A stretch of DNA of 64,000 nucleotides from Minisyncoccia bacterium (GTDB lineage Bacteria > Patescibacteriota > Minisyncoccia > SW-4-49-11): contig JBIIRM010000002.1 of NCBI GenBank assembly GCA_044341565.1, positions 65,812 to 129,811 of the forward strand, written 5' to 3'. How positions within the stretch are numbered: the first letter of the stretch is position 1; each line of letters begins with the position of its first letter. The position numbers and the translations under genes are program-made. Positions 1-64,000 of the stretch are shown here, one piece after another. The notes under the pieces were generated by a model. The model was not told where the DNA came from. It saw only the letters and a list, made by a program, of their open reading frames with translations, and made no database searches.

Positions 1-2
1 CA

Positions 3-275
3 GTAGATTATAAAACAACTAATATTAAGAATGGGTTAACGGTAACTTCGACTTGTAATACAGGACTTAACAATTCTTGTTCTTTAGTACAGAATCCAGT
101 AGAAGGGTATATATTAGGTAATGGGAATCTACTATATCGTTATATTACGGTTCTTAATGCTACTGATAAAATTACCGTAACAAGTACCGTTATAGTGAAT
201 AATCCAAGACTCAATACAAAAATATATTCAGCAAATATAGAGATATTTAATACATTTTTGACTAGTACTCCTTAA
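3..275 (+). CDS. 3' end of an upstream gene running off the window edge; hypothetical, possibly part of the pilin operon
   Basis: Open frame from position 3 with no stop until TAA at about 273-275 (frame 3: VDYKTTNIKNGLTVTST...TSTP*). Thr/Asn/Val-rich like the neighbouring minor pilins. Confidence 0.3.
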   Translation, partial: VDYKTTNIKNGLTVTSTCNTGLNNSCSLVQNPVEGYILGNGNLLYRYITVLNATDKITVTSTVIVNNPRLNTKIYSANIEIFNTFLTSTP

Positions 276-379
276 TATATTTTTATAAAATCTGTTAATA
301 GAAGTGGTTGTAGCGACTCAATTGCAAGATATAATAATATAATAAATTTTTTATAATACTCATATTTCAATATATGTCC

Positions 380-409
380 TTGAATCAATTAATCTGAAGT
401 TGCTATAAT
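380..409 (+). promoter_or_regulatory. sigma70-like promoter for the pilin-like genes (TTGAAT-18-TATAAT)
   Basis: TTGAAT at 380-385 and TATAAT at 404-409, about 40 nt upstream of the ATG at 450. Confidence 0.3.
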
Positions 410-449
410 TATTAATATACAGTATAATTATTATATATAAAATATAAAT

Positions 450-917
450 ATGAAAAAAGGATTTACGATAGCAGAACTTGCGGTGGTAATAGGAATATTA
501 TCTATTATTATACTTGTAGTAGCACAGCCTATAACTAATATTATTAAATATCAAATAGATTCTCAGCAAAGTGATAATGTAAGAGATAATTTGCAATTTA
601 TTTTGAATGTGATGGATAAAGAGTTGAGAACTTCATCTGATATCTCTAGTCTTACCCCAAGTGAGTTAACATTTAAAGATCAGGATGGGGTAAATATAAG
701 CTATAAGAAAGATGGAAATATTATCAAGAAGTTAGATAAGCCCTATACTGACTCCAGTGTATTTACCGTTGAGGACCTTAGTTTTTTTATTAAGGCTGGG
801 GATGGTGGTTTAGTAAATAGCCCGGGAACTATAGTGACTGTAGTGATTACCGCTAAATCTGTAGATGGTAAAGATACCGTCACTATGCAATCAACCACAA
901 TGCCACGAAATAATTAA
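450..917 (+). CDS. type IV pilin-like / pseudopilin with prepilin N-terminal cleavage-methylation motif
   Basis: N-terminus MKKGFTIAELAVVIGILSIIILVV matches the G|FTxxE prepilin peptidase site followed by a hydrophobic helix. 155 aa. Confidence 0.7.
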   Translation: MKKGFTIAELAVVIGILSIIILVVAQPITNIIKYQIDSQQSDNVRDNLQFILNVMDKELRTSSDISSLTPSELTFKDQDGVNISYKKDGNIIKKLDKPYTDSSVFTVEDLSFFIKAGDGGLVNSPGTIVTVVITAKSVDGKDTVTMQSTTMPRNN

Positions 918-923
918 TATACT

Positions 924-1796
924 ATGAAATTTATACTACAACAATATAAAGGAGATATTACCCTATTTGTAACTATTATTGTATCAGCAGTTATGTTGAT
1001 ATTATTACTTGCCTTATCACAAAAAATCACAGTTGAATCTCGCATCTCTCGAGAAAATCTGTATTCACAACAGGCAATACAGGCAGCTAATACTGGTATT
1101 GATGCGTGGGAATATCGACTGGCACAAACAGGGGATGTTACTCTTACTACATCCCCTACTGGAAGTATAATTAATGGACCTTTGCAAAATTGGCCTAATA
1201 GTAATATTACTGGGAAAACAATAACAGATAGTTCCGGAAAGGAATGGATTGAATTATCTAGTGTAGGTGGCTCATCTATTCAATATAGAGTAGAATTCCA
1301 AGTAGGTAATCCTGCAGCAATTCCTCCAACAAAACCTCTTATTATTTCTAAAGGAAGAGTAGTTAGGGATAATACTATTATAGAAAGGACATTAGAGCAA
1401 GATTTTCAGACTATAGCAACACCAACTCCTCCTCTATATGTGGGGCCTCCTGTACCTATTGGTGTAACCACTCATAGTTTTAATAATACTACGGATCAAG
1501 ATATTTCTCTCACCTGGACTTCGGGAATAATAAATGTTATTTCAGAAAGTAAGACAGCTCCTGATGGTATAGACTCCACAGGAAATGAAGCTAAGCATTA
1601 TACAATTACCTTACCTCCTACTAACAATTATAATAATTTAGTGGTTACCGCTCAATCTACTGCTGCTGGGGATTTTGATCCAAATATAACTATTGCTAGA
1701 CTAGAAAAATTTTCTCCTACTGTATGGAAAGTGTGGTTTAAACGGAGTTCTGGAGTGAATACATATGTTGGGAGGTTTACAATTACCGGAGAATAA
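924..1796 (+). CDS. PilX-like minor pilin / pilus assembly protein (hydrophobic N-terminus)
   Basis: N-terminal hydrophobic segment LFVTIIVSAVMLILLLALS followed by AIQAANTGIDAW (PilX_N-like). Secreted Thr/Pro-rich remainder. Adjacent to the pilin-like gene, 7-nt gap. Confidence 0.45.
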   Translation: MKFILQQYKGDITLFVTIIVSAVMLILLLALSQKITVESRISRENLYSQQAIQAANTGIDAWEYRLAQTGDVTLTTSPTGSIINGPLQNWPNSNITGKTITDSSGKEWIELSSVGGSSIQYRVEFQVGNPAAIPPTKPLIISKGRVVRDNTIIERTLEQDFQTIATPTPPLYVGPPVPIGVTTHSFNNTTDQDISLTWTSGIINVISESKTAPDGIDSTGNEAKHYTITLPPTNNYNNLVVTAQSTAAGDFDPNITIARLEKFSPTVWKVWFKRSSGVNTYVGRFTITGE

Positions 1797-1844
1797 ATAA
1801 TCTGGTTGTATATATCTTAAATAACTCTTCTAAACCGGTAAGTA

Positions 1845-3939
<2,095 letters not shown>

Positions 3940-3987
3940 CCAAAGCTATAATCTTGTATACAATAATACTATATAGACAAAACATAT

Positions 3988-5094
3988 ATGAGAGTATTAT
4001 TCGCAAGTGGAGGAACCGGAGGGCATATTTTACCTATTATTGCTGTAAAGCAAGAATTAGAGCTATTAGCTCAAGAAAAACAAATTCCTATAGAATTTTT
4101 ATTAGTTGGGCATCTTGATGAGGTGGGTAAATCATTATTAGAGGCGCATAATATCCCTTATAAATCAGTATATGCAGGTAAAATTAGGCGATATTTTTCC
4201 ATTGATAATTTTTTGGATATATTCCGTGCAATTGCGGGTTTATGTAAGGCTCAATGGTATATTTGGAAATTTATGCCAGATATTACTTTTGGAAAAGGAG
4301 GATATGCCAGTGTTCCTGGAGTGTTAATATCATGGATATATCAAGTGCCTACATTAATTCATGAATCAGATTCCGTGCCGGGACTAGCCAATAAATTTTT
4401 GGGGCGTTTTGCGAGTGTAGTAGCGGTTGGATTTCCTAATGTAGCCTCAGTTTTTGGAGAAAAGAAAACAAGTATTGTAGGAAATATGACTCATCCAGAT
4501 ATTACTGAGGGAAGTCGTGAAGATGCGGGTAGAGTTTTTGAATTAACATTTGAAAAGCCAATATTATTGGTTGTAGGGGGAAGTCAGGGTTCCAAAATTA
4601 TGAATGAAGTAATATGGAGTATTATTCCCCATTTGACTAATAGTGTAGAAATTATTCATATTGTAGGACAGGCTAATATACTTGAGGCTTCTAAGGTGAA
4701 AAAATCACTTCCTCCAAGTCAGGAAAGATTATATCATTATGCGGGATTTCTTGACAATGATATGAAGCATGCTTATGCTGCTGCTGATTTAGTAATATCA
4801 AGAGCGGGAGCATCAAGCATTACTGATATTTGTCTTACTCGTAAGCCAAGTATTCTGGTACCTATTACCGTTGATGCTGGACAACAGCGTTCTAATGCTT
4901 ATGAAATGGCAAAAATTGGAGCTAGTATTGTATTAGAAGAGCCTAATTTTACTCCAAATATTGTACTTGGTAAAATAGATGAATTATTCAGACAACCTAA
5001 TATTATGGAGGCTATGTCGGCTCAAACTGTTCAATTTGCAACTCCAGATGCCGCTACTCGTATTGCTGAGCAATTATTCTCATTAAATCAGTAA
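3988..5094 (+). CDS. murG: UDP-GlcNAc--MurNAc-pentapeptide-undecaprenol GlcNAc transferase
   Basis: N-terminal MRVLFASGGTGGHILP glycine-rich motif and GT-B C-terminal half (VVGGSQGS...ISRAGASSITD). Confidence 0.9.
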   Translation: MRVLFASGGTGGHILPIIAVKQELELLAQEKQIPIEFLLVGHLDEVGKSLLEAHNIPYKSVYAGKIRRYFSIDNFLDIFRAIAGLCKAQWYIWKFMPDITFGKGGYASVPGVLISWIYQVPTLIHESDSVPGLANKFLGRFASVVAVGFPNVASVFGEKKTSIVGNMTHPDITEGSREDAGRVFELTFEKPILLVVGGSQGSKIMNEVIWSIIPHLTNSVEIIHIVGQANILEASKVKKSLPPSQERLYHYAGFLDNDMKHAYAAADLVISRAGASSITDICLTRKPSILVPITVDAGQQRSNAYEMAKIGASIVLEEPNFTPNIVLGKIDELFRQPNIMEAMSAQTVQFATPDAATRIAEQLFSLNQ

Positions 5095-5096
5095 TT

Positions 5097-6449
5097 ATGA
5101 TATATTTGGTCGGGATTAAAGGGGTTGGCATGACAGCTTTAGCTCAGGTTTTACAGGCAAAAGGAATACAGGTAATGGGTAGCGATACAGATGAAGTCTT
5201 TATGACAGATGCTGTATTAGCGAGCTCTCATATTCCCGTAAAATCACCCTTTGATAGTAAGAATATTCCTCCTGAAATTGAATATGCGGTTGTCTCTGGA
5301 GCTTATTATATTGAGGGAAAAGAGCCAACTAATCCAGAGGTGATTGAATTATTATCTCGCAATATTCCTCTTTTTACTTATAGTCAAGCTCTTGGTAATA
5401 TTGCAAAACAATTTGATTATACTATTGCGGTAGCCGGTTCGCATGGGAAGACAACAACTTCAGCTTTATTAACCTTTGCTTTACAAGAATTAAATCAAAA
5501 TCCTTTTGGAGTAATTGGTAGTGTTGTACCTCAATTTGGAGGGAATGCTCGTATAGGAGATAAAAATTCACAATATCTCGTAGTAGAGGCGGATGAATAT
5601 CAGAATCATTTTCTGGATTTGGATATTGATGCATTAATTGTGCTGAATATTGATTATGATCATCCTGATTTTTTTGCAAGTCCAGATATCTATTATCAAA
5701 CTTTTATCAATGTAATAAATCAATTATCTCCAGATAAAATACTTATTATTAATGGGGATGATATGATAATATCAGAGTATATTTTGCCACATATTTCATA
5801 CCCAACAGAGAATATTCTTCGATTTGGGCTTAAGCCAGAAAATGATATAAGACTAGATACAGAAAATCGAGTTATTATACAGGGGAATACATATAGTCAA
5901 TTGACATTATCTATTGCAGGTGCACATAATCGTCTGAATGCTTTATCTTGTATTGCCTTATTGTACTCAAGAGGATTTGATATTAATGAAAGTATAGAAT
6001 CATTAGCTAATTTTCATGGAACACAGAGGCGACTCGAGTATAAAGGAATTACTGAAAAAGGAGTAATTATTATTGATGATTATGCTCATCATCCGACTGA
6101 GATTAAGGCAGGATTACAGGCTTTACGGGAGCAATATCCACAGTCTCAAATTCATTGTGTTTTTCAGCCTCATACCTTTAGCCGTACACAATCTTTATTA
6201 CAGGAATTTGGAGAGGCTTTATCTGAGTCTGATTATATTTATCTGCTTCCAATATATGCCTCAGCCAGAGAGCAGGCTGGTACGGTGACAAGCTCTGATA
6301 TATTGCTGTTTATACAGAATACAAATACAACAATATATGAGACTGAATCAGCACTTATATCTGATTTAGAGCAAATACAGGTTCCAGATAGTATTATAGT
6401 AACTATGGGGGCTGGAGATGTGTGGAAAATTACTCAAAATATGCTATAA
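5097..6449 (+). CDS. murC: UDP-N-acetylmuramate--L-alanine ligase
   Basis: GIKGVGMTALAQVL N-terminus, Mur ligase P-loop AGSHGKTTTS, DDYAHHPTE C-terminal motif. Confidence 0.9.
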   Translation: MIYLVGIKGVGMTALAQVLQAKGIQVMGSDTDEVFMTDAVLASSHIPVKSPFDSKNIPPEIEYAVVSGAYYIEGKEPTNPEVIELLSRNIPLFTYSQALGNIAKQFDYTIAVAGSHGKTTTSALLTFALQELNQNPFGVIGSVVPQFGGNARIGDKNSQYLVVEADEYQNHFLDLDIDALIVLNIDYDHPDFFASPDIYYQTFINVINQLSPDKILIINGDDMIISEYILPHISYPTENILRFGLKPENDIRLDTENRVIIQGNTYSQLTLSIAGAHNRLNALSCIALLYSRGFDINESIESLANFHGTQRRLEYKGITEKGVIIIDDYAHHPTEIKAGLQALREQYPQSQIHCVFQPHTFSRTQSLLQEFGEALSESDYIYLLPIYASAREQAGTVTSSDILLFIQNTNTTIYETESALISDLEQIQVPDSIIVTMGAGDVWKITQNML

Positions 6450-6482
6450 TATATCGTAATATATGAATAAAAGTCTGATACT

Positions 6483-7181
6483 ATGATAGATCATATTGCA
6501 ATTATTCCTGATGGAAATCGTCGTTGGGCTCAAGCTAATGGAAAAACTTCAGAACAGGGGCATTTAGAGGGTTTTGAGAGAACTCGTGAAATTATAGAAA
6601 AAGCTTTTATTGGAAGAGTTCGGCATTTAACATTATGGGGTGCTTCATTAGATAATTTGGTAAAAAGACCAGAGACGGAGGTTAAACATTTATATGGAGG
6701 ATTTCAAACATATCTAAAAAATCTGCTAACATATAAAGAAATTCATAAGCAGGGAATAAGAGTCAATATTCTAGGACGCTGGCAAGAATTATTCCCAAAA
6801 CCATTACAAAAAATTATTCAAACAGCTATTGATACAACACAAGGATACTCTAATTATACCCTTAATTTTTTACTAGGGTATAATGGCGATGAGGAAATGC
6901 TCAGGGCTATTCAGTCTATTTCAGATAAGCGTATTGCTAATCCCGATTTAGCAATTACTCCTGAACTTATCAAGGAGTCATTATATACCAAAGATTTACC
7001 CCCAGTAGACTTATTAATTCGTACGGGGGGAGAGCCTCATAATAGTGTAGGGTTTATGATGTGGGATACGGCAAATTCACAATATTATTTTACGGATATC
7101 AATTATCCTGATTTTGGAATAGCCGAATTTGATATTGCTATTCAGGAATATAAAAAAAGAGGTAAGAGAAGAGGGAAATAA
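6483..7181 (+). CDS. uppS: undecaprenyl diphosphate synthase (cis-prenyltransferase)
   Basis: HIAIIPDGNRRWA signature plus NxxxGR and RTGGE motifs. Confidence 0.9.
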   Translation: MIDHIAIIPDGNRRWAQANGKTSEQGHLEGFERTREIIEKAFIGRVRHLTLWGASLDNLVKRPETEVKHLYGGFQTYLKNLLTYKEIHKQGIRVNILGRWQELFPKPLQKIIQTAIDTTQGYSNYTLNFLLGYNGDEEMLRAIQSISDKRIANPDLAITPELIKESLYTKDLPPVDLLIRTGGEPHNSVGFMMWDTANSQYYFTDINYPDFGIAEFDIAIQEYKKRGKRRGK

Positions 7182-7192
7182 CATCGACAGAT

Positions 7193-8263
7193 ATGAAAAT
7201 TATTATTATGGCTGGGGGTACAGGAACACGATTATGGCCTCTAAGCAGAATATCCAAGCCCAAGCAATTCCAACCATTATTTGGTGAGGAGACAATGTTA
7301 CAAATGACAGTAAAGCGACTATTAAGTCATTTTAGTTTAGATGATATTTTTATTGCCACTAATCAACAATATCAAGAGGAAGTTTTGCAAGAATTACCTG
7401 AGCTTCCCGCTCATCATATTATTTTAGAACCAGAAAAAAGAGATACTGCTCCTGCAATTGGACTTGCTAGTATATCAGTTGAGGCAAATCCAGATGAAGC
7501 CATTGCTTTTTTGGCAGCGGATCATTATATTCATAAGCCGCAAGAATTATGTCATATATTACAAATTGCGGATGAATTTTTGCAACAATCTCCAGAATAT
7601 ATTATTACTCTTGGTATTACCCCAACAGCTCCTGAGACGGGATATGGTTATATCAAATATAGTCAAGACTCTCTGGTAGAAAATCAATCCATATCAGTAT
7701 ATGAAGTTGATGCCTTTGTAGAAAAGCCTGATTTCAAAACAGCTACAGAATATCTTGCTGATGGACATTATGTTTGGAATTCTGGTATGTTTGTAGTTCA
7801 AAAACAGACATTAGCATCAATGTATCAAGAATATTTACCAGATACTGCAAAGGTCTTAGCCAATATAGAGGAAAATAATATCGCTAATATTGAGGAATTA
7901 TATAGTCAAACAGATGCTATTAGTTTTGATTATGGAATTATGGAAAAAGCTAATCATATTGCAGTAATCCCTGCTGATATTGGTTGGAGTGATATTGGTT
8001 CTTGGTCTGCGCTTAAAGATATGCTACAAGGTGATGATGTGACAGTAACTCATAAAGGTAGCTCTAAACATTTTGATATTGACTCAGAACATATACTGGT
8101 ACATTCTCATAATAAGGATAAAATTATTGCCACAATTGGAATTCGTGATATAGTTATAGTAGAGACTCAAGATGCATTATTGGTATCCCATATCGATAAG
8201 GTTCAAGATGTAAAGCAAATAAATGCTTTATTGAGGCTAGCAAATCTCGAAGATAAAGTATGA
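7193..8263 (+). CDS. mannose-1-phosphate guanylyltransferase (nucleotidyltransferase, no PMI domain)
   Basis: MAGGTGTRLWPLSRISKPKQF N-terminal sugar-nucleotidyltransferase motif, 356 aa. Confidence 0.8.
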   Translation: MKIIIMAGGTGTRLWPLSRISKPKQFQPLFGEETMLQMTVKRLLSHFSLDDIFIATNQQYQEEVLQELPELPAHHIILEPEKRDTAPAIGLASISVEANPDEAIAFLAADHYIHKPQELCHILQIADEFLQQSPEYIITLGITPTAPETGYGYIKYSQDSLVENQSISVYEVDAFVEKPDFKTATEYLADGHYVWNSGMFVVQKQTLASMYQEYLPDTAKVLANIEENNIANIEELYSQTDAISFDYGIMEKANHIAVIPADIGWSDIGSWSALKDMLQGDDVTVTHKGSSKHFDIDSEHILVHSHNKDKIIATIGIRDIVIVETQDALLVSHIDKVQDVKQINALLRLANLEDKV

Positions 8264-8267
8264 TAAT

Positions 8268-9263
8268 ATGCTAAAAAAAGTTATATATTGGGTATTATTA
8301 GGAATATTTATAATAGGTATTATAGGAGCTGTTTATATTGTAAATGTAGTGAATACTCTAGGAGCTCCTGTTGCCATACAGGATTCGATAACATTTCAGG
8401 TAAAAGAAAATGAGTCTTGGGATACTATTATTGGTAATTTACAACAAGAGAATATTATTTCCAAAACAAATGGCCTTAATTTTTATATTGCATTTAGGAG
8501 ATTAACTCCAAAGTCTGCAACATATACTATTACTAACACAATGAATACGGATCAGGTTATCAAAATGATAGCTCGAGGTTTATTGACAAGACCAGAAGTT
8601 ACTATAACTATTCCAGAAGGTTCAGATATTTATGAAATAGGAGATATTCTTGAATCAGGGCTGAGTTTTAGCCGGGCAGATTTTGTCAAAGCAACAGAGA
8701 AATTTGATACCACTCAATATGACTTTATTGAAAATAAATCATTACAAGGATATTTATACCCTGATACCTATCGACTTTTTGATAATGCCAATGCCGAAGA
8801 AGTAATTATTAAAATGGTGAATAATTTTCAAAAGAAAGCTTTACCTAGTCTTAAAGATACCGATACCTTATCAAGTTATCAGGTATTAGTATTAGCTTCT
8901 ATTATAGAAAAAGAGGTTGCAATTCCTAAAGACAGACAAATTGTAGCGGGAATATTCCTCAATAGATTGAAAGATGGAATGAAATTACAAAGTGATGCAA
9001 CAGTTAATTTTATTACTCAATCAGGGCGCTCTCAATCCACTTTGGATGATTTAAAAATTGACTCTCCCTATAATACCTATCAAGTTGTCGGGCTTCCTCC
9101 AGGACCTATTACCAATCCTAGTGTAGATGCGATAAAATCAGTTATTAATCCTATACCAAATGATTATTACTTTTTCCTCACAACCAGAGATAATCCTCCC
9201 AAGACTATATTCTCAAAGACCTTTGAAGAACATAGTAAAGCAAAGCAACAATATCTCCCATAA
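8268..9263 (+). CDS. mltG: endolytic murein transglycosylase MltG/YceG family
   Basis: N-terminal TM anchor and YceG core SPYNTYQVVGLPPGPITNPS. Confidence 0.85.
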   Translation: MLKKVIYWVLLGIFIIGIIGAVYIVNVVNTLGAPVAIQDSITFQVKENESWDTIIGNLQQENIISKTNGLNFYIAFRRLTPKSATYTITNTMNTDQVIKMIARGLLTRPEVTITIPEGSDIYEIGDILESGLSFSRADFVKATEKFDTTQYDFIENKSLQGYLYPDTYRLFDNANAEEVIIKMVNNFQKKALPSLKDTDTLSSYQVLVLASIIEKEVAIPKDRQIVAGIFLNRLKDGMKLQSDATVNFITQSGRSQSTLDDLKIDSPYNTYQVVGLPPGPITNPSVDAIKSVINPIPNDYYFFLTTRDNPPKTIFSKTFEEHSKAKQQYLP

Positions 9264-9268
9264 AGCAT

Positions 9269-10270
9269 ATGATTCGAAAAGTTCACCACATAGCCGTACT
9301 GATAGATTGTGAAAGAGAGCAAGCAATTCATTGGTTCGAACTGTTTCAACAAATTAAGCAAAATCTAAGATCCAATATTCAATTTGTAATGTGGAATTTG
9401 GAACTTGCTGATATTGCCCGTTCAATTGTAGATATTGATACGGTACACTTATTATCTCGCTCAATATTCAAGCTCAATGATTATCAATCAATGCGAGAAT
9501 TGATACAAAATTATACCATAGATACTTGTATAGAAATTGGGGATATACCTCAATTCATTACCTGGAATTTGAGGCAAAATCCTACTATTCAGAGAGTAAG
9601 AGTATATAATTCTTTACTTGAAAAAGAAATAGCAGGATATGCTATGAATATATATCCTGAATATACCGCTCGAGTTAATTTTCAAAAAAGAATATCCTAT
9701 AGTCCTTTCCCTCGCATTAATTATCAACATTTTCTTGACCTTGATACACAATTAGTATTGGATATCAAACAAAATACTGGATTAATACAATATGAAGATC
9801 AAGTTATTAGGAAATCATTTGTATGTGGACATGTAGGCTCTATGAGTAGTGAGCTTATTTCTTATCTCGAGTATAATAATTGTGAATGGTATGATGTACA
9901 AAATCAAAAAGGCAGTTTTGTACTTCCACAATTACTCCGAGAGGAGTTACCAATAGTTTATGAATTATTAGATTGTCTTATTGTGAGTGGTCCTATAGAT
10001 GAGACCATTAGCTATCATATATTGCATGCACTAGCCTCTGGGACTATTGTTATCGCTCCAAGAGAAGAAATATATCAAACCTTATTAGGACGCGGAGCAT
10101 TATATTATAATCAGGCATCTAGCAGCGAGCTTACCGCTTGTATTGATGTTTTGCAAAGAAGTGAATCAAAAAAGCGAGAAGTCAGAGACTATGCCTCAGC
10201 ACAATTCCAGCGTAAATATAGTTATCAAGCAATAGCTCAATTCTGGGCCCAATTATTAGCCAAAGTATAA
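9269..10270 (+). CDS. hypothetical protein with glycosyltransferase (GT-B C-terminal)-like tail
   Basis: C-terminal HALASGTIVIAPRE...GALYY resembles the GT4 EAMAxGxPVIA region. No recognisable N-terminal catalytic motif. Confidence 0.4.
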   Translation: MIRKVHHIAVLIDCEREQAIHWFELFQQIKQNLRSNIQFVMWNLELADIARSIVDIDTVHLLSRSIFKLNDYQSMRELIQNYTIDTCIEIGDIPQFITWNLRQNPTIQRVRVYNSLLEKEIAGYAMNIYPEYTARVNFQKRISYSPFPRINYQHFLDLDTQLVLDIKQNTGLIQYEDQVIRKSFVCGHVGSMSSELISYLEYNNCEWYDVQNQKGSFVLPQLLREELPIVYELLDCLIVSGPIDETISYHILHALASGTIVIAPREEIYQTLLGRGALYYNQASSSELTACIDVLQRSESKKREVRDYASAQFQRKYSYQAIAQFWAQLLAKV

Positions 10271-10309
10271 GTATTTGACTCAAGTGTCTAAATCTGGCAA
10301 ACTATAGAT

Positions 10310-11326
10310 ATGAAAATACTTGCTATTGAAACATCCTGTGATGAAACAGCACTCGCTTTATTGAGTCTTGACAAAGAAGCTCAGAATTTTAAAGTACTTG
10401 ATCATATTGTATATTCTCAAATAGAAGAGCATAGTCAATATGGGGGAGTGGTACCAGCATTAGCTTCTCGTCTACATAATAAAAAATTACCAGGAATGTT
10501 GCAGGAATTTATTCATCAGAATGGAAGAGATATTGATGCTATTGCGGTTACAGTAGGTCCGGGACTTGAGCCTTCATTATTTGTAGGAGTAAATATGGCA
10601 AGTTTATTGGCAGAAATATTAGGAGTACCTTTGATACCTGTTAATCATATGCATGGACATATGTTTTCTGGATTATTAAATGAGGCCTTAGAGGGTTCTA
10701 TTCCTCAAAGCTATCCATTTATTGCCTATACCATATCAGGTGGGCATACTGAACTTGTTTTAGTCAAAGCGTATAATGATTATGAAATTGTAGGTATTAC
10801 TCAAGATGATGCTGCAGGAGAGGCTTTTGATAAAGTTGCCAAAATGCTTAATTTAGGATATCCGGGAGGCCCCAAAATCTCTAAGTTAGCTCAAAGTGGG
10901 GATTCAAATGCAATAGCTTTCCCAAGACCAATGATGAGTTCTGGAAATGGAAATATGTCATTTTCTGGGCTAAAAACTGCAGTATTATATTATATTCGCG
11001 ATAATCCACCGCAAAATGATACTGATATTGCCAATATTTGTGCCAGCTTTGAGCAAGCTGTTATCGATGTACTAATAGCAAAATTGAATTGGGCTGTCAA
11101 TGAATATAATGTCAATCAAGTAGTAATTGGAGGTGGGGTAACCGCTAATACAAAATTACGGCAGGCTTTTGAACATTATGCTCAGCAAAATGGAATAGAA
11201 TTATTAGTCCCTAATAAAATCTTATCCACTGATAATGCAATTATGATAGGCGTGGTCGCTTGTTTAGATATTATTCATACTATTGACAATAGACCAAATA
11301 AAGTAAATGGGAATTTGGTGGTATAA
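10310..11326 (+). CDS. tsaD: tRNA N6-adenosine threonylcarbamoyltransferase (Kae1/TsaD)
   Basis: MKILAIETSCDETALAL and the HMHGH metal-binding motif. Confidence 0.9.
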   Translation: MKILAIETSCDETALALLSLDKEAQNFKVLDHIVYSQIEEHSQYGGVVPALASRLHNKKLPGMLQEFIHQNGRDIDAIAVTVGPGLEPSLFVGVNMASLLAEILGVPLIPVNHMHGHMFSGLLNEALEGSIPQSYPFIAYTISGGHTELVLVKAYNDYEIVGITQDDAAGEAFDKVAKMLNLGYPGGPKISKLAQSGDSNAIAFPRPMMSSGNGNMSFSGLKTAVLYYIRDNPPQNDTDIANICASFEQAVIDVLIAKLNWAVNEYNVNQVVIGGGVTANTKLRQAFEHYAQQNGIELLVPNKILSTDNAIMIGVVACLDIIHTIDNRPNKVNGNLVV

Positions 11327-11337
11327 ATAACAATAAT

Positions 11338-11877
11338 ATGAAAGAAATAGTTTTTGCAGGAGGATGTTTTTGGTGCGTAGAGCATGATTTACGGCAAGCC
11401 CCAGGAGTAGATGATGTAATCTCAGGGTATATGGGAGGTAGTGCTGAGACTGCTAACTATGAAGATGTCAGTAGTCATAATACCGAGCATCGAGAAGTTG
11501 TGCAGGTAATATATGATGAGAATAAGACAAATTTTCGACTATTAACACAATTTTTCCTCGATCATATTGACCCCACTGATGATGGCGGACAATTTGGAGA
11601 TAGGGGAGAGAATTATAAGACAGCAATATATTATTCTGATGAATTGGAACAAAATATTGCACAAGATACTTTACAAGAATTGGATAATTCAGGTGTATAT
11701 ACAGAATCAATACAAGTAGATATATTACCAAAAACAGAATTTTATCCAGCTGAAGACTATCATCAACAGTATTCAGAAAAGAACCCAAATCATTATCAAA
11801 GTTATCGTATTGGATCAGGTCGTGAGGGGTTTGTACAAAAAACCTGTCAAATTCGAGAGCAAAAGCATATTAATTAG
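11338..11877 (+). CDS. msrA: peptide methionine sulfoxide reductase A
   Basis: GGCFWCVE active-site motif at the N-terminus. Confidence 0.9.
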   Translation: MKEIVFAGGCFWCVEHDLRQAPGVDDVISGYMGGSAETANYEDVSSHNTEHREVVQVIYDENKTNFRLLTQFFLDHIDPTDDGGQFGDRGENYKTAIYYSDELEQNIAQDTLQELDNSGVYTESIQVDILPKTEFYPAEDYHQQYSEKNPNHYQSYRIGSGREGFVQKTCQIREQKHIN

Positions 11878-11885
11878 AAATATAT

Positions 11886-11920
11886 AAAATAAAAAATTCC
11901 CCCAGCTTATGGCTAGGGGA
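11886..11920 (-). terminator. rho-independent terminator (minus strand) after the 66-aa gene
   Basis: Imperfect GC hairpin cccccagc/gctagggg followed by a T-run on the minus strand (A-run 11891-11896 on plus). Confidence 0.4.
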
Positions 11921-12113
11921 ATACCTTCTGAGGTGTCGGTTTACCGATAATGCAAATATCCAGTCCAAAAGCAGGAATGAACGTATTACTGAGTCCAAAT
12001 GACTCTTTGCATTCGTAAATCTTATTATCCTCTAAAGGATTGTCTGGAGTATGTAGTTGACACAACTTATTGCCTGGAATAATTACTGTGTAAACCCAAA
12101 TTTTGTGTGACAT
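11913..12113 (-). CDS. small hypothetical protein (66 aa)
   Basis: ORF with its own downstream terminator hairpin. No recognisable domain. Confidence 0.35.
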   Translation of the reverse strand: MSHKIWVYTVIIPGNKLCQLHTPDNPLEDNKIYECKESFGLSNTFIPAFGLDICIIGKPTPQKVFP

Positions 12114-12165
12114 AAAGAGCTTATGGGTGAGTTATTTTAGTATACTCCTTAGTATATACAATAGT

Positions 12166-12204
12166 CAAGTAATAAAAAGTCCCTCATAAAATGATATGAG
12201 GGAC
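12166..12204 (-). terminator. rho-independent terminator (minus strand)
   Basis: Perfect 10-bp stem gtccctcata/tatgagggac (12179-12204) with a 6-nt loop, followed by TTTTTATTACTT on the minus strand. Confidence 0.55.
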
Positions 12205-12211
12205 GCTCAAA

Positions 12212-12454
12212 TTAAATATACCCAGTTTTTCTTCCAAATAGACGTAATCGCCATTTTGCTTGGGCTTTTTCGAATACAGATGGCGTTTCACTGTTTGGTT
12301 TTTCGTACAATAATGTGTTCCAGAATGGGGGAAAAAATCCATTATGCAATTGCCGAATAGTCTCAGCATTGCGTTTCCATTCTGAGATAGAAGAGCTACT
12401 AGCCATCAAGTTAATAATAGCTCTTTGCTCTTTTTCACAAGGAAAATGTTTCAT
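12212..12454 (-). CDS. small hypothetical protein (80 aa)
   Basis: ORF followed by a strong intrinsic terminator. No recognisable domain. Confidence 0.4.
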   Translation of the reverse strand: MKHFPCEKEQRAIINLMASSSSISEWKRNAETIRQLHNGFFPPFWNTLLYEKPNSETPSVFEKAQAKWRLRLFGRKTGYI

Positions 12455-21519: not shown

Positions 21520-21880
21520 GTTGTGTAGGGAAGATGCCAAGGTACCCTTTATTATATCCTCCCCCGTCACCTACGGTGCCCTCCCCCAAGGGAGGACAAT
21601 AAAACTGTCCCTCGCCGGCGAGGGTGTCGATGAAGTCGACGGGTGGTACCCTATACTGTGTATAGGGAAAGAGACGGGGTGGATTATTAAAAAGCCTATA
21701 TTCTAAAATATAAATTTATTTTAAACCTATCCACACTCCCCCTACGGGTACTCCCTCCTAAGGGAGACAAAAGCTCAAGCTCAAATATATCACAGGCGAC
21801 TGAAAGGTCGCCCCTACGAAAAAATGGAGGGATAAAGCCTCCGCTACGAAAGCATAACTTATCTACGATCTCCTCATCTC
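21520..21880. ncRNA. candidate structured ncRNA(s): GC-rich cluster of seven stable hairpins, class not assignable by eye
   Basis: Hairpins at 21580-21595, 21609-21624, 21626-21640, 21649-21667, 21751-21766, 21795-21812 and 21826-21842. Recurrent CTACG(G/A) linker motif. GC far above flanks. No convincing ORF. Confidence 0.3.
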
Positions 21881-21890
21881 ATACAATATC

Positions 21891-21919
21891 TTGCAAAAAG
21901 GTTGAGTTTATGATATAAT
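21891..21919 (+). promoter_or_regulatory. sigma70-like promoter for tRNA-Ile (TTGCAA-17-TATAAT)
   Basis: TTGCAA 21891-21896 and TATAAT 21914-21919, 11 nt upstream of the mature tRNA 5' end. Confidence 0.45.
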
Positions 21920-21930
21920 TATATTCAAAT

Positions 21931-22007
21931 GCGCGTGTAGCTCAGCTGGTTAGAGCGCTACACTGATAATGTAGAGGTCCCATGTTCAAGTCATGGCATG
22001 CGCACCA
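21931..22007 (+). tRNA. tRNA-Ile (anticodon GAT), CCA encoded
   Basis: Acceptor GCGCGTG/CATGCGC, anticodon stem-loop CTACA-CTGATAA-TGTAG, T-arm CCATGTTCAAGTCATGG, terminal ACCA. Confidence 0.9.
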
Positions 22008-22010
22008 AAT

Positions 22011-22035
22011 AAAGCCCCATATGGGGCTTTTATAT
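22011..22035. terminator. bidirectional rho-independent terminator (tRNA-Ile on plus, folD on minus)
   Basis: Palindrome aaagccccat/atggggcttt flanked by an A-run and a T-run. Confidence 0.6.
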
Positions 22036-22916
22036 TAGAGATTATTGTGTAAATGCTTCTCTTTCAAGTCTTTTAAAATAGCTAAATTATGTATTAATGC
22101 CCAGACAGTGAGTGGTCCTATCCCTCCTGGTACTGGGGTAATTGCCCCTTCAAATATAAAGTCTTTATGATATATATCTCCTCGTATATGATTATCTTCG
22201 TCTCTTGTTATACCAACATCAATTAATACTTGATTTTCTTTAAATACAATATTCTTGAGTATATCAGGGTTTCCCGTCGCTGAGACGATAATGTCAGATA
22301 ATGGTATTAATTCCTCGAGATTATGGGTTTCGCGATGAGCTAATATAGGAGTTGCTCCATAAGCTGGGAGTAAAGTTGCCAGAGGTTTCCCGACTAGTAC
22401 GCTATCATTCAAAATAAGTACGGTTTTCCCAATTAAAGGAATATCATAATGCTCAAATAAAAGAATAATTCCTCGAGGAGTAGCAGGGATAATAGGGGAT
22501 AGGGTCTCACTAATGCGGCTTTGGAATAATTTGCCTAGCCAATAATCAGTAAGTCCATCGGCATCTTTGCTCTTGTGTATACTATTTAATACAACTTGTT
22601 CTTCAATAAATGGGGGAAGAGGTAATTGTATAATAATTCCATCAATACTATTGTCTCGATTAAGGTTGTGTATTTCAGCTATTAATTCTTCTTGGGATAT
22701 ATTGGGTTCATATTTGAATAAATGTAATTTCCCCCCTACTTCTTCGAGAGCTTTAGATTTTTTGTCTACATAAATCTGGGAGGCAATATCATCCCCAACT
22801 AAAATTACTGCTAAATGTAATCCTTCTGGAATCTTGGGTATAATGCTATCAATAATTGGTTGAGCAGTCAGCAAAGGCATAAAAATTTTATTGTTTAAAT
22901 TGAGTGATAAATGCAA
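22035..22916 (-). CDS. folD: bifunctional methylenetetrahydrofolate dehydrogenase/methenyl-THF cyclohydrolase
   Basis: LAVILVGDDIASQIYVDKKSKA...GIIIQLPLP and C-terminal PVPGGIGPLTV motifs. Confidence 0.9.
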   Translation of the reverse strand: MHLSLNLNNKIFMPLLTAQPIIDSIIPKIPEGLHLAVILVGDDIASQIYVDKKSKALEEVGGKLHLFKYEPNISQEELIAEIHNLNRDNSIDGIIIQLPLPPFIEEQVVLNSIHKSKDADGLTDYWLGKLFQSRISETLSPIIPATPRGIILLFEHYDIPLIGKTVLILNDSVLVGKPLATLLPAYGATPILAHRETHNLEELIPLSDIIVSATGNPDILKNIVFKENQVLIDVGITRDEDNHIRGDIYHKDFIFEGAITPVPGGIGPLTVWALIHNLAILKDLKEKHLHNNL

Positions 22917-24096
22917 TAACTTGTTCTTTAATATGCGCTAAAGTCTCTGTATTGTCAATAGCTTCAACTACTTGATTGATAAAGTTAGCAATAGTTTCCA
23001 TATCTGATTCTTTTAATCCCAATGTAGTGATAGCGGGAGTTCCAAGACGAATTCCATTTGGCTTAAATGGTGAGGCTGTATCAAAAGGAATACTATTCTT
23101 ATTAGTTTCTATATGTACTGAATTGAGGGCTTTAGACAAAGTATCTCCATCAATATTTTTACTTCTAAGATCAACTAATAATAGGTGATTCTCAGTTCCT
23201 CCAGATACAAGCGTAAATCCTTTTGCTTTGAGGGCTTCTCCAAGAGCCTTAGCATTGACAATAACTTGTTTACAATACTCGGTATATTCTGGTCTCAAAG
23301 CTTCTTCTAGAGCAATGGCAATACCAGCGATATTATTATTATGAGGACCACCCTGTAATCCAGGGAATACCGCTTTATCTATTTTTGTCGCAAGTTCAGG
23401 ATTATTGGTGAGTATAAGGGCTCCTCTCGGACCTCGTAATACTTTATGAGTGGTGGTGGTAATAATATCTGCATCCGGAAATGGATGTGGATGTACTCCT
23501 GTTGCAACAAGCCCGGATATATGAGAAATATCAGCTAAATGATAGGCTCCAATTGATTTTGCAATATCTCCAATTCTTTTAAAATCAACTTGTCTTGTAT
23601 AGGCAGAATGTCCCGAAATAATAAGTTTAGGTTTATGTTCTCGAGCTAATGACTCTAATTCTTCATAATTAATATGTCCCTCAGAGGTGAGTCCATAGGA
23701 AATGGAATTCAACCATTTACCTGATATGCTGACTTTATGTCCATGAGTAAGATGTCCTCCTGATGGAAGTGAAAGCCCAAGAATGGTATCATGAGGCTCA
23801 AGTAAGGCAAAATATACTGCTAAATTTGCAGGACTACCAGAATAAGCTTGTACATTGGCAAATTGAGCTCCAAATAGTTTTTTAGCTGATTCAATGGCTA
23901 GTGTTTCAATCTCATCGATATATTCTTGTCCCTCATAATATCGGTGATATGGGTACCCCTCACTGTATTTATTGGTAAGACTAGACCCAAGTGCTGTGAG
24001 TATATCTTGCGAAGCATAATTCTCAGAAGCAATTAAGCGTATAGTTTGAGCTTGTCTTAGAGTTTCTTTTTTTATTAATTCTAATATAGTACTCAT
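22888..24096 (-). CDS. glyA: serine hydroxymethyltransferase
   Basis: PLP-lysine region TTTTHKVLRGPRGALI, SGSPANLAVY. 402 aa. Overlaps folD start by 29 nt (operon). Confidence 0.92.
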   Translation of the reverse strand: MSTILELIKKETLRQAQTIRLIASENYASQDILTALGSSLTNKYSEGYPYHRYYEGQEYIDEIETLAIESAKKLFGAQFANVQAYSGSPANLAVYFALLEPHDTILGLSLPSGGHLTHGHKVSISGKWLNSISYGLTSEGHINYEELESLAREHKPKLIISGHSAYTRQVDFKRIGDIAKSIGAYHLADISHISGLVATGVHPHPFPDADIITTTTHKVLRGPRGALILTNNPELATKIDKAVFPGLQGGPHNNNIAGIAIALEEALRPEYTEYCKQVIVNAKALGEALKAKGFTLVSGGTENHLLLVDLRSKNIDGDTLSKALNSVHIETNKNSIPFDTASPFKPNGIRLGTPAITTLGLKESDMETIANFINQVVEAIDNTETLAHIKEQVIAFITQFKQ

Positions 24097-24191
24097 TGTA
24101 TCAGTATTATGTATATACTAGTATTATAACAAAATCTCTCACAATATGCCAATAAATATGATATACTATCTATATATATTAAATCAAATAC

Positions 24192-24836
24192 ATGCAGCCA
24201 TTAAATGGAATGTGGTTATATATTAATCTCGGATTTGCCATAATGTGGGACTTTTTGGGGTTAATTTTATTTGTTATCGATCTTATTCCTGCTGTTCAAG
24301 TTGTTTCTCTAGTGGGATCTTTTGTAGTAGATGCGATAGCTATTATGACTGATATTGCCTTTTGTGCCATATATTATAGCTATCTTACTATCTATAATAC
24401 TAATCTAAAATTGTATCAAGTCAATACCATTAGACAATTAATGCGCTTATCTCGTAATTCCCGTAATACCAGTCCAGCACAAAATAAAATTCAACAAGCT
24501 TTGACTCGTAAAACTCAAGAGGCTAGTAAGTATATGTTAGATAAGACAGGGGAATATATTATGGAATTTGGCTGGAAAAAAACAGTGGGACTGGTAATTG
24601 CTGGAGTTATAGAGGCTATTCCATGGATTGGGGATTTGTCTCCAACTTGGACCATTAAAGCTTGGCTTCATATTAAAGCTCATCGAGCAAGAGCAAAACA
24701 AATCAAAGAAGATAATGAGAAATTTGAAGATTCAATTAATAAATGGAGGCAGTCTCTCAGTGTATCAGGAGCTATAAATAATATTCGTGGATTGAATCGT
24801 AGCCAACAGCCTCAACCAGTAGGAGTAAAAAGATAA
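24192..24836 (+). CDS. hypothetical membrane protein
   Basis: Several predicted TM helices in the N-terminal half and a basic C-terminal tail. No recognised domain. Confidence 0.45.
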   Translation: MQPLNGMWLYINLGFAIMWDFLGLILFVIDLIPAVQVVSLVGSFVVDAIAIMTDIAFCAIYYSYLTIYNTNLKLYQVNTIRQLMRLSRNSRNTSPAQNKIQQALTRKTQEASKYMLDKTGEYIMEFGWKKTVGLVIAGVIEAIPWIGDLSPTWTIKAWLHIKAHRARAKQIKEDNEKFEDSINKWRQSLSVSGAINNIRGLNRSQQPQPVGVKR

Positions 24837-24889
24837 TTCCCATTATTCATCCTAATATGATATACTAAATAAAGATTTAATTAATATCA

Positions 24890-26089
24890 ATGAAATATTC
24901 ACCATATATAATAGCAATACTCCTTATAAGTGTAATGGTACTAAGTTCATCATTAGTATTAGCACAAGATACTAATTCTCCTGATACTGATTCAAGTATT
25001 ATCCCTCAATCAACTATTTCTAATAATGATCCTAGAACTCAAGATGAGGCTAATACTCTTATTGATAATTATATTAAGCAAAGTTTTGCAGATAGTTATT
25101 ATACCGAGAAATCATCAACAGGGGAGATTAAACTTGTAGTAAAAAATAAATATCTTTTTACCAAACAACAAATTAATTTTGCAACTATTAATTATCATAT
25201 AGATAAAGGGTTTGTATTTGATGGAGCTCAATATAATTGGAGAATTAAGAGGGGAGAAAAGATTGTATTTGAAGTAAATGGTATTGATAAAACTGGATTC
25301 TTTTATACATTTTCTGACTCAGGTACTTATCAAATTGAAGTTGCAGTTAATGCTAATGGAGTTATTAAAACGGGAAGTATTAATTTAGATATTTTTGATA
25401 AAATCTCCCTCGATTATAGACCACTTAATCCTGCAAAAGGGGATACCATTTCTGTTGCGACAGAGTTACCCATATCACAATATGCAATTGAGTGGAAAAT
25501 TGATGGGGAGACAGTAGAGCAAAATAATAATAAAATTACCTTTACGGAGAATAAAGGATATGATAAAAGTTATCTCATACAAGCTATTGCAAGAGATAGA
25601 ATAACAGGATATACCAGGTATTATGGAATAAATACTATTGCGATTAAACAGCCTGCAATTCGGGTTTCACTCGTCAATAATAAGAATAATACCCCTATTG
25701 ATTATGCTGATGATTTAAAAATTGATGAGGCAATACAGCTATTGATATCAAGTGATGTGGATAATATTGGGCAAAATGCAAAATTATCTTATACCTATAG
25801 AGTTAATGATAAGGTACAAGATGGTAGTGGTAATTCACTTTCTCTCGATATTGATCCTAATCAAGCCTATAAAATAGATATAGTGGTAAAGGATATTAAT
25901 GGAGATGCCAATGCGACTAAATCTTTTACTATTAATAAAGATAGGATACCACTTGATGCAAATATACAAAGTGCATCTAAATTTGGATTTCTGCGTAATG
26001 ATAGATATATGGGATTGGCAGTATTAGGTTTGGCGGGATTAATTATTCTAGTAATGTCAAGACATAGTAGACTTATAAACAAAGATTAA
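24890..26089 (+). CDS. hypothetical secreted protein with C-terminal TM anchor (beta-rich, Ig-like repeats plausible)
   Basis: Signal peptide MKYSPYIIAILLISVMVLSSSLVLA, C-terminal GLAVLGLAGLIILVMSRHSRL anchor, no LPXTG. Confidence 0.5.
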   Translation: MKYSPYIIAILLISVMVLSSSLVLAQDTNSPDTDSSIIPQSTISNNDPRTQDEANTLIDNYIKQSFADSYYTEKSSTGEIKLVVKNKYLFTKQQINFATINYHIDKGFVFDGAQYNWRIKRGEKIVFEVNGIDKTGFFYTFSDSGTYQIEVAVNANGVIKTGSINLDIFDKISLDYRPLNPAKGDTISVATELPISQYAIEWKIDGETVEQNNNKITFTENKGYDKSYLIQAIARDRITGYTRYYGINTIAIKQPAIRVSLVNNKNNTPIDYADDLKIDEAIQLLISSDVDNIGQNAKLSYTYRVNDKVQDGSGNSLSLDIDPNQAYKIDIVVKDINGDANATKSFTINKDRIPLDANIQSASKFGFLRNDRYMGLAVLGLAGLIILVMSRHSRLINKD

Positions 26090-26100
26090 GAGGGGGATTA

Positions 26101-26352
26101 ATGGACAGCGATAAAAAGAAAAAACAATTAATAATATTATTTGTAATAGGAAGTATTATGATAATAGGTATATTTATTTGGTCTATGATTCTTAATTTCT
26201 CTGATTTGTCTTTTACAAAACCCGATATAAAAGTACCAGAAATACCAAGTGCGAATGAGACAAAAAATCAAGCTGAGGAAATAAAAAATAGTGTAGAAGA
26301 AAATAGTAAAGCTAATACTGAAACTATAAAAGATACCAATAATACAAAATAG
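26101..26352 (+). CDS. small membrane protein (83 aa)
   Basis: Single TM helix (LIILFVIGSIMIIGIFIWSMIL) followed by a charged tail. Tightly packed with neighbours. Confidence 0.4.
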   Translation: MDSDKKKKQLIILFVIGSIMIIGIFIWSMILNFSDLSFTKPDIKVPEIPSANETKNQAEEIKNSVEENSKANTETIKDTNNTK

Positions 26353-26796
26353 CTATTCTGCTGCAATATCTGGTATTACGGTTTTCTCACCATAACTATC
26401 TAGAGTCCAAGCAACTTCTTCTACACGAGATTGATTATAATCATGAGTCTCTCGCCTAAATGAAGCTTTACGCTTTTCAATAGATATTTTAATTACAGAT
26501 TGGGTGGGATCTATATCACGAGACCATAAGAATAGAGTTGGTTTTAAAATATAAATTACTACATTTACAAGAAATATATCAAAATTTTGGCCATTAATTT
26601 TGATAAAAGCAAAAGCAAAAGTTGCTACAGCAACAGGAAGTATACTAATAATAAAAACACCAATATTAGGTTTGAAATACCATAAAAACCCCCCGATTAC
26701 AACTCCAATTGCGAGGAAGGCAAATTGCCTTATAGTAAGAGGTCCAATAATTTTATCTTCAGAATCAATGAATTGAGGGATATTATATTGTTGCAT
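26353..26796 (-). CDS. PrgI-family-like small membrane protein (VirB3-like component of Gram-positive type IV secretion systems)
   Basis: N-terminal IPQFIDSEDKIIGPLTIRQFAFLAIGVVIGGFLWY followed by two further TM helices. Matches the PrgI-family layout. Confidence 0.45.
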   Translation of the reverse strand: MQQYNIPQFIDSEDKIIGPLTIRQFAFLAIGVVIGGFLWYFKPNIGVFIISILPVAVATFAFAFIKINGQNFDIFLVNVVIYILKPTLFLWSRDIDPTQSVIKISIEKRKASFRRETHDYNQSRVEEVAWTLDSYGEKTVIPDIAAE

Positions 26797-26798
26797 AA

Positions 26799-27674
26799 TT
26801 ATTCTGGTTTTTTGAGATTAACAAGATTTTGTGGAATTGGAGTTGGTTTTGCTGTTAATATTACCGGAGCAGAAGTACGACGAGGTATTGGAGCTCTTGG
26901 GGTTGTGTTGTTAGGAATATTATTGCGAGTAGAGGACATTGCTATGACAGGTTGCTGGGAGGGTGAATCGATAGGCTGGGTATTTACTACTGGTTGAGAG
27001 GGTATATTAGGGCTAATTGTAGGGTTATCTGTCTGAGTGGAGGGGGGAGTATATATATCCTGATACAAAACTGTCTCATTAGTTTGAAGATAATCATAAA
27101 ATTGTATTATTTTCCTTAGAGACTCTTTTTCCTCAGAGTTTAGGGTTTGTACAATAGGATCTCCACTAATAAAACGAGAACGCTCAAAGCTATTAGCTGA
27201 CCCAAGACCAGTTAGTCTATCATAATATTCAAGCCAATTACTAATACTTGGTTTAGCTTGAGGATGATCTTGAGATAGGCGTAATACTACAGTACCGATT
27301 AATTGATTATTTTGTTTGAGAAGAGGTAGTAAATCCTTACGCATTTCTTCTTTGATGAGTTCCACAGGATAAATCGAGTATCTACTCTCAATTCTAGCGG
27401 CAAAATCACGCTCAGAGGGCCATAGAGGATTCAAGGCCTCTATAATATTTAGCGAAATAATTTTATGGAATAATTCAGTCGATATATTCGGAATAGCAGT
27501 AACATAAAGCTGGAATATAATTTTGGATAATTCTCGATAAGCCTCAGCATTGGAATCCTTAATATTATTCTCTGTGAGAGATTTCTCTAATTTCTGAGCA
27601 AATTCAAGAGATCCCGGCACATTGTCGTTGCTAATAAGAGATTGAGCTTCACTTTTGATATCTGCGAGTGTCAT
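26799..27674 (-). CDS. hypothetical protein with Pro/Thr/Gln-rich C-terminal low-complexity region
   Basis: 291 aa, no TM. C-terminal PPSTQTDNPTISPNIPSQPVVNTQPIDSPSQQP. Sits in the PrgI/TrbL-like cluster. Confidence 0.45.
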   Translation of the reverse strand: MTLADIKSEAQSLISNDNVPGSLEFAQKLEKSLTENNIKDSNAEAYRELSKIIFQLYVTAIPNISTELFHKIISLNIIEALNPLWPSERDFAARIESRYSIYPVELIKEEMRKDLLPLLKQNNQLIGTVVLRLSQDHPQAKPSISNWLEYYDRLTGLGSANSFERSRFISGDPIVQTLNSEEKESLRKIIQFYDYLQTNETVLYQDIYTPPSTQTDNPTISPNIPSQPVVNTQPIDSPSQQPVIAMSSTRNNIPNNTTPRAPIPRRTSAPVILTAKPTPIPQNLVNLKKPE

Positions 27675-27680
27675 AGTGAA

Positions 27681-29828
27681 CTATGTGTTATTAACAGTAA
27701 CTCGAGATCCTCCTGATGATAAATCTAGACCCTGTAATGCAGCTGTAATTTTTGAATCAAGAGATTTATCTCTTGAGGGATTCTTTAATTCTGCCTCTAA
27801 TCCTTCCTTGATTGTTTTTCTATCTTTTCCAAATTGATTCCAAGTTTCTGATTTTCTTAGTATAGATAGTGATTCACCCTCAATACTTGCTAGAATTGGT
27901 TTAATATTGAACTTAAATGCTTGTTCTCCATTAGTAAATGCTGGGTTATTATTTGCGTCTGTATCTCTAACATTGAACACCGCACTGTTTTTTGCATAAG
28001 CTGCTCCAGCGCCTATTATTCCAGCTTTAGCAGCTTTTGTTGCAGGGGAGTAATTTGGATTTTTTACATCTCGTTCTGCTAGTCCTGCAGCAAAATTTCC
28101 CGCACCTTTATCATTTAATATATTTGCCTGACGACTTCTAAAGCTATTAGTTATTTTATCTCCAATAACCTTCCCATTAGCATCTTTAATAACCTTCCCA
28201 TTAGCATCTTTCCTTTCAAAATTATCATTAATGAATGCATCTAACTGTTCAGCTTCTGAACTATTTTCCTTACCATATTTACTAAAATCACTTGCTTCTT
28301 TGAATATTTGACTCCATCCTTTTAATTCGGATATTCTTGTTGATAATGCCATTGCAGTAAATTTATCCCCATCATCAAGAGCTTTCTTCATATCTTGACC
28401 TAGTTTTTCGATATTAAATTCATCTTTTACTCCTGTGGCAGTAGCAGCTTGTAAAGTTGCAGCCATTTTTTGATAGCGTTCATTTCCTTTTTCTTCTAAC
28501 TTACCTTCATTAAACAAACGAATTGCTTTTTGTTTTTCAAAATCTTCTAATTGCTCTTTTTTACCCTCAGCTGAAAATCCTTGAAATCTTCCTACGAACC
28601 CAACCCCTGTTTTTTGTTTTTCTTTCAAATCTTTCTTGGCACTTTCATAGGATTGATTGGCAGTTTTTAATGCCCCAATTCCAGTTACTCCACCCACAAC
28701 TCCAGCTGTATTAGTGAGCCCACCTGCAAGTTTATCTACATTTTTAACACCACCTTTAGCTAAATCACCAGTAGTTTTAAGAGCTTGAGATGTTTTATAT
28801 CCCCCAGCTCCAATATATCCTCCTATACCAAGGGTAGCTATAGTACCTGCAACACCAACGGCTTTGGATATAATAGGAGGGCCTTGTTGTCCAGCTTTCT
28901 GAGCTTGTATATTAGCTAAAATTACTAAACCAATTACTAGGACATAATTTAAGATATTTCCATTATTGAGTAAATTTCCACCACTAGCTTCATTAGGATT
29001 AACTCCTGCATTCATAACAGTGACTGCAAGATATAATAAGAACATTAAAACAGGACCGGTTATGAGTGCCTCTTGCAGTTTTGTTTTCCAGTCATTATAG
29101 AAGGAGGATAGTCCAGGTATCATAGAGGAGACAAAGGCTAAGGGAGATGTCATAATGACAAACCATAATGTTATTATTCTTACTACCAGTATCATAGCGG
29201 TCCACAGGAATACAAAAATAAGAATAACGATAAGAATAATAGTAAGGAGGTTAATAATAGCAGATCCGATTTTATCTGCTTCAGTTGCAGCTTGAGCAAT
29301 TTTTGATGCAGACCCAATAGAATCTGTTAAAGTTGGCCCAAACGTATTATACAGAGATATCATAATAATTTGACTAATATCTATGAGGAATCCAACAATA
29401 GCTTTACTAAAATTAATAAGTAAAGCCGCAAATATAAATTTTGGTAGCATTCTCTTGGCAGTAAAATTATCTAAACCACCTGTATTAAGTACGGTTGCTA
29501 TTGCAATAAAGAGTAATATAAGAGCAAAAAATAAATTAGCAAAATCTCTGGTGGCTCTCCAACCTGCATTGACACCATTCGTGAAGAAGTTCTGATAAGA
29601 CATTACAGCGTTGAGTAGGGGGGTCACAGTATCTTTAAGGATAGTGCTTAAGGCTGATTTGAAGAAGGCTAAAACTTCTCCCAAAGCAGCTGTTGCGGTA
29701 TCACCAATAAGCCCACCTACCCATCCAAAAGGATTCCAGGCTTGAGCATGAGTTATAGAAGGTAAAAAGAACATAGCTATAATACATATAGGAGCTATAT
29801 ATCGTATATGTTTTGTTTTGATTTTCAT
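27681..29828 (-). CDS. TrbL/VirB6-like polytopic membrane protein with long Gly/Lys-rich C-terminal extension
   Basis: Signal peptide, at least five TM helices in residues 90-330, then a Gly-rich flexible segment (GVAGTIATLGIGGYIGAGGYK...) and a charged C-terminal domain. 715 aa. Confidence 0.45.
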   Translation of the reverse strand: MKIKTKHIRYIAPICIIAMFFLPSITHAQAWNPFGWVGGLIGDTATAALGEVLAFFKSALSTILKDTVTPLLNAVMSYQNFFTNGVNAGWRATRDFANLFFALILLFIAIATVLNTGGLDNFTAKRMLPKFIFAALLINFSKAIVGFLIDISQIIMISLYNTFGPTLTDSIGSASKIAQAATEADKIGSAIINLLTIILIVILIFVFLWTAMILVVRIITLWFVIMTSPLAFVSSMIPGLSSFYNDWKTKLQEALITGPVLMFLLYLAVTVMNAGVNPNEASGGNLLNNGNILNYVLVIGLVILANIQAQKAGQQGPPIISKAVGVAGTIATLGIGGYIGAGGYKTSQALKTTGDLAKGGVKNVDKLAGGLTNTAGVVGGVTGIGALKTANQSYESAKKDLKEKQKTGVGFVGRFQGFSAEGKKEQLEDFEKQKAIRLFNEGKLEEKGNERYQKMAATLQAATATGVKDEFNIEKLGQDMKKALDDGDKFTAMALSTRISELKGWSQIFKEASDFSKYGKENSSEAEQLDAFINDNFERKDANGKVIKDANGKVIGDKITNSFRSRQANILNDKGAGNFAAGLAERDVKNPNYSPATKAAKAGIIGAGAAYAKNSAVFNVRDTDANNNPAFTNGEQAFKFNIKPILASIEGESLSILRKSETWNQFGKDRKTIKEGLEAELKNPSRDKSLDSKITAALQGLDLSSGGSRVTVNNT

Positions 29829-29829
29829 A

Positions 29830-31533
29830 TTATGGTATTAATCCATTAACGGCATTATTGATAGCTCCAGTTGCTGCATTATTAATAGCGCCACTCACAT
29901 TACCAATACCTGGGATATTAATATTCCCGAGAGCTCCATTGAGTAGCCCTGAAACTTGCTTATTAAGCTCACAAGATAATCCATTGGTTACATTTTGTAA
30001 TAATGAATTTTGTAGAGACTTGAAGAATTTATTAGGGTCAGGTATAGCACCTTGTAATCCAGAAGTTAATTGATTAGCAAAACCACTAGGATTCTGTAAT
30101 GAGTTAACAGGATTAGAGGTTACATTTTTTTGTACTGATGCTAGAGTATTATTAACTCCAAATAATCCTTGAGTCAGTACGGGTTTGAGTGACCCCTCGA
30201 GGATATTATTAGGTATTGCTTCAAAACAATTATCTCCAGATGCAGTAATAGCTTGATCCACAGTTGACTCTAATACTTTATTGGTAAGAGATTCTATGTT
30301 TGATCCTGGGGTCTGAATAGTTTTGGTGAATGGGTTCTTATCTCCATCTGCTGTCTTTGCAAAATATCCACTTCCATCACGAACTTCTTGATCAAGGAGT
30401 TCGGTGGCATTTTGTGATTTTTCTGCAGCTACTTGTGCTATATTAAAGGCAATATCATTTGCATTATTATTAGGCTGTAAGCCGAGGAGCGCACATTCAA
30501 AACTTACTTCTCCTGCATCTTCTGTTTTTACATTACCACAGTTTTGTGTGAAATTCTCATCAGGCAATTGACTTTTTTGATCTTGTAAATCTTTAAAATA
30601 CTGCTCTATATCTTTATTTTTATCTAATGAGAAATTCTGATAAGATCCATATTTATCTATAGCTTCTTTAGACACCACTCCAGTTGTAGGGTCTAGAGCT
30701 CCATATTGCCAACCCAAACTCTCGAGGGCAAAATAATTATCAGGTATTAAACTATCATTGCTAATTTGGTATCTCAAGGTATCGCTAACTGTAGCTATGG
30801 TCTTTGCTTTTTGCTGAGCGGCAAGAGGAGCATCGATTAGTTCTTTTTGTTGATATAGAGCTAAATCATCTACTACTACGACAGGAAGCGGGGTAGGAGA
30901 AGTTATATTAACAGGTAATGGTAGGGGATTAAAAATATCCACAGGTAGAGGAGCGGTTAATCTTCTAGTATCTATAACCCTATCTATATTATTATAATTT
31001 TTACAATCATCTCCACCCGCACCCACAAACCCTATCAAATTATTGAAATTTGTACTAGAATTCAACCCATTCAATAAAGTATCAGTTATAACACCGCTTG
31101 GATTAACAAATGTAAATACCGACGGAAGTCCGAATGCTCCACCTCCAGCTCCAATTAACTTCACTCCTCCCACAAGACCAGTCAGGCCATTACCCACTAA
31201 TCCATTCACAGTGTCACCTAATATACCTCCAAAAATACCTCCTCCTGGTCCCTCAGCACAGCCCTCACTACCTTTATATGGACTAGCTGGAGCGGATATA
31301 GCCTGTGGTTTTACACAAGTGTAGGTGGCATTTCCATCATTTTGTGATCCAATTGGTAAAACTCCACGATACTGTTTTTGACAAACTTCATTCTGTCCAC
31401 AAGTTAATGTACCACAAGCACCACCATATAAATTGTCAGCATAAGTTATATTTGGTAAAATGAATATAAATAAAAGGGCTGATAATATTTGTAGTAATTT
31501 GAGATTAATTTTATTTTGAATAATATAATTCAT
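29830..31533 (-). CDS. secreted Gly/Asn-rich protein, possible surface, adhesin or pilus-associated protein
   Basis: Signal peptide and a Cys-containing N-terminal module (GGACGTLTCGQNEVC). Gly-rich low complexity and degenerate C-terminal GxINNAxxG repeats. Confidence 0.45.
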   Translation of the reverse strand: MNYIIQNKINLKLLQILSALLFIFILPNITYADNLYGGACGTLTCGQNEVCQKQYRGVLPIGSQNDGNATYTCVKPQAISAPASPYKGSEGCAEGPGGGIFGGILGDTVNGLVGNGLTGLVGGVKLIGAGGGAFGLPSVFTFVNPSGVITDTLLNGLNSSTNFNNLIGFVGAGGDDCKNYNNIDRVIDTRRLTAPLPVDIFNPLPLPVNITSPTPLPVVVVDDLALYQQKELIDAPLAAQQKAKTIATVSDTLRYQISNDSLIPDNYFALESLGWQYGALDPTTGVVSKEAIDKYGSYQNFSLDKNKDIEQYFKDLQDQKSQLPDENFTQNCGNVKTEDAGEVSFECALLGLQPNNNANDIAFNIAQVAAEKSQNATELLDQEVRDGSGYFAKTADGDKNPFTKTIQTPGSNIESLTNKVLESTVDQAITASGDNCFEAIPNNILEGSLKPVLTQGLFGVNNTLASVQKNVTSNPVNSLQNPSGFANQLTSGLQGAIPDPNKFFKSLQNSLLQNVTNGLSCELNKQVSGLLNGALGNINIPGIGNVSGAINNAATGAINNAVNGLIP

Positions 31534-31536
31534 ATA

Positions 31537-32271
31537 TTATGGTTTTTTATAAATTAAATTATATTTTTGTCTAAGGATATTAAGTTCTTGCTTGATGAGA
31601 GTATCTACATTTCCTAATAAAGACAATGTAATTTTATTGCTAATATCTAATCTGAGTGGGTCCGAGCTAACATTGAGAAGTCCCAACAAAAAGCTATTAT
31701 GAATTTGGGCTATGCGAATATATCCTTTATGAAGCTTTAATGCATCCTGGGGTACTTCTATCTCAAATAATGAACGATATAAATCAGTATTGGTACGGAG
31801 TAGGGACTGAATGTTTTGTGTTTTTCCGTCCAAAGCCTCTTCAGAGAGCTGATTTATATTAGGCTGGATAGTATTATCCTTGAATATAGTGTATACCTCT
31901 TTTAAATATTTTTCAAGTGCTGCTTGTGGATTGTCTGGATTGGGGATAACTTTTATCTGGTCTTCCGGAAGTGGAGGTAAATCTATACGATCAATACCAA
32001 GATTTTGTACATCTTGTTTAACTTGTTCATCAAAAGGATTGGCTGAAATAAGAGCGCTTGCAATAATATCAGCACCTGACTCTGTGAAATTAATTTCTTG
32101 CTCTTTACCATCTTTAATTTGAATAATACGAATAGGAACAAGCCCCTCATCTATAGGCGTGAGCTTGGGTTTAGATTCGGGCTTTAATATGATATAGGTT
32201 ATTCCCAAACCCAATACAAGGATAATACTAGATATGATGATATTTTTCTTTGTGAATAGAGATTTAATCAT
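31537..32271 (-). CDS. bitopic membrane protein (N-terminal TM, periplasmic domain), first gene of the minus-strand cluster
   Basis: MIKSLFTKKNIIISSIILVLGLGITYIIL TM helix, then a ~210-aa soluble domain. Size and topology are VirB8-like but no motif is recognised. Confidence 0.4.
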   Translation of the reverse strand: MIKSLFTKKNIIISSIILVLGLGITYIILKPESKPKLTPIDEGLVPIRIIQIKDGKEQEINFTESGADIIASALISANPFDEQVKQDVQNLGIDRIDLPPLPEDQIKVIPNPDNPQAALEKYLKEVYTIFKDNTIQPNINQLSEEALDGKTQNIQSLLRTNTDLYRSLFEIEVPQDALKLHKGYIRIAQIHNSFLLGLLNVSSDPLRLDISNKITLSLLGNVDTLIKQELNILRQKYNLIYKKP

Positions 32272-32405
32272 GGGAATTCGTATTTGAGATCTATTTTTGT
32301 GACTATAATAATTATAGCATATGGAGAGGTGTATGTATATTCATAATGTTAATTGACAATATTATGTAATATGCTAATATATATATATAGTATAAAATAA
32401 AAATT

Positions 32406-32753
32406 ATGATTACAGATCAAGTTATTTTGAGTCTATATGCAATTATTTTGATAGAAATAGGGTTATTGCTATTGGTCTTATTAATTATGGTTATCGATCT
32501 CAAAAAGAGTATTGATGCTATCCATAAACTTATTGATAAAGCCTTACATTTAGGTGATGTAGCAGTAGATACTGCAACTGAATTAAAATCTAATCTTACT
32601 ACAATTTCTGGTATTACATCAGTTATTGGTAATATTTCAGAAATTGTATCTTCTTGGAAAGGTTCACCTAAATCTCAGGACTTAGATGAGACTGATGATT
32701 TAGGGGATGCCTTGAGTAAAGTTGTACCAAAGAAGAAAAGACGCATTATATAA
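32406..32753 (+). CDS. DUF948/YtxG-like membrane-anchored coiled-coil protein
   Basis: N-terminal TM helix, then coiled-coil. Precedes a YtxH-like gene as in the Bacillus ytxG-ytxH arrangement. Confidence 0.4.
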   Translation: MITDQVILSLYAIILIEIGLLLLVLLIMVIDLKKSIDAIHKLIDKALHLGDVAVDTATELKSNLTTISGITSVIGNISEIVSSWKGSPKSQDLDETDDLGDALSKVVPKKKRRII

Positions 32754-32770
32754 TTAATAACACTACTAAT

Positions 32771-33103
32771 ATGAGTAATAAAAATTTATTTAAAGGAATT
32801 ATAACTGGACTTGCAATTGGAGGAGCTCTTGGCGTATTATTTGCTCCTAAATCAGGAAAGCAAACAAGACAAGATTTAAAAAAAGCATATAGAGCTACGA
32901 GCAAAGATATTGCAAAAAGAATTAATGACTTGGAGGATATGAGTCAATTAAAATATGATCAAATTGTTGATGCAGTTGTCAATGAATATCAAAAATTAGA
33001 TCCTATTACCCAAGAACAAATTAAGACATTAAAGACTACTTTACAAGAAAAATGGAATGAAGTTGCTGAGGCTCAATCTAAAGTCACTAAGAAAGCTAAA
33101 TAA
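32771..33103 (+). CDS. YtxH-like protein
   Basis: GLAIGGALGVLFAPKSGKQTRQDLKK matches the YtxH family signature GxxxGAxxGLLxAPKSGKETR. Confidence 0.6.
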   Translation: MSNKNLFKGIITGLAIGGALGVLFAPKSGKQTRQDLKKAYRATSKDIAKRINDLEDMSQLKYDQIVDAVVNEYQKLDPITQEQIKTLKTTLQEKWNEVAEAQSKVTKKAK

Positions 33104-33118
33104 ATCAGTTGTCCATAA

Positions 33119-33147
33119 TTGACAAAAAAGATTAGTTATATTATAGT
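33119..33147 (+). promoter_or_regulatory. sigma70-like promoter upstream of plsC (TTGACA-17-TATAGT)
   Basis: TTGACA 33119-33124 and TATAGT 33142-33147. A second TATAAT lies at 33153-33158. Confidence 0.3.
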
Positions 33148-33171
33148 TGGAGTATAATTAATCTTTTTGTT

Positions 33172-33792
33172 ATGGTACATAATGTATTGTACTGGATTAC
33201 CTTCTGGATATTCCATACGATTATACGTTTGTTTGTAAGTACGAAAGATATTCAGGGGCTTGAACATCTCAAAGATATTCGGGGCCCCCTTATTATTGCA
33301 TCTAATCATAGAGGGCGTATTGATGGTATATGGATTTGGTATTATTTAGCTCGGATGAACCGTAACCGAATAGTTCATATGAGGATTATTACAGGTGCAG
33401 TTTTTTTTACTAAGCCAATTGTTGGCTGGTATTTACGTCAAATGCGATGTTTTCCAGTTGTTAGCGGGCAAGGCTTACAGGTTGTTGACCCTATGGTAGA
33501 CGTTTTGAATGATGATGGAATTGTAACTATATTTCCTGAAGGGAAAATGCAAAAAACAGTAAATGGTAGGGGAGAAGCAAAAAGAGGAGTGGGGTATCTT
33601 ATTTGGAAATCTGAAGCTAGAGTACTACCAATATATATCAACTATCATCAAAAATGGAAAAACTTACCATTTTATACAATGACATTTAATGTTGGAAAAA
33701 TCACATCATATGATACAATAAAATCAGAAGATAAATTACAAAAAGTAGCAGATGATGTTTTGGAATCAATTTATCAATTGGATAAAAAATAA
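33172..33792 (+). CDS. plsC: 1-acyl-sn-glycerol-3-phosphate acyltransferase family (lysophospholipid acyltransferase)
   Basis: HxxxxD motif in IIASNHRGRIDGI and the FPEGKM motif. Confidence 0.75.
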   Translation: MVHNVLYWITFWIFHTIIRLFVSTKDIQGLEHLKDIRGPLIIASNHRGRIDGIWIWYYLARMNRNRIVHMRIITGAVFFTKPIVGWYLRQMRCFPVVSGQGLQVVDPMVDVLNDDGIVTIFPEGKMQKTVNGRGEAKRGVGYLIWKSEARVLPIYINYHQKWKNLPFYTMTFNVGKITSYDTIKSEDKLQKVADDVLESIYQLDKK

Positions 33793-34504
33793 TAAACTAT
33801 ATAGTATAGGTACTGTTTTATTTATCCTATTAATAATAGGAGCTCGTATTTTTGTTGATTATAATAGTAAATCCGATACACAGAATCCTCTATCTAATCA
33901 AGATAATACTATTTCTCCTACAGAATTAGTAACGGTAACTAGCCCCAGACAATATCAGAATATTACAATTGGAGATATAATCAAATTAGAATTAAGTCAA
34001 GTTTATTTAGAGCCAATTGAAGTTATTTTGGTATCTCTTGATTCTTCTCTGTCAGATAAGCCACAGCTTAAAGAATATTCTTTAGGGCAGCAAAAATTTA
34101 ATAGAGGATTTATTGAGATAAATAGTAAAGCTTATGAGGCAGGTCAATATCAAATTATATTAGTACAAAATAATCAAAATATAGGACAATCTCCTATATT
34201 TGCTCTGATTCGTGAAAAACAAAATCTTACTATTACGAGTCCAGTGGAAAAGCAAATTTTTAATCAAGAGAATAATAGTATTTCTTGGAGCTTTAGTCCT
34301 GATATATTCTTTGTAAATATATATCTTGAAAGTGATAATGAGCGTTTTGTATTAGCTCAAAATCGTATTAATACGGGGGAATTTGATTGGAACTTTGCAG
34401 ATATTAATGGACGTAATATACAAAATGGGGAATATGTATTAATCATTGAAGATAATTTTACCAAAGCTGAATTTGGTAAAGTGAGATTTATAGTTAATCA
34501 ATAA
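33752..34504 (+). CDS. hypothetical signal-anchored secreted protein
   Basis: N-terminal hydrophobic segment LYSIGTVLFILLIIGARIF, beta-rich remainder. Start uncertain (overlaps plsC end). Confidence 0.45.
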   Translation: MMFWNQFINWIKNNKLYSIGTVLFILLIIGARIFVDYNSKSDTQNPLSNQDNTISPTELVTVTSPRQYQNITIGDIIKLELSQVYLEPIEVILVSLDSSLSDKPQLKEYSLGQQKFNRGFIEINSKAYEAGQYQIILVQNNQNIGQSPIFALIREKQNLTITSPVEKQIFNQENNSISWSFSPDIFFVNIYLESDNERFVLAQNRINTGEFDWNFADINGRNIQNGEYVLIIEDNFTKAEFGKVRFIVNQ

Positions 34505-34562
34505 TTATTTCTCAAAATGATCTTTTAATGCTATAATAAAAGTTAATATAAGTATATAAATC

Positions 34563-35954
34563 ATGAGTATTCTAGATACCATTAATCATATTGGAGAAGA
34601 AATTACTATTTCGGGATGGATTGATACCAAGCGTGATCACGGAAAAATTTCATTTATTGACCTTAGAGACCGCACGGCAAAAGTTCAAGTAGTATTAGTC
34701 CCTGCGAGTTTAGATGAAGCATCACAGTCCCTGATGACAGAAATTCGACCAGAATGGGTTATTCGTATTCGTGGACTTGTGAAAGCTCGCCCAGAAAGAC
34801 TTATTAATACAGATTTAGCAACTGGTACCGTTGAAATTGAAGCTTTGAGTATAGAAGTATTAAATACTGCTATTACCCCTATATTTCCCCTAGATCAGGA
34901 TAAAAATGAAATTAGTGAAGAGTTGAGATTGCAATATCGCTATCTCGATTTGCGCCGACCATCAATGTATAAGAACCTCGCTAATAGGCATAAAGTGACT
35001 CAATTTATTCGTAATTTTCTTGATAAAGAAGGATTTCTTGAAATTGAAACCCCTATTTTGACTAAATCTACTCCAGAAGGAGCTCGAGATTTTGTAGTCC
35101 CATCTCGGCATCAGCCTGGAAGTTTTTATGCTCTTCCACAATCACCACAACAATATAAGCAATTATTGATGGCAAGTGGTATAGAAAAGTATTTTCAAAT
35201 TGCTCGTTGTTTTCGCGATGAAGATACTCGTAAAGATAGACAACCTGAATTTACTCAATTAGATTTAGAAATGAGTTTTGTAGAGGCCGAAGATGTTATT
35301 GCCTTAAATGAAAGACTTTTGATTGAATTAGTTACAAGTTTATATCCAGAAAAAAAGATTCAGACTATACCATTTCCTCGAATCAGCTATGCTGCGGCAA
35401 TGGAAAAATATGGGAATGATAGACCAGATATACGAGAAAATCTAGAAGACCCCAATATATTAGCATTTTGTTGGGTTGTCGATTTTCCACAATTTGAGAA
35501 AACAGAACAAGGAAATTGGACTTTTTCGCATAATCCCTTTTCAGCACCTAAACCAGAATATAGAGAGCAATTATTAGAGAAAAAAAATATTGGAGATATT
35601 ATATCAACACAATATGATATTGCTCTGAATGGATTTGAAATAGGAGGAGGAAGTATTCGTAATCATAATCCAAAAGCTTTGAGAATTGTATTAGAAATTT
35701 TAGGATATGAGGGGGAAATAGTGGAGCAAGCTTTTGGTCATATATTGACAGCCCTTGCTTCTGGTACACCACCACATGGAGGAATTGCATGGGGATTAGA
35801 TAGATTATTAACAGTATTACAAAATGAATCAAGCATCCGTGAAGTTATTGCTTTTCCTAAAACTGGAGATGGTAGAGACCCAATGATGCAAGCTCCAAAT
35901 CCGATTCAAATTGATCAACTCTTAGAATTGGGACTTGGGCTTCAAAAGAAATAA
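34563..35954 (+). CDS. aspS: aspartate--tRNA ligase, bacterial-type catalytic core but lacking the GAD insertion domain
   Basis: QSPQQYKQLLMASGIEKYFQIARCFRDEDTRKDRQPEFTQLDLEMSF closely parallels the E. coli AspRS motif 2 region. 463 aa versus ~590 for canonical bacterial AspRS. Confidence 0.85.
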   Translation: MSILDTINHIGEEITISGWIDTKRDHGKISFIDLRDRTAKVQVVLVPASLDEASQSLMTEIRPEWVIRIRGLVKARPERLINTDLATGTVEIEALSIEVLNTAITPIFPLDQDKNEISEELRLQYRYLDLRRPSMYKNLANRHKVTQFIRNFLDKEGFLEIETPILTKSTPEGARDFVVPSRHQPGSFYALPQSPQQYKQLLMASGIEKYFQIARCFRDEDTRKDRQPEFTQLDLEMSFVEAEDVIALNERLLIELVTSLYPEKKIQTIPFPRISYAAAMEKYGNDRPDIRENLEDPNILAFCWVVDFPQFEKTEQGNWTFSHNPFSAPKPEYREQLLEKKNIGDIISTQYDIALNGFEIGGGSIRNHNPKALRIVLEILGYEGEIVEQAFGHILTALASGTPPHGGIAWGLDRLLTVLQNESSIREVIAFPKTGDGRDPMMQAPNPIQIDQLLELGLGLQKK

Positions 35955-36021
35955 AAATATAGTATTATACGGATTAAGTTGACTATATACCGTATTATTG
36001 ATAGAATAATATGGTTATATA

Positions 36022-36097
36022 CGGGAAGTGGCGCAATGGCTAGCGCACCTGGTTTGGGACCAGGGGGCTGCAGGTTCGAGTCCTGTCTTCCCGACCA
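36022..36097 (+). tRNA. tRNA-Pro (anticodon TGG), CCA encoded
   Basis: Acceptor CGGGAAG/CTTCCCG, anticodon stem-loop CCTGG-TTTGGGA-CCAGG, T-arm GCAGGTTCGAGTCCTGT, ACCA end. Confidence 0.9.
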
Positions 36098-36116
36098 ATG
36101 GAGAAGAAATATATTT

Positions 36117-36144
36117 TTGACAGTATAGCCATATATGGTATAAT
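36117..36144 (+). promoter_or_regulatory. consensus sigma70 promoter (TTGACA-16-TATAAT)
   Basis: Perfect TTGACA 36117-36122 and TATAAT 36139-36144, upstream of a 53-aa ORF and the membrane-protein operon. Confidence 0.5.
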
Positions 36145-36172
36145 ACATTTAATATTAAACACATACGATATA

Positions 36173-36334
36173 TGAGCGCTCAAGATACAGAGATAATAAC
36201 AAAAATATCTATAGAAGATATTGGTGCACATCAAACAGAAACAGTTTCAATTAGCCAAAAACCAGAAGCTGAGATGATTCCAGAACGATCAAATGCGATT
36301 AAAATTCCTCTTGACAATATTATAAAAAAATAAT
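36173..36334 (+). CDS. possible small protein (53 aa) leading the membrane-protein operon
   Basis: ATG 29 nt downstream of the consensus -10. Encodes MSAQDTEIITKISIEDIGAHQTE... Stop abuts the ATG of the next gene. Below the 60-aa ORF-track cutoff. Confidence 0.25.
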
Positions 36335-37009
36335 ATGACCACCCAGCAGCAAGTCAAAGAACTTGTAGAGAAGCGGGCAACTACCGAGGAGATTTACCTT
36401 GAATTATTACAGAAAAATATTACCGTTAAAGAAATACAACAGGCATTCAAAGATATTGAAAAGCTCCATTTTGATATACAGTCACAAGGTATTACCGTAA
36501 TTATATTATTTGGATCAATATCTATAGGGCTAGCTGCAATTAGCTTTATTGCTTCAAATTGGAATACATTTGGTGATATAGGAAAAGTTACTATTATTAG
36601 TATTGGATTAATTTTATCATATTTAGCGGCTTATTTTGCACATAAAGCAAAGCTTATACGAGTATATACAGGGCTTATTATATTAGCTCAATTAATTTTG
36701 GGGGCAGGTGTATTCTTGATAGGTGAAATTGTACATATTGATATTGCATGGCAAATAAGTTTTTTGATATGGAGTATGGGAGTATTTGTCGCAGTATATT
36801 GGTTGCAGTCTCGAATATTGTCTTTGGGACTTGCATTATTAGGAATTATTTCAGTATTAGGAATTCCAGATTTTTTTGATAATTATGATTGGTATCGTAG
36901 AGAATATTTGGTATATGCAATATTGGCTCTTATAATCTCGACCCAATTATATTGGTTTATAGCAAAAAAATTAAAACAGGAGGATTTTTCTCGCTATTCA
37001 TTTGATTAA
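36335..37009 (+). CDS. integral membrane protein (DUF2157-like)
   Basis: Soluble N-terminal ~50 aa followed by about five TM helices. Confidence 0.5.
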   Translation: MTTQQQVKELVEKRATTEEIYLELLQKNITVKEIQQAFKDIEKLHFDIQSQGITVIILFGSISIGLAAISFIASNWNTFGDIGKVTIISIGLILSYLAAYFAHKAKLIRVYTGLIILAQLILGAGVFLIGEIVHIDIAWQISFLIWSMGVFVAVYWLQSRILSLGLALLGIISVLGIPDFFDNYDWYRREYLVYAILALIISTQLYWFIAKKLKQEDFSRYSFD

Positions 37010-37014
37010 ATACT

Positions 37015-38103
37015 ATGGAAATATTTAGTATACTTATCCCATTTATTATATTCATACTTATTATAGGATGTATTATTATATTAGTTCGCTTAATTAGTCT
37101 ACAAAGATCATTTGCCGAGGCTACATTTTTTATTGCTGTTTCATGGGATGATTTATTAAGACAATTACTTTTGAGTATATCTCTTATATTAGGCCTTGTA
37201 GGTATTTATGCTATAAGTCAAGTATTGAAATTTTCTATTGGCTGGTATAATTTTGCTGTAATAGGGGGTATTATAACAGCTTTTTTAGGATATCGAAAAC
37301 ATAGCCCTCTTGTATTTGCTATGGGAATAAGTGAATTCCTATTAGGAATAATTATTGGGAGTTATCAGGTAGCTTCTCAAAATGGAGTAGATAAAAGCAT
37401 ATCTTTTATCGCTGCCTTTTTATTATTTGCCAGTCTTTATACCATCGCATTTACCTTTTTTGACCAATCTCGAAATAAACGATATTATACGGTACTTACT
37501 TTGATTGGAGTTTTGGGATTGGGAATTCTCAGTTTTGTATTGGGGGCATTTAGCTCGAGGAATATTTGGGAGACTATTACCAATAATACTACTATTGCCA
37601 TTTGGAATAATCCCAAGACGCTTATTATATTATTGGGCATAATAGTAGTATTTGGTATCAGTAGTATTAGTGCTTGGAAACATATCAAATCTCATTGGTA
37701 TCAAGGTATTGGAATTTTGATTGGGCTGGCGGGATCTTTATGTATAGTATTTTTACCAATAGTCCCAGTATTATATGACCCTAATCAACCATATATTTAT
37801 GATGCTAATATGTTAGCTAATAAGAATAGGGAAATATTACCTCATATTATCTCCCTCAATAGTATTTTTCTTATAGGAGTATTGTGGTTATTATATAGTG
37901 CCTATAAATTAAAAGAAATATGGAGATTGAATCTTAGTATATTAGCATTATTAGGATTTATTTTAGTAAGATATTTTGATTGGGTGGAGAAAACAGAATT
38001 AGATAGAAGTATATTTTTCTTAGGATTGGGGATAGTATTTTTGATTACAGGATATTTTCTCGAGAGAGTAAGACGTAATGTATTAGCTAGTATTGATAAG
38101 TAA
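37015..38103 (+). CDS. polytopic integral membrane protein (about 10 TM), hypothetical
   Basis: Hydrophobic helices throughout. Operonic with flanking genes (6-nt gap, 11-nt overlap). Confidence 0.5.
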   Translation: MEIFSILIPFIIFILIIGCIIILVRLISLQRSFAEATFFIAVSWDDLLRQLLLSISLILGLVGIYAISQVLKFSIGWYNFAVIGGIITAFLGYRKHSPLVFAMGISEFLLGIIIGSYQVASQNGVDKSISFIAAFLLFASLYTIAFTFFDQSRNKRYYTVLTLIGVLGLGILSFVLGAFSSRNIWETITNNTTIAIWNNPKTLIILLGIIVVFGISSISAWKHIKSHWYQGIGILIGLAGSLCIVFLPIVPVLYDPNQPYIYDANMLANKNREILPHIISLNSIFLIGVLWLLYSAYKLKEIWRLNLSILALLGFILVRYFDWVEKTELDRSIFFLGLGIVFLITGYFLERVRRNVLASIDK

Positions 38104-38692
38104 ATATATGAAATTTAAAACAATACTATTAATACTGATATTACAATTAATAATTATATTAGGGTTATTTGGTTATTTTTATACTCAAAAGAGGGATATT
38201 GACCCAATAGTTTACCTGTCAATTATCAACAAAGAAGGGGATAGGGATAAACTTAAATTTGATATTAGTGAAATAGATGAGTATGTATTCCAATATAATC
38301 AAGCCCCAACTAATTCAGATGGAGTATATTTAAAGACAAACTTAAATCTTAAAGTAGGGGATACAGTGTATGTAAAATTAGATCAATCTGGTGGCCGAAC
38401 AGCCTCTATGACTTTAGCTACTAATGATTTTAGTTCTATCAACAACCACAACTATTATGAATATGATGATATGGCCAAAAAGCCTTTTATTAAAGGTAAA
38501 ATAGTAGAAATTAAAGCTGGACAACAGGGTGAGCCAAATAAGTATATTATTGAATATGGAATAGAAGAAGGTGAGTTTGTGGCAGGTAATCTTGCAGGAG
38601 CAGTAGCTAAAGTTAGAATAGACTCTCAGGGAAAAGCTACTTTATTAGAGGTTTATAATGATAATAAAGTTATTTATAAATCTCTTGAATAA
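38093..38692 (+). CDS. hypothetical secreted or anchored protein (GDYXXLXY-type partner of DUF2157-like proteins plausible)
   Basis: N-terminal TM anchor and beta-rich soluble domain. Third gene of the membrane-protein triad. Confidence 0.4.
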   Translation: MISKYMKFKTILLILILQLIIILGLFGYFYTQKRDIDPIVYLSIINKEGDRDKLKFDISEIDEYVFQYNQAPTNSDGVYLKTNLNLKVGDTVYVKLDQSGGRTASMTLATNDFSSINNHNYYEYDDMAKKPFIKGKIVEIKAGQQGEPNKYIIEYGIEEGEFVAGNLAGAVAKVRIDSQGKATLLEVYNDNKVIYKSLE

Positions 38693-39875
38693 AGTCATAA
38701 GTTTTCTTGGCAATAGCTTGATATGAAAATTCTTTTTTTGCTCTTGCTTGAGATGACTTAGATAATAGCTTATATTTCTCTTTATTAGTATAGGCATCGT
38801 TGAGAGCTTCTCGAATAGATAGAATATCTTTTTCAGCTACAATATAGCCTGTATCCCCAATAACTAAGGGAATAGCCCCACTATCTGAACCAATAACGGG
38901 AGTTCCAGCTGCCATAGATTCTACTAATACTCGTCCAAATTGCTCTTTCCAAATAGGAGTAGTATGTGAGAGTAAGAGAGAAATATTGAACATTTGAAAA
39001 TACGCAGGAATATCCTCAAAAGGAATAGCATTTTTGAATATAACAATAGTCTCAAGCTTCAATGTTTGTACCAGGTGTTTCATTTTGGCTATATATTCCT
39101 CATCTCCATTCCCAATAATAATGAGTTTAGTATTTTTTTTCTCCCAATTCTCAAAGGCATGAATCATATCTTCAATACCTTTTTCGGGAGTAATTCTCCC
39201 AATATAGCCATACACAAAGGTATTATCACTAAGACCTAATTCTGCTCTTATGGATTGAGTTTTTGGTGCATTATCAGCAAAGCGATTATAATCAACTCCA
39301 AGTTGAGGGAGTATACCTCGTTTTCCTTTGAAACCTAGAGCATTCACACGATTTTCAAAATCTTGCCATACTTCAGGGAATTGGAATATAAGCCCATCAA
39401 GTTTTGATAGGACATATTTCTCAATAAAGTGAAATGAAGTATAGCGAAATTTTTGATAGGCAGTAATTGCTTCCTTTTCCCAAATATGACAAATATTCTC
39501 TTGTGATAATAATATAAGCTTGGTTTGGGGGAAGAAACTTTTTGTAATATATGTCACTTGAGCGGCAATTTGAGTCCAATATTCTTCTTCCAAAAGAATA
39601 ATATCTGGGTTAAGAGATTGTAGAGTTGATTTGAGATTTTTGAATACAAAAAAGTTTAATTTCCCCGTAAAATATCCTGATAATATAATATGGTGATATT
39701 GTTTACCCTCATATTGCTCAGCATATACTTTTTGTCCACCACCTTCTAATCCAAATTCCGGTGTAATGAGGGTGATATTGAGATCATGATATTCTGATAA
39801 AGCCTCAATTTTAGCTCTATAGGCAGAATAGACATAGGCATGCGATATAATAATAAGATTAAGAGGTTTTTTCAT
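38670..39875 (-). CDS. glycosyltransferase family 4 (GT-B, group 1)
   Basis: GYIGRITPEKGIEDMIHAF (EX7E-region) and ESMAAGTPVIGSDSGAIP motifs. Confidence 0.8.
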   Translation of the reverse strand: MKKPLNLIIISHAYVYSAYRAKIEALSEYHDLNITLITPEFGLEGGGQKVYAEQYEGKQYHHIILSGYFTGKLNFFVFKNLKSTLQSLNPDIILLEEEYWTQIAAQVTYITKSFFPQTKLILLSQENICHIWEKEAITAYQKFRYTSFHFIEKYVLSKLDGLIFQFPEVWQDFENRVNALGFKGKRGILPQLGVDYNRFADNAPKTQSIRAELGLSDNTFVYGYIGRITPEKGIEDMIHAFENWEKKNTKLIIIGNGDEEYIAKMKHLVQTLKLETIVIFKNAIPFEDIPAYFQMFNISLLLSHTTPIWKEQFGRVLVESMAAGTPVIGSDSGAIPLVIGDTGYIVAEKDILSIREALNDAYTNKEKYKLLSKSSQARAKKEFSYQAIAKKTYDFIQEIYK

Positions 39876-39889
39876 ATATAGGTTTTTCT

Positions 39890-40468
39890 TTAGCTTATTT
39901 TATTACCTTTTTGAGTCAGGAATTGATTTATTCTGCGATTTTGTATTGGCAAGACCAGAGAGCGAAGAAAAGTAATTATTGGCTTGAGAATAATAGGACA
40001 TCTGGTATTAAATAATGTTGCATCCATGATAACTAGCTTATTATTATTTAAAACAAATATATTACTCATACATTTTTGGAAAATACCTTTTTGACCTATT
40101 AAATCAATCTCAGGTTGTCCATCTTTACACATCTGATGATAGCAATCAACAATTGTTAGGAATTGCTGATATAAAATTTTATTATCAAGATCTTTTGCCG
40201 TCAGATGATGTTCGGTAATTTTTGGTTGAAGTTGTGCAAAATAGCGCTTATTTTGTGAAATAACAATTTCAGTATTTAAAAGAAATTCACCAAAATATTT
40301 TTTACTTATTTCAAGCTCTTTATGAGCCCACTGAAGCCCCTTCTTTTTGCCGTAAAAAAAATGGATAAGTGAAAATTTAATTACTTTATCAACATCATAG
40401 GAGTAAACAAGATGTTCACTCCCAAAAGAAAGTAGTTTGCCTTTTTTGCTTCTATTGTATTGATTCAT
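39890..40468 (-). CDS. hypothetical protein (possibly kinase-like fold)
   Basis: 192 aa, no TM. Adjacent to the glycosyltransferase. No confident motif. Confidence 0.4.
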   Translation of the reverse strand: MNQYNRSKKGKLLSFGSEHLVYSYDVDKVIKFSLIHFFYGKKKGLQWAHKELEISKKYFGEFLLNTEIVISQNKRYFAQLQPKITEHHLTAKDLDNKILYQQFLTIVDCYHQMCKDGQPEIDLIGQKGIFQKCMSNIFVLNNNKLVIMDATLFNTRCPIILKPIITFLRSLVLPIQNRRINQFLTQKGNKIS

Positions 40469-40732
40469 ACCAAATAATATCTCCTAAAATAGTTTAAAAT
40501 GTATTGGCTGAAAGGCAAAACATATATTTCAGCAAATACCAGGATATATAAGGCCGGAGTAAATTTATTAAGTTATCTACTTTTCTATTATACTCATTTT
40601 ATATATGACATACAAGTGAAACGATTTGGCTCTTCAATAAGCTCCAACATGGATTCAAGAGAATGGTATTTTTTATTCATAAGTAGTATAAATATAATAT
40701 AGTCTTTTATGTCCCCTAAGTTTGATTATTTT

Positions 40733-41146
40733 TCATAATGTTTTAATAATTTCTAGATCGGTAATTTCTGCCCACGTATCAGACTTTCCGTCGTAATATT
40801 TGATCGGCATGGTGTTCATTTCTTCAATTGAAATATCATCAATCGTATGGATTCTGATCGAGTAGCATTCTTCCCCCCAATCTGATTTAGGCGAGTAGCC
40901 AAATAACATACAACCACAATGGTCGCAAAATACAAAATATCCATACTCTATACCGTTTGTATATACTTTCTTGGTCTCTTGATTTTTATGTAATACAAAA
41001 TCTGATATAGGCACTTTGGCAGACCAAAAAGAATTTTTTTGACAAAATGTACAATTACATTTATTGGTATGATGGTTTACGTCTAAATACAGATCATACT
41101 TTATTCGAGCACAGTGGCAAGAGCCATGAAATAACTTTTTTGACAT
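40733..41146 (-). CDS. GFA (glutathione-dependent formaldehyde-activating/CENP-V-like) family zinc protein
   Basis: HGSCHCARIKY, CNCTFCQK and CDHCGC cysteine clusters spaced as in the GFA family. Confidence 0.55.
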   Translation of the reverse strand: MSKKLFHGSCHCARIKYDLYLDVNHHTNKCNCTFCQKNSFWSAKVPISDFVLHKNQETKKVYTNGIEYGYFVFCDHCGCMLFGYSPKSDWGEECYSIRIHTIDDISIEEMNTMPIKYYDGKSDTWAEITDLEIIKTL

Positions 41147-41177
41147 ATAGATATTATGTATTCTAATATATAGAATT

Positions 41178-41199
41178 TTAGCGGAAGTGAGAGGATTCG
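41178..41199. repeat. direct repeat of the 3' end of tRNA-Ser(TGA) (19/19 nt core gcggaagtgagaggattcg), att-like
   Basis: Identical to 41387-41405 at the 3' end of the intact tRNA about 180 bp away, same orientation. Confidence 0.6.
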
Positions 41200-41384
41200 G
41201 TCACAAGTAATTTACCTGACGGTAAATTTCCGCGACCCCGTCTCGCCGTGTTCGCCTTGCACTTTGTGCAAACTCACACTGGGCTGCGACTTTCTCATCC
41301 TCACGAGAGCAATGCTATTGCTCTCTGTCACTTCTTCGAACAGGAATCTCATCAATTAGGGAATATCCCAATCGATGAGATTAT

Positions 41385-41474
41385 TGGCGGAAGTGAGAGG
41401 ATTCGAACCTCTGGTAGGTGTAACCCTACAACAGTTTTCAAGACTGCCGCCTTCAACCGCTCAGCCACACTTCC
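41385..41474 (-). tRNA. tRNA-Ser (anticodon TGA), CCA encoded
   Basis: Minus-strand read GGAAGTG...anticodon loop CTTGAAA...long variable arm...AGAGGTTCGAATCCTCT...CACTTCCGCCA. Confidence 0.9.
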
Positions 41475-41558
41475 TAATGAAATATATGATAGCATATATT
41501 TAGTATTTTGTATATATAACTTATATGTTATACTCAAATAAAGCTATAATACAAAAAT

Positions 41559-42305
41559 ATGGGTGGAGTTTGGAAAAAATGGAGTAAATCTCGACAAAAA
41601 GTAAGAGGATATATTGCTCAACATTATTTAAGAGAAATAGTATATGGTGGTAGTGATGGAATTGTAACTACTTTTGCGGTAGTAGCAGGCTTTACGGGGG
41701 CTAATGTATCTGGATCTAATATTGTGGGGCTTACTATTGGGACAGTAGTATTATTTGGATTAGCTAATTTGTTCTCTGATGCTATGTCTATGGGCCTTGG
41801 GGACTATATGTCGCTTAGATCACAAGAGGATTTATATAATACAACTTATGAGGAAGAATTAAAACATTTGGAATCTAATACTGAGTCTTTTGGAAAGCGT
41901 ATGCAAGAAAAATTAGAAGAAAAAGGGTTTAATGCCAAAGATGCACATGAAATTGTTAAGCTATTTCATAAGAATCCAGAATTTGGTATTGAATGGGTAA
42001 TGCAAGAATATCATGATATTCCAAATCCTGGTGATACTAATCCAATTTTTTCTGCTATTGCTACCATATTTGCATTCTTATTCTTTGGTTTTATTCCACT
42101 TATTCCTTTCGTATCTGGGTCTTGGGATGCTACACAGGCCTTTGTAATATCTGTTTCAGGGGTAATAGTTGCTTTGATATTGCTAGGATTATTAAGATGG
42201 AAAGTTGTAGGATATGGATTAACTCGAGCTTTGGGTGAAACATTGCTAGTGGGAAGTCTATCAGCTAGTATTGCTTTTGTGGTTGGGACTTTAATTGGAG
42301 GATAA
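41559..42305 (+). CDS. VIT1/CCC1 family iron/manganese transporter
   Basis: YLREIVYGGSDGIVTTFAVVAGFTGA N-terminal signature, central soluble loop, C-terminal TM bundle. Confidence 0.8.
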   Translation: MGGVWKKWSKSRQKVRGYIAQHYLREIVYGGSDGIVTTFAVVAGFTGANVSGSNIVGLTIGTVVLFGLANLFSDAMSMGLGDYMSLRSQEDLYNTTYEEELKHLESNTESFGKRMQEKLEEKGFNAKDAHEIVKLFHKNPEFGIEWVMQEYHDIPNPGDTNPIFSAIATIFAFLFFGFIPLIPFVSGSWDATQAFVISVSGVIVALILLGLLRWKVVGYGLTRALGETLLVGSLSASIAFVVGTLIGG

Positions 42306-42360
42306 TTGACGAAATATTCAAAAAACGGCATACTATATAGAAATTAAGAGAGAATATATT

Positions 42361-43455
42361 ATGCGAGTAGCATTGGTTCATGATTATATGGTTCAATATG
42401 GAGGTGCCGAGAGAGTATTAGAAGTCTTGAGTGAAATGTTTCCTAAGGCTCCTATATATACCTTGATACATGATTCTAGTCAATTGTATGGAGCTTTTAG
42501 TGATAAGACAGTTAGAACTTCGTTTTTACAAAATTTACCTTTTGCAAAAACGCATCATAGAATTTTCCCTATTCTTATGCCATTAGCAGTAGAAGATTTA
42601 GATTTGAGTGCTTATGATGTGGTAATATCTTCTTCTAATAGCTATACAAAAGGAGTTATTACGAGATCCGATGCTATACATATCTGTTATTGTCATACTC
42701 CTATGCGATATGCATGGGATGATTATCATAGATATTTTAAGGAATTTCAATATTCTCCTTTAATAAGACCTTTTTTACCTTTTGCAATGAATTATATTCG
42801 TATGTGGGATAAAATTTCTTCAGATAGAGTTGATTATTATATTGCCAATTCTCATAATGTTGCGGCCCGAATTAAAAAATATTATGGAGCTGATTCAACC
42901 GTATTATATCCTCCTGTAAATACTGAAATTGATTTTGATCCAGATCAAAAGGGGGAATATTATTTGATGTTGGGAAGATTTCTACCCTATAAACATTATG
43001 ATATTGTAATTGAAGCTTTTGTTAAAAATGGTAAGCCTTTACATATTGTAGGCTCAGGTCCAGATGAGGCTAAATTAAAGTCAATTGCGAAGGGGAAATC
43101 TAATATTGTATTCTTAGGTCGTATGAATGATGAAGAAGCTCGAGAACAATTCAAGGGAGCTAAAGCCTTTATATTTGCTTCAGAAGATGATTTTGGTATA
43201 GTTCCTGTAGAGGCAATGGCAGCTGGTAAACCTGTTATTGCTTATGGTCGTGGGGGGGCTCTGGAGACGGTAAAAGATGGGGAGACGGGAGTCTTTTTTG
43301 ATGAACAGACTGCGGAATCTGTTTCTGAGGCTGTAAGTCGATTTGAGAAAATGACTTTTGACTCGCTAGCTATTCACAATCATGCTCAACAATTTTCGCG
43401 GGATGCTTTCAAACATCAGTTCTATACCTTTTTGGAGCAATATGATATTATGTAA
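42361..43455 (+). CDS. glycosyltransferase family 4
   Basis: MRVALVHDYMVQYGGAERV N-terminus. C-terminal FASEDDFGIVPVEAMAAGKPVIAYGRGG. Confidence 0.8.
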   Translation: MRVALVHDYMVQYGGAERVLEVLSEMFPKAPIYTLIHDSSQLYGAFSDKTVRTSFLQNLPFAKTHHRIFPILMPLAVEDLDLSAYDVVISSSNSYTKGVITRSDAIHICYCHTPMRYAWDDYHRYFKEFQYSPLIRPFLPFAMNYIRMWDKISSDRVDYYIANSHNVAARIKKYYGADSTVLYPPVNTEIDFDPDQKGEYYLMLGRFLPYKHYDIVIEAFVKNGKPLHIVGSGPDEAKLKSIAKGKSNIVFLGRMNDEEAREQFKGAKAFIFASEDDFGIVPVEAMAAGKPVIAYGRGGALETVKDGETGVFFDEQTAESVSEAVSRFEKMTFDSLAIHNHAQQFSRDAFKHQFYTFLEQYDIM

Positions 43456-43478
43456 TAGATGATTAATAATATAGAGAT

Positions 43479-44072
43479 ATGAGTATATATCGTAACTTTT
43501 TCAAAAAATACGCTCTTTTCCTGGCAATTATTACTATTGTTGGTGCCAGTATTGGTCTTGCCATTACCAAACTATTACCACCATCATATGATGTATCCCT
43601 TTCTCTTGATATAGAAAGAAAAGCTGTACCAACAGATAAGTTTTATACATATGATGGATATTATGCCATACAGGCAACAGAATTATTTGCTAAAAGCGTA
43701 GAAAGTTGGTTTGTAACCCCAAGTTTTGTAGAAGATGTATTGAAAAATGCAGATAAATCTGACTTAGATCAATTGTCAGTAAAAGATTTTCGCCGTGTAT
43801 TTACTCCAGAACAAATTTCAGCAAATCTTGTAGAAATTCGATTTGGTGTTAAAGATTCTGCATTAGGTGGGAGTTTAACTGAAGCTATTAATAGTAGTAT
43901 TGGTTCATATATTGAAACTCGTGATATTCAAGACTATACTATTCGTGTAGGAGATCCTGTTATACGACAAAAAGAATATAATCCTATTTTCTTTGCTCTA
44001 GGAGGTCTTGTTCTTGCCTTTGCATTAGGTGTTAGTATAGCTGCTATCAAAGAATATTATTGGAAAAAATGA
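43479..44072 (+). CDS. Wzz/chain-length-determinant-like bitopic protein (short form)
   Basis: TM helix near the N-terminus (LFLAIITIVGASIGLAI) and near the C-terminus (FFALGGLVLAFALGVSIAAI). Sits between glycosyltransferases. Confidence 0.4.
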   Translation: MSIYRNFFKKYALFLAIITIVGASIGLAITKLLPPSYDVSLSLDIERKAVPTDKFYTYDGYYAIQATELFAKSVESWFVTPSFVEDVLKNADKSDLDQLSVKDFRRVFTPEQISANLVEIRFGVKDSALGGSLTEAINSSIGSYIETRDIQDYTIRVGDPVIRQKEYNPIFFALGGLVLAFALGVSIAAIKEYYWKK

Positions 44073-45181
44073 ATATTGGCATAGACGCCCGAGGGATTAG
44101 AGATGGTTTTAAAGGAGGGGTCGGAGAATATACACAGCATATCACTCAAGCTCTTAGTCAATATTCAGATTTACATTTAGAAACTTTGTCTACAGGATTA
44201 AAGCAAAATCCTGGTATAGAGGGGATCAAAGATACTTGGGTTAGCTACCCCAATAAAGTATTGAATATATCATTAAAATTAGCCTCACAGCCCTATATAG
44301 ATAGTTTATTTACTCAATCTCCTGATAAAATTTGGATGCCCAATTGGAATATTACATCAATAAGTCCAGAAACTGAATTGATATTAACGGTACATGATAT
44401 TGCCTTTCGTATTTTACCTGAAGTATTTTCTCAGCGAATGCGATTATGGCATCAATATATTGGTATAGACAAATTACTAAAAAGAGCTAATACTATCATC
44501 GCCGTATCCGAGTCAACCAAAAGAGATTTAATAGATATATATGATATCAATCCCGAAAAAGTACAAGTTATTTATTCCGGTATTGATCCATTATTTCGCA
44601 AAGCCATACAGCAAGATGCAATACAAAGAGTAAAACAACGCTATCAATTACCTGAACGTTATATATTATATTTGGGTACTATTGAGCCCAGGAAAAATAT
44701 ACAATTATTAATACAAGCTTTTGAGAAATTAGCCAGCAAGGATACAGATATAAAATTGGTAATAGCAGGAGTAAATGGTTGGCTATATCATCAAATACAT
44801 ACCATTATAGACAAATCTCCCTATCGAGATAGAATACTCAGAATAGGATTTGTGAAAGTAGAAGATAAACCCATTGTATATCATTTGGCACAAATTTTTG
44901 TGTATCCGTCTCTGTATGAAGGTTTTGGATTTCCACCACTAGAAGCAATGGCTTCCGGTACTCCGACTATTGTAGCCAATAATTCAGCTTTTCCCGAAAT
45001 TGTGCTTGACGCTGCCTATAAAACCTCCCCGTATGATGTAATAGAATTAACCGATATAATGCATACTTTACTCACAGATAGTAATATGCATACATATTAT
45101 ACAGAACTTGGACTCAAACGTAGTCTAGATTTTGATTGGAATAATACTAGTAGACAAATGTATAGTATATTAAAGTCATAA
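44060..45181 (+). CDS. glycosyltransferase family 4
   Basis: [14 protein letters not shown] and [22 protein letters not shown] motifs. Confidence 0.75.
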
Positions 45182-45235
45182 TTTGACGAAATAGATAATT
45201 CAATATAGACTACTAGAGAATTAAATATATACTAT

Positions 45236-47431
45236 ATGTCCAAAGCTCTGATTATTGTAGAGTCTCCCACAAAGGCAAAAACAATTGGTAAATTTCTGGG
45301 AAGAGATTATACTGTTATTTCTTCTATGGGGCATATTCGTGATTTGCCAAAATCTAAAATTGGGGTTGATCCTGATGAGAATTTTGATATTACCTATGAG
45401 ATTCCAGCTAAAGCAAAGAAGACAGTAACCGAGCTCAAAAAATTAGCTAAAATGAGTGGGGAGGTAATACTTGCAACTGATGAAGACCGAGAGGGAGAGG
45501 CTATATCTTGGCATTTGGCACATATTTTGAAATTAAAACCTGAAACTGCTAAAAGAATGGTATTTCATGAAATTACGGAATCTGCTATTCAAAAAGCCTT
45601 AGCAAATCCTCGCCATATTGATATTAATTTGGTTGATGCTCAGCAAGCCAGGCGAGCTTTGGATCGTTTGGTTGGATATAAATTATCCCCGTTTTTATGG
45701 AAAAAAGTACAGCGAGGCTTATCTGCTGGGCGAGTGCAATCTGTGGCTCTTCGCTTAATAGTAGATAGGGAGAGAGAAATTGAAGCCTTTCAGCCCCAAG
45801 AATATTGGTCTATTGAGGGAGTTTTTTTGAGTAATGATACTTCTCTTGATATTCCTGCCAATCTTACACATATTGGAGGAAAACGCCTAGATAAATTTGC
45901 TTATAAGACAGAAAGTGAATCACAAAATTTGGTGTCTCAACTGCAATCATTATCCTATAAAGTAAAATCCATAGAGAATAAATCTGTATCTCGAAATCCA
46001 TATCCTCCTTTTATTACTTCATCCCTACAGCAAGATGGGGCAAGAAGATTATATTTTTCTGCTAAGCAAACTATGATGGTGGCTCAGCAATTATATGAAG
46101 GTGTATCTCTGGGGGCAAAAGGACAAACTGGACTTATTACCTATATGAGAACTGATTCTACCAATTTATCTGGTCAGGCAATTGCAGCTGCAAAAACTCA
46201 AATCACTCAACAATTTGGAGAGAAATATTATCAGGTGAGACAATTTAAAACAAAGGCTAAAAATGCGCAAGAAGCTCATGAGGCTATTCGTCCGACAGAC
46301 CCAAGTCTTACACCGGAAGATGTTAAACCGTATCTCGATGATAAGCAATACAAATTATATAGTCTTATTTGGGGGCGTTTTATGGCCAGTCAAATGAAAC
46401 CAGCTTTATTCGATACTATGAATGTAGCAATTACCGATACTGAATCGGAGAATTATACATTTACCGCTACAGGAAAATCTTTGGTCTTTGATGGATTTAT
46501 GCGAGTATATGATATTAAGTCAGAAGATGTATTGCTTCCTCATATTAATCAAGGTGAGACTCTGACAACTCAGGATATTAGAGGAGAACAGCATTTTACT
46601 CAACCCCCAGCTCGTTATAGTGAAAGTAGTTTGGTAAAAGCACTCGAGACAAATGCAATTGGACGGCCATCTACCTATGCTTCAATTATATCTACTATTC
46701 AGACTCGGGGATACGTTATTAAAAATGATGATAGACGATTTGCTCCAACTGATATTGGGAAAGTAGTAACCGATATGTTGGTACAGCATTTCCCACAAAT
46801 TGTAGATATTGATTTTACCGCTAAAGTAGAAGAGCAATTTGATGAAATTGCAATAGGTAAAGATAGTTATCAAAAAACAATGGCAGATTTTTATATACCA
46901 TTTGCTACCAATTTGAAAGATAAGGAAAAAAGTGTAGAGCGGCATCGTGATATTATTGAAGATAGGCCTTGTCCTGAATGTGGAAGTCAGCTTGAAATAA
47001 AGCGAAGTAAATTTGGTAAATTCATAGCTTGTACTAATTACCCTGAATGTAAATATACTGAGCAAAGTGATGAAGAAAAACAATTACAAGCAGATTTTGG
47101 AGGAGAAAAATGCCCTAATTGTGTAGATGGAATAATGGAAGTTAAATCTGGAAGATTTGGACCATTTTTGGGATGTTCTAATTATCCCACTTGTAAAACA
47201 ATTAAAAAAATTGAGCATAAAACAGGAGAAAAATGTCCAGAATGTAGTGTGGGGGATATGGTATTCAAAAAAGGAAAGAGGGGACCATTCAAAGCTTGTA
47301 ATCGTTATCCAGATTGTAAATATATAGAGGGAGCCAAGAAACAAGTAGGTAATTATATTGCAAAAAGTAAAAAGAAATCTACTAGTGCTAAAAAGTCAGT
47401 CACTAAGAAAAAAGCGAGTGCTAAGAAATAG
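45236..47431 (+). CDS. topA: DNA topoisomerase I with three C-terminal C4 zinc ribbons and a Lys-rich tail
   Basis: Toprim start ALIIVESPTKAKTIGKF, active-site region, three CPxC...CxxYPxCK ribbons, tail KSKKKSTSAKKSVTKKKASAKK. Confidence 0.9.
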   Translation: MSKALIIVESPTKAKTIGKFLGRDYTVISSMGHIRDLPKSKIGVDPDENFDITYEIPAKAKKTVTELKKLAKMSGEVILATDEDREGEAISWHLAHILKLKPETAKRMVFHEITESAIQKALANPRHIDINLVDAQQARRALDRLVGYKLSPFLWKKVQRGLSAGRVQSVALRLIVDREREIEAFQPQEYWSIEGVFLSNDTSLDIPANLTHIGGKRLDKFAYKTESESQNLVSQLQSLSYKVKSIENKSVSRNPYPPFITSSLQQDGARRLYFSAKQTMMVAQQLYEGVSLGAKGQTGLITYMRTDSTNLSGQAIAAAKTQITQQFGEKYYQVRQFKTKAKNAQEAHEAIRPTDPSLTPEDVKPYLDDKQYKLYSLIWGRFMASQMKPALFDTMNVAITDTESENYTFTATGKSLVFDGFMRVYDIKSEDVLLPHINQGETLTTQDIRGEQHFTQPPARYSESSLVKALETNAIGRPSTYASIISTIQTRGYVIKNDDRRFAPTDIGKVVTDMLVQHFPQIVDIDFTAKVEEQFDEIAIGKDSYQKTMADFYIPFATNLKDKEKSVERHRDIIEDRPCPECGSQLEIKRSKFGKFIACTNYPECKYTEQSDEEKQLQADFGGEKCPNCVDGIMEVKSGRFGPFLGCSNYPTCKTIKKIEHKTGEKCPECSVGDMVFKKGKRGPFKACNRYPDCKYIEGAKKQVGNYIAKSKKKSTSAKKSVTKKKASAKK

Positions 47432-47489
47432 TGTTAGTTGACAAAAAACTATAGACTGTGTATAGTGAGCTTGTTCCTCGCAAACTTTT

Positions 47490-47768
47490 ATGTATACGAG
47501 AAAAGTCAATGAACAAAGAGAAGTTCTTGCGAAGCCTTCTTTAGCCCCGACAATTCCATTACAAGAGAGATGGGAAAAAGAAGATTTTTCAATATTACAA
47601 AAGCAAATATTAAGTCTAAACCTTGAGGTAAGAGGTTTATTAATATCTAGGCACCCGGGTACAGAATTCATAATTGAAGCTTTTAAAGGTCAGAAAGAAT
47701 ATAAGGATATATGTGAATGGGGTATATATGAGGCTGGGCAGATAAAAGGTAGCACAATTTATCTTTAG
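47490..47768 (+). CDS. small hypothetical protein (92 aa)
   Basis: ORF followed immediately by an intrinsic terminator. No recognisable domain. Confidence 0.35.
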   Translation: MYTRKVNEQREVLAKPSLAPTIPLQERWEKEDFSILQKQILSLNLEVRGLLISRHPGTEFIIEAFKGQKEYKDICEWGIYEAGQIKGSTIYL

Positions 47769-47773
47769 TACCA

Positions 47774-47809
47774 ACAGGGGATGTCGTATTGGCATCCCTG
47801 TTTTATTTT
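47774..47809 (+). terminator. rho-independent terminator
   Basis: Stem caggggatg/catccctg with a 9-nt loop, followed by TTTTATTTT. Confidence 0.5.
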
Positions 47810-47832
47810 GTCTATTGTGGATAAGTTTTTAT

Positions 47833-47860
47833 TGACGGGGGGAGAAAATACCTATATAAT
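47833..47860 (+). promoter_or_regulatory. sigma70-like promoter for the mraZ (dcw) operon (TTGACG-16-TATAAT)
   Basis: TTGACG 47833-47838 and TATAAT 47855-47860. GGTGA Shine-Dalgarno-like element 5 nt before the mraZ ATG. Confidence 0.5.
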
Positions 47861-47899
47861 GGTAGAAAGTGGTAAAAAGTGGAAATAAATGGTGAATAT

Positions 47900-48331
47900 A
47901 TGTTCATAGGAGAATACAGCCACAATATTGATGATAAGGGAAGGCTAGCCATCCCAAAGAAATTTCAAGAAGACTTGAAGGCTGGTCTTGTTGTGACTAA
48001 GGGATTAGATAATTGTCTTTGGGTATATACCTATGAATCTTGGAAAGAATTGGCTACAAAACTTAGTAAACTTCCAATTAGTAGCACCAATAATAGAGCT
48101 TTTACTCGATTAATGTTGGCAGGAGCCATGGATGTTTCTCTAGACAAACAGGGTAGAGTAGTATTACCTGATTATCTTCGTGATTATGCTAAATTAGGAA
48201 AAAAAGTTATTGTAACAGGTCTATATGACAGGCTTGAAATTTGGGATGAGGCAGAATGGAAAACTTATAAAGAGCGTACTGAAGCAGAATCTGGAGAAAT
48301 CGCAGAGCAATTAGCAGATTTAGGAGTATAA
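47900..48331 (+). CDS. mraZ: transcriptional regulator MraZ
   Basis: MFIGEYSHNIDDKGRLAIPKKF and second DKQGRVVLP (duplicated DxxxR MraZ motifs). Track ORF extends to a GTG at 47879. Confidence 0.9.
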   Translation: MFIGEYSHNIDDKGRLAIPKKFQEDLKAGLVVTKGLDNCLWVYTYESWKELATKLSKLPISSTNNRAFTRLMLAGAMDVSLDKQGRVVLPDYLRDYAKLGKKVIVTGLYDRLEIWDEAEWKTYKERTEAESGEIAEQLADLGV

Positions 48332-48333
48332 AT

Positions 48334-49227
48334 ATGTCAGAATTTAGTCATATACCAGTTTTAAAGAATGAAGCTATCGAGGCTCTTGCTATTCGAGAAG
48401 ACGGGCTTTATATTGACGCTACAGTGGGACTTGGTGGTTATACTCGAGCTATTGCGGATAAGCTTGCTACAGGTAAAGTTATTGGTCTGGATGCTGACAG
48501 TAGTGCTCTTGTTATTGCTGAGGAAAGCTTGGCTGAATATGGAGATAGAATTATCTTAAAGCATAGTAATTTTCGGTATATAGAGCGAATATTAGGAGAA
48601 ATTAATATAGTGGCAGTTGATGGTATTGTAGCTGATTTGGGTCTCTCATCAATGGAATTAGATGATAGTTCTCGAGGATTTAGTTTTAGAGAAAATGCTC
48701 CTCTTGATATGCGATTTGATATTGAATCTCAAGATTTAACTGCAGAGGATATCGTGAATACATATTCTCAAGAGAAGTTGACAGAATTATTTAAAATTCT
48801 TGGAGATGAACCATTTTCAGGGCGTATTGCTCGCGTTATTGTAGAGTCTCGTAAAATAAAAAGAATTGAAACTACTCAAGAATTAGCTGATATTATTGTA
48901 TCTATTGTACCAAAGAAATTTGCCAAAAAATCTATTCATCCTGCTACTCGAGTATTCCAGGCTTTGAGAATGGAAGTAAATGATGAGATTGGGGCACTTA
49001 GGTCTCTACTTTCATCTTCTCTTCCCTTATTAAATTCAGCAGGGAGACTTGCTATTGTATCTTTTCATTCTGGGGAGGATAGAATTGTAAAACAAACATT
49101 TCGTGAATGGCGAGAACAGGGTTGGGTGAATATTCTCACCAAAAAGCCTATTACTCCAACAGATGAAGAAATAGGCGCGAATCCAAGATCTCGTTCTGCA
49201 AAACTCCGTATTATTGAAAAAGCTTAA
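48334..49227 (+). CDS. rsmH: 16S rRNA (cytosine1402-N4)-methyltransferase
   Basis: HIPVLKNEAIEAL, DATVGLGGYT SAM-binding motif. Follows mraZ. Confidence 0.9.
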   Translation: MSEFSHIPVLKNEAIEALAIREDGLYIDATVGLGGYTRAIADKLATGKVIGLDADSSALVIAEESLAEYGDRIILKHSNFRYIERILGEINIVAVDGIVADLGLSSMELDDSSRGFSFRENAPLDMRFDIESQDLTAEDIVNTYSQEKLTELFKILGDEPFSGRIARVIVESRKIKRIETTQELADIIVSIVPKKFAKKSIHPATRVFQALRMEVNDEIGALRSLLSSSLPLLNSAGRLAIVSFHSGEDRIVKQTFREWREQGWVNILTKKPITPTDEEIGANPRSRSAKLRIIEKA

Positions 49228-49235
49228 TTACCAAT

Positions 49236-49511
49236 ATGAAACAAATGAAATCCATCACCTATCTTCTAGTTATCACCATACTTCTAGCTGTAGTATATAT
49301 TGCTGAGAGTAATTCTTTATCAGTGCAAGGATATATTATTGCAGAAAATGAAAAAGATTTGGATACAGTTCAACAATCTTATACTGATCTTAATACACAA
49401 GTTGCTCAATATAATAGTATTGGAAATGTAAGTGTAAACCCAGCTGTTTCTGATATGGAAGCTAGTCAATTTGTATATATTTCTCAAGATGGTGCCCTGG
49501 TAAAAAAATAA
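49236..49511 (+). CDS. FtsL-like small bitopic division protein
   Basis: 91 aa with a single TM (ITYLLVITILLAVVYIA). Position between rsmH and ftsI. Confidence 0.5.
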   Translation: MKQMKSITYLLVITILLAVVYIAESNSLSVQGYIIAENEKDLDTVQQSYTDLNTQVAQYNSIGNVSVNPAVSDMEASQFVYISQDGALVKK

Positions 49512-49514
49512 TAT

Positions 49515-51296
49515 ATGCCAAAAAAATCTCCCGCCAAGTCATCTACTCAATCTAGAATACAGTATAATAAGGTGAGGCTGGGAGTATTTATTGTTTTTGT
49601 GTTTTTTCTTCTTGGAGGTGTTGTTGTAAGAGCGGCACAATTACAAATTTTTAAATATGCAGATTATAAAACAAAGGCAGAAGATCAGCATATTCGAGAA
49701 TCTAAATTAATAGGAAAAAGGGGAAATATTTATTTTCAAGATCTGAAATTAGGTCAGAATTTCCCTGTTGCTATTAATCGTAAAATGTATGATATAGCAA
49801 TAGATGCTAAACAAATTGAAGGTAGTAGTGAGGAGAATAAAACAAGAGTAAGAGATTTTATTAATCAAAATTTCCCCGATACAGATAAAAATAAATTAGA
49901 AGAAGAATTAAAGAAGCCTAATAAACAATGGTATTTAATAGCTAAGGATATCCCAGAAAACATTATAAAGCCAATACAAGATAATAATATAAAAGGATTT
50001 GTATTAGATGAGAAATTAGCTCGATTTTATCCAGAAAAAACTCTTGGGGCTCAAATTTTGGGATTTGTTTCTAGAGATACATTAAAAGGACAATATGGAG
50101 TGGAGCAATATTATAATGATGAATTAACAGGAGAAAATGGATTTGAAAAAGGAGAGCGAGATGGTCGAGGTACTTGGCTTGCTAATACTGAGAGAGAAAA
50201 AAGAGATGCAGTAGATGGTTCTCATATTGTGCTTACCATTGATCATACTCTGCAATATAAATTAGAAGAAGTTTTGGGAGAGCTAGCTACAGAATATAAG
50301 ACCAAGGTAGCACTTGGAGTTATTATGAATCCTAAAACTGGAGATATATATGCGATGTCATCCAATCCCACTTTTGATAATAATGAATATGGGAAAGTTG
50401 AAGATATTAAGGTATTTCAGAATCCTCTCATATCAAGTCTTTATGAGCAAGGATCTATCTTTAAGCCAATTACGGTTGGAATAGGGCTTGAAACAGGGGT
50501 AATTACTCCCAATACAACTTATGAAGATAAGGGGAAAGAAGAGATTAATAATTTCCCTATATATAATTGGTCAAAAAAAACATATGGAACGCAAACGATG
50601 AGCTATGCCTTAGAAAACTCTCTCAACCTTGGTATGATATTCATTCAAAGAAAACTAGGAAAAGAGCTTTTTGTTGCAGGTATTAGGGATAAATTTCAAA
50701 TAGGAGACAAGACAGAAATTGATCTTCCTGGAGAGGTAAATAATAATATTAAGAATATCACAAAATCAGAAAGAGATTCAAGAGAGGTTAATTATGCTAA
50801 TGCATCCTTTGGGCAGGGTATTTCTATGACGCCAATACGATTATTAAGTTCTTTTAATAGTATTATTAATGAAGGTAATATTGTAAAACCCCGTCTTGTG
50901 AAGTCAATACAAAAGCAAAATGGAGATATTCAAACTTTTGAGCCAGAAATACAGGGGCAGTCAATGTCAAAAGAAAAAGCACAAGAATTATCTCGTATGC
51001 TCGTGGATGTGGTAGAAAAGGGTTCTGGTAAAAAAGCAGCAGTTCCTGGATATAGTATTGGAGGTAAGACAGGAACAGGACAAATAGCCGCTACTGAAGG
51101 TGGAGGATATGGTGGAGATACTTATCAATCATTCATAGAATTTGCTACTTTGGATAATCCAAAGTATACTTTACTTATATCATTAGATAGTCCTCAAGGC
51201 TCAAAATTCTCTGATGTATCTGTAGTTCCAAAAATGAAAGAGCTGAATGAATTCTTATTGAATTATTTTGAAATTAAGCCAGATAAACCGATTTAA
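49515..51296 (+). CDS. ftsI: peptidoglycan D,D-transpeptidase (class B PBP, FtsI-like)
   Basis: N-terminal TM. SxxK (GSIFKP), SxN (SLN) and KTG (GKTGTG) motifs. Confidence 0.85.
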   Translation: MPKKSPAKSSTQSRIQYNKVRLGVFIVFVFFLLGGVVVRAAQLQIFKYADYKTKAEDQHIRESKLIGKRGNIYFQDLKLGQNFPVAINRKMYDIAIDAKQIEGSSEENKTRVRDFINQNFPDTDKNKLEEELKKPNKQWYLIAKDIPENIIKPIQDNNIKGFVLDEKLARFYPEKTLGAQILGFVSRDTLKGQYGVEQYYNDELTGENGFEKGERDGRGTWLANTEREKRDAVDGSHIVLTIDHTLQYKLEEVLGELATEYKTKVALGVIMNPKTGDIYAMSSNPTFDNNEYGKVEDIKVFQNPLISSLYEQGSIFKPITVGIGLETGVITPNTTYEDKGKEEINNFPIYNWSKKTYGTQTMSYALENSLNLGMIFIQRKLGKELFVAGIRDKFQIGDKTEIDLPGEVNNNIKNITKSERDSREVNYANASFGQGISMTPIRLLSSFNSIINEGNIVKPRLVKSIQKQNGDIQTFEPEIQGQSMSKEKAQELSRMLVDVVEKGSGKKAAVPGYSIGGKTGTGQIAATEGGGYGGDTYQSFIEFATLDNPKYTLLISLDSPQGSKFSDVSVVPKMKELNEFLLNYFEIKPDKPI

Positions 51297-52617
51297 CAAA
51301 TACTCTGATATGAAAAACCTGATATACCAAATGCTCAAATATGCAAGCAAGCAATTATTAAAACGGTATAAACCAACTCTAATAGGAGTTATTGGAAATG
51401 TTGGAAAAACAAGTATGAGAACTAATATGGTATCATTTTTGAGTCAATTTAGTCCCGTCGGTACCAATATAGATAATTATAATACTCCAATAGGGATAAC
51501 ATTATCATTTTTGGATGAAGTGTCTCCTGGGAAGAATATATTTGGTTGGATACCTATTATTATGAAAGCTATATCAAGGGCTTGGTTTGGATATGCTCAA
51601 TTTGCACCTATTTGGGTATTAGAAATTGGTATTGATGCTCCTGGAGATATGGATGAATTTGTAGAGAATTTCTTAGAATTTGATGTAGTAGTATTTGGAT
51701 TTATTGGAGAAAATCCTGTACATTTAGCTCAATTTCAAGATAGAAAAGAATTGATTCACGAAGATGCAAAAATATTAAGGGGATTAAAAAAAGATGGAGT
51801 TCTTATTATAGATGGTGATGATACGGTTCTCAAGTCTATTTGGCGTAAAAGAGAAAATGTCATTACTTTTGGTTTTGGGGATGTAGATATTAAAGCTTCA
51901 GATTTCAAAGTTACCATAGATGTAGTCAATACAAAAGAACAATGGGCAAATTATTATAGTAGCCTAGTACCAAAGGCAAGTTTTAAAGTTGAATATAGGG
52001 GAAGTAGTATTCCATTTCAGGTTGATTATGTATTAGGAAAACATCAGGTAAATGCGGTACTCCCATCAATTGCACTTGGAATTGTAGATGGTATGAATTT
52101 GATTGATATTTCACAACAAATAAAACAGGTGAGCCCAGTAAAAGGAAGACTTCGATGTCTGGAGGGGGTAAAAGACACCCTACTTATTGATGACACTTAT
52201 AATGCAGCTCCTTCTGCGGTGGCTATGGCATTAGATTCTCTGGATAGATTAAAAGTTCCAGGAGCTCGTAAAGTTGCAATTCTTGGAGTTATGAGAGAAT
52301 TAGGACCAGATTCACAGCAAATACATCAAGATATAGGTCAGGTAACCGCCAAAGTAGCTGATATATGTATTGGAGTAGGTGAGGATACAAAGGATATTTT
52401 ATTAGCTTTTCATAAGCATAATCCAAAAGGACTATATCATTGGTTTGCAGATTCTGAGGAGGCAGCACTTCATATAGTTGACTTTATTACCTCAGATGAT
52501 ATTATTCTAGTAAAGGGGTCACAATTCTCTCGTATGGAAAGAGTATCTGCAGAATTACTTTCGAATAAGAGATATAGATCAGAATTATTAACCCGACAAT
52601 CAGCAGAATGGCTATAA
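51268..52617 (+). CDS. murF: UDP-MurNAc-tripeptide--D-Ala-D-Ala ligase, short form
   Basis: P-loop GVIGNVGKTS and IDDTYNAAPSAV (MurF DDSYNANP-like). 449 aa with reduced N-terminal domain. Alternative start ATG 51310. Confidence 0.7.
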   Translation: MKLSQINRFNKYSDMKNLIYQMLKYASKQLLKRYKPTLIGVIGNVGKTSMRTNMVSFLSQFSPVGTNIDNYNTPIGITLSFLDEVSPGKNIFGWIPIIMKAISRAWFGYAQFAPIWVLEIGIDAPGDMDEFVENFLEFDVVVFGFIGENPVHLAQFQDRKELIHEDAKILRGLKKDGVLIIDGDDTVLKSIWRKRENVITFGFGDVDIKASDFKVTIDVVNTKEQWANYYSSLVPKASFKVEYRGSSIPFQVDYVLGKHQVNAVLPSIALGIVDGMNLIDISQQIKQVSPVKGRLRCLEGVKDTLLIDDTYNAAPSAVAMALDSLDRLKVPGARKVAILGVMRELGPDSQQIHQDIGQVTAKVADICIGVGEDTKDILLAFHKHNPKGLYHWFADSEEAALHIVDFITSDDIILVKGSQFSRMERVSAELLSNKRYRSELLTRQSAEWL

Positions 52618-52847
52618 AAATTATGAAGAAATCAAATAAATTATTTAAACAAGCATTTGCTGAATTAGAGAAGTTAACTCAAGATTTAGAACAAAATGAT
52701 GCCCTAGATTTAGAGAAAGGAGTTGTTTTATTCGAACAAGGTATGGAATTAGCTCAAATCTGTAAAACTCATCTCTCAGAAATCGAAAATACTATTATTA
52801 CTATTCAAAACAAATATTCAAAAAATAATGAAAAATCTCAAAGTTAA
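52608..52847 (+). CDS. xseB: exodeoxyribonuclease VII small subunit
   Basis: 79 aa. FEQGMELAQICKTHLSEIENTI matches the XseB helical hairpin consensus. Confidence 0.65.
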   Translation: MAIKIMKKSNKLFKQAFAELEKLTQDLEQNDALDLEKGVVLFEQGMELAQICKTHLSEIENTIITIQNKYSKNNEKSQS

Positions 52848-54639
52848 TATATCAATTCTTGCTCTAGTATTTTTAATCCCGAGTATTTCTTTTGCTGAAA
52901 CTGGGGATCGCATTGTCTATACACAATGTGAATTATCTCAATATGAAGAGCAATTAGCACCAGATTGGTATTTGGTAGAACAAGGCCAAGTCAAAAAAGA
53001 ATGTATTATTAAAGATATTCCAGAACAAAAAATTTATTTAGCAAGTAATGATATTCAATATGCTAATCAGTGGGCACTCAAAAATACAGGACAAACTATT
53101 TTAGGGCAAGTGGGAATAGCAGGTAAGGATATTGGATTTGAAGCAGGATATCCTAATATTGCAAATGCACCCAAAGGAAATACCAAAATTGGACTTATTG
53201 ATACAGGAGTTACTTCAATTCCTGATACAGCTGCTCAAATAGGAGCAGGATTTAATGTTATCGCTAATAATAGTAATGCAACAGATGATAATGGACATGG
53301 AACATTCATCTCTACTATTATTGCCTCACAAGTAAATAATGCTCAGGGAATAGCAGGAATTAATGATAGGGCCACTATTATCCCTATTAAAGTATTAGGA
53401 GCTGATGGTAGTGGGTATTTATCTGACTTAATAGAGGGAATACAATATGCTATTGACCAAAATGTGGCAATTATTAATTTAAGTCTTGCAACAAGTTCAT
53501 ATACTTCCGCCTTGAATCCCATTATAGAAAAAGCATATCAAAGAGGAATTATTATTGTGGCAGCAGCAGGGAATGGGGGAGTCAATATTACATCTCCTAC
53601 TATATCCCCACTCAATAATGATGGGAATAAAAATTGGATTATTGGTGTTGGTACGGTTGATAATCGTGGGGTAAAACCAGGATATGCTAATGATGGTCTT
53701 GGGGTAGATGTATTGGCGCCGGGGGATGATTTGCTTGGATATAATGCGAGCAATATACTTCAATATCGTTCTGGGACATCTATATCAACAGCAGTTGTTA
53801 CAGGAATTATTTCTGCTTGGCGGGATTATTATGGAACTCTTACCCCGGAAGATGCTATGAATTTGATTAATAGCTCTAGCCAAAATAGAGTTATATCTAT
53901 GAGTGTCGCCATGATAAAGCGTATATATCCCAATGGAGCTTTGATTCGAACAGCTAATTCAGGTGTTTTTATTGTAAAACAGGGGATAAAAAGACCTATT
54001 ATTGATCCTATTGTATTCTTATCCTATTATTATCGTTGGGAAGATATAAGTATCATTAGTCAATCAGTATTTGATGCTATTCCAATCGGGGATGCCTTGT
54101 CTCTAAGAGAAGGACTATTAATTGCAGATAAAGATAAAGTATATGTAATAGAGCAGGGATTAAAGCGTCCAATTGCTTCTCCTGAAGTTTTCCTAGGACT
54201 CGGGTATCAATGGAGTAATATTCAATTCCCATCTCAAGCGGTTCTTAATAATCATCCAACAGGATCCTTGGTGGGGGATATGAATACTCCTCCCAATGGT
54301 AGTGTGATTTATGCCGAAGGAACAGGGGCTTATTTAGTTGAAAATGGGAAGAAAAAACCCTTTAATAGCCCTTATACTTTCTTGAGTAGATATAGATGGA
54401 GTGATTTGATGTTAACTCAACGTAATATTGTGGATAATCTACCTACAGGTCTAGATGTATTCCCTCAAGAAGGTTCTATTATTCGAGATGATGGGGCCGT
54501 ATATTGGATTGAGAATAATACCAAGCGTCCATTTGCTTCACCTGAGGCTTTTTTGGGGCTTGGTTTATCCTGGGGAAGAGTGGTATATCCACCTGATGTT
54601 GTCTTGAATACTCTCAAACAAGGTGCTATAATACAATAA
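52828..54639 (+). CDS. secreted subtilisin-like serine peptidase (S8) with four C-terminal ~60-aa repeats
   Basis: Signal peptide. Catalytic triad contexts DTGV (Asp), HGTFIS (His) and SGTSISTAV (Ser). C-terminal repeats of the same family as 17932-21482. Confidence 0.8.
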   Translation: MKNLKVNISILALVFLIPSISFAETGDRIVYTQCELSQYEEQLAPDWYLVEQGQVKKECIIKDIPEQKIYLASNDIQYANQWALKNTGQTILGQVGIAGKDIGFEAGYPNIANAPKGNTKIGLIDTGVTSIPDTAAQIGAGFNVIANNSNATDDNGHGTFISTIIASQVNNAQGIAGINDRATIIPIKVLGADGSGYLSDLIEGIQYAIDQNVAIINLSLATSSYTSALNPIIEKAYQRGIIIVAAAGNGGVNITSPTISPLNNDGNKNWIIGVGTVDNRGVKPGYANDGLGVDVLAPGDDLLGYNASNILQYRSGTSISTAVVTGIISAWRDYYGTLTPEDAMNLINSSSQNRVISMSVAMIKRIYPNGALIRTANSGVFIVKQGIKRPIIDPIVFLSYYYRWEDISIISQSVFDAIPIGDALSLREGLLIADKDKVYVIEQGLKRPIASPEVFLGLGYQWSNIQFPSQAVLNNHPTGSLVGDMNTPPNGSVIYAEGTGAYLVENGKKKPFNSPYTFLSRYRWSDLMLTQRNIVDNLPTGLDVFPQEGSIIRDDGAVYWIENNTKRPFASPEAFLGLGLSWGRVVYPPDVVLNTLKQGAIIQ

Positions 54640-54661
54640 GAATTATTTATACAAATACAAT

Positions 54662-55696
54662 ATGAAAAAACGAATTGCAATCAATGGATTTGGGAGAATT
54701 GGAAGAACGGTATTAAAAATTTCATTATTACCACCTTATAATGAAATGTTAGAAGTAGTAGCAGTTAATGATTTGGGGGATGTGCACAATCTTGCTTATT
54801 TAGTCAAATATGACTCAGTATATGGGACAATACCACAAGAAGTCTCAGTAATGGAGCGAGAAGGAAAACCCTATATTAAAGTTGCTGATCAAGAAATTGT
54901 TGTATGTTCTGAAAAAGATCCCAATAATTTACCATGGGCGAGCCTAGCAATTGATGTAGTGATTGAATCCACAGGATTTTTTACTAGTACTGAGAAATCA
55001 CAAGCCCATATTAATGCTGGGGCAAAAAGAGTTGTAATCTCAGCACCAACTAAGGATGACACCTTAATGGTAACTCCAGCTCTTAATGAGAATGCTCTCA
55101 AAGATGTTTTAATTAGCTCTAATGCATCTTGTACTACCAATGCTACCAATCCAGTAGCTGCTATTATTCATGAAGCACTTGGTATTGAGAAAGCAATGTT
55201 ATCAACAGTTCATGCTTATACCTCAACACAATCTCTCGTAGATGGTATGGCTGACCCTAGTGATATGAGAAGAGGGAGAGCAGGAGCACAGAATATAGTT
55301 CCCTCAACCACAGGAGCTGCAAAGGCAGTAAGTAAGGTAATACCTGATCTTGCAGGGAAATTTGATGGTGTTGCAATTCGTGTGCCTGTTATTGCAGGAT
55401 CATTAATTGATTTGACCATGTTAGTGTCCCGAGATACAACAGTTGAAGAAATAAATCAAATTCTTATTAATGCCTCTAATAGTGATAAGTGGAAAAATAT
55501 ACTCGGAGTAACAACCGATCAATTAGTATCTACTGATATACTGAAATCATCTTATGGGAGTTTGGTTTCTCTTGATTTAACCCAGGTGGTAGATGGGGAC
55601 CTCATTAAGGTTATGGCCTGGTATGATAATGAATGGAGTTATACTTCTATGCTAATGCGTCATGTGCAAACAGTACTGAATGTATTGGAAAGTTAA
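54662..55696 (+). CDS. gap: glyceraldehyde-3-phosphate dehydrogenase
   Basis: INGFGRIGR NAD-binding motif and the SNASCTTN active-site cysteine motif. Confidence 0.9.
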   Translation: MKKRIAINGFGRIGRTVLKISLLPPYNEMLEVVAVNDLGDVHNLAYLVKYDSVYGTIPQEVSVMEREGKPYIKVADQEIVVCSEKDPNNLPWASLAIDVVIESTGFFTSTEKSQAHINAGAKRVVISAPTKDDTLMVTPALNENALKDVLISSNASCTTNATNPVAAIIHEALGIEKAMLSTVHAYTSTQSLVDGMADPSDMRRGRAGAQNIVPSTTGAAKAVSKVIPDLAGKFDGVAIRVPVIAGSLIDLTMLVSRDTTVEEINQILINASNSDKWKNILGVTTDQLVSTDILKSSYGSLVSLDLTQVVDGDLIKVMAWYDNEWSYTSMLMRHVQTVLNVLES

Positions 55697-55704
55697 CACA
55701 TATT

Positions 55705-57489
55705 ATGAAAAACAAAAAATATACAAATAAAAAGGGATTTACTCTATTAGAAATATTATTAGTAATAACGCTTATCGGTATATTAGCTTCCATTGTTCTG
55801 ATTGCAATTAACCCAAATAGACAATTAGCTGAGGCTCGTAATCTAAAGAGATTTGATGATATTACTAAAATCAATCAAGCTTTAGAAGATTATTTTGTTG
55901 TAAATAAAGCCTATCCTACAGGCGTAACGCAATCATATCAAGATATTTGTCCCCCAAGTGGAGGAAGTAATTGTGTGGATTTAAGTGCATTAGTACCTGA
56001 TTATCTTCCTAGTATTCCTATAGCTCCTAATGCAGCTGCAGGAACAACTGGATATACGGTTGCTATAAACACTAAAAATAAACAATTGTCTCTAGAAGCA
56101 AAAACCCCTGAATTAGGAAGTACTATTGTTATTAATCCTATAACCCCTACTAATATTCTATTTGCAAATCAATATAATTTAACTGGGGGAGAGGTGAGTG
56201 AGGGAGTTAATTTTTATGATATTAAAAGTTTTGCTGATGGGAGTAGTATAGCAGCAGGATATATTAGAGGGACTGTAACCTTAGGATTGGATACTTTTAC
56301 ATCATCAGGAGGGCCTGTGAAGATTATTGTGAAATATGATTCGAATGGTGATATTGTATGGGTAAGACAACCTGGTGGCTATGATTATGATAATACAGAA
56401 ATAAGTATATTATCAGATGGAAGCAGTATTGTAACAGGTAGTTTTGATGGTACAGTAACATTTGGAACACAGCCCGCTTTAGTAGGAACGGGTTTTGATA
56501 AATTTATTGTAAAATATGATATAAATGGGACCGTGGTATGGGCAAAAAAGGTATCTAATGGGGGTAATTATAAAACAATACAAGGTTTGAGTGGATTTGC
56601 TGATGGGAGTAGTGTAGTGACAGGATATTTTTCAGGGACATTAGATTTTCAAGGTCAACCACCTCTTATAAATAATAATAGTTTTTCGTGGTATACAGAT
56701 ATGTTTATCGTAAAATATGATACAAACGGAAATGTATTATGGGCGAGATCAGCTGGAGGGTATGATTCTTCTGATTACGGACAAAAAGCTACTACATTAA
56801 CAGACGGAAGTAGTATTGTAACAGGTAGTTTTGGTACTACAATAACATTTGGAGACCAACCACCTTTGGTGACTGTTGGAGGATCTGATATGTATCTTAC
56901 AAAATATGATACGAGTGGAAATGCAGTATGGTCAAAACAAATTGTATCAAATTATTATGCTGGTATTAATGGAATAAAAAGTTTAACAGGTGGGGGTAGT
57001 ATTATAACAGGTAATTTTAATGGTACGATAACATTTGGAGATCAACCACCTTTGGAGAGTATTGGAGAAACTGATATATTTATTGTAAAGTATGATACTA
57101 ATGGTAATGTTGTATGGGCAAAGCAAGTAGGGGCAACCAATTATAATTCGAGTTTGGACATAAGTGTATTAACAGATGGAAGTAGTATTATAACAGGTAG
57201 TTTTGGTGGCACGGTAGCATTTGGAAACCAGCCTGCTTTAGTAAGTTCTGGAGAAAATGATATATTTATTGCAAAATATGATACCAATGGTAATGTTATA
57301 TGGGTCAAATCAGCTGGTGCAGCTACAGAACCAGTGGATACAGATATTGGTTTAGGTATAACGGTTTTAAGTAATGGAGACTTTATACTTATTGGATCAG
57401 TAAATCCTTTTGCATCTTTTGACAATGGATTATATGACCTTAATAATAGTAGCTATGTTACATTTATGATGAAATATAAAGGAACTTAG
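55705..57489 (+). CDS. type IV pilin-like protein with large C-terminal beta-propeller (SBBP-like) repeat domain
   Basis: KKGFTLLEILLVITLIGILASIVLIAI prepilin motif. At least eight repeats of pattern DGSSIVTGSF.GT.TFG.QP.L......D.FIVKYDTNGNVVWAK. Confidence 0.7.
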   Translation: MKNKKYTNKKGFTLLEILLVITLIGILASIVLIAINPNRQLAEARNLKRFDDITKINQALEDYFVVNKAYPTGVTQSYQDICPPSGGSNCVDLSALVPDYLPSIPIAPNAAAGTTGYTVAINTKNKQLSLEAKTPELGSTIVINPITPTNILFANQYNLTGGEVSEGVNFYDIKSFADGSSIAAGYIRGTVTLGLDTFTSSGGPVKIIVKYDSNGDIVWVRQPGGYDYDNTEISILSDGSSIVTGSFDGTVTFGTQPALVGTGFDKFIVKYDINGTVVWAKKVSNGGNYKTIQGLSGFADGSSVVTGYFSGTLDFQGQPPLINNNSFSWYTDMFIVKYDTNGNVLWARSAGGYDSSDYGQKATTLTDGSSIVTGSFGTTITFGDQPPLVTVGGSDMYLTKYDTSGNAVWSKQIVSNYYAGINGIKSLTGGGSIITGNFNGTITFGDQPPLESIGETDIFIVKYDTNGNVVWAKQVGATNYNSSLDISVLTDGSSIITGSFGGTVAFGNQPALVSSGENDIFIAKYDTNGNVIWVKSAGAATEPVDTDIGLGITVLSNGDFILIGSVNPFASFDNGLYDLNNSSYVTFMMKYKGT

Positions 57490-57573
57490 TATTCCTATTG
57501 GTCAAAGAATATTAATCTTATTGACGAATAGATCGAATAACCGTATACTTGAGACTACGTATAAGGGTATAGT

Positions 57574-58650
57574 ATGAGTAAAACAGTATTCCTTGGTATG
57601 TCAGGAGGGGTAGATTCTTCGGTATCTGCTTATCTTTTGCAACAACAAGGATATAATGTTGTGGGTGTATTTATGAAGAATTGGTCGGGTAAACTTGAAA
57701 CCAGCCGAGGGATTTTTGATTTTCCTTGTTCATCTCAAGCTGATTATGAAGATGCCCGGCAAGTAGCTGGGCATCTTGGAATACCAATATATACTTTTGA
57801 TTTTGAAGCGGAATATCGCAATCGAGTGATAGAATATTTTATTGCTGAGATTAAGCGAGGTCGTACTCCTAATCCTGATATTATGTGTAATAAAGAAATT
57901 AAATTCAAGGTTTTCCTCGATAAATGCCTTTCTCTGGGAGCTGATTATATTGCAACTGGACATTATGCACGAGTCAATAAGACAGAAGATGGGATATATC
58001 ATCTTTTAAAGGGAATAGATACTACCAAGGATCAGTCTTATTTCCTCTCTACTCTAGGGCAATATGAATTATCTCATACCTTATTCCCTGTAGGGGATAT
58101 ACCAAAATCTGAGGTTAGAAGAATAGCTCTTGAGATTAAATTGCCTAATGCAAAAAAGCCAGATAGTCAAGGAATTTGTTTTGTAGGAGAAATTGATGTC
58201 AATGCTTTTATCGAATCTTTTGTAGGAGAAAATCCTGGAGATATTGTGAATACAGAGGGTAATATATTAGGACAACATAGAGGTTTATACTTCTATACCA
58301 TTGGGCAGAGAAAGGGACTTGGAATTGGTGGGGGAATACCCTATTTTGTGAAATCAAAGAATCTAGAGACCAATCAACTGATTGTATCTAAGGGGGTAGA
58401 CCCATTGGATTTATATCAATCTGAAGTTATTATTAAAGAATTATCCTGGACTCATACAATACCAGAATTACCACAACAATTACAGGCTAAAATTCGTTAT
58501 AGATCTCAGGATGTATCTTGTCGCGTAGAAATGATTGATGAGTCATCTCTTAAAGTACTATCTGATGAGCCTCAGAGGGCCATAACACAGGGGCAATTCC
58601 TTGCTTTATATAAAGATGATGAATTAATTGGAAGTGGAATAATGGACTAG
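57574..58650 (+). CDS. mnmA: tRNA-specific 2-thiouridylase
   Basis: PP-loop VFLGMSGGVDSSVSA and catalytic Cys contexts. Confidence 0.9.
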   Translation: MSKTVFLGMSGGVDSSVSAYLLQQQGYNVVGVFMKNWSGKLETSRGIFDFPCSSQADYEDARQVAGHLGIPIYTFDFEAEYRNRVIEYFIAEIKRGRTPNPDIMCNKEIKFKVFLDKCLSLGADYIATGHYARVNKTEDGIYHLLKGIDTTKDQSYFLSTLGQYELSHTLFPVGDIPKSEVRRIALEIKLPNAKKPDSQGICFVGEIDVNAFIESFVGENPGDIVNTEGNILGQHRGLYFYTIGQRKGLGIGGGIPYFVKSKNLETNQLIVSKGVDPLDLYQSEVIIKELSWTHTIPELPQQLQAKIRYRSQDVSCRVEMIDESSLKVLSDEPQRAITQGQFLALYKDDELIGSGIMD

Positions 58651-58706
58651 GGTATTGAAAAATATTGATATTTATGCTATAATAACTGATAATCTTATAT
58701 CAAATT

Positions 58707-59282
58707 ATGCATTCTCCATTTGTGATTATATCTTCTCCCTCAGGTGGAGGAAAATCGACAATAGCAAAAAAAATCCTTCAATCATCGCGTCGTTTTGCTA
58801 AAGCAATTTCCGCCACTACTCGAGCTCCAAGAATAGGGGAAAAAAATGGAAAAGATTATTATTTCCTTTCTGTAGAAGAGTTTCGAGATAAAATTGCTCA
58901 AAAACAATTTTTAGAATGGGAAGAAGTATATACAGACAAATTCTATGGGACATTAAAATCTGAAATAGAAAAATTATCTGAGCAAAATAAAATTGTAATT
59001 ATGATACTCGATATTCATGGAGCATTAAAGCTGAAAAAAGAATTTCAGGATAGAGTATTAACCATATTCCTCGATATCCCAAGCCTTGAGATACTAAAGG
59101 AACGCCTACAATATCGGGCTACAGAAAGCTCAGCATCTCTAGAGGATAGATTACATCGAGCTAAATATGAATTATCATATAAGAATCAATTTGATATTGT
59201 AATTGAGAATACTAATCTTACTAAGACAGTAAAACAATCTATTGAAGCCATTGATACATTTTTGCATAAATGTGAATTGTAG
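58707..59282 (+). CDS. gmk: guanylate kinase
   Basis: P-loop SPSGGGKST and TTRAPRIGEKNGKDYYFLS. Confidence 0.85.
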   Translation: MHSPFVIISSPSGGGKSTIAKKILQSSRRFAKAISATTRAPRIGEKNGKDYYFLSVEEFRDKIAQKQFLEWEEVYTDKFYGTLKSEIEKLSEQNKIVIMILDIHGALKLKKEFQDRVLTIFLDIPSLEILKERLQYRATESSASLEDRLHRAKYELSYKNQFDIVIENTNLTKTVKQSIEAIDTFLHKCEL

Positions 59283-59355
59283 GCTATACTCAAATATAGA
59301 GTAGAGTATATTATTGGTTATTTGATATATTTTTATTATATACTTACTCAAAATT

Positions 59356-59386
59356 GTTATTATTTTATTATTTTATTATTTTATTA
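59356..59386. repeat. short tandem repeat (attatttt x ~3.5) in the 5' region of the NYN gene
   Basis: tattattttattattttattattttattatg is directly visible. Copy number could vary by slippage. Confidence 0.3.
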
Positions 59387-60108
59387 TGACAAAAAAATAT
59401 AAGCCACCCTTCAAACATAAAAGAGGGTTCTTTAGTAGTGCTGATGAATTAGTGGATGATATCCCTGATTTAAAACCTGCTATATCAACACAAGAGCAAA
59501 CAGTATCAGCCCCTCCTAAGGTAGACACAAAGCCGACACATTATAATAATGCTCCGAGGCCTAAAACTGAACAGCCTAAGGGGTTAAAGACACAAAAGCC
59601 TTCAACTCAACCTAGGGCTTTTCAAAAAAGACCAAATTTTGCTTTTATTGATGGTCAGAATTTGAATAAATCAATTCAAAATCAAGGTTGGAGTCTTGAT
59701 TATAAAGAATTCCGTAATTATCTTGATAAAGAATTTGGGGTAAAAAAAGCCTATATGTTTATTGGTATGGTGAATACCAATCAGCAATTATACTCAGCCT
59801 TGCAGGACTTCGGATATCATTTGGTATTCAAACCAACTATTGCCAATAAACAAGGTGAGATAAAAGGAAATGTAGATGCCGAAATGGTATTATATGCTCT
59901 TACTCAAATTAATCAATATGATCAAGCGGTTATTGTGAGTGGAGATGGAGATTTTTATACTCTAGTTCAGTATTTACAAAGTCAGCGTAAATTAAAAAAA
60001 TTATTAGTACCCAATGAAAAAGCCTATTCAACTTTATATGATAGCCTAGATATCAGCACTACTTTTGTTGATGATTTACGTAAAACCCTAGAGTATAAAA
60101 AGAAATAA
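59386..60108 (+). CDS. NYN-domain (LabA-like PIN) nuclease with Pro/Lys/Thr-rich N-terminal extension
   Basis: FAFIDGQNL...DAEMVLYAL...VIVSGDGDFYTLVQYLQ match the NYN acidic-residue pattern. N-terminal ~85 aa low complexity. Confidence 0.7.
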   Translation: MTKKYKPPFKHKRGFFSSADELVDDIPDLKPAISTQEQTVSAPPKVDTKPTHYNNAPRPKTEQPKGLKTQKPSTQPRAFQKRPNFAFIDGQNLNKSIQNQGWSLDYKEFRNYLDKEFGVKKAYMFIGMVNTNQQLYSALQDFGYHLVFKPTIANKQGEIKGNVDAEMVLYALTQINQYDQAVIVSGDGDFYTLVQYLQSQRKLKKLLVPNEKAYSTLYDSLDISTTFVDDLRKTLEYKKK

Positions 60109-60114
60109 TTTTTT

Positions 60115-61011
60115 ATGCCCGAGCTTCCCGAAGTAGAAAGTTTAAGAGTGAGCTTGAAGCCATATATAATAGGGCAAACTATTGAGTCAGTGACCGTACA
60201 TAAGCCGAAATTGGTAAGTAGTTCAGGTACAGTCAGGCAGCCACTTCCTCACAAAAAAGAAGAATTTGAAAAAGAATTAAAGGGAACGACAATTATAAAT
60301 ATTACTCGTATCGCCAAGAATTTGCTGATACATTTGGATAGTGGGCAAGTGTTATTAGTACATCTTAAGATGACAGGTCAATTAGTATATCAAGAAAAAG
60401 GGGAGAATAAAGCTCTAGGGGGTCACCCCATTGAACTCTCAGAGACAAAACTTCCCAATCAACATAGTCATATTATATTCGAGTTAAATAAGGGGATTTT
60501 ATACTATAATGATATTAGAATGTTTGGGTATATATTATTATATCCAGATGAGCAGAGTATACATAAATCAGGGCATTTTGATGAGATAGGAATAGATCCA
60601 TTAGATGAGGCATTTACCTTTGAATATTTGTATCAGCATATTCATACTCGTAAATCTAAGCTTAAATCAATATTACTGGGGCAATCTATTGTGACCGGAC
60701 TTGGGAATATATATGCTGATGAGGTATGTTTTCGAGCTGGTATATTACCAAGTCGCCTTGCTTCAAATTTAATCAAAAAAGAAGTAAAAAAACTGCATGA
60801 TGCTATACAAGATGTTATCCCAGTTGCGGTCTCAATGGGAGGTTCTTCGGTAGCTAATTATATTATGGCAGATGGTTCTCGTGGTACATATGCACGAGAG
60901 CATAAAGTATATGGTAAATCTGGTAAGCCCTGTCAAATATGTGGCAATATATTACAAAAGACTATTATTAATACTCGAACAACGGTATTCTGTCAATTTT
61001 GCCAAAAATAA
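60115..61011 (+). CDS. mutM: formamidopyrimidine-DNA glycosylase
   Basis: MPELPEVE N-terminus (catalytic Pro2/Glu3), H2TH region, C-terminal zinc finger CQICGNILQ...CQFCQ. Confidence 0.9.
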   Translation: MPELPEVESLRVSLKPYIIGQTIESVTVHKPKLVSSSGTVRQPLPHKKEEFEKELKGTTIINITRIAKNLLIHLDSGQVLLVHLKMTGQLVYQEKGENKALGGHPIELSETKLPNQHSHIIFELNKGILYYNDIRMFGYILLYPDEQSIHKSGHFDEIGIDPLDEAFTFEYLYQHIHTRKSKLKSILLGQSIVTGLGNIYADEVCFRAGILPSRLASNLIKKEVKKLHDAIQDVIPVAVSMGGSSVANYIMADGSRGTYAREHKVYGKSGKPCQICGNILQKTIINTRTTVFCQFCQK

Positions 61012-61026
61012 GGTATACTAGAATAT

Positions 61027-62049
61027 ATGAAATCAAATAATAATTATAGTGTAAATATTAATCTGTATTCTCTTTTCCAAGTCCTATTAGTTCTTGGCGG
61101 ATTATGGCTGGCATTTATACTGAGGAATGTTATTGTACTTACTGTTTTAGCTTTTATTATCTCATCAGGTATTATATTAGGGGCAAAAAAATTGAATAAA
61201 GTATTACGTATTCCTTATACGTTGGGTGTGATTTTTGTGATATCAGTATTAGCAGCTATTGTAGCACTGTTAATAGAGCTTATTATCCCAACTATTAGTA
61301 GTGAATTAAGAGGTCTTGTTGATAAATCTCCTGAATTATTTGATCAATTAAATACGACTATTGGGAGTGTTTTGAATATTAGTGATTTTAATATTACTCA
61401 ATTTTTCAATACGGGGGGTACTGCCAATATAGGAGAAATTACTTGGAATATTGTGACTGGAGTATTCTTTACTACCAAGAATATTCTTAATACCTTTTTA
61501 TATATTGGATTTTTTGCTATTACAACTTTTTATATGGCAATTCGACCACAGAATTTGAATGAGCTCATACAATTTTTATTCCCCAAAAAACAACATAAAA
61601 CAGTTGTTACTAATATTGAATTAGCTCGTACAAAGGTTGGATCTTGGTTATTAGGACAATGTTTAATTTCTCTTATATTAGCCAGTGTAACCTATCCAGC
61701 CCTATTATTATTAGAAGTACCATTCCCATTATTATTAGCGGTAATTGCGGCAGTATTTAATCTTATTCCTATTATAGGTCCAATTTTATCATCAGTTCCT
61801 GCCATTATATTAGCTCTAGCTAATGGATTTCAATTTGCAGTTATTGTAGGATTATTTTATCTTGTAATTCAGCAAATAGATGGAAATTTTATGACACCAC
61901 TTATTATGAGAAAAGTGACAGGAATTCATCCTCTTATTGTGATGATTGTAATTTTACTTGGAACCTCTCTAGCAGGAGCTCTTGGGGCTCTTATTGCAGT
62001 GCCCGTAGTATCTGTCTTGTCAATTTTTATTAAAGAATTAGAAGACTAA
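61027..62049 (+). CDS. AI-2E family (UPF0118/PerM-like) transporter
   Basis: Eight TM helices, conserved NLIPIIGPILSSVPAIILAL region. Confidence 0.8.
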   Translation: MKSNNNYSVNINLYSLFQVLLVLGGLWLAFILRNVIVLTVLAFIISSGIILGAKKLNKVLRIPYTLGVIFVISVLAAIVALLIELIIPTISSELRGLVDKSPELFDQLNTTIGSVLNISDFNITQFFNTGGTANIGEITWNIVTGVFFTTKNILNTFLYIGFFAITTFYMAIRPQNLNELIQFLFPKKQHKTVVTNIELARTKVGSWLLGQCLISLILASVTYPALLLLEVPFPLLLAVIAAVFNLIPIIGPILSSVPAIILALANGFQFAVIVGLFYLVIQQIDGNFMTPLIMRKVTGIHPLIVMIVILLGTSLAGALGALIAVPVVSVLSIFIKELED

Positions 62050-62050
62050 T

Positions 62051-63349
62051 ATGGCATATATTGAAGCAGGTATTATTATTGTATTACAAATAGTGATTAT
62101 TGTAATATTATTGACTCGTAAAAGTAATGTAGGAGGAGATTTTGCTAATATTCTAGCTCGTACAGAAAAAATCCTCAAGGATGATATACAATTATCCCGT
62201 AAAGACTCTCGTGAATTAGCCCAAGAGGGGAGAATAGAGCTTGGGAATAATCTCAATACCTTTGGGAATTCTTTACTCAAAAGAATTCATGAGTCATCTA
62301 TTATGCAAAAAAGCCAATTAGAAATATTTTCTCAGCAATTGGTTTCTCTCACTAAACAAAATGAAACTAAATTAGATAGTATTAGAGAAACTGTTGAGAA
62401 GAGATTAACCGAATTACAAAAAGACAATAATCAAAAACTTGAGAAAATGCGAGAGACAGTAGATGAAAAATTACAATCTACTCTCGAGAAGCGATTAGCT
62501 CAATCATTCCAATCAGTAAGTGAGCGATTAGAGCAAGTACATAAGGGGCTTGGGGAAATGCAAAATTTAGCTGTGGGAGTTGGGGATCTCAAAAAAGTAT
62601 TATCTAATGTTAAAACTCGTGGAACTTGGGGAGAAGTTCAACTCGGTAATCTCTTAGAGCAAATTCTTACCAAAGAGCAATATCAGGCTAATGTCGCCAC
62701 CAAAAAAGACTCAAAAGATGTGGTAGAATATGCTATCAAATTACCTGGTAAAGATAAGAATCTTAATCATATTTGGCTACCAATTGATGCCAAATTCCCT
62801 ATAGAGGATTATCAGAGATTAATTGAAGCCGAAGATGCCAATGATAGACCAGCTATTGATGCTGCCAATAAAGCTATTGAGAAGAGACTCAAAGATGAAG
62901 GAAAGAAAATACAAACCAAATATATTGACCCTCCTCATACCACAGATTTTGCTATTCTGTTTATTCCTATTGAAGGATTATATGCCCAATTACTCAAAAT
63001 TCCAGGATTAGTAGAGTCAATACAGCGAGAATATCGAGTTATGATTACAGGACCTACTACAATTACCGCAATACTTAATAGTCTTCAAATGGGATTCAGA
63101 ACCCTTGCTATAGAACAGCAATCGAGTGAAATATGGCAAACTTTATCTGAGGTAAAAACTGAATTTGGACGATTTGGAGAAATATTAGAGAGAACACAGA
63201 AAAAATTACAAGAAGCATCTAATCAAATTGATGCAGGAGCAACCCGAGCTCGGGCAATTGAGCGTAAACTCAAAAATGTGGATACCTATGAAATTGGAAA
63301 GGCAGAAGTTGATTTGATAGAAACTGCCGAAACAGAATTAGAGGCTTAA
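62051..63349 (+). CDS. rmuC: DNA recombination protein RmuC
   Basis: N-terminal TM, long coiled coil, then TRGTWGEVQLGNLLEQILT RmuC signature. Confidence 0.85.
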   Translation: MAYIEAGIIIVLQIVIIVILLTRKSNVGGDFANILARTEKILKDDIQLSRKDSRELAQEGRIELGNNLNTFGNSLLKRIHESSIMQKSQLEIFSQQLVSLTKQNETKLDSIRETVEKRLTELQKDNNQKLEKMRETVDEKLQSTLEKRLAQSFQSVSERLEQVHKGLGEMQNLAVGVGDLKKVLSNVKTRGTWGEVQLGNLLEQILTKEQYQANVATKKDSKDVVEYAIKLPGKDKNLNHIWLPIDAKFPIEDYQRLIEAEDANDRPAIDAANKAIEKRLKDEGKKIQTKYIDPPHTTDFAILFIPIEGLYAQLLKIPGLVESIQREYRVMITGPTTITAILNSLQMGFRTLAIEQQSSEIWQTLSEVKTEFGRFGEILERTQKKLQEASNQIDAGATRARAIERKLKNVDTYEIGKAEVDLIETAETELEA

Positions 63350-64000
63350 ACTTTTGAGTATACCAGCCCCTACAATAGCAGCTGTCTCAGCTCGCAATAT
63401 ATTGGGGTTGAATGATACTGCCATATAAGAATATTGAGATACTAATTCAGCATATTCTTTTTGAGAAAATCCACCCTCAGGACCTATTAGTAAATTGATA
63501 TCAGAATGATTTTCAATATCAATACTATGAATAGGTATAGGTTTATTATATTGAGTATCCCCAATGAGATTGAGACTATTTGGTGTATACGTAATTTGGT
63601 TTAATTCCTGTATAGTAAGAGTAGGGAAATATACTTGTTCAGATTGTTTGCAGGCAGTACTTATAATAGTATTCCAACGATTTTGTTTAGATAGAATATC
63701 CTTTAGGTTAATTTGGGCATAATCAGTTTTGGTAATAATAATTTCATCAACTCCCATCTCAGTTAATTTTTGTATAATTAATTCTAATAAGGGGATTTTG
63801 ATAATACTTACAATTACCCGAATAGAGAGCTTTGTCTTCTTAGTTGAGAAGGATTCAATAATTTCTGTTTGAAATGGCTTTAGAGAGCTTATTTTGAGAT
63901 TATAAAGAGTACCTTTACCATCAGTTGCCTGTACAATTTCATTCGGCTTGAGGCGTAATACATTGGTTATATGATGAATTTCATCTTGTATAAGACTTTG
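63338..64000 (-). CDS. rsmE: 16S rRNA (uracil1498-N3)-methyltransferase RsmE, N-terminus runs off the window
   Basis: C-terminal LLIGPEGGFSQKEYAEL...ILRAETAAIVGAGIL. The open frame continues without a stop to position 64000 (N-terminal HHITNVLRLKPNEIV PUA-like region). Confidence 0.8.
   Translation of the reverse strand, partial: QSLIQDEIHHITNVLRLKPNEIVQATDGKGTLYNLKISSLKPFQTEIIESFSTKKTKLSIRVIVSIIKIPLLELIIQKLTEMGVDEIIITKTDYAQINLKDILSKQNRWNTIISTACKQSEQVYFPTLTIQELNQITYTPNSLNLIGDTQYNKPIPIHSIDIENHSDINLLIGPEGGFSQKEYAELVSQYSYMAVSFNPNILRAETAAIVGAGILKSLSL

Follow-up and report, generated by a model that had tools for sequence, protein, structure and literature searches.

The GC-rich island between an amidase gene and tRNA-Ile in the window, the whole stretch of 64,000 nucleotides analysed here, is in our judgement (probability about 0.85) a decayed, non-coding composite in which REP-like units are enclosed in a MITE derived from an insertion sequence; it lies upstream of the tRNA-Ile promoter and is not an RNA gene. 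Two layers are proposed. The first would consist of REP-like units in an array; read on the minus strand, each unit has a 5'-GTAG head and a short GC-rich hairpin, the type of substrate of RAYT (Y1/HUH). The second would be a MITE from an rve-type (IS3/IS481-like) insertion sequence, which would carry these units between its imperfect TG...CA terminal inverted repeats. A DDE transposase acting in trans may have inserted the element with a 5-bp staggered cut.

Composition, hairpins and modules of the island

The GC content of positions 21520-21880 is 47.4%, the joint highest of all 361-bp stretches in the 64 kb, against a window mean of 34.2%. An earlier note on this DNA had described such an enrichment, together with seven stem-loops, a CTACG motif used five times and the lack of a credible ORF, and each of these observations was reproduced. 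All seven stem-loops are present where the note had placed them, and the sole ORF overlapping the region has 61 aa and a TTG start. The motif CTACG occurs at 21571, 21742, 21814, 21844 and 21863, which accounts for five of its 13 plus-strand copies in the 64 kb. Perfect GC-rich hairpins with a stem of at least 6 bp number four in the whole window; three are in the island and one is the tRNA terminator. When compared with shuffled controls, both strands folded more stably (z = -3.7 for plus and -4.3 for minus). The promoter that the note had assigned to tRNA-Ile itself was confirmed as TTGCAA-17-TATAAT (21891-21919). Beyond tRNA-Ile lie two minus-strand genes, folD and glyA.

Two of the five CTACG motifs form the loops of additional mini-hairpins, CACC-TAC-GGTG and CCC-TAC-GGG (21567-21579 and 21738-21750); in the alignment of copies this loop is G-N-A closed by C-G, reading GTA, GAA or GCA. 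On the left side, the adjacent large genes 17932-19878 and 19881-21482 fell into one BLAST cluster, with each other and with their orthologues, and the C-terminal translation of the latter, the amidase gene, contains a repeated segment of ~70 residues ending in GYKW(S/N)NI.

Nearly the entire length of the element (21484-21885) was matched in other loci, here designated by L numbers, and the modules into which it can be divided are listed in Table 1. The orthologous left end in L001 reads TGAATAAGATGAG... with ATATC before it, and this type of end was also found in L008, L012, L028, L070 and L071. The central core, GGGTGGAT followed by an AT loop and ATCCACC, is shared with the complete 270-bp copies in L008, L012 and L063. 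The GGAGG unit recurs upstream of the GGCGACC unit in L010, L019, L038, L048, L055 and L056.

Table 1. Features of the island and its neighbours in the window, and RAYT-family reading frames in related loci (positions refer to the window unless a locus is given).
Feature	Position	Strand	Remarks
Amidase-domain protein, 533 aa, Pfam Amidase_2	19881-21482		stop codon is the left border of the region
Whole inserted element, ~402 bp, composite hairpin-rich non-coding mobile repeat	21484-21885	.	delimited by filled and empty sites
Decayed left terminal repeat aGAATAAGGCGAGAAACAATATCTAGATAATTGTGAGTTGTGTAGGG; family consensus TGAATAAGATGAGATACATCGTAGACAAGTTGTGAGTT...	21484-21530	+	left target duplication lost
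Stem-loops (n = 7)	21577-21598, 21609-21624, 21626-21640, 21649-21667, 21751-21766, 21795-21812, 21826-21842		
Double-hairpin module, subfamily 2, TTGTCCTCCCTTGGGGGAGG + GCACC-GTA-GGTGA...	21556-21599	-	sub-threshold whalefall-1 match; ~20 related copies in other loci
Hairpin pair CCCTCGCCGGCGAGGG + GTCGATGAAGTCGAC, travelling as one module	21609-21640	.	pair also in L017, L029, L070, L018, L054, L056
Variable hairpin CCCTATAC-TGT-GTATAGGG	21649-21667	.	different hairpin in L001; single match among other loci
Central inverted repeat GACGGGGTGGAT / ATCCACAC around an AT-rich spacer, core of the family's long palindrome	21673-21736	.	
Double-hairpin module, subfamily 1, TTGTCTCCCTTAGGAGGGAG + TACCC-GTA-GGGGGAGTGTGGAT	21729-21770	-	nhmmer E=8e-13; ~25 near-identical copies, several MAGs
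REP-like unit, GTAG head + G + GGCGACC-TTTCA-GTCGCC	21795-21817	-	at least 80 stretches in genome contigs
REP-like unit, GTAG head + C + GGAGG-CTTTATC-CCTCC	21826-21847	-	
Intact right terminal repeat TGTATGAGATGAGGAGATCGTAGATAAGTT, ...CATACA at the plus-strand end	21856-21885	-	nhmmer E=1e-6
Surviving copy of the 5-bp target-site duplication, ATATC	21886-21890	.	ATATC on both sides in L001
Target context outside the element: tRNA-Ile promoter, -35 TTGCAA 21891-21896, -10 TATAAT 21914-21919, tRNA to 22007	21891-22007	+	
tRNA-Ile(GAT)	21931-22007	+	right neighbour of the island
RAYT-family ORFs with internal units	L011 2833-3378; L094 2501-3061; L097 2501-3073; L098 2501-3163; L074 3374-3856(-)		

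Pairing in the double-hairpin module was counted over 32 distinct copies. Helix 1 was paired at 98% and the small second helix (G-N-A triloop, 'CGTAG') at 84%, each with three pairs changed on both sides, against 58-65% for slid controls; these counts of double changes reflect a few subfamilies and not many independent events. In subfamily 2 as well, double changes preserve the pairing of the stem. The hairpin potential of the copies is maintained, which fits recognition as folded single-stranded DNA as well as a role as RNA. The compensatory stem changes indicate a structural constraint, one that would also be expected of a functional RNA.

Two further features of the hairpins were seen. The CTCCCT/AGGGAG hairpin encloses, in the loop of some of its copies, another GC-rich hairpin whose own loop is of the GTA type (L063 576-646, L064 ~4005-4074, L058 ~695-762 and L031 ~2435-2502). 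Degenerate heptamer runs (TTATGAA / TTGTGAG) precede many GTAGGGGCGACC units, with inverted repeats around unit dimers; such runs lie at L036 2700-2740, L021 4500-4570, in the flanks of L067 and L084, and at 21510-21525 of the window.

The earlier note had favoured a structured ncRNA as a unit separate from tRNA-Ile. On this view, the island would be a housekeeping RNA in diverged form or a novel sRNA, with its own transcription. The strong folding z-scores on both strands and the stems kept by compensatory changes across copies agree with this reading, as does a similarity to whalefall-1. The comparison with Rfam that the note had proposed covered the window and 18 related loci with the gathering score as threshold, and 21300-22100 with the looser limit of E<=10. 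At the gathering score, the window gave four tRNAs only, with no family on the island; matches in the 18 related loci were again only tRNAs, plus a tmRNA elsewhere, and whalefall-1 was not among them. In the permissive scan, whalefall-1 (RF01762) matched 21556-21599 (-) with 27 bits. The module resembles this motif in its hairpin with a UUGG-type loop and the G-rich tail that follows, but it stays below the gathering score of 37 and is thus a sub-threshold match. The whalefall-1 motif is known only from whale-fall metagenomes (Weinberg 2010, PMC2864571). RNase P, tmRNA, SRP and 6S had no Rfam match on the island, and no tmRNA was found there with ARAGORN.

A CRISPR-like array was considered and dropped; the linkers are constant, the 'spacers' are hairpins and there is no repeat regularity. 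A TnpB omega-RNA was likewise dropped, as there is no TnpB and the upstream gene is the amidase.

Filled and empty sites, dispersed units and RAYT-family genes

Syntenic contigs were reached via homologues of the amidase protein. Between amidase and folD, the window has a spacer of 553 bp and L001 (amidase 92% identical) one of 600 bp, against ~100-140 bp in L002 (88%) and L003 (78%). The window and L001 have the ~402-bp segment 21484-21885, which is lacking at the same site in L002, L006 (amidase 89%) and L003. In L006 and L002, only 2 nt separate the amidase stop codon from ATCTTGCAA, which is the -35 region of the tRNA promoter (2-9 nt across L002, L006 and L003). The empty sites in L006 and L002 read (G/C)TATC-TTGCAA, and the promoter is unchanged there. 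Since the segment is present in the window and L001 and absent in the next-closest relatives, we infer that the insertion dates to the common ancestor of the window genome and L001. The relatives with the empty site have no terminator between the amidase stop codon and the tRNA promoter, which are 2-9 nt apart.

The island in L001 is homologous but rearranged. Whole modules are replaced relative to the window copy, one inverted unit lies at the left end, and there is one additional 33-nt unit with TTTTTCGTAG direct repeats on either side. Because whole modules were swapped and the 33-nt unit lies between TTTTTCGTAG repeats, the interior differences may have arisen by recombination or gene conversion with other copies and by slippage between linkers. 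The long-range pairing between 21561-21568 and 21673-21679 suggested by the earlier note is present in the window, but both of its partners are replaced in L001, which rules it out as a conserved element of the structure.

Seen from the minus strand, the CTACG linker becomes CGTAG directly before a hairpin, that is, a GTAG head. Genome contigs were scanned, with one genome per species, for the unit GTAGGGGCGACCTTnnAGTCGCC with the pattern GTAGGGGCGACCTTNNAGTCGCC, which gave at least 80 stretches. Among the matches listed, ~72 were in 12 AT-rich CPR MAGs labelled Paceibacteria, Parcubacteria and similar, with up to 24 in a single MAG. The REP-like unit was not found in viral contigs. The copies were largely intergenic; 72 of the 77 copies listed were outside ORFs of at least 150 aa, though 75% of the bases lie in such ORFs. 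Their flanks hold the other modules of the window, namely the GGAGGG unit, the paired CCCTCG/GTCGA hairpins and both 'TTGTC...' double hairpins, as well as the GTCGGCG and CCCCTC hairpins of L001. Among 416 GC hairpins in CPR loci, GTAG was on the 5' side in 109, against 7 for the mirrored control, a count biased by the search pattern.

The earlier note had also asked whether the hairpins recur. They do so in many intergenic copies in related genomes, from which the multi-copy counts come; within the 64-kb window, blastn with word size 7 gave no second copy. The window genome is 75-92% identical in nucleotides to the repeat-rich MAGs in three syntenic blocks, and its segment appears repeat-poor. 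The short spacers at 34505-34562 and 41475-41558 of the window are empty, and the MAG JBIKVS01 has element clusters there (L063 440-803 and L036 2700-3010). A 23-nt match to the CTCCCTCCTAAGGGAGACAAAAG module (59511-59533; 91% identity, E=0.015) lies within a coding region and is probably due to chance. The 23-nt GTAG-hairpin pattern was also seen outside CPR, in a few MAGs of higher GC, each of which has it twice in similar surroundings (L015 and L073, Dehalococcoidia MAG; L032 and L082, Deltaproteobacteria / Pseudomonadota MAGs). L052 is labelled Proteobacteria; since it has 33% GC and CPR-type flanks, it may be a misbinned contig.

Taken together, these findings largely refute the RNA gene, which we regard as exceedingly improbable. 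No Rfam family reaches the gathering score in the window or the 18 related loci, and the segment is missing at the orthologous site in three close relatives; a housekeeping RNA would not come and go among relatives as close as these. Modules are swapped between the two orthologous copies, of which L001 has lost the long-range helix, and the plus strand has no promoter-like site at the left edge of the island. Furthermore, its parts are scattered over many unrelated intergenic sites. The earlier note had held that the same hairpins in many intergenic copies would speak against an RNA gene, and this is the situation in the related genomes. The last alternative on its list, a REP-like cluster, is in essence correct. 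Parts of the island recur at dozens of other intergenic sites in these genomes.

RAYT genes were searched by tblastn and phmmer with E. coli RayT. A regex motif screen had missed the RAYT-family genes because their HUH motif is H-T-H. RAYT-family ORFs were found in L011 and L074 (MAG CALMJI01), with a Pfam Y1_Tnp domain and an NCBIfam REP_Tyr_transpos score of 60 bits against a cutoff of 80. Their homologues number 694, of which several are named RayT by JGI and one is in L098 (the repeat-bearing MAG JAULZW01). RAYT-family ORFs with GTAG-hairpin units of the window type were also present on metagenome contigs; the 64-kb window has no RAYT gene. The GGCGACC unit adjoins the RAYT-like gene of L074 and also occurs inside it, and the RAYT-family ORFs of L011 and L097 enclose a near-identical version of the GGAGG unit. 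Within the RAYT-family reading frames, GTAG hairpins form an inverted pair, one ~100 nt and the other 380-470 nt past the start. The unit type, which may be GGAGGG, GTCGGCG or GGCGACC, is particular to each gene, and the internal units are in frame in the translation, for example as VAEGLSL and GGINPPLR. The homologues P0131/P0135 contain additional tandem unit copies, and the Moranbacteria homologue P0175 is without both unit segments. As RAYT-family ORFs contain the same GTAG-hairpin units, the hairpin layer of the island is, as judged from sequence, REP-like and RAYT-associated.

Terminal repeats, target duplications and adjacent promoters

These results bear on a rival explanation, in which the island is a REP/BIME cluster mobilised only by RAYT (HUH/Y1) on single-stranded DNA, the 'terminal repeats' are REP-related and no DDE transposase takes part. 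The format of a GTAG head with a GC hairpin is REP-like in the terms of PMC2817692 and PMC3733652. The occurrence of the same units in RAYT-family genes agrees with it, and inverted, REPIN-like dimers of the units ~23 nt apart are present in L008, L014, L021 and L038. Moreover, in the vicinity of many hairpin copies a TG...CA end cannot be recognised. Such a cluster is nevertheless hard to reconcile with the ends of the element.

The ends were found with a model of the terminal 30 nt, which detected TGT- and TGA-type ends in many loci. Complete copies are 268-446 bp in length with inverted TG...CA ends. Three of them have perfect 5-bp direct duplications (L001, ATATC; L008, TCAAC; L012, ATTTT), and L028 agrees at 4/5 positions; L063 3531-3804, an apparently complete copy, has no 5-bp duplication. 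The chance of a 5/5 match is estimated at ~0.002 per pair for the AT-rich base composition. The ATATC pair in L001 is target DNA, because the empty sites read (G/C)TATC-TTGCAA. In the window, the right end is intact and followed by ATATC, and the left end lacks both the duplication and its own first base; owing to these losses, the window copy is probably immobile.

The end on the right of the window element also occurs as 26 nt that code for the final residues of WLIEYLSVRPHTSLNYLTPLQFLDSMSTISSSYT, and an open frame runs inward from it in L088, L089/L090 and L049. This remnant matches the C-terminal end of Pfam rve_3 over ~30-34 residues (E=6e-6; 26.2-26.3 bits against a cutoff of 26.5). An intact transposase with these ends was not found in ~0.7 Mb of loci, and all-versus-all clustering of 712 ORFs of the loci gave ordinary paralogues only (ABC ATPases, GTPases and glycosyltransferases). 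In metagenomes, the TGT end was matched by four stretches, all short remnants, and a word-based search of a protein collection with the 42-aa remnant gave two short fragments and no intact transposase. Because of the rve_3 remnant, the TG...CA ends and the short fixed duplication, the parent is likely to have been an IS3/IS481-like DDE element.

HUH/Y1 transposition is not known to make target duplications, and perfect ones surround the TG...CA ends of three complete copies. In addition, the end sequence runs on into the remnant of an rve-type transposase gene, and the block consisting of the end, the GGAGG unit and the GGCGACC unit is conserved in many loci. A cluster moved by RAYT only is accordingly quite improbable, and REP-like units within the ends of an IS-derived MITE remain the preferred explanation.

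The window element ends exactly 5 bp upstream of the -35 hexamer of tRNA-Ile. Outside 19 TGT-type ends, position +6 was T in 19/19 and position +8 was G in 17/19. TTGACA with at most one mismatch was found at offset 5 in 10/19 (background 0.55%), and a -10 hexamer with at most one mismatch and a spacer of 16-18 nt in 14/19 (background 5.5%). TGA-type ends showed no such T/G positions, TTGACA or -10 pattern. The orientation of TGT ends to the promoter was always the same; the sites include 21886-21919 of the window, L038 1170-1215, L029, L070, L074 and L088-L091. In addition to tRNA-Ile, the promoters hit were those of other tRNAs 46-51 bp downstream (L038, L012) and of a protein gene (L063). 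The promoter is the target and not cargo, since it is in place at the empty sites and its hexamer spacers are unrelated in sequence from site to site. These results suggest that insertion may be promoter-directed. We speculate that the transposase could capture TTGACAA for its likeness to the element's own TGAACAAG/TGAATAAG end. Targeting specific to tRNA genes was set aside in favour of adjacency to the promoter (-35 box), several targets being protein-gene promoters.

The position next to promoters raises the question of exaptation, in which the insertion would have been kept for a local action of its hairpins, as minus-strand terminators against antisense read-through into the amidase gene, as 3' stabilisers of amidase mRNA or as an insulator of the tRNA promoter. 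The family lies systematically just upstream of promoters, and two terminator-like sites are present on the minus strand of the island (21842-21826 and 21624-21609). Effects of REPs on termination and mRNA stability are reported in PMC3733652. The two terminator-like matches compare with 0.9 +/- 0.9 in shuffled sequences and are not clearly above expectation, and the runs that come after the hairpins on the plus strand are of A, not of U. Furthermore, relatives without the element keep the gene order and the promoter, so the element is dispensable. Hence, we consider exaptation unlikely. The island, as a decayed composite, is most likely without a dedicated cellular function, and if it did act locally on termination or RNA stability, this would be a by-product.

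A wider system can be envisaged, conceivable if doubtful, in which Paceibacteria harbour a composite of RAYT-type HUH genes with in-frame cognate GTAG-hairpin units, unit arrays in IS3/IS481-derived MITEs, and MITEs that home in one orientation to sites 5 bp upstream of sigma-70-type -35 boxes and perhaps insulate or modulate promoters genome-wide. If confirmed on complete genomes, REP units within IS-derived ends, oriented insertion 5 bp upstream of -35 boxes and in-frame REP units in RAYT genes would be of biological note. For annotation, a false candidate ncRNA is removed, and GC-rich hairpin islands in AT-rich CPR genomes are explained as mobile repeats. Assemblies can be broken by such repeats, which can also pass for structured RNAs; motifs like whalefall-1 are possibly among these.

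Comparison with known systems

As the searched literature gave no description of REP, RAYT or MITE elements in CPR bacteria, the family appears to be undescribed, although it is of known kinds. REPs of the GTAG superfamily are built of a GT(A/G)G head and a palindrome, according to Nunvar 2010 (PMC2817692) and Di Nocera 2013 (PMC3733652). The window units share the unpaired GT(A/G)G head and a GC-rich hairpin of 17-20 nt, as seen from the published GTAGGTCGGCCTTCAGGCCGAC against GTAGGGGCGACCTTTCAGTCGCC here. The stem-loops at 21795-21812 and 21826-21842 have perfect stems of 5-6 bp, and the unpaired head is on the minus strand (GTAG-G-GGCGACC... and GTAG-C-GGAGG...). Further points of likeness in related MAGs are the many intergenic copies with several unit types per genome, the mosaic clusters and inverted dimers, and the RAYT-family genes with the same units in the same genomes. 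The host, a member of CPR/Paceibacteria, is outside the phyla named in the abstracts of PMC2817692 and PMC3733652. Unlike known REPs, the window units ride within TG...CA ends and 5-bp duplications. In published RAYT genes, REPs flank the gene or overlap it only at its ends, whereas the units are intragenic here. The alternating orientation of a BIME was not seen, as all five CTACG heads of the window are on one strand.

With MITEs, the element shares a length of ~270-450 bp, the lack of coding sequence, imperfect terminal inverted repeats, a duplication of fixed length, an intergenic position, multiple copies in relatives and an end sequence common to a transposase-gene remnant. In the window, the right terminal repeat is intact and the left one decayed (intact in L001), the 5-bp duplication, seen in L001, L008 and L012, survives as the right copy only, and the 402 bp contain no credible ORF. 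Examples of IS-derived MITEs are Correia/NEMIS in Neisseria and RUP in Streptococcus. In contrast to such MITEs, GC-rich hairpin modules make up the interior in a shuffled mosaic and there is not one homogeneous sequence, the element is in fixed orientation 5 bp upstream of -35 hexamers, and an intact parent insertion sequence was not found.

BOX elements of Streptococcus pneumoniae are modular, with a variable number of internal hairpin units between conserved end modules. The present element is likened to them by its build of hairpin units between end modules, not by its sequence; to our knowledge, BOX elements are not associated with GTAG heads or RAYT. Finally, IS1397 and ISKpn1 (IS3 family) insert into REP loops, and in both cases an IS3-like element is physically tied to REP clusters. 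They differ from the element described here, in which the REP units are inside the ends of the element and the target is the -35 region of a promoter, not a REP loop.

What the first reader, a model, noticed from the sequence alone, without database searches (positions are those of the whole stretch)
24192..32271. Eight-gene membrane/secreted cluster with a PrgI-family protein and a TrbL/VirB6-like protein but no ATPase
Eight consecutive genes (three on plus, five on minus, convergent) have no housekeeping assignment and all encode membrane or secreted proteins. One is a PrgI-like small protein (IIGPLTIRQF then two TM helices). PrgI proteins are VirB3-like parts of Gram-positive type IV secretion systems. 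Another is a 715-aa polytopic protein with signal peptide, at least five TM helices and a long Gly/Lys-rich C-terminal extension (TrbL/VirB6-like). The rest are a bitopic 244-aa protein (VirB8-sized), a secreted Gly/Asn-rich protein with GxINNAxxG repeats, a Pro-rich soluble protein and an anchored beta-rich protein. No VirB4/VirD4 ATPase is in the window. The locus is therefore either part of a split type IV secretion system with ATPases elsewhere, or a distinct ATPase-less envelope-spanning system. Type IV secretion is known to matter for the epibiotic lifestyle of Saccharibacteria. These proteins look divergent enough to be unannotated components.
Basis: partly seen in the sequence, partly recalled or inferred. 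Interest (0 to 1): 0.75.

Follow-up and report, generated by a model that had tools for sequence, protein, structure and literature searches.

The report
VirB6–PrgI secretion module without its ATPase
A freshwater ultra-small bacterium (Paceibacteria/Parcubacteria) keeps two membrane parts of the known patescibacterial type IV secretion system in a conserved chromosomal gene cluster, but the motor ATPase that normally sits next to them is missing from the neighbourhood, and one part carries a tail domain that is swapped between lineages.

Summary
The eight ORFs are real, tightly packed and conserved as a block in more than 20 related loci. All eight are under purifying selection (dN/dS 0.05-0.25).

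The other six proteins are confined to this clade. The 244-aa protein is a TM helix plus four-helix bundle, not VirB8-like.

In other Patescibacteria, PrgI is followed directly by TrsD/TraC-like and VirB4 genes (59 of 59 informative loci). Here PrgI ends the operon. No VirB4, TrsD, VirD4 or VirB11 lies in the 64-kb window, within about 10 kb to the left or 5.5 kb to the right of it, or in any related locus fetched up to that point.

I could not establish whether VirB4 is encoded elsewhere in the genome. My estimate is about 0.65 that it is and 0.28 that the system lacks an ATPase.

New observation: the VirB6 C-terminal domain exists in at least 16 types that are shuffled against the species tree.

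The organism is Paceibacteria, not Saccharibacteria. Patescibacterial T4SS is already published (2023, 2025), so this is a new variant of a known kind.

The parts
31537..32271 (-). g8, first gene of the minus-strand operon. A 244-aa bitopic membrane protein: N-terminal TM helix, a small alpha/beta unit and a four-helix bundle. The family is confined to this clade.
29830..31533 (-). g7, a 567-aa secreted protein with a signal peptide and 10 Cys, 7 of them invariant. It has the invariant Pro-rich core APLPVDIFNPLPLPVN..VVVDDLALYQQ and a Gly/Asn-rich C-terminus. Clade-specific.
   Evidence: No Pfam, NCBIfam or PDB-sequence hit. dN/dS 0.08-0.14 outside the variable segment.
30952..31272 (-). Hypervariable Gly-rich segment of g7 (aa 88-194).
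   Evidence: No DNA similarity here even to the closest relative L009, whose flanks are 91-94% identical. dN 0.85-0.92, dS 1.2-1.5. The alignment is gap-ridden in this region.
28884..29681 (-). g6 N-domain (aa 50-315 of the 715-aa protein encoded at 27681-29828): the polytopic VirB6/TrbL fold.
28572..28883 (-). g6 Gly/Lys-rich linker (aa 316-419). It is predicted disordered and is the recombination joint between the N- and C-domains.
   Evidence: pLDDT below 50 over aa 316-419. Net charge +6.3. DNA similarity to L012 stops at window 28800.
27681..28571 (-). g6 C-terminal helical domain (aa 420-715): polymorphic, modular and probably cytoplasmic.
26799..27674 (-). g5, a 291-aa protein with no TM segment: a helical N-terminal part of about 200 aa and a Pro-rich tail. 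It occupies the slot between VirB6 and PrgI, as a different and non-homologous protein does in canonical loci.
   Evidence: hhalign against the positional equivalents in L008 and L005 gives probability below 2%. No PDB or Pfam hit. dN/dS 0.14-0.16.
26353..26796 (-). g4, a PrgI/VirB3-family protein of 147 aa and the last gene of the operon. It is as conserved as the housekeeping genes.
   Evidence: PF12666 at 43.6 bits, cut-off 27. 96% identical to L012, against 95% for SHMT and AspRS. dN/dS 0.045-0.075. The N-terminal motif PQFxDxExKIxGPxTxRQF and the C-tail T134/G136 are shared with VirB4-linked PrgI proteins.
26101..26352 (+). g3, an 83-aa single-TM protein. Its stop codon abuts the PrgI stop codon.
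   Evidence: Conserved in the same position across the clade. dN/dS 0.05-0.18.
24890..26089 (+). g2, a 399-aa protein with a signal peptide, Ig/PKD-like beta domains and a C-terminal TM anchor.
   Evidence: Sub-threshold PKD_4 and Ig hits. The L004 orthologue gives PKD at 22.9 bits against a cut-off of 23.5. Conserved in position.
24192..24836 (+). g1, a 214-aa membrane protein with an N-terminal hydrophobic hairpin and a basic helical tail. It is the first gene of the plus-strand arm.
   Evidence: No family hit.
32311..32339 (-). Promoter-like site (TATACA-17-TATAAT with an extended -10 TG), about 40 nt upstream of the g8 start codon.
   Evidence: (10 of 12 matches). This is a consensus match only: such sites are not enriched over shuffled sequence in this AT-rich region.

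Best explanation
The locus is a vertically inherited chromosomal membrane module derived from the patescibacterial (Gram-positive, MPF-FATA-like) type IV secretion system.

Its core is an extended VirB6 channel and platform protein together with the VirB3-like protein PrgI. These are co-transcribed with three clade-specific proteins: a bitopic four-helix-bundle protein, a secreted disulfide-bonded protein, and a Pro-rich protein with no predicted TM segment. Three further clade-specific membrane or surface proteins are encoded on the facing arm.

The most likely mode of action is that PrgI and VirB6 form the membrane translocon, and that PrgI docks a TrsD-VirB4 ATPase pair encoded elsewhere on the chromosome. 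This could be as the genome's only VirB3/VirB6 set or as a second set. The clade-specific secreted and anchored proteins would supply the extracellular part of the machine.

The polymorphic VirB6 C-terminal domain and the hypervariable segment of the secreted protein would tune partner specificity (host or substrate).

Shown: the identity of PrgI and VirB6, the operon anatomy, conservation, purifying selection, absence of a nearby ATPase, and domain shuffling.

Inferred: that a distal VirB4 exists and is used, the roles of the six other genes, and the purpose of the variable domains.
For: PrgI is above Pfam's cut-off.

VirB6 is supported by family membership of its orthologues, by fold and by HMM match to the VirB6 of VirB4-containing loci.

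The nearest outgroup loci have VirB6 - X - PrgI - TraC-like/TrsD - VirB4 in one operon. In 59 of 59 informative VirB4 loci, PrgI and TrsD sit directly upstream of VirB4. The window module is therefore homologous to the front half of that operon.

PrgI here is constrained as tightly as SHMT and AspRS (96% identity, dN/dS about 0.05). It keeps the N-terminal motif and C-tail residues shared with VirB4-linked PrgI proteins. That fits a retained, conserved binding partner, and VirB4 is 65-76% identical across Patescibacteria.

From the literature: VirB4 was found in 2,417 of 3,035 patescibacterial genomes. Only 880 of 1,649 VirB3 homologues and 304 of 480 VirB6 homologues lie near virB4. In Microgenomatia and Gracilibacteria most VirB3 genes are remote from virB4 (PMC12102498). 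Split arrangements therefore exist in genomes that have VirB4.

Chromosomal, non-mobile status rests on three points. The housekeeping flanks are the same in relatives down to about 50% identity (SHMT/FolD on one side, YtxH/acyltransferase/AspRS on the other). GC content is no different from the surroundings. The window contains no integrase or relaxase.
Against: No VirB4 or TrsD was found anywhere I could look. That covers the 64-kb window and the gene tables for about 10 kb to the left and 5.5 kb to the right of it. It also covers the 14 window-clade genome loci (L009-L022) and the earlier loci searched by tblastn. The gene tables of loci fetched later (L024-L027) list no VirB4 family either.

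Among the 120 best VirB4 hits and 80 VirB4 metagenome loci, none lies on a contig whose length matches a window-clade contig. This is a weak test, because thousands of VirB4 proteins were not listed.

Window-clade PrgI is more distant from VirB4-linked PrgI proteins (median 30%, maximum 37%) than those are from one another (median 47%). That would also fit a protein that has changed partners.

About 20% of patescibacterial assemblies in the published survey lack VirB4.
Confidence: 0.65

Rival explanations
1. An ATPase-less derivative. In this Paceibacteria clade the VirB3/VirB6 pair has been exapted, together with six new envelope proteins, into an envelope complex that no longer uses VirB4. 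It might serve as a passive conduit, an adhesion or contact platform, or a scaffold energised by another machine.
For: The clade-wide arrangement ends the operon at PrgI, with a convergent gene abutting it at 0 nt. No VirB4 or TrsD lies in about 80 kb around the window locus or in the related loci. PrgI and VirB6 of the clade form a divergent branch relative to VirB4-linked ones. Six co-conserved partners have no counterpart in canonical loci. About 20% of surveyed assemblies lack VirB4.
Against: No T4SS-derived system without VirB4 is known. VirB4 is the hallmark of the superfamily (PMC12102498). The only established role of VirB3 is to bind and anchor VirB4 at 1:1 stoichiometry (PMC12857230). 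The very strong constraint on PrgI, including its short cytoplasmic termini, is most simply explained by a conserved partner. Absence was tested only locally.
Confidence: 0.28
2. A decaying remnant of an integrated conjugative element or of the ancestral T4SS locus, left behind after the ATPase genes were lost and no longer functional.
For: The hallmark ATPase is missing. Only two of the eight genes have T4SS homology.
Against: All eight genes are intact and in the same order across relatives whose housekeeping proteins have diverged to 50-70% identity. dN/dS is 0.05-0.25 for every gene. There is no integrase, relaxase or compositional anomaly. The flanks are identical housekeeping genes in all loci.
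Confidence: 0.03
3. Not related to type IV secretion at all: the PrgI and VirB6 resemblances are convergent features of small and polytopic membrane proteins.
For: The window's own VirB6-like protein gets no Pfam hit. Foldseek E-values are modest at 0.03.
Confidence: 0.02

Closest known systems
Patescibacterial (CPR) T4SS, as in Southlakia epibionticum SEML1_0006-0019 and the VirB4-centred loci surveyed by Quinonero-Coronel et al. 2025 (PMC10633639, PMC12102498)
   Same: The same two membrane components, a PrgI/VirB3 protein and a VirB6 homologue, in the same VirB6 - X - PrgI order. Chromosomal, with no relaxase, in a monoderm ultra-small bacterium. HMMs of the window clade hit the PrgI and VirB6 proteins of VirB4-containing patescibacterial operons.
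   Different: TrsD and VirB4 do not follow PrgI here, whereas they do in 59 of 59 sampled canonical loci. No VirB2-like pilin array, VirB1-like hydrolase or VirB8-like protein was recognised in the cluster. The partner genes (g1-3, g5, g7, g8) are unrelated to those of canonical loci. The VirB6 is shorter (about 700 aa versus 930-980 aa) and has a recombining C-domain. The locus is not next to dnaA, unlike many Paceibacteria T4SS loci. The window has no dnaA or dnaN and GC skew does not change sign.
Enterococcus pCF10 Prg/Pcf T4SS: prgH (VirB6) - prgI (VirB3) - prgJ (VirB4)
   Same: PrgI family membership (Pfam PF12666), two TM helices, and a position immediately after the VirB6-like gene (PMC12857230).
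   Different: In pCF10, prgI overlaps prgJ (VirB4) and the system is plasmid-borne and conjugative, with a relaxase, T4CP, PrgK hydrolase and PrgL/PrgD VirB8-like proteins. None of these is present in this cluster.
R388 TrwI/VirB6 (PDB 7O3V, 8RT9), the pentameric base of the T4SS stalk
   Different: Sequence identity is 10-15%. The window protein has a signal peptide, a disordered basic linker of about 100 aa and a helical C-domain of about 300 aa that TrwI lacks. No VirB5 partner was recognised.
'Extended VirB6' proteins such as F-plasmid TraG and the Rickettsiales VirB6 paralogues (class described in PMC12857230; the F TraG details are from my own knowledge)
   Same: A VirB6-like polytopic domain followed by a large hydrophilic C-proximal domain. 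In F and SXT TraG, a variable region of that extension sets partner specificity in entry exclusion with TraS/Eex. That offers a precedent for allele-specific recognition by a VirB6 extension.
   Different: No sequence or fold similarity between the C-domains was detected. No exclusion-protein partner was identified. Those systems all have VirB4.

Membership tests
Type IV secretion system (any MPF class) | VirB4-family ATPase, the only universal hallmark | tested here: not met
   No VirB4 or TraC-like/TrsD was found in the window by tblastn, by HMM with filters off, or by Pfam on all ORFs of at least 150 aa. None was found about 10 kb left or 5.5 kb right of the window, nor in the 14 window-clade genome loci (L009-L022) and the earlier loci searched by tblastn. 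The gene tables of L024-L027 also list none. The rest of the genome could not be searched, so the feature is unmet locally and untested genome-wide.
Type IV secretion system (any MPF class) | VirB3-like small two-TM protein (PrgI family) | tested here: met
   PF12666 at 43.6 bits against a cut-off of 27. Two hydrophobic helices. 81 bits to the PrgI proteins of VirB4 operons.
Type IV secretion system (any MPF class) | VirB6/TrbL polytopic membrane protein | tested here: met
Gram-positive (MPF-FATA) T4SS | VirB8-like bitopic protein with an NTF2-like domain (PrgL/TraM type) | tested here: not met
Gram-positive (MPF-FATA) T4SS | VirB1-like peptidoglycan hydrolase in or beside the cluster | tested here: inconclusive
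   None is present among the eight genes. A secreted Amidase_2 protein (19881-21482) lies 2.7 kb away beyond SHMT/FolD and stays within 10 kb of the cluster in relatives, even where it has been rearranged (L007). Linkage alone does not show function.
Gram-positive (MPF-FATA) T4SS | VirD4/TcpA-type coupling protein | tested here: not met
   None in the window. The published survey finds T4CP homologues in 2,918 of 3,035 patescibacterial genomes, mostly far from virB4, so a distal copy is likely but was not tested.
Patescibacterial T4SS (Quinonero-Coronel 2025; Wang 2023) | PrgI - TrsD - VirB4 contiguity | tested here: not met
   The three genes are contiguous in 59 of 59 informative canonical loci and in L005, L006 and L008. 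The contiguity is absent in the window and in all window-clade loci.
Patescibacterial T4SS (Quinonero-Coronel 2025; Wang 2023) | VirB2-like pilin gene or array near the cluster | tested here: inconclusive
   Neither of the two small genes scanned against Pfam/NCBIfam, g3 (83 aa) and the 115-aa protein next to the cluster, gives a pilin-family hit. The remaining small ORFs of the window were listed and read by eye, and none shows a signal peptide plus two TM helices. Dedicated VirB2 profiles were not available.
Integrative conjugative element or plasmid remnant | Integrase or relaxase, compositional anomaly, patchy distribution | tested here: not met
   No such genes were found. GC is 0.31-0.36, like the rest of the window. 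The flanks are fixed housekeeping genes in every relative.

The most novel reading that the evidence does not exclude
A whole clade of freshwater Paceibacteria has lost VirB4 but keeps a VirB3/VirB6 pair under housekeeping-grade constraint. The pair would be rebuilt with six new envelope proteins into an ATPase-independent cell-contact or transfer device. Its VirB6 C-terminal domain (at least 16 exchangeable types) and a hypervariable secreted subunit would determine which host or partner it engages. This would be the first T4SS-derived machine without the superfamily's defining ATPase.
Probability: 0.22. Interest if true: 0.85.

Novelty: new variant of a known kind. Interest (0 to 1): 0.55.

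Why it matters
T4SS genes are essential for the epibiotic growth of the one genetically tractable patescibacterium, and what they transport is unknown (PMC10633639). Published surveys were centred on virB4 and left the many VirB3/VirB6 genes remote from virB4 unexamined (PMC12102498).

This locus is a clean, clade-wide example of such an uncoupled module. It comes with a defined set of co-conserved partner proteins.

It also has a domain that is exchanged between lineages like a specificity cassette. That points to where host or substrate specificity may reside, and it gives concrete targets for structure prediction of complexes and for genetics.

If the clade truly lacks VirB4, it would overturn the rule that VirB4 defines the superfamily.

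Tried and rejected
1. Looking for VirB4 elsewhere in the same genomes. I used the 'longest contig' values of protein clusters as fingerprints for window-clade contigs (132404, 425073, 298903, 1172455 and others). None matched among the best 120 VirB4 hits or the 80 metagenome VirB4 loci. One apparent match (13,726 bp; P0068 and P0202) was a coincidence, because that contig has no VirB4. The family is too large and too conserved for this approach to be conclusive.

2. Looking up window-clade assemblies in Table S1 of PMC12102498, which records VirB4 presence per genome. The held text is truncated, and none of the accessions I knew is in it.

3. Profile searches of g5, g6, g7 and g8 against PDB sequences gave nothing.

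4. hhalign of g5 against the proteins in the same slot of canonical loci showed no homology.

5. HMMs of g1, g2, g3, g5, g7 and g8 against canonical loci gave nothing.

6. The VirB8 hypothesis for g8 is rejected by the fold.

8. Walker-A scanning of the eight proteins and of the whole window found no candidate NTPase.

9. The promoter and terminator scan is uninformative in this AT-rich DNA: counts equal those of shuffled sequence.

Full report
**Observation.** The eight ORFs are present exactly as described. The five minus-strand genes run g8 31537-32271, g7 29830-31533, g6 27681-29828, g5 26799-27674 and g4 26353-26796. They are separated by only 1-6 nt. A promoter-like site lies upstream of g8. 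They therefore look like one operon. The three plus-strand genes are g1 24192-24836, g2 24890-26089 and g3 26101-26352. They converge on the operon, and the g3 and g4 stop codons abut with no spacer. GC content (0.31-0.36) does not differ from the rest of the window.

**What the two recognisable proteins are.** g4 is a PrgI-family (VirB3-like) protein: PF12666 at 43.6 bits against a gathering score of 27.

The g6 sequence alone gives only a sub-threshold match to the NCBIfam CD3337/EF1877 mobilome membrane protein family (E 2e-7). However, 43 of its 94 close homologues carry Pfam TrbL_3. An AlphaFold2 model built from 34 homologues has three parts:
- a helical membrane domain at aa 50-315, pLDDT 70-85;
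- a disordered Gly/Lys-rich linker at aa 316-419;
- a confidently folded helical C-domain at aa 420-700, pLDDT about 90.

**The other six proteins.** None has a Pfam, NCBIfam or PDB-sequence match of any weight. The nearest thing to one is a set of near-threshold PKD/Ig-like hits for g2.
- The g8 family consists of only 40 clusters in a 5.8-billion-protein database, all from this clade.
- g7 is secreted. It has seven invariant cysteines and an invariant Pro-rich core.
- g5 has no TM segment and a Pro-rich tail.

**Context and relatives.** The whole block recurs in more than 20 loci from genomes and metagenomes. Its flanks also recur: SHMT and FolD on one side; a small TM protein, YtxH, an acyltransferase and AspRS on the other. 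These relatives are mostly from freshwater lakes.

Record titles name Candidatus Paceibacterota/Paceibacteria or the Parcubacteria group. A few automated submissions are labelled "uncultured Candidatus Saccharibacteria", and one homologue is named Candidatus Elulimicrobium. The organism is therefore a Paceibacteria-type patescibacterium, not a member of the Saccharibacteria proper.

All ORFs of at least 150 aa in the window are ordinary chromosomal genes. They include ligA, mur genes, topA, mraZ/mraW, a PBP, gap, mnmA and gmk.

**The missing ATPase.** The nearest outgroup homologues of g6 lie in operons of the form VirB6 (933-975 aa) - X - PrgI - TraC-like/TrsD - VirB4. I fetched 80 patescibacterial VirB4 loci. 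In all 59 with enough upstream sequence, PrgI and the TraC-like gene sit directly upstream of VirB4. That matches the published description of the patescibacterial T4SS (PMC12102498).

In the window clade the operon stops at PrgI. Searches gave the following results:
- tblastn and HMM searches with VirB4 and TraC-like proteins find nothing in the window.
- tblastn finds nothing in the 14 window-clade genome loci (L009-L022) or the earlier loci. The gene tables of L024-L027 list no VirB4 family.
- The gene tables for about 10 kb left and 5.5 kb right of the window also lack it. The left side holds a type IV pilus cluster with its own PilB and PilT ATPases.

Only PrgI and VirB6 are shared between window-type and canonical loci. 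g5 is not homologous to the protein in the equivalent slot.

**Is VirB4 elsewhere in these genomes?** I could not answer this. An indirect test matched contig lengths between VirB4 protein clusters and window-clade contigs. It found nothing among 200 listed VirB4 entries, but thousands were not listed. One apparent match proved coincidental. The supplementary table of the 2025 survey is truncated in the held copy and lacks the assemblies I could name.

**Arguments bearing on the choice.** In favour of a distal VirB4:
- PrgI is constrained like a housekeeping gene. It is 96% identical to a relative whose SHMT and AspRS are 95% identical, and its dN/dS is 0.045-0.075.
- It retains the N-terminal motif and C-tail residues common to VirB4-linked PrgI proteins.
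- The only known role of VirB3 is to bind VirB4 (PMC12857230).
- VirB4 is present in about 80% of surveyed patescibacterial assemblies, and VirB3 genes remote from virB4 are common in some classes.

In favour of an ATPase-less system:
- Window-clade PrgI is a divergent branch. Its identity to VirB4-linked PrgI proteins is 37% at most, whereas those share a median of 47% with one another.
- It has six novel co-conserved partners.
- About 20% of surveyed assemblies lack VirB4.

I put the distal-VirB4 reading at about 0.65 and the ATPase-less reading at about 0.28. A decaying remnant is essentially excluded, because all eight genes are intact across deep divergence with dN/dS 0.05-0.25.

**An unexpected feature: a modular VirB6 tail.** Between the window and a close relative (L012, flanks about 88% identical in DNA), similarity holds right up to the g6 stop codon. 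It then vanishes across the C-domain, drops to 73% in the membrane domain, and recovers near the g6 start.

At protein level the window's C-domain is 26% identical to that of L012, whose housekeeping proteins are 95% identical. It is 63% identical to that of L010, whose housekeeping proteins are about 80% identical. L012's C-domain is 56-63% identical to those of much more distant genomes.

Among 90 full-length homologues:
- the C-domain falls into at least 16 types;
- N- and C-domain identities correlate at only r = 0.32;
- 874 of 4,005 pairs combine at least 70% N-domain identity with at most 35% C-domain identity;
- P0001 versus P0019 is 94% in the N-domain and 30% in the C-domain.

Synonymous divergence in the C-domain (1.3-1.8) is two to three times that of the flanks (about 0.6). 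This indicates old alleles moved by recombination at the Gly-rich linker, rather than rapid local evolution.

A second hypervariable stretch is g7 aa 88-194. It has no DNA similarity even to the closest relative, which is 91-94% identical elsewhere.

A positive-inside count favours the canonical VirB6 topology with N-terminus out and C-terminus in, which puts the variable domain in the cytoplasm. This is a crude estimate. From my own knowledge, the variable regions of F and SXT TraG, also extended VirB6 proteins, set allele-specific recognition in entry exclusion. That is a precedent for a VirB6 extension acting as a specificity determinant.

**Comparison and novelty.** The locus works like, and is homologous to, the membrane core of the patescibacterial (Gram-positive-type) T4SS. 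It fails the defining test for a T4SS, a VirB4 ATPase, within the sequence available. It also lacks recognisable VirB8, VirB1, VirD4 and pilin components.

Patescibacterial T4SS is published, and VirB3/VirB6 genes remote from virB4 have been counted but not analysed. Three things appear to be new:
- the clade-wide uncoupled module;
- its six private partner genes;
- the recombining VirB6 C-domain.

I rate it a new variant of a known kind, with interest 0.55.

Noticed in passing
window 27681-28571 (-), with homologues P0001-P0094: The C-terminal domain of the VirB6-like protein occurs in at least 16 sequence types that are distributed incongruently with the N-domain and with the housekeeping genes. 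Recombination breakpoints lie at the Gly-rich linker and exactly at the stop codon.
   Followed up: yes
window 30952-31272 (-): The Gly-rich segment of the secreted 567-aa protein (aa 88-194) has no DNA similarity even to the closest relative, which is 91-94% identical elsewhere. This is a second hypervariable spot in the operon.
   Followed up: partly
left of window position 1 (gene table of a JGI 75-kb contig): A complete type IV pilus cluster lies within 10 kb upstream of the window start, about 25-34 kb from the VirB6/PrgI operon. It comprises PilM, PilB (MshEN+T2SSE), a response regulator, PilT, PilC, a pilin and the prepilin peptidase.
   Followed up: no
window 55633-57489 (+): A 618-aa protein with an N-terminal prepilin methylation motif (N_methyl, E 9e-7). 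It is a very large pilin-like protein, far from the pilus cluster.
   Followed up: no
window 17932-19878 (+), 19881-21482 (+), 52828-54639 (+): A 648-aa secreted protein, the adjacent Amidase_2 protein and a subtilase share tandem repeats of about 110 aa at 30-38% identity, probably a cell-wall or surface-binding module. The amidase pair stays within 10 kb of the VirB6/PrgI cluster in relatives, even where it has been rearranged (L007).
   Followed up: partly
window 33172-33792 (+): The acyltransferase next to YtxH is only 62-67% identical to its counterparts in L012 and L014. Its neighbours are 85-95% identical. This is another locally fast-diverging or exchanged gene.
   Followed up: no
L004 14162-15277 (-), L007 13898-15013 (-): In the most divergent members of the clade, the arm facing PrgI has four genes rather than three. 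There is an extra 371-aa protein, and the g1 homologue is longer (338-348 aa).
   Followed up: no
L009, L016, L019 (record titles): Three genome records of this clade are titled 'uncultured Candidatus Saccharibacteria bacterium'. Their relatives are labelled Paceibacteria, Paceibacterota or Parcubacteria. The Saccharibacteria labels are probably mislabelling from automated submissions.
   Followed up: no
window 26350-26356: The stop codons of the convergent genes g3 and PrgI are directly adjacent with 0 nt between them. That leaves no intergenic room for terminators, so any termination signal must lie inside the coding sequence.
   Followed up: no
L005 8882-9925 (-), 5666-8038 (-): In one canonical outgroup locus, dprA and topA lie immediately upstream of the VirB6 gene. 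The 2025 survey also notes competence and recombination genes near T4SS loci in the ABY1 class.
   Followed up: no

Follow-up and report, generated by a model that had tools for sequence, protein, structure and literature searches.

A stretch of DNA of 64,000 nucleotides (the window) from a CPR bacterium carries a gene whose product starts as a type IV pilin and continues as a long series of repeats. The question raised by this locus is whether such a protein is a genuine pilus subunit and what its repeat domain does. The question is of interest because host recognition and attachment by the ultrasmall CPR/Patescibacteria are poorly understood, and the attachment organelle with the best support is the type IV pilus. 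The open reading frame begins with an ATG at 55,705 and ends with a stop codon at 57,487–57,489 on the plus strand, where the gene parts delimited below are also located. Its translation is 594 amino acids long. The complete modular pilin gene, composed of a pilin module, a linker and a seven-bladed beta-propeller, therefore spans 55,705–57,489 including the stop codon, exactly as the initial annotation had placed it. An in-frame ATG at 55,633 was also considered as the start but discarded, since a protein starting there would run into gap and gain 24 residues that no homologue has. An identical protein exists in public databases, and its sole label is [quoted passage not shown].

Domain organisation of the 594-residue protein

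The N-terminus is composed of a short and positively charged leader, MKNKKYTNKKG, followed by FTLLEILLVITLIGILASIVLIAI. The leader ends in Gly-1, and Phe+1 and Glu+5 are present after it (FTLLE). This class III signal peptide (55,705–55,737) is predicted to be cut by prepilin peptidase after Gly11, and Gly11, Phe12 and Glu16 are invariant in an alignment of 20 family members. Both PF07963 (N_methyl; E = 8.8e-7, 28.7 bits against a cut-off of 21.2) and TIGR02532 (E = 7.2e-7, 28.8 bits against a cut-off of 16.3) matched above their cut-offs, which confirmed the canonical prepilin leader and N-terminal helix noticed at first sight.

The mature pilin module (residues 12 to about 146; 55,738–56,142) was delimited with AF2 models, an alignment with stand-alone pilins and GspG/Geopilin matches. 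In two AF2 models it consists of a long, hydrophobic N-terminal alpha-helix (residues 14–34 and 37–67) and a small globular alpha/beta head, the beta-sheet of which contains the conserved Cys82 and Cys91. The module modelled alone reached a pLDDT of 88.6. GspG/GspH/ComG-type and Geopilin sequence matches cover the N-terminus of the protein. A Foldseek search with the module brought PulG, C. difficile PilA1 and EpsG to the top, with weak or non-significant scores (E = 0.026–1). The module is 40–77% identical, from end to end, to stand-alone CPR pilins of 141–160 aa. Several of these are named PilA, and they end where the linker of the 594-aa protein starts. For one stand-alone relative (P0215), the gene belongs to an operon of the type pilB-pilC-pilin, found in a Saccharibacteria MAG. 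Judged from its sequence, the pilin module is complete and PilA-like, which is more than a signal peptide. The Pro-rich linker INPITPTN follows at about residues 143–150 (56,131–56,154), and the pLDDT of the full-length AF2 model falls to 60–68 over residues 141–170. The order of a pilin module, a short linker and a non-pilus extra domain is that of a modular type IV pilin.

The extra domain occupies residues 151–594. The initial annotation had counted at least eight repeats of about 55 aa; the repeat alignment gave seven units of 60–67 aa. The motifs quoted for them (DGSSI[VI]TGSF, GT.TFG.QP and [FL]IVKYDTNGNV[VI]WAK) are all present. The repetition is also visible in the DNA and is far beyond chance there. 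TRF found a period of 186 nt with 2.8 copies, 76% matches and a score of 562, and the DNA motif families of the repeats have six copies at distances of 180–201 nt. With the repeat alignment and the AF2 strand pattern, blades were assigned to residues 170–229 (blade 1; 56,212–56,391), 230–291 (blade 2; 56,392–56,577), 292–358 (blade 3, with a longer B–C loop; 56,578–56,778), 359–420 (blade 4; 56,779–56,964), 421–482 (blade 5; 56,965–57,150) and 483–548 (blade 6; 57,151–57,348). Blades 4–6 are additionally marked by the 186-nt tandem array in the DNA. Blade 7 (residues 549–594; 57,349–57,486) is C-terminally short. It was assigned from the repeat alignment and a lower-confidence model, since the last 40 residues were modelled at a pLDDT of 45–76. 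In front of blade 1, the AF2 strand of residues 151–158 (NILFANQY; 56,155–56,178) aligns with the V[VI]WAKQV strand missing from the truncated repeat 7. This strand may act as the outer strand of blade 7 and close the ring in a "velcro" manner.

The AF2 model of the full protein (pLDDT 82.7, pTM 0.72) shows seven four-strand units. Foldseek with this model retrieved the CylK propeller first (E = 1.6e-21) and then generic propellers, and CylK is also the best PDB match by sequence (E = 6e-23). The propeller assignment thus held under structure prediction, and a closed seven-bladed beta-propeller of the SBBP/delta-60 kind is predicted. The SBBP pattern proposed for the repeats stood only in part. 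PF06739, the Pfam SBBP family, did not match the 594-aa protein even at E ≤ 1. However, PF06739 is present in homologues that matched at E = 1e-60 to 1e-100, and therefore the protein would belong to the same superfamily outside the PF06739 model. NCBIfam NF047494 (SBBP LipL53 family) matched in four stretches with E = 3.6e-30 and 105 bits, below its cut-off of 400. A lipobox, looked for in relation to this family, is absent from the N-terminus, which is a prepilin leader. PF17164 (delta-60/DUF5122) gave 13.2 bits (E = 0.11) where 27 bits are required, and precomputed PF17164 matches are found in most other members of the pilin-propeller family. The protein is below the curated cut-offs of all three families. 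Weak matches to beta-propeller lectin families were also obtained (E = 1.2e-4 and 0.011). Overall, the fusion of a type IV pilin with an SBBP-like propeller of several blades is backed at the level of sequence, family and predicted structure.

The similarity to CylK (PDB 7RON, 7FH6), a Friedel-Crafts alkylating enzyme with about 20% identity, suggests another possibility. The propeller could be an enzyme on the pilus or the cell surface, such as a CylK-like alkylating enzyme or a glycan hydrolase or lyase that modifies the host envelope. The nearest solved structure by both sequence and fold is indeed an enzyme, sialidases and PQQ-type propellers appear further down the Foldseek list, and modular pilins with peptidase modules were catalogued by Raynaud et al. 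(PMC8179133). However, the alignment is restricted to the propeller of CylK (chain residues about 256–640). The N-terminal domain of CylK contributes to its active site, and it has no counterpart in the propeller pilin. CylK is a cytoplasmic biosynthetic enzyme without a pilin module, in which an additional, calcium-binding N-terminal domain and the propeller make up the active site, whereas a pilin module precedes the propeller here. Moreover, the family-invariant residues are those of the repeated structural motif (Gly, Trp, Tyr and Asp-Gly-Ser), and a conserved binding pocket or a unique catalytic constellation was not found among them. No enzyme family in Pfam or NCBIfam matched, and the fast-evolving loops described below are more typical of recognition surfaces. 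An enzymatic propeller is considered improbable.

Pilus machinery and gene surroundings

The genes pilM, pilB, pilT and pilC and those of a 138-aa pilin, the prepilin peptidase and minor pilins are located on the same contig and adjoin the window on its upstream side. This cluster was read from the gene table of a contig with identical proteins, the downstream gene order of which equals 1–11 kb of the window. Its products carry the domains PilM_2, T2SSE (twice; PilB is MshEN plus T2SSE), T2SSF (PilC) and N_methyl (the pilin), and the prepilin peptidase PilD carries A24_N_bact and Peptidase_A24. The cognate peptidase and PilB, PilC and PilM are therefore encoded in the same genome, in agreement with the expectation that pilus assembly genes would be found elsewhere in it. 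The tail of the cluster reaches into the window (1–1,796). It starts with the 3' end of a gene for a 169-aa probable minor pilin, the 5' end of which is upstream of the window (3–275; gene table and translation). The second-last gene of the cluster (450–917) encodes a minor pilin of 155 aa, MKKGFTIAELAVV..., which was recognised by its class III signal peptide and position and has weak matches to N_methyl (E = 0.003) and ComGF (E = 0.011). The product of the last gene (924–1,796) is 290 aa long, has a hydrophobic helix at its N-terminus and matched no family. It is possibly a PilX-like accessory subunit, its position being the link to the pilus system. Pfam scans of about 45 ORFs of the window revealed no pilus assembly genes. 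Scans for Walker-A and peptidase motifs in 87 loci located pilB only in other CPR genomes and not in the four sister-genome stretches. The 594-aa gene had been taken as the sole pilin gene of the window, and this was discarded when a looser prepilin pattern revealed the minor pilin at 450–917.

The propeller-pilin gene itself is an orphan that has gap and mnmA as its neighbours, and about 54 kb separate it from the pilus cluster. Its ATG follows the gap stop codon (55,694–55,696) after a spacer of 8 nt, and the close spacing remarked on earlier is real. The suggestion that gap is an operon partner was not upheld. The adjacency is common only to a 93%-identical sister genome, and the other family members are flanked by dUTPase/photolyase, ZnuA/DUF218 or seryl-tRNA synthetase genes. 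Therefore, gap is rejected as a functional operon partner, and the arrangement reflects tight gene packing. In the promoter and terminator scan, 32 promoter-like sites were counted against 26.4 ± 4.2 expected. An Rfam search returned four tRNAs and nothing else.

The isolated position fits a second alternative, in which the protein is a surface-anchored binding protein instead of a pilus subunit, and the class III signal and helix serve only for export, anchoring or a short pseudopilus or bindosome-like assembly. The propeller would then be held at the cell surface, and the protein can be likened to archaeal sugar-binding proteins with class III signal peptides. Besides the distance of about 54 kb and the surrounding housekeeping genes, this alternative gains from the bulk of the propeller, which is hard to fit in a filament body, and from the long "pilins" of CPR genomes, which outnumber the obvious needs of a tip complex. 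However, the whole pilin module has been kept, with its globular head and Cys pair beyond the signal peptide, and its 40–77% identity is to bona fide short pilins, some of them in pilB-pilC operons. Purifying selection, as estimated from the single sister-genome comparison given below, is stronger on this module (dN/dS 0.29) than on the propeller. The modular pilins PilB and PilC of S. sanguinis do enter pili (PMC8179133, PMC9934059). A mere surface anchor is thus regarded as unlikely, although less so than an enzyme.

Precedents and the probable role of the propeller

The prototypes of modular type IV pilins are S. sanguinis PilB, a pilin with a vWA module (PMC8179133), and PilC, a pilin with a ConA-like lectin module (PMC9934059). 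Many of the catalogued modular pilins come from CPR phyla (Raynaud et al. 2021, PMC8179133). Dataset S1 of PMC8179133 contains the architecture IPR012902-IPR013431-IPR013431 (four proteins) and many pilin-IPR013211 architectures. The 594-aa protein differs from the prototypes in its extra module, a seven-bladed SBBP/delta-60-type propeller that is unstudied on a pilin. IPR013431 is presumably the delta-60 repeat, which would correspond to the PF17164 matches of the propeller-pilin family, and IPR013211 is taken to be the LVIVD repeat. The pilB and pilC genes of S. sanguinis are inside its pil locus, whereas the propeller-pilin gene is far from the pilus locus and belongs to a CPR organism that is likely epibiotic.

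A closer functional precedent is PilX2 of TM7x (Nanosynbacter lyticus, Saccharibacteria), a minor pilin whose C-terminal part is a seven-bladed propeller (PMC11623550). Its deletion reduced host binding from about 10.6% to 4.6%, and the thin T4P-2 pili were proposed to use it as their adhesin (PMC11623550). Both are CPR type IV pilin-like proteins with a seven-bladed beta-propeller that is lectin-like by fold. However, the PilX2 propeller is described as made of RCC1 repeats, and the 594-aa protein has no RCC1 match in Pfam. PilX2 also has no predicted PilD-type signal peptide, and its gene is beside pilA2 in a pilus locus (PMC11623550), while the 594-aa protein has a textbook class III leader, a PilA-like module and an orphan gene. 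By these features it would fall outside the PilX2 type.

PilY1/PilC of Pseudomonas and Neisseria is similar in that it presents a beta-propeller for adhesion at the type IV pilus tip. Unlike the 594-aa protein, PilY1 is not a pilin; it has an IPR008707 propeller and docks on the minor-pilin tip complex. The family PF05567 (PilY1/Neisseria_PilC) gave no match at E ≤ 1 in Pfam. The same repeat family as in the 594-aa protein is found in secreted SBBP/delta-60 (DUF5122) propellers, such as those sorted by T9SS in Bacteroidota and LipL53 of Leptospira, and matches at E = 1e-60 to 1e-127 were obtained to proteins with PF06739 and PF18962. Their export route is Sec/T9SS or that of lipoproteins, whereas a pilin N-terminus is present here. 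The protein belongs to the modular type IV pilins, a class already known, and is not a new kind of system. Both its design principle and, with PilX2, a functional precedent for a propeller pilin are in the literature.

The propeller is most likely a binding module displayed on type IV pili, and by analogy with the known systems it may serve as an adhesin. Specifically, the 594-aa protein is probably a low-abundance modular type IV pilin that is built into pili after its leader is cut and binds a host ligand with its propeller. The hydrophobic helix would insert the precursor into the membrane, and PilD, encoded about 56 kb upstream, would cut the leader after Gly11. The PilB/PilC/PilM machine of the cluster would then assemble the pilin module into pili like any other pilin. 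Since a propeller of about 47 kDa would be too bulky for every subunit, the protein is expected to be scarce among the subunits and to sit, most likely, at the pilus tip or close to it. The loop-rich face of the propeller may bind a ligand, probably a cell-wall glycan or a surface protein of the host bacterium, and this binding would aid the attachment of the cell to its host. Residues 151–594 provide a defined domain for expression and for glycan or protein binding assays. Some observations speak against the pilus-adhesin reading. The gene is outside the pilus cluster, the Foldseek result for the pilin head is weak (best E = 0.026), as is the confidence in the last blade, and the conserved residues of the family outline no binding pocket.

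Family repertoire and sequence evolution

About 20 full-length pilin-propeller relatives with 36–46% identity were found, in addition to the 93%-identical orthologue, and all of them are in CPR MAGs. The orthologue comes from a "Candidatus Saccharibacteria" MAG and the others from Paceibacteria/Parcubacteria MAGs, which fits the CPR origin assumed initially. The SBBP/delta-60 family as a whole comprises 35,396 representative clusters at E ≤ 1e-30, and a pilin N-terminus is present in only 6 of the best 150 of them. Elsewhere in CPR, the same pilin module is joined to LamG_3, fn3, PA14/GLEYA, an RCC1 propeller (in locus L044), DUF5122 (13 copies), DUF285, Golvesin_C and others. A 953-aa pilin of locus L035 has 13 strong PF17164 copies. 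Long "pilins" are numerous per CPR genome, and the sister genome also has a paralogue and lectin-type siblings of the propeller pilin. The gene appears to be one cassette of a larger CPR set, whose members combine a shared carrier pilin module with different binding domains. Genes for adhesin-bearing pilins can lie at a distance from the pilus locus, where locus-based surveys will miss them.

Evolutionary rates were estimated from a single pairwise comparison with the sister genome of 93% identity, where divergence is low (dS 0.06). The dN/dS was 0.59 over the whole gene, with 0.71 in the propeller and 0.29 in the pilin module. The range in twelve neighbouring genes was 0.03–0.22, and the propeller-pilin gene is the highest of the 13. 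In all, 43 differences separate the two orthologues. There are signs that the propeller evolves faster than the neighbouring genes. The propeller changes are concentrated in the B–C and D–A loops (21 of 31 against an expected 43%; one-sided binomial p = 0.005). By canonical propeller topology, rather than by coordinates, these loops would be on one face of the propeller. A canonical pilin with an SBBP-type propeller, a conserved family and fast-evolving loops is a new and concrete candidate for attachment.

The raised dN/dS could reflect relaxed constraint instead of diversifying selection. In the extreme case the gene would be decaying or dispensable, the gene of a disused surface protein. 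The highest ratio of the 13 genes, the indels between the orthologues (594 and 599 aa) and short relatives such as P0125 (213 aa, a pilin plus one blade) can be read in this way. However, the frame is intact in both genomes with the leader and all seven blades preserved, the indels sit in loops and keep the frame, and the dN/dS is below 1, with a value of only 0.29 for the pilin module. Distant CPR lineages also keep the architecture, at 36–46% identity. Decay is very improbable, the least probable of the alternatives.

A wider reading is put forward tentatively, with some doubt. CPR bacteria may hold a repertoire of scattered orphan "cassette" pilins, with one conserved PilA-like carrier and interchangeable heads, such as SBBP and RCC1 propellers, LamG lectin and PA14, that are loaded on a single pilus machine, and the present gene may be a recently exchanged host-range gene. 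If so, the loading of cassette pilins would set or switch host or ligand specificity, like the swaps of phage receptor-binding proteins, and the propeller gene would be a host-range determinant under diversifying selection. The dS of the propeller-pilin gene is 0.06 and that of the flanking genes is about 0.4, from which a recent exchange between strains is suggested under this reading.

Gene and pilin module

The pilin-propeller gene starts with the ATG at 55705 and ends with the stop codon at 57487–57489 on the + strand, encoding 594 aa. The ORF list and the translation thus bore out the gene proposed at 55705–57489 in the initial annotation. A longer in-frame start at 55633 was rejected because it would overlap the upstream gene gap and is used by no homologue. 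The N-terminus consists of MKNKKYTNKKG followed by FTLLEILLVITLIGILASIVLIAI, with Gly-1, Phe+1 and Glu+5, and the leader scores above the curated cut-offs of both PF07963 and TIGR02532. These features agree with the canonical prepilin leader described earlier. Judged by its sequence, the signal is a textbook class III (prepilin) signal. An identical protein is present in NCBI and JGI, where it is annotated only as a prepilin-type protein.

Residues 1–148 match hundreds of stand-alone CPR pilins of 141–160 aa, several of them named PilA, with identities of 40–55% across the whole length and 78% for the closest. In the alignment, the stand-alone pilins stop exactly at the start of the linker. 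Like the present protein, they have the invariant Cys82 and another Cys nine positions further on. One stand-alone relative is the pilin at 9992–10450 of L081, a Saccharibacteria MAG locus, at the end of a pilB–pilC–minor-pilin operon. The AlphaFold2 model of the module (pLDDT 88.6) showed the expected long kinked helix and small sheet. Its best PDB matches were PulG, C. difficile PilA1 and EpsG, at E values of only 0.026–1. Considering the end-to-end match to stand-alone pilins, the predicted fold and the PDB matches, the N-terminal part is a whole pilin, more than a signal peptide. The closest relatives of the module (75–78% identity) are P0124 (141 aa), which ends at the linker, and P0125 (213 aa), which adds one blade. 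Each could be a stand-alone pilin, a fragment or a truncated variant.

Seven-bladed propeller

The C-terminal two thirds of the protein are repetitive. All the repeat motifs quoted in the initial annotation were found, but the units number seven rather than at least eight, and each is 60–67 aa long rather than about 55. The repeat is also visible in the DNA, with a 186-nt period across blades 4–6 (76% match) and motif families in six copies spaced by 180–201 nt. The seventh unit is devoid of its last strand, and a matching strand (residues 151–158, NILFANQY) precedes blade 1. A strand supplied from before the first blade is the usual closure of a propeller ring. The full-length AlphaFold2 model (pLDDT 82.7, pTM 0.72) contained seven four-strand units. 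Its top Foldseek match was the CylK propeller (E 1.6e-21), followed by generic propellers, and CylK was also the best PDB sequence match (E 6e-23). The propeller assignment therefore stood up to structure prediction. That the head is an enzyme is considered very improbable. Membership tests rejected both a CylK-type enzyme and PilY1 as identities of the protein.

The NCBIfam LipL53 SBBP model matched with an E value of 3.6e-30, and the LipL53 equivalog was rejected at 105 bits versus 400 required. PF17164 matched below its curated threshold (E 0.11), and the Pfam scan gave no match to PF06739 (SBBP). The family models place the propeller among the SBBP/delta-60 propellers, with no curated threshold reached. 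Homologues at E values of 1e-60 to 1e-127 are mostly T9SS-sorted SBBP proteins of Bacteroidota. The propeller family is huge: when 1.84 billion representatives were searched by profile, 35,396 clusters matched at E ≤ 1e-30, many of them giant multi-propeller proteins; the pilin module stands at the start in only 6 of the 150 best clusters.

Blades 4–6 (56796–57309, +) share 71–77% nucleotide identity with one another (186-nt period). The B–C loops of the protein and its 93%-identical orthologue are about four residues shorter (FG.QP.L) than those of other family members (FGQGEPNQT.L). The blade similarity and the shared shortening suggest concerted evolution or recent blade duplication.

Family, rate and pilus machinery

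The 93% orthologue is encoded in a 'Candidatus Saccharibacteria' MAG (GCA_964585065.1, the sister genome) with the same gene order, from topA and mraZ through the S8 peptidase, gap and the pilin gene to mnmA and gmk. Some 20 more full-length pilin-propeller proteins are 36–46% identical and have the same domain boundaries. All members that could be placed through species-representative genomes belong to Paceibacteria/Parcubacteria or Saccharibacteria MAGs. The neighbourhoods of these other genes differ. Therefore, although gap (54662–55696) lies directly upstream and ends 8 nt before the ATG, its adjacency reflects tight gene packing and carries no further functional meaning, and its former description as an odd operon partner was dropped.

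The dN/dS values of 13 genes were obtained from the single pair of sequences formed by the window and the sister genome. The value for the pilin-propeller gene was 0.59 (0.29 for the pilin module, 0.71 for the propeller) versus 0.03–0.22 for the neighbouring genes. Similarly low-dS genes (S8 peptidase, 0.045; AI-2E, 0.06) stayed at just 0.16–0.22, and thus the excess is not merely an effect of short divergence. A decaying gene would be scarcely credible. The B–C and D–A loops, with 43% of the residues, hold 21 of the 31 blade changes (p=0.005), and the strands are depleted in them. In canonical propellers, these two loops share one face, and the variable loops would accordingly lie on one face here. 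This rate pattern, from one sequence pair, fits an exposed recognition surface. The dS value was 0.06 in the pilin-propeller gene versus about 0.4 in gap and mnmA, a mosaic that suggests recent recombination in patches involving this gene. Across 45705–64000 against the sister locus, dS varied strongly between adjacent genes, at 0.045–0.09 in the S8 peptidase, pilin-propeller, AI-2E and rmuC genes and 0.36–0.42 in ftsI, murE/F, gap and mnmA. The S8 subtilisin-like peptidase (52828–54639, +; 603 aa, with a signal peptide) is 98.5% identical between the genomes at its very low dS of 0.045. Its C-terminal half holds about four internal repeats (...G.KRPI.SP.VFL..GY.W..I...) without family assignment.

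No pilus assembly gene turned up within the window in Pfam scans covering about 45 ORFs. An exact look-up of its first proteins led to a contig whose downstream genes equal window 1.9–11.9 kb one for one. The upstream 9 kb of that contig encode, in order, PilM, three small proteins, PilB (MshEN+T2SSE), a response regulator, PilT, PilC, a 138-aa pilin, PilD (A24_N_bact+Peptidase_A24) and two more small proteins (161 and 169 aa). The window begins within the tail (1–1796, +) of this complete type IV pilus cluster, whose last genes encode 161, 169, 155 and 290 aa. The 155-aa product (450–917, +; MKKGFTIAELAVV...) is a minor pilin whose signal peptide is of class III. For the 290-aa protein (924–1796, +), only a membrane helix at the N-terminus was seen, and no family matched. 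The type IV pilus system of this genome is therefore complete, prepilin peptidase included, and the assembly genes whose absence would have spoken against a pilin (pilM, pilB, pilT, pilC and pilD among them) lie upstream of the window. The pilin-propeller gene is an orphan about 54 kb downstream of the cluster.

The architecture, complete pilin module, predicted closed propeller, machinery and family conservation are regarded as established. In the proposed mechanism, PilD would cleave the precursor after Gly11, and the upstream machine would polymerise the protein through its pilin module. The protein would be of low abundance or at the pilus tip because a head of ~47 kDa cannot decorate every subunit of a 3–6 nm filament. 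The loop-rich propeller face would bind a ligand. A non-polymerised surface anchor is an unlikely alternative to such assembly.

Modular pilins in CPR bacteria

The pilin module is used combinatorially across CPR, and dozens of long pilins in the fetched loci share it. The sister genome encodes a second pilin-propeller paralogue (P0030) and two proteins that join the same module (45–48% identity) to LamG_3 lectin domains; one also has fn3 (691 aa, L030 636–2711), and the other is 375 aa long (L037 10001–11128). These two and a 398-aa pilin with the same module (L037 1998–3194) are orphans amid housekeeping genes. Ten scanned long CPR pilins carried PA14/GLEYA (717 aa, L042 1329–3482), an RCC1 propeller (541 aa, L044 6532–8157), 13 DUF5122 propeller repeats (953 aa, L035 10001–12862), DUF285 repeats in its tandem neighbour (791 aa, L035 12957–15332), Golvesin_C with an InlB B-repeat (538 aa, L059 9995–11611), LamG_3, an FGE-sulfatase-like domain or Gly_rich_2. 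The Saccharibacteria pilus operon at L081 2734–10953 comprises pilB, pilC, a pilin, a 930-aa protein, a pilin, a 126-aa gene and tandem 152/156-aa pilins. The 930-aa protein combines a class III signal peptide with LVIVD propeller repeats, and the tandem pilins are homologous to the present pilin module. Possibly, pilins of this kind form an interchangeable cassette repertoire that sets host range.

IPR013431 denotes delta-60 repeats, and IPR013211 stands for LVIVD repeats. Modular pilins were defined by Raynaud et al. (PMC8179133), whose catalogue holds over 1,200 of them in 264 architectures, with many entries from CPR. IPR012902-IPR013431-IPR013431 is already among the architectures of their Dataset S1, as are numerous ones with IPR013211. 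The TM7x protein PilX2 is pilin-like and carries a seven-bladed RCC1 propeller; it is lectin-like by fold, and deleting it halves host binding (PMC11623550). The 594-aa protein differs in its SBBP/delta-60 propeller with no RCC1 match, its canonical PilD-type leader and PilA-like module, and the position of its gene outside the pilus locus. The feature is real, and its reading as a type IV pilin fused to an SBBP-like propeller was essentially right. The protein is uncharacterised and new within an already known kind, the modular pilins. As an example of an orphan adhesin-pilin, with the adhesin role predicted, it offers a good starting point for experiments on CPR host attachment.

Elsewhere in the window, after a PrgI-family gene (26353–26796, -; PF12666, E 4e-11) come four large same-strand ORFs of 291, 715, 567 and 244 aa, to 32271, none of which matched Pfam. 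The region 26353–32271 probably corresponds to the type IV secretion-like (conjugation-related) cluster of Patescibacteria in bioRxiv 10.1101/2025.01.22.634366. A 648-aa ORF with no Pfam match (17932–19878, +) lies directly upstream of a gene (19881–21482, +) for a 533-aa protein with an N-acetylmuramoyl-L-alanine amidase domain, and the two may form a cell-wall-targeting pair.
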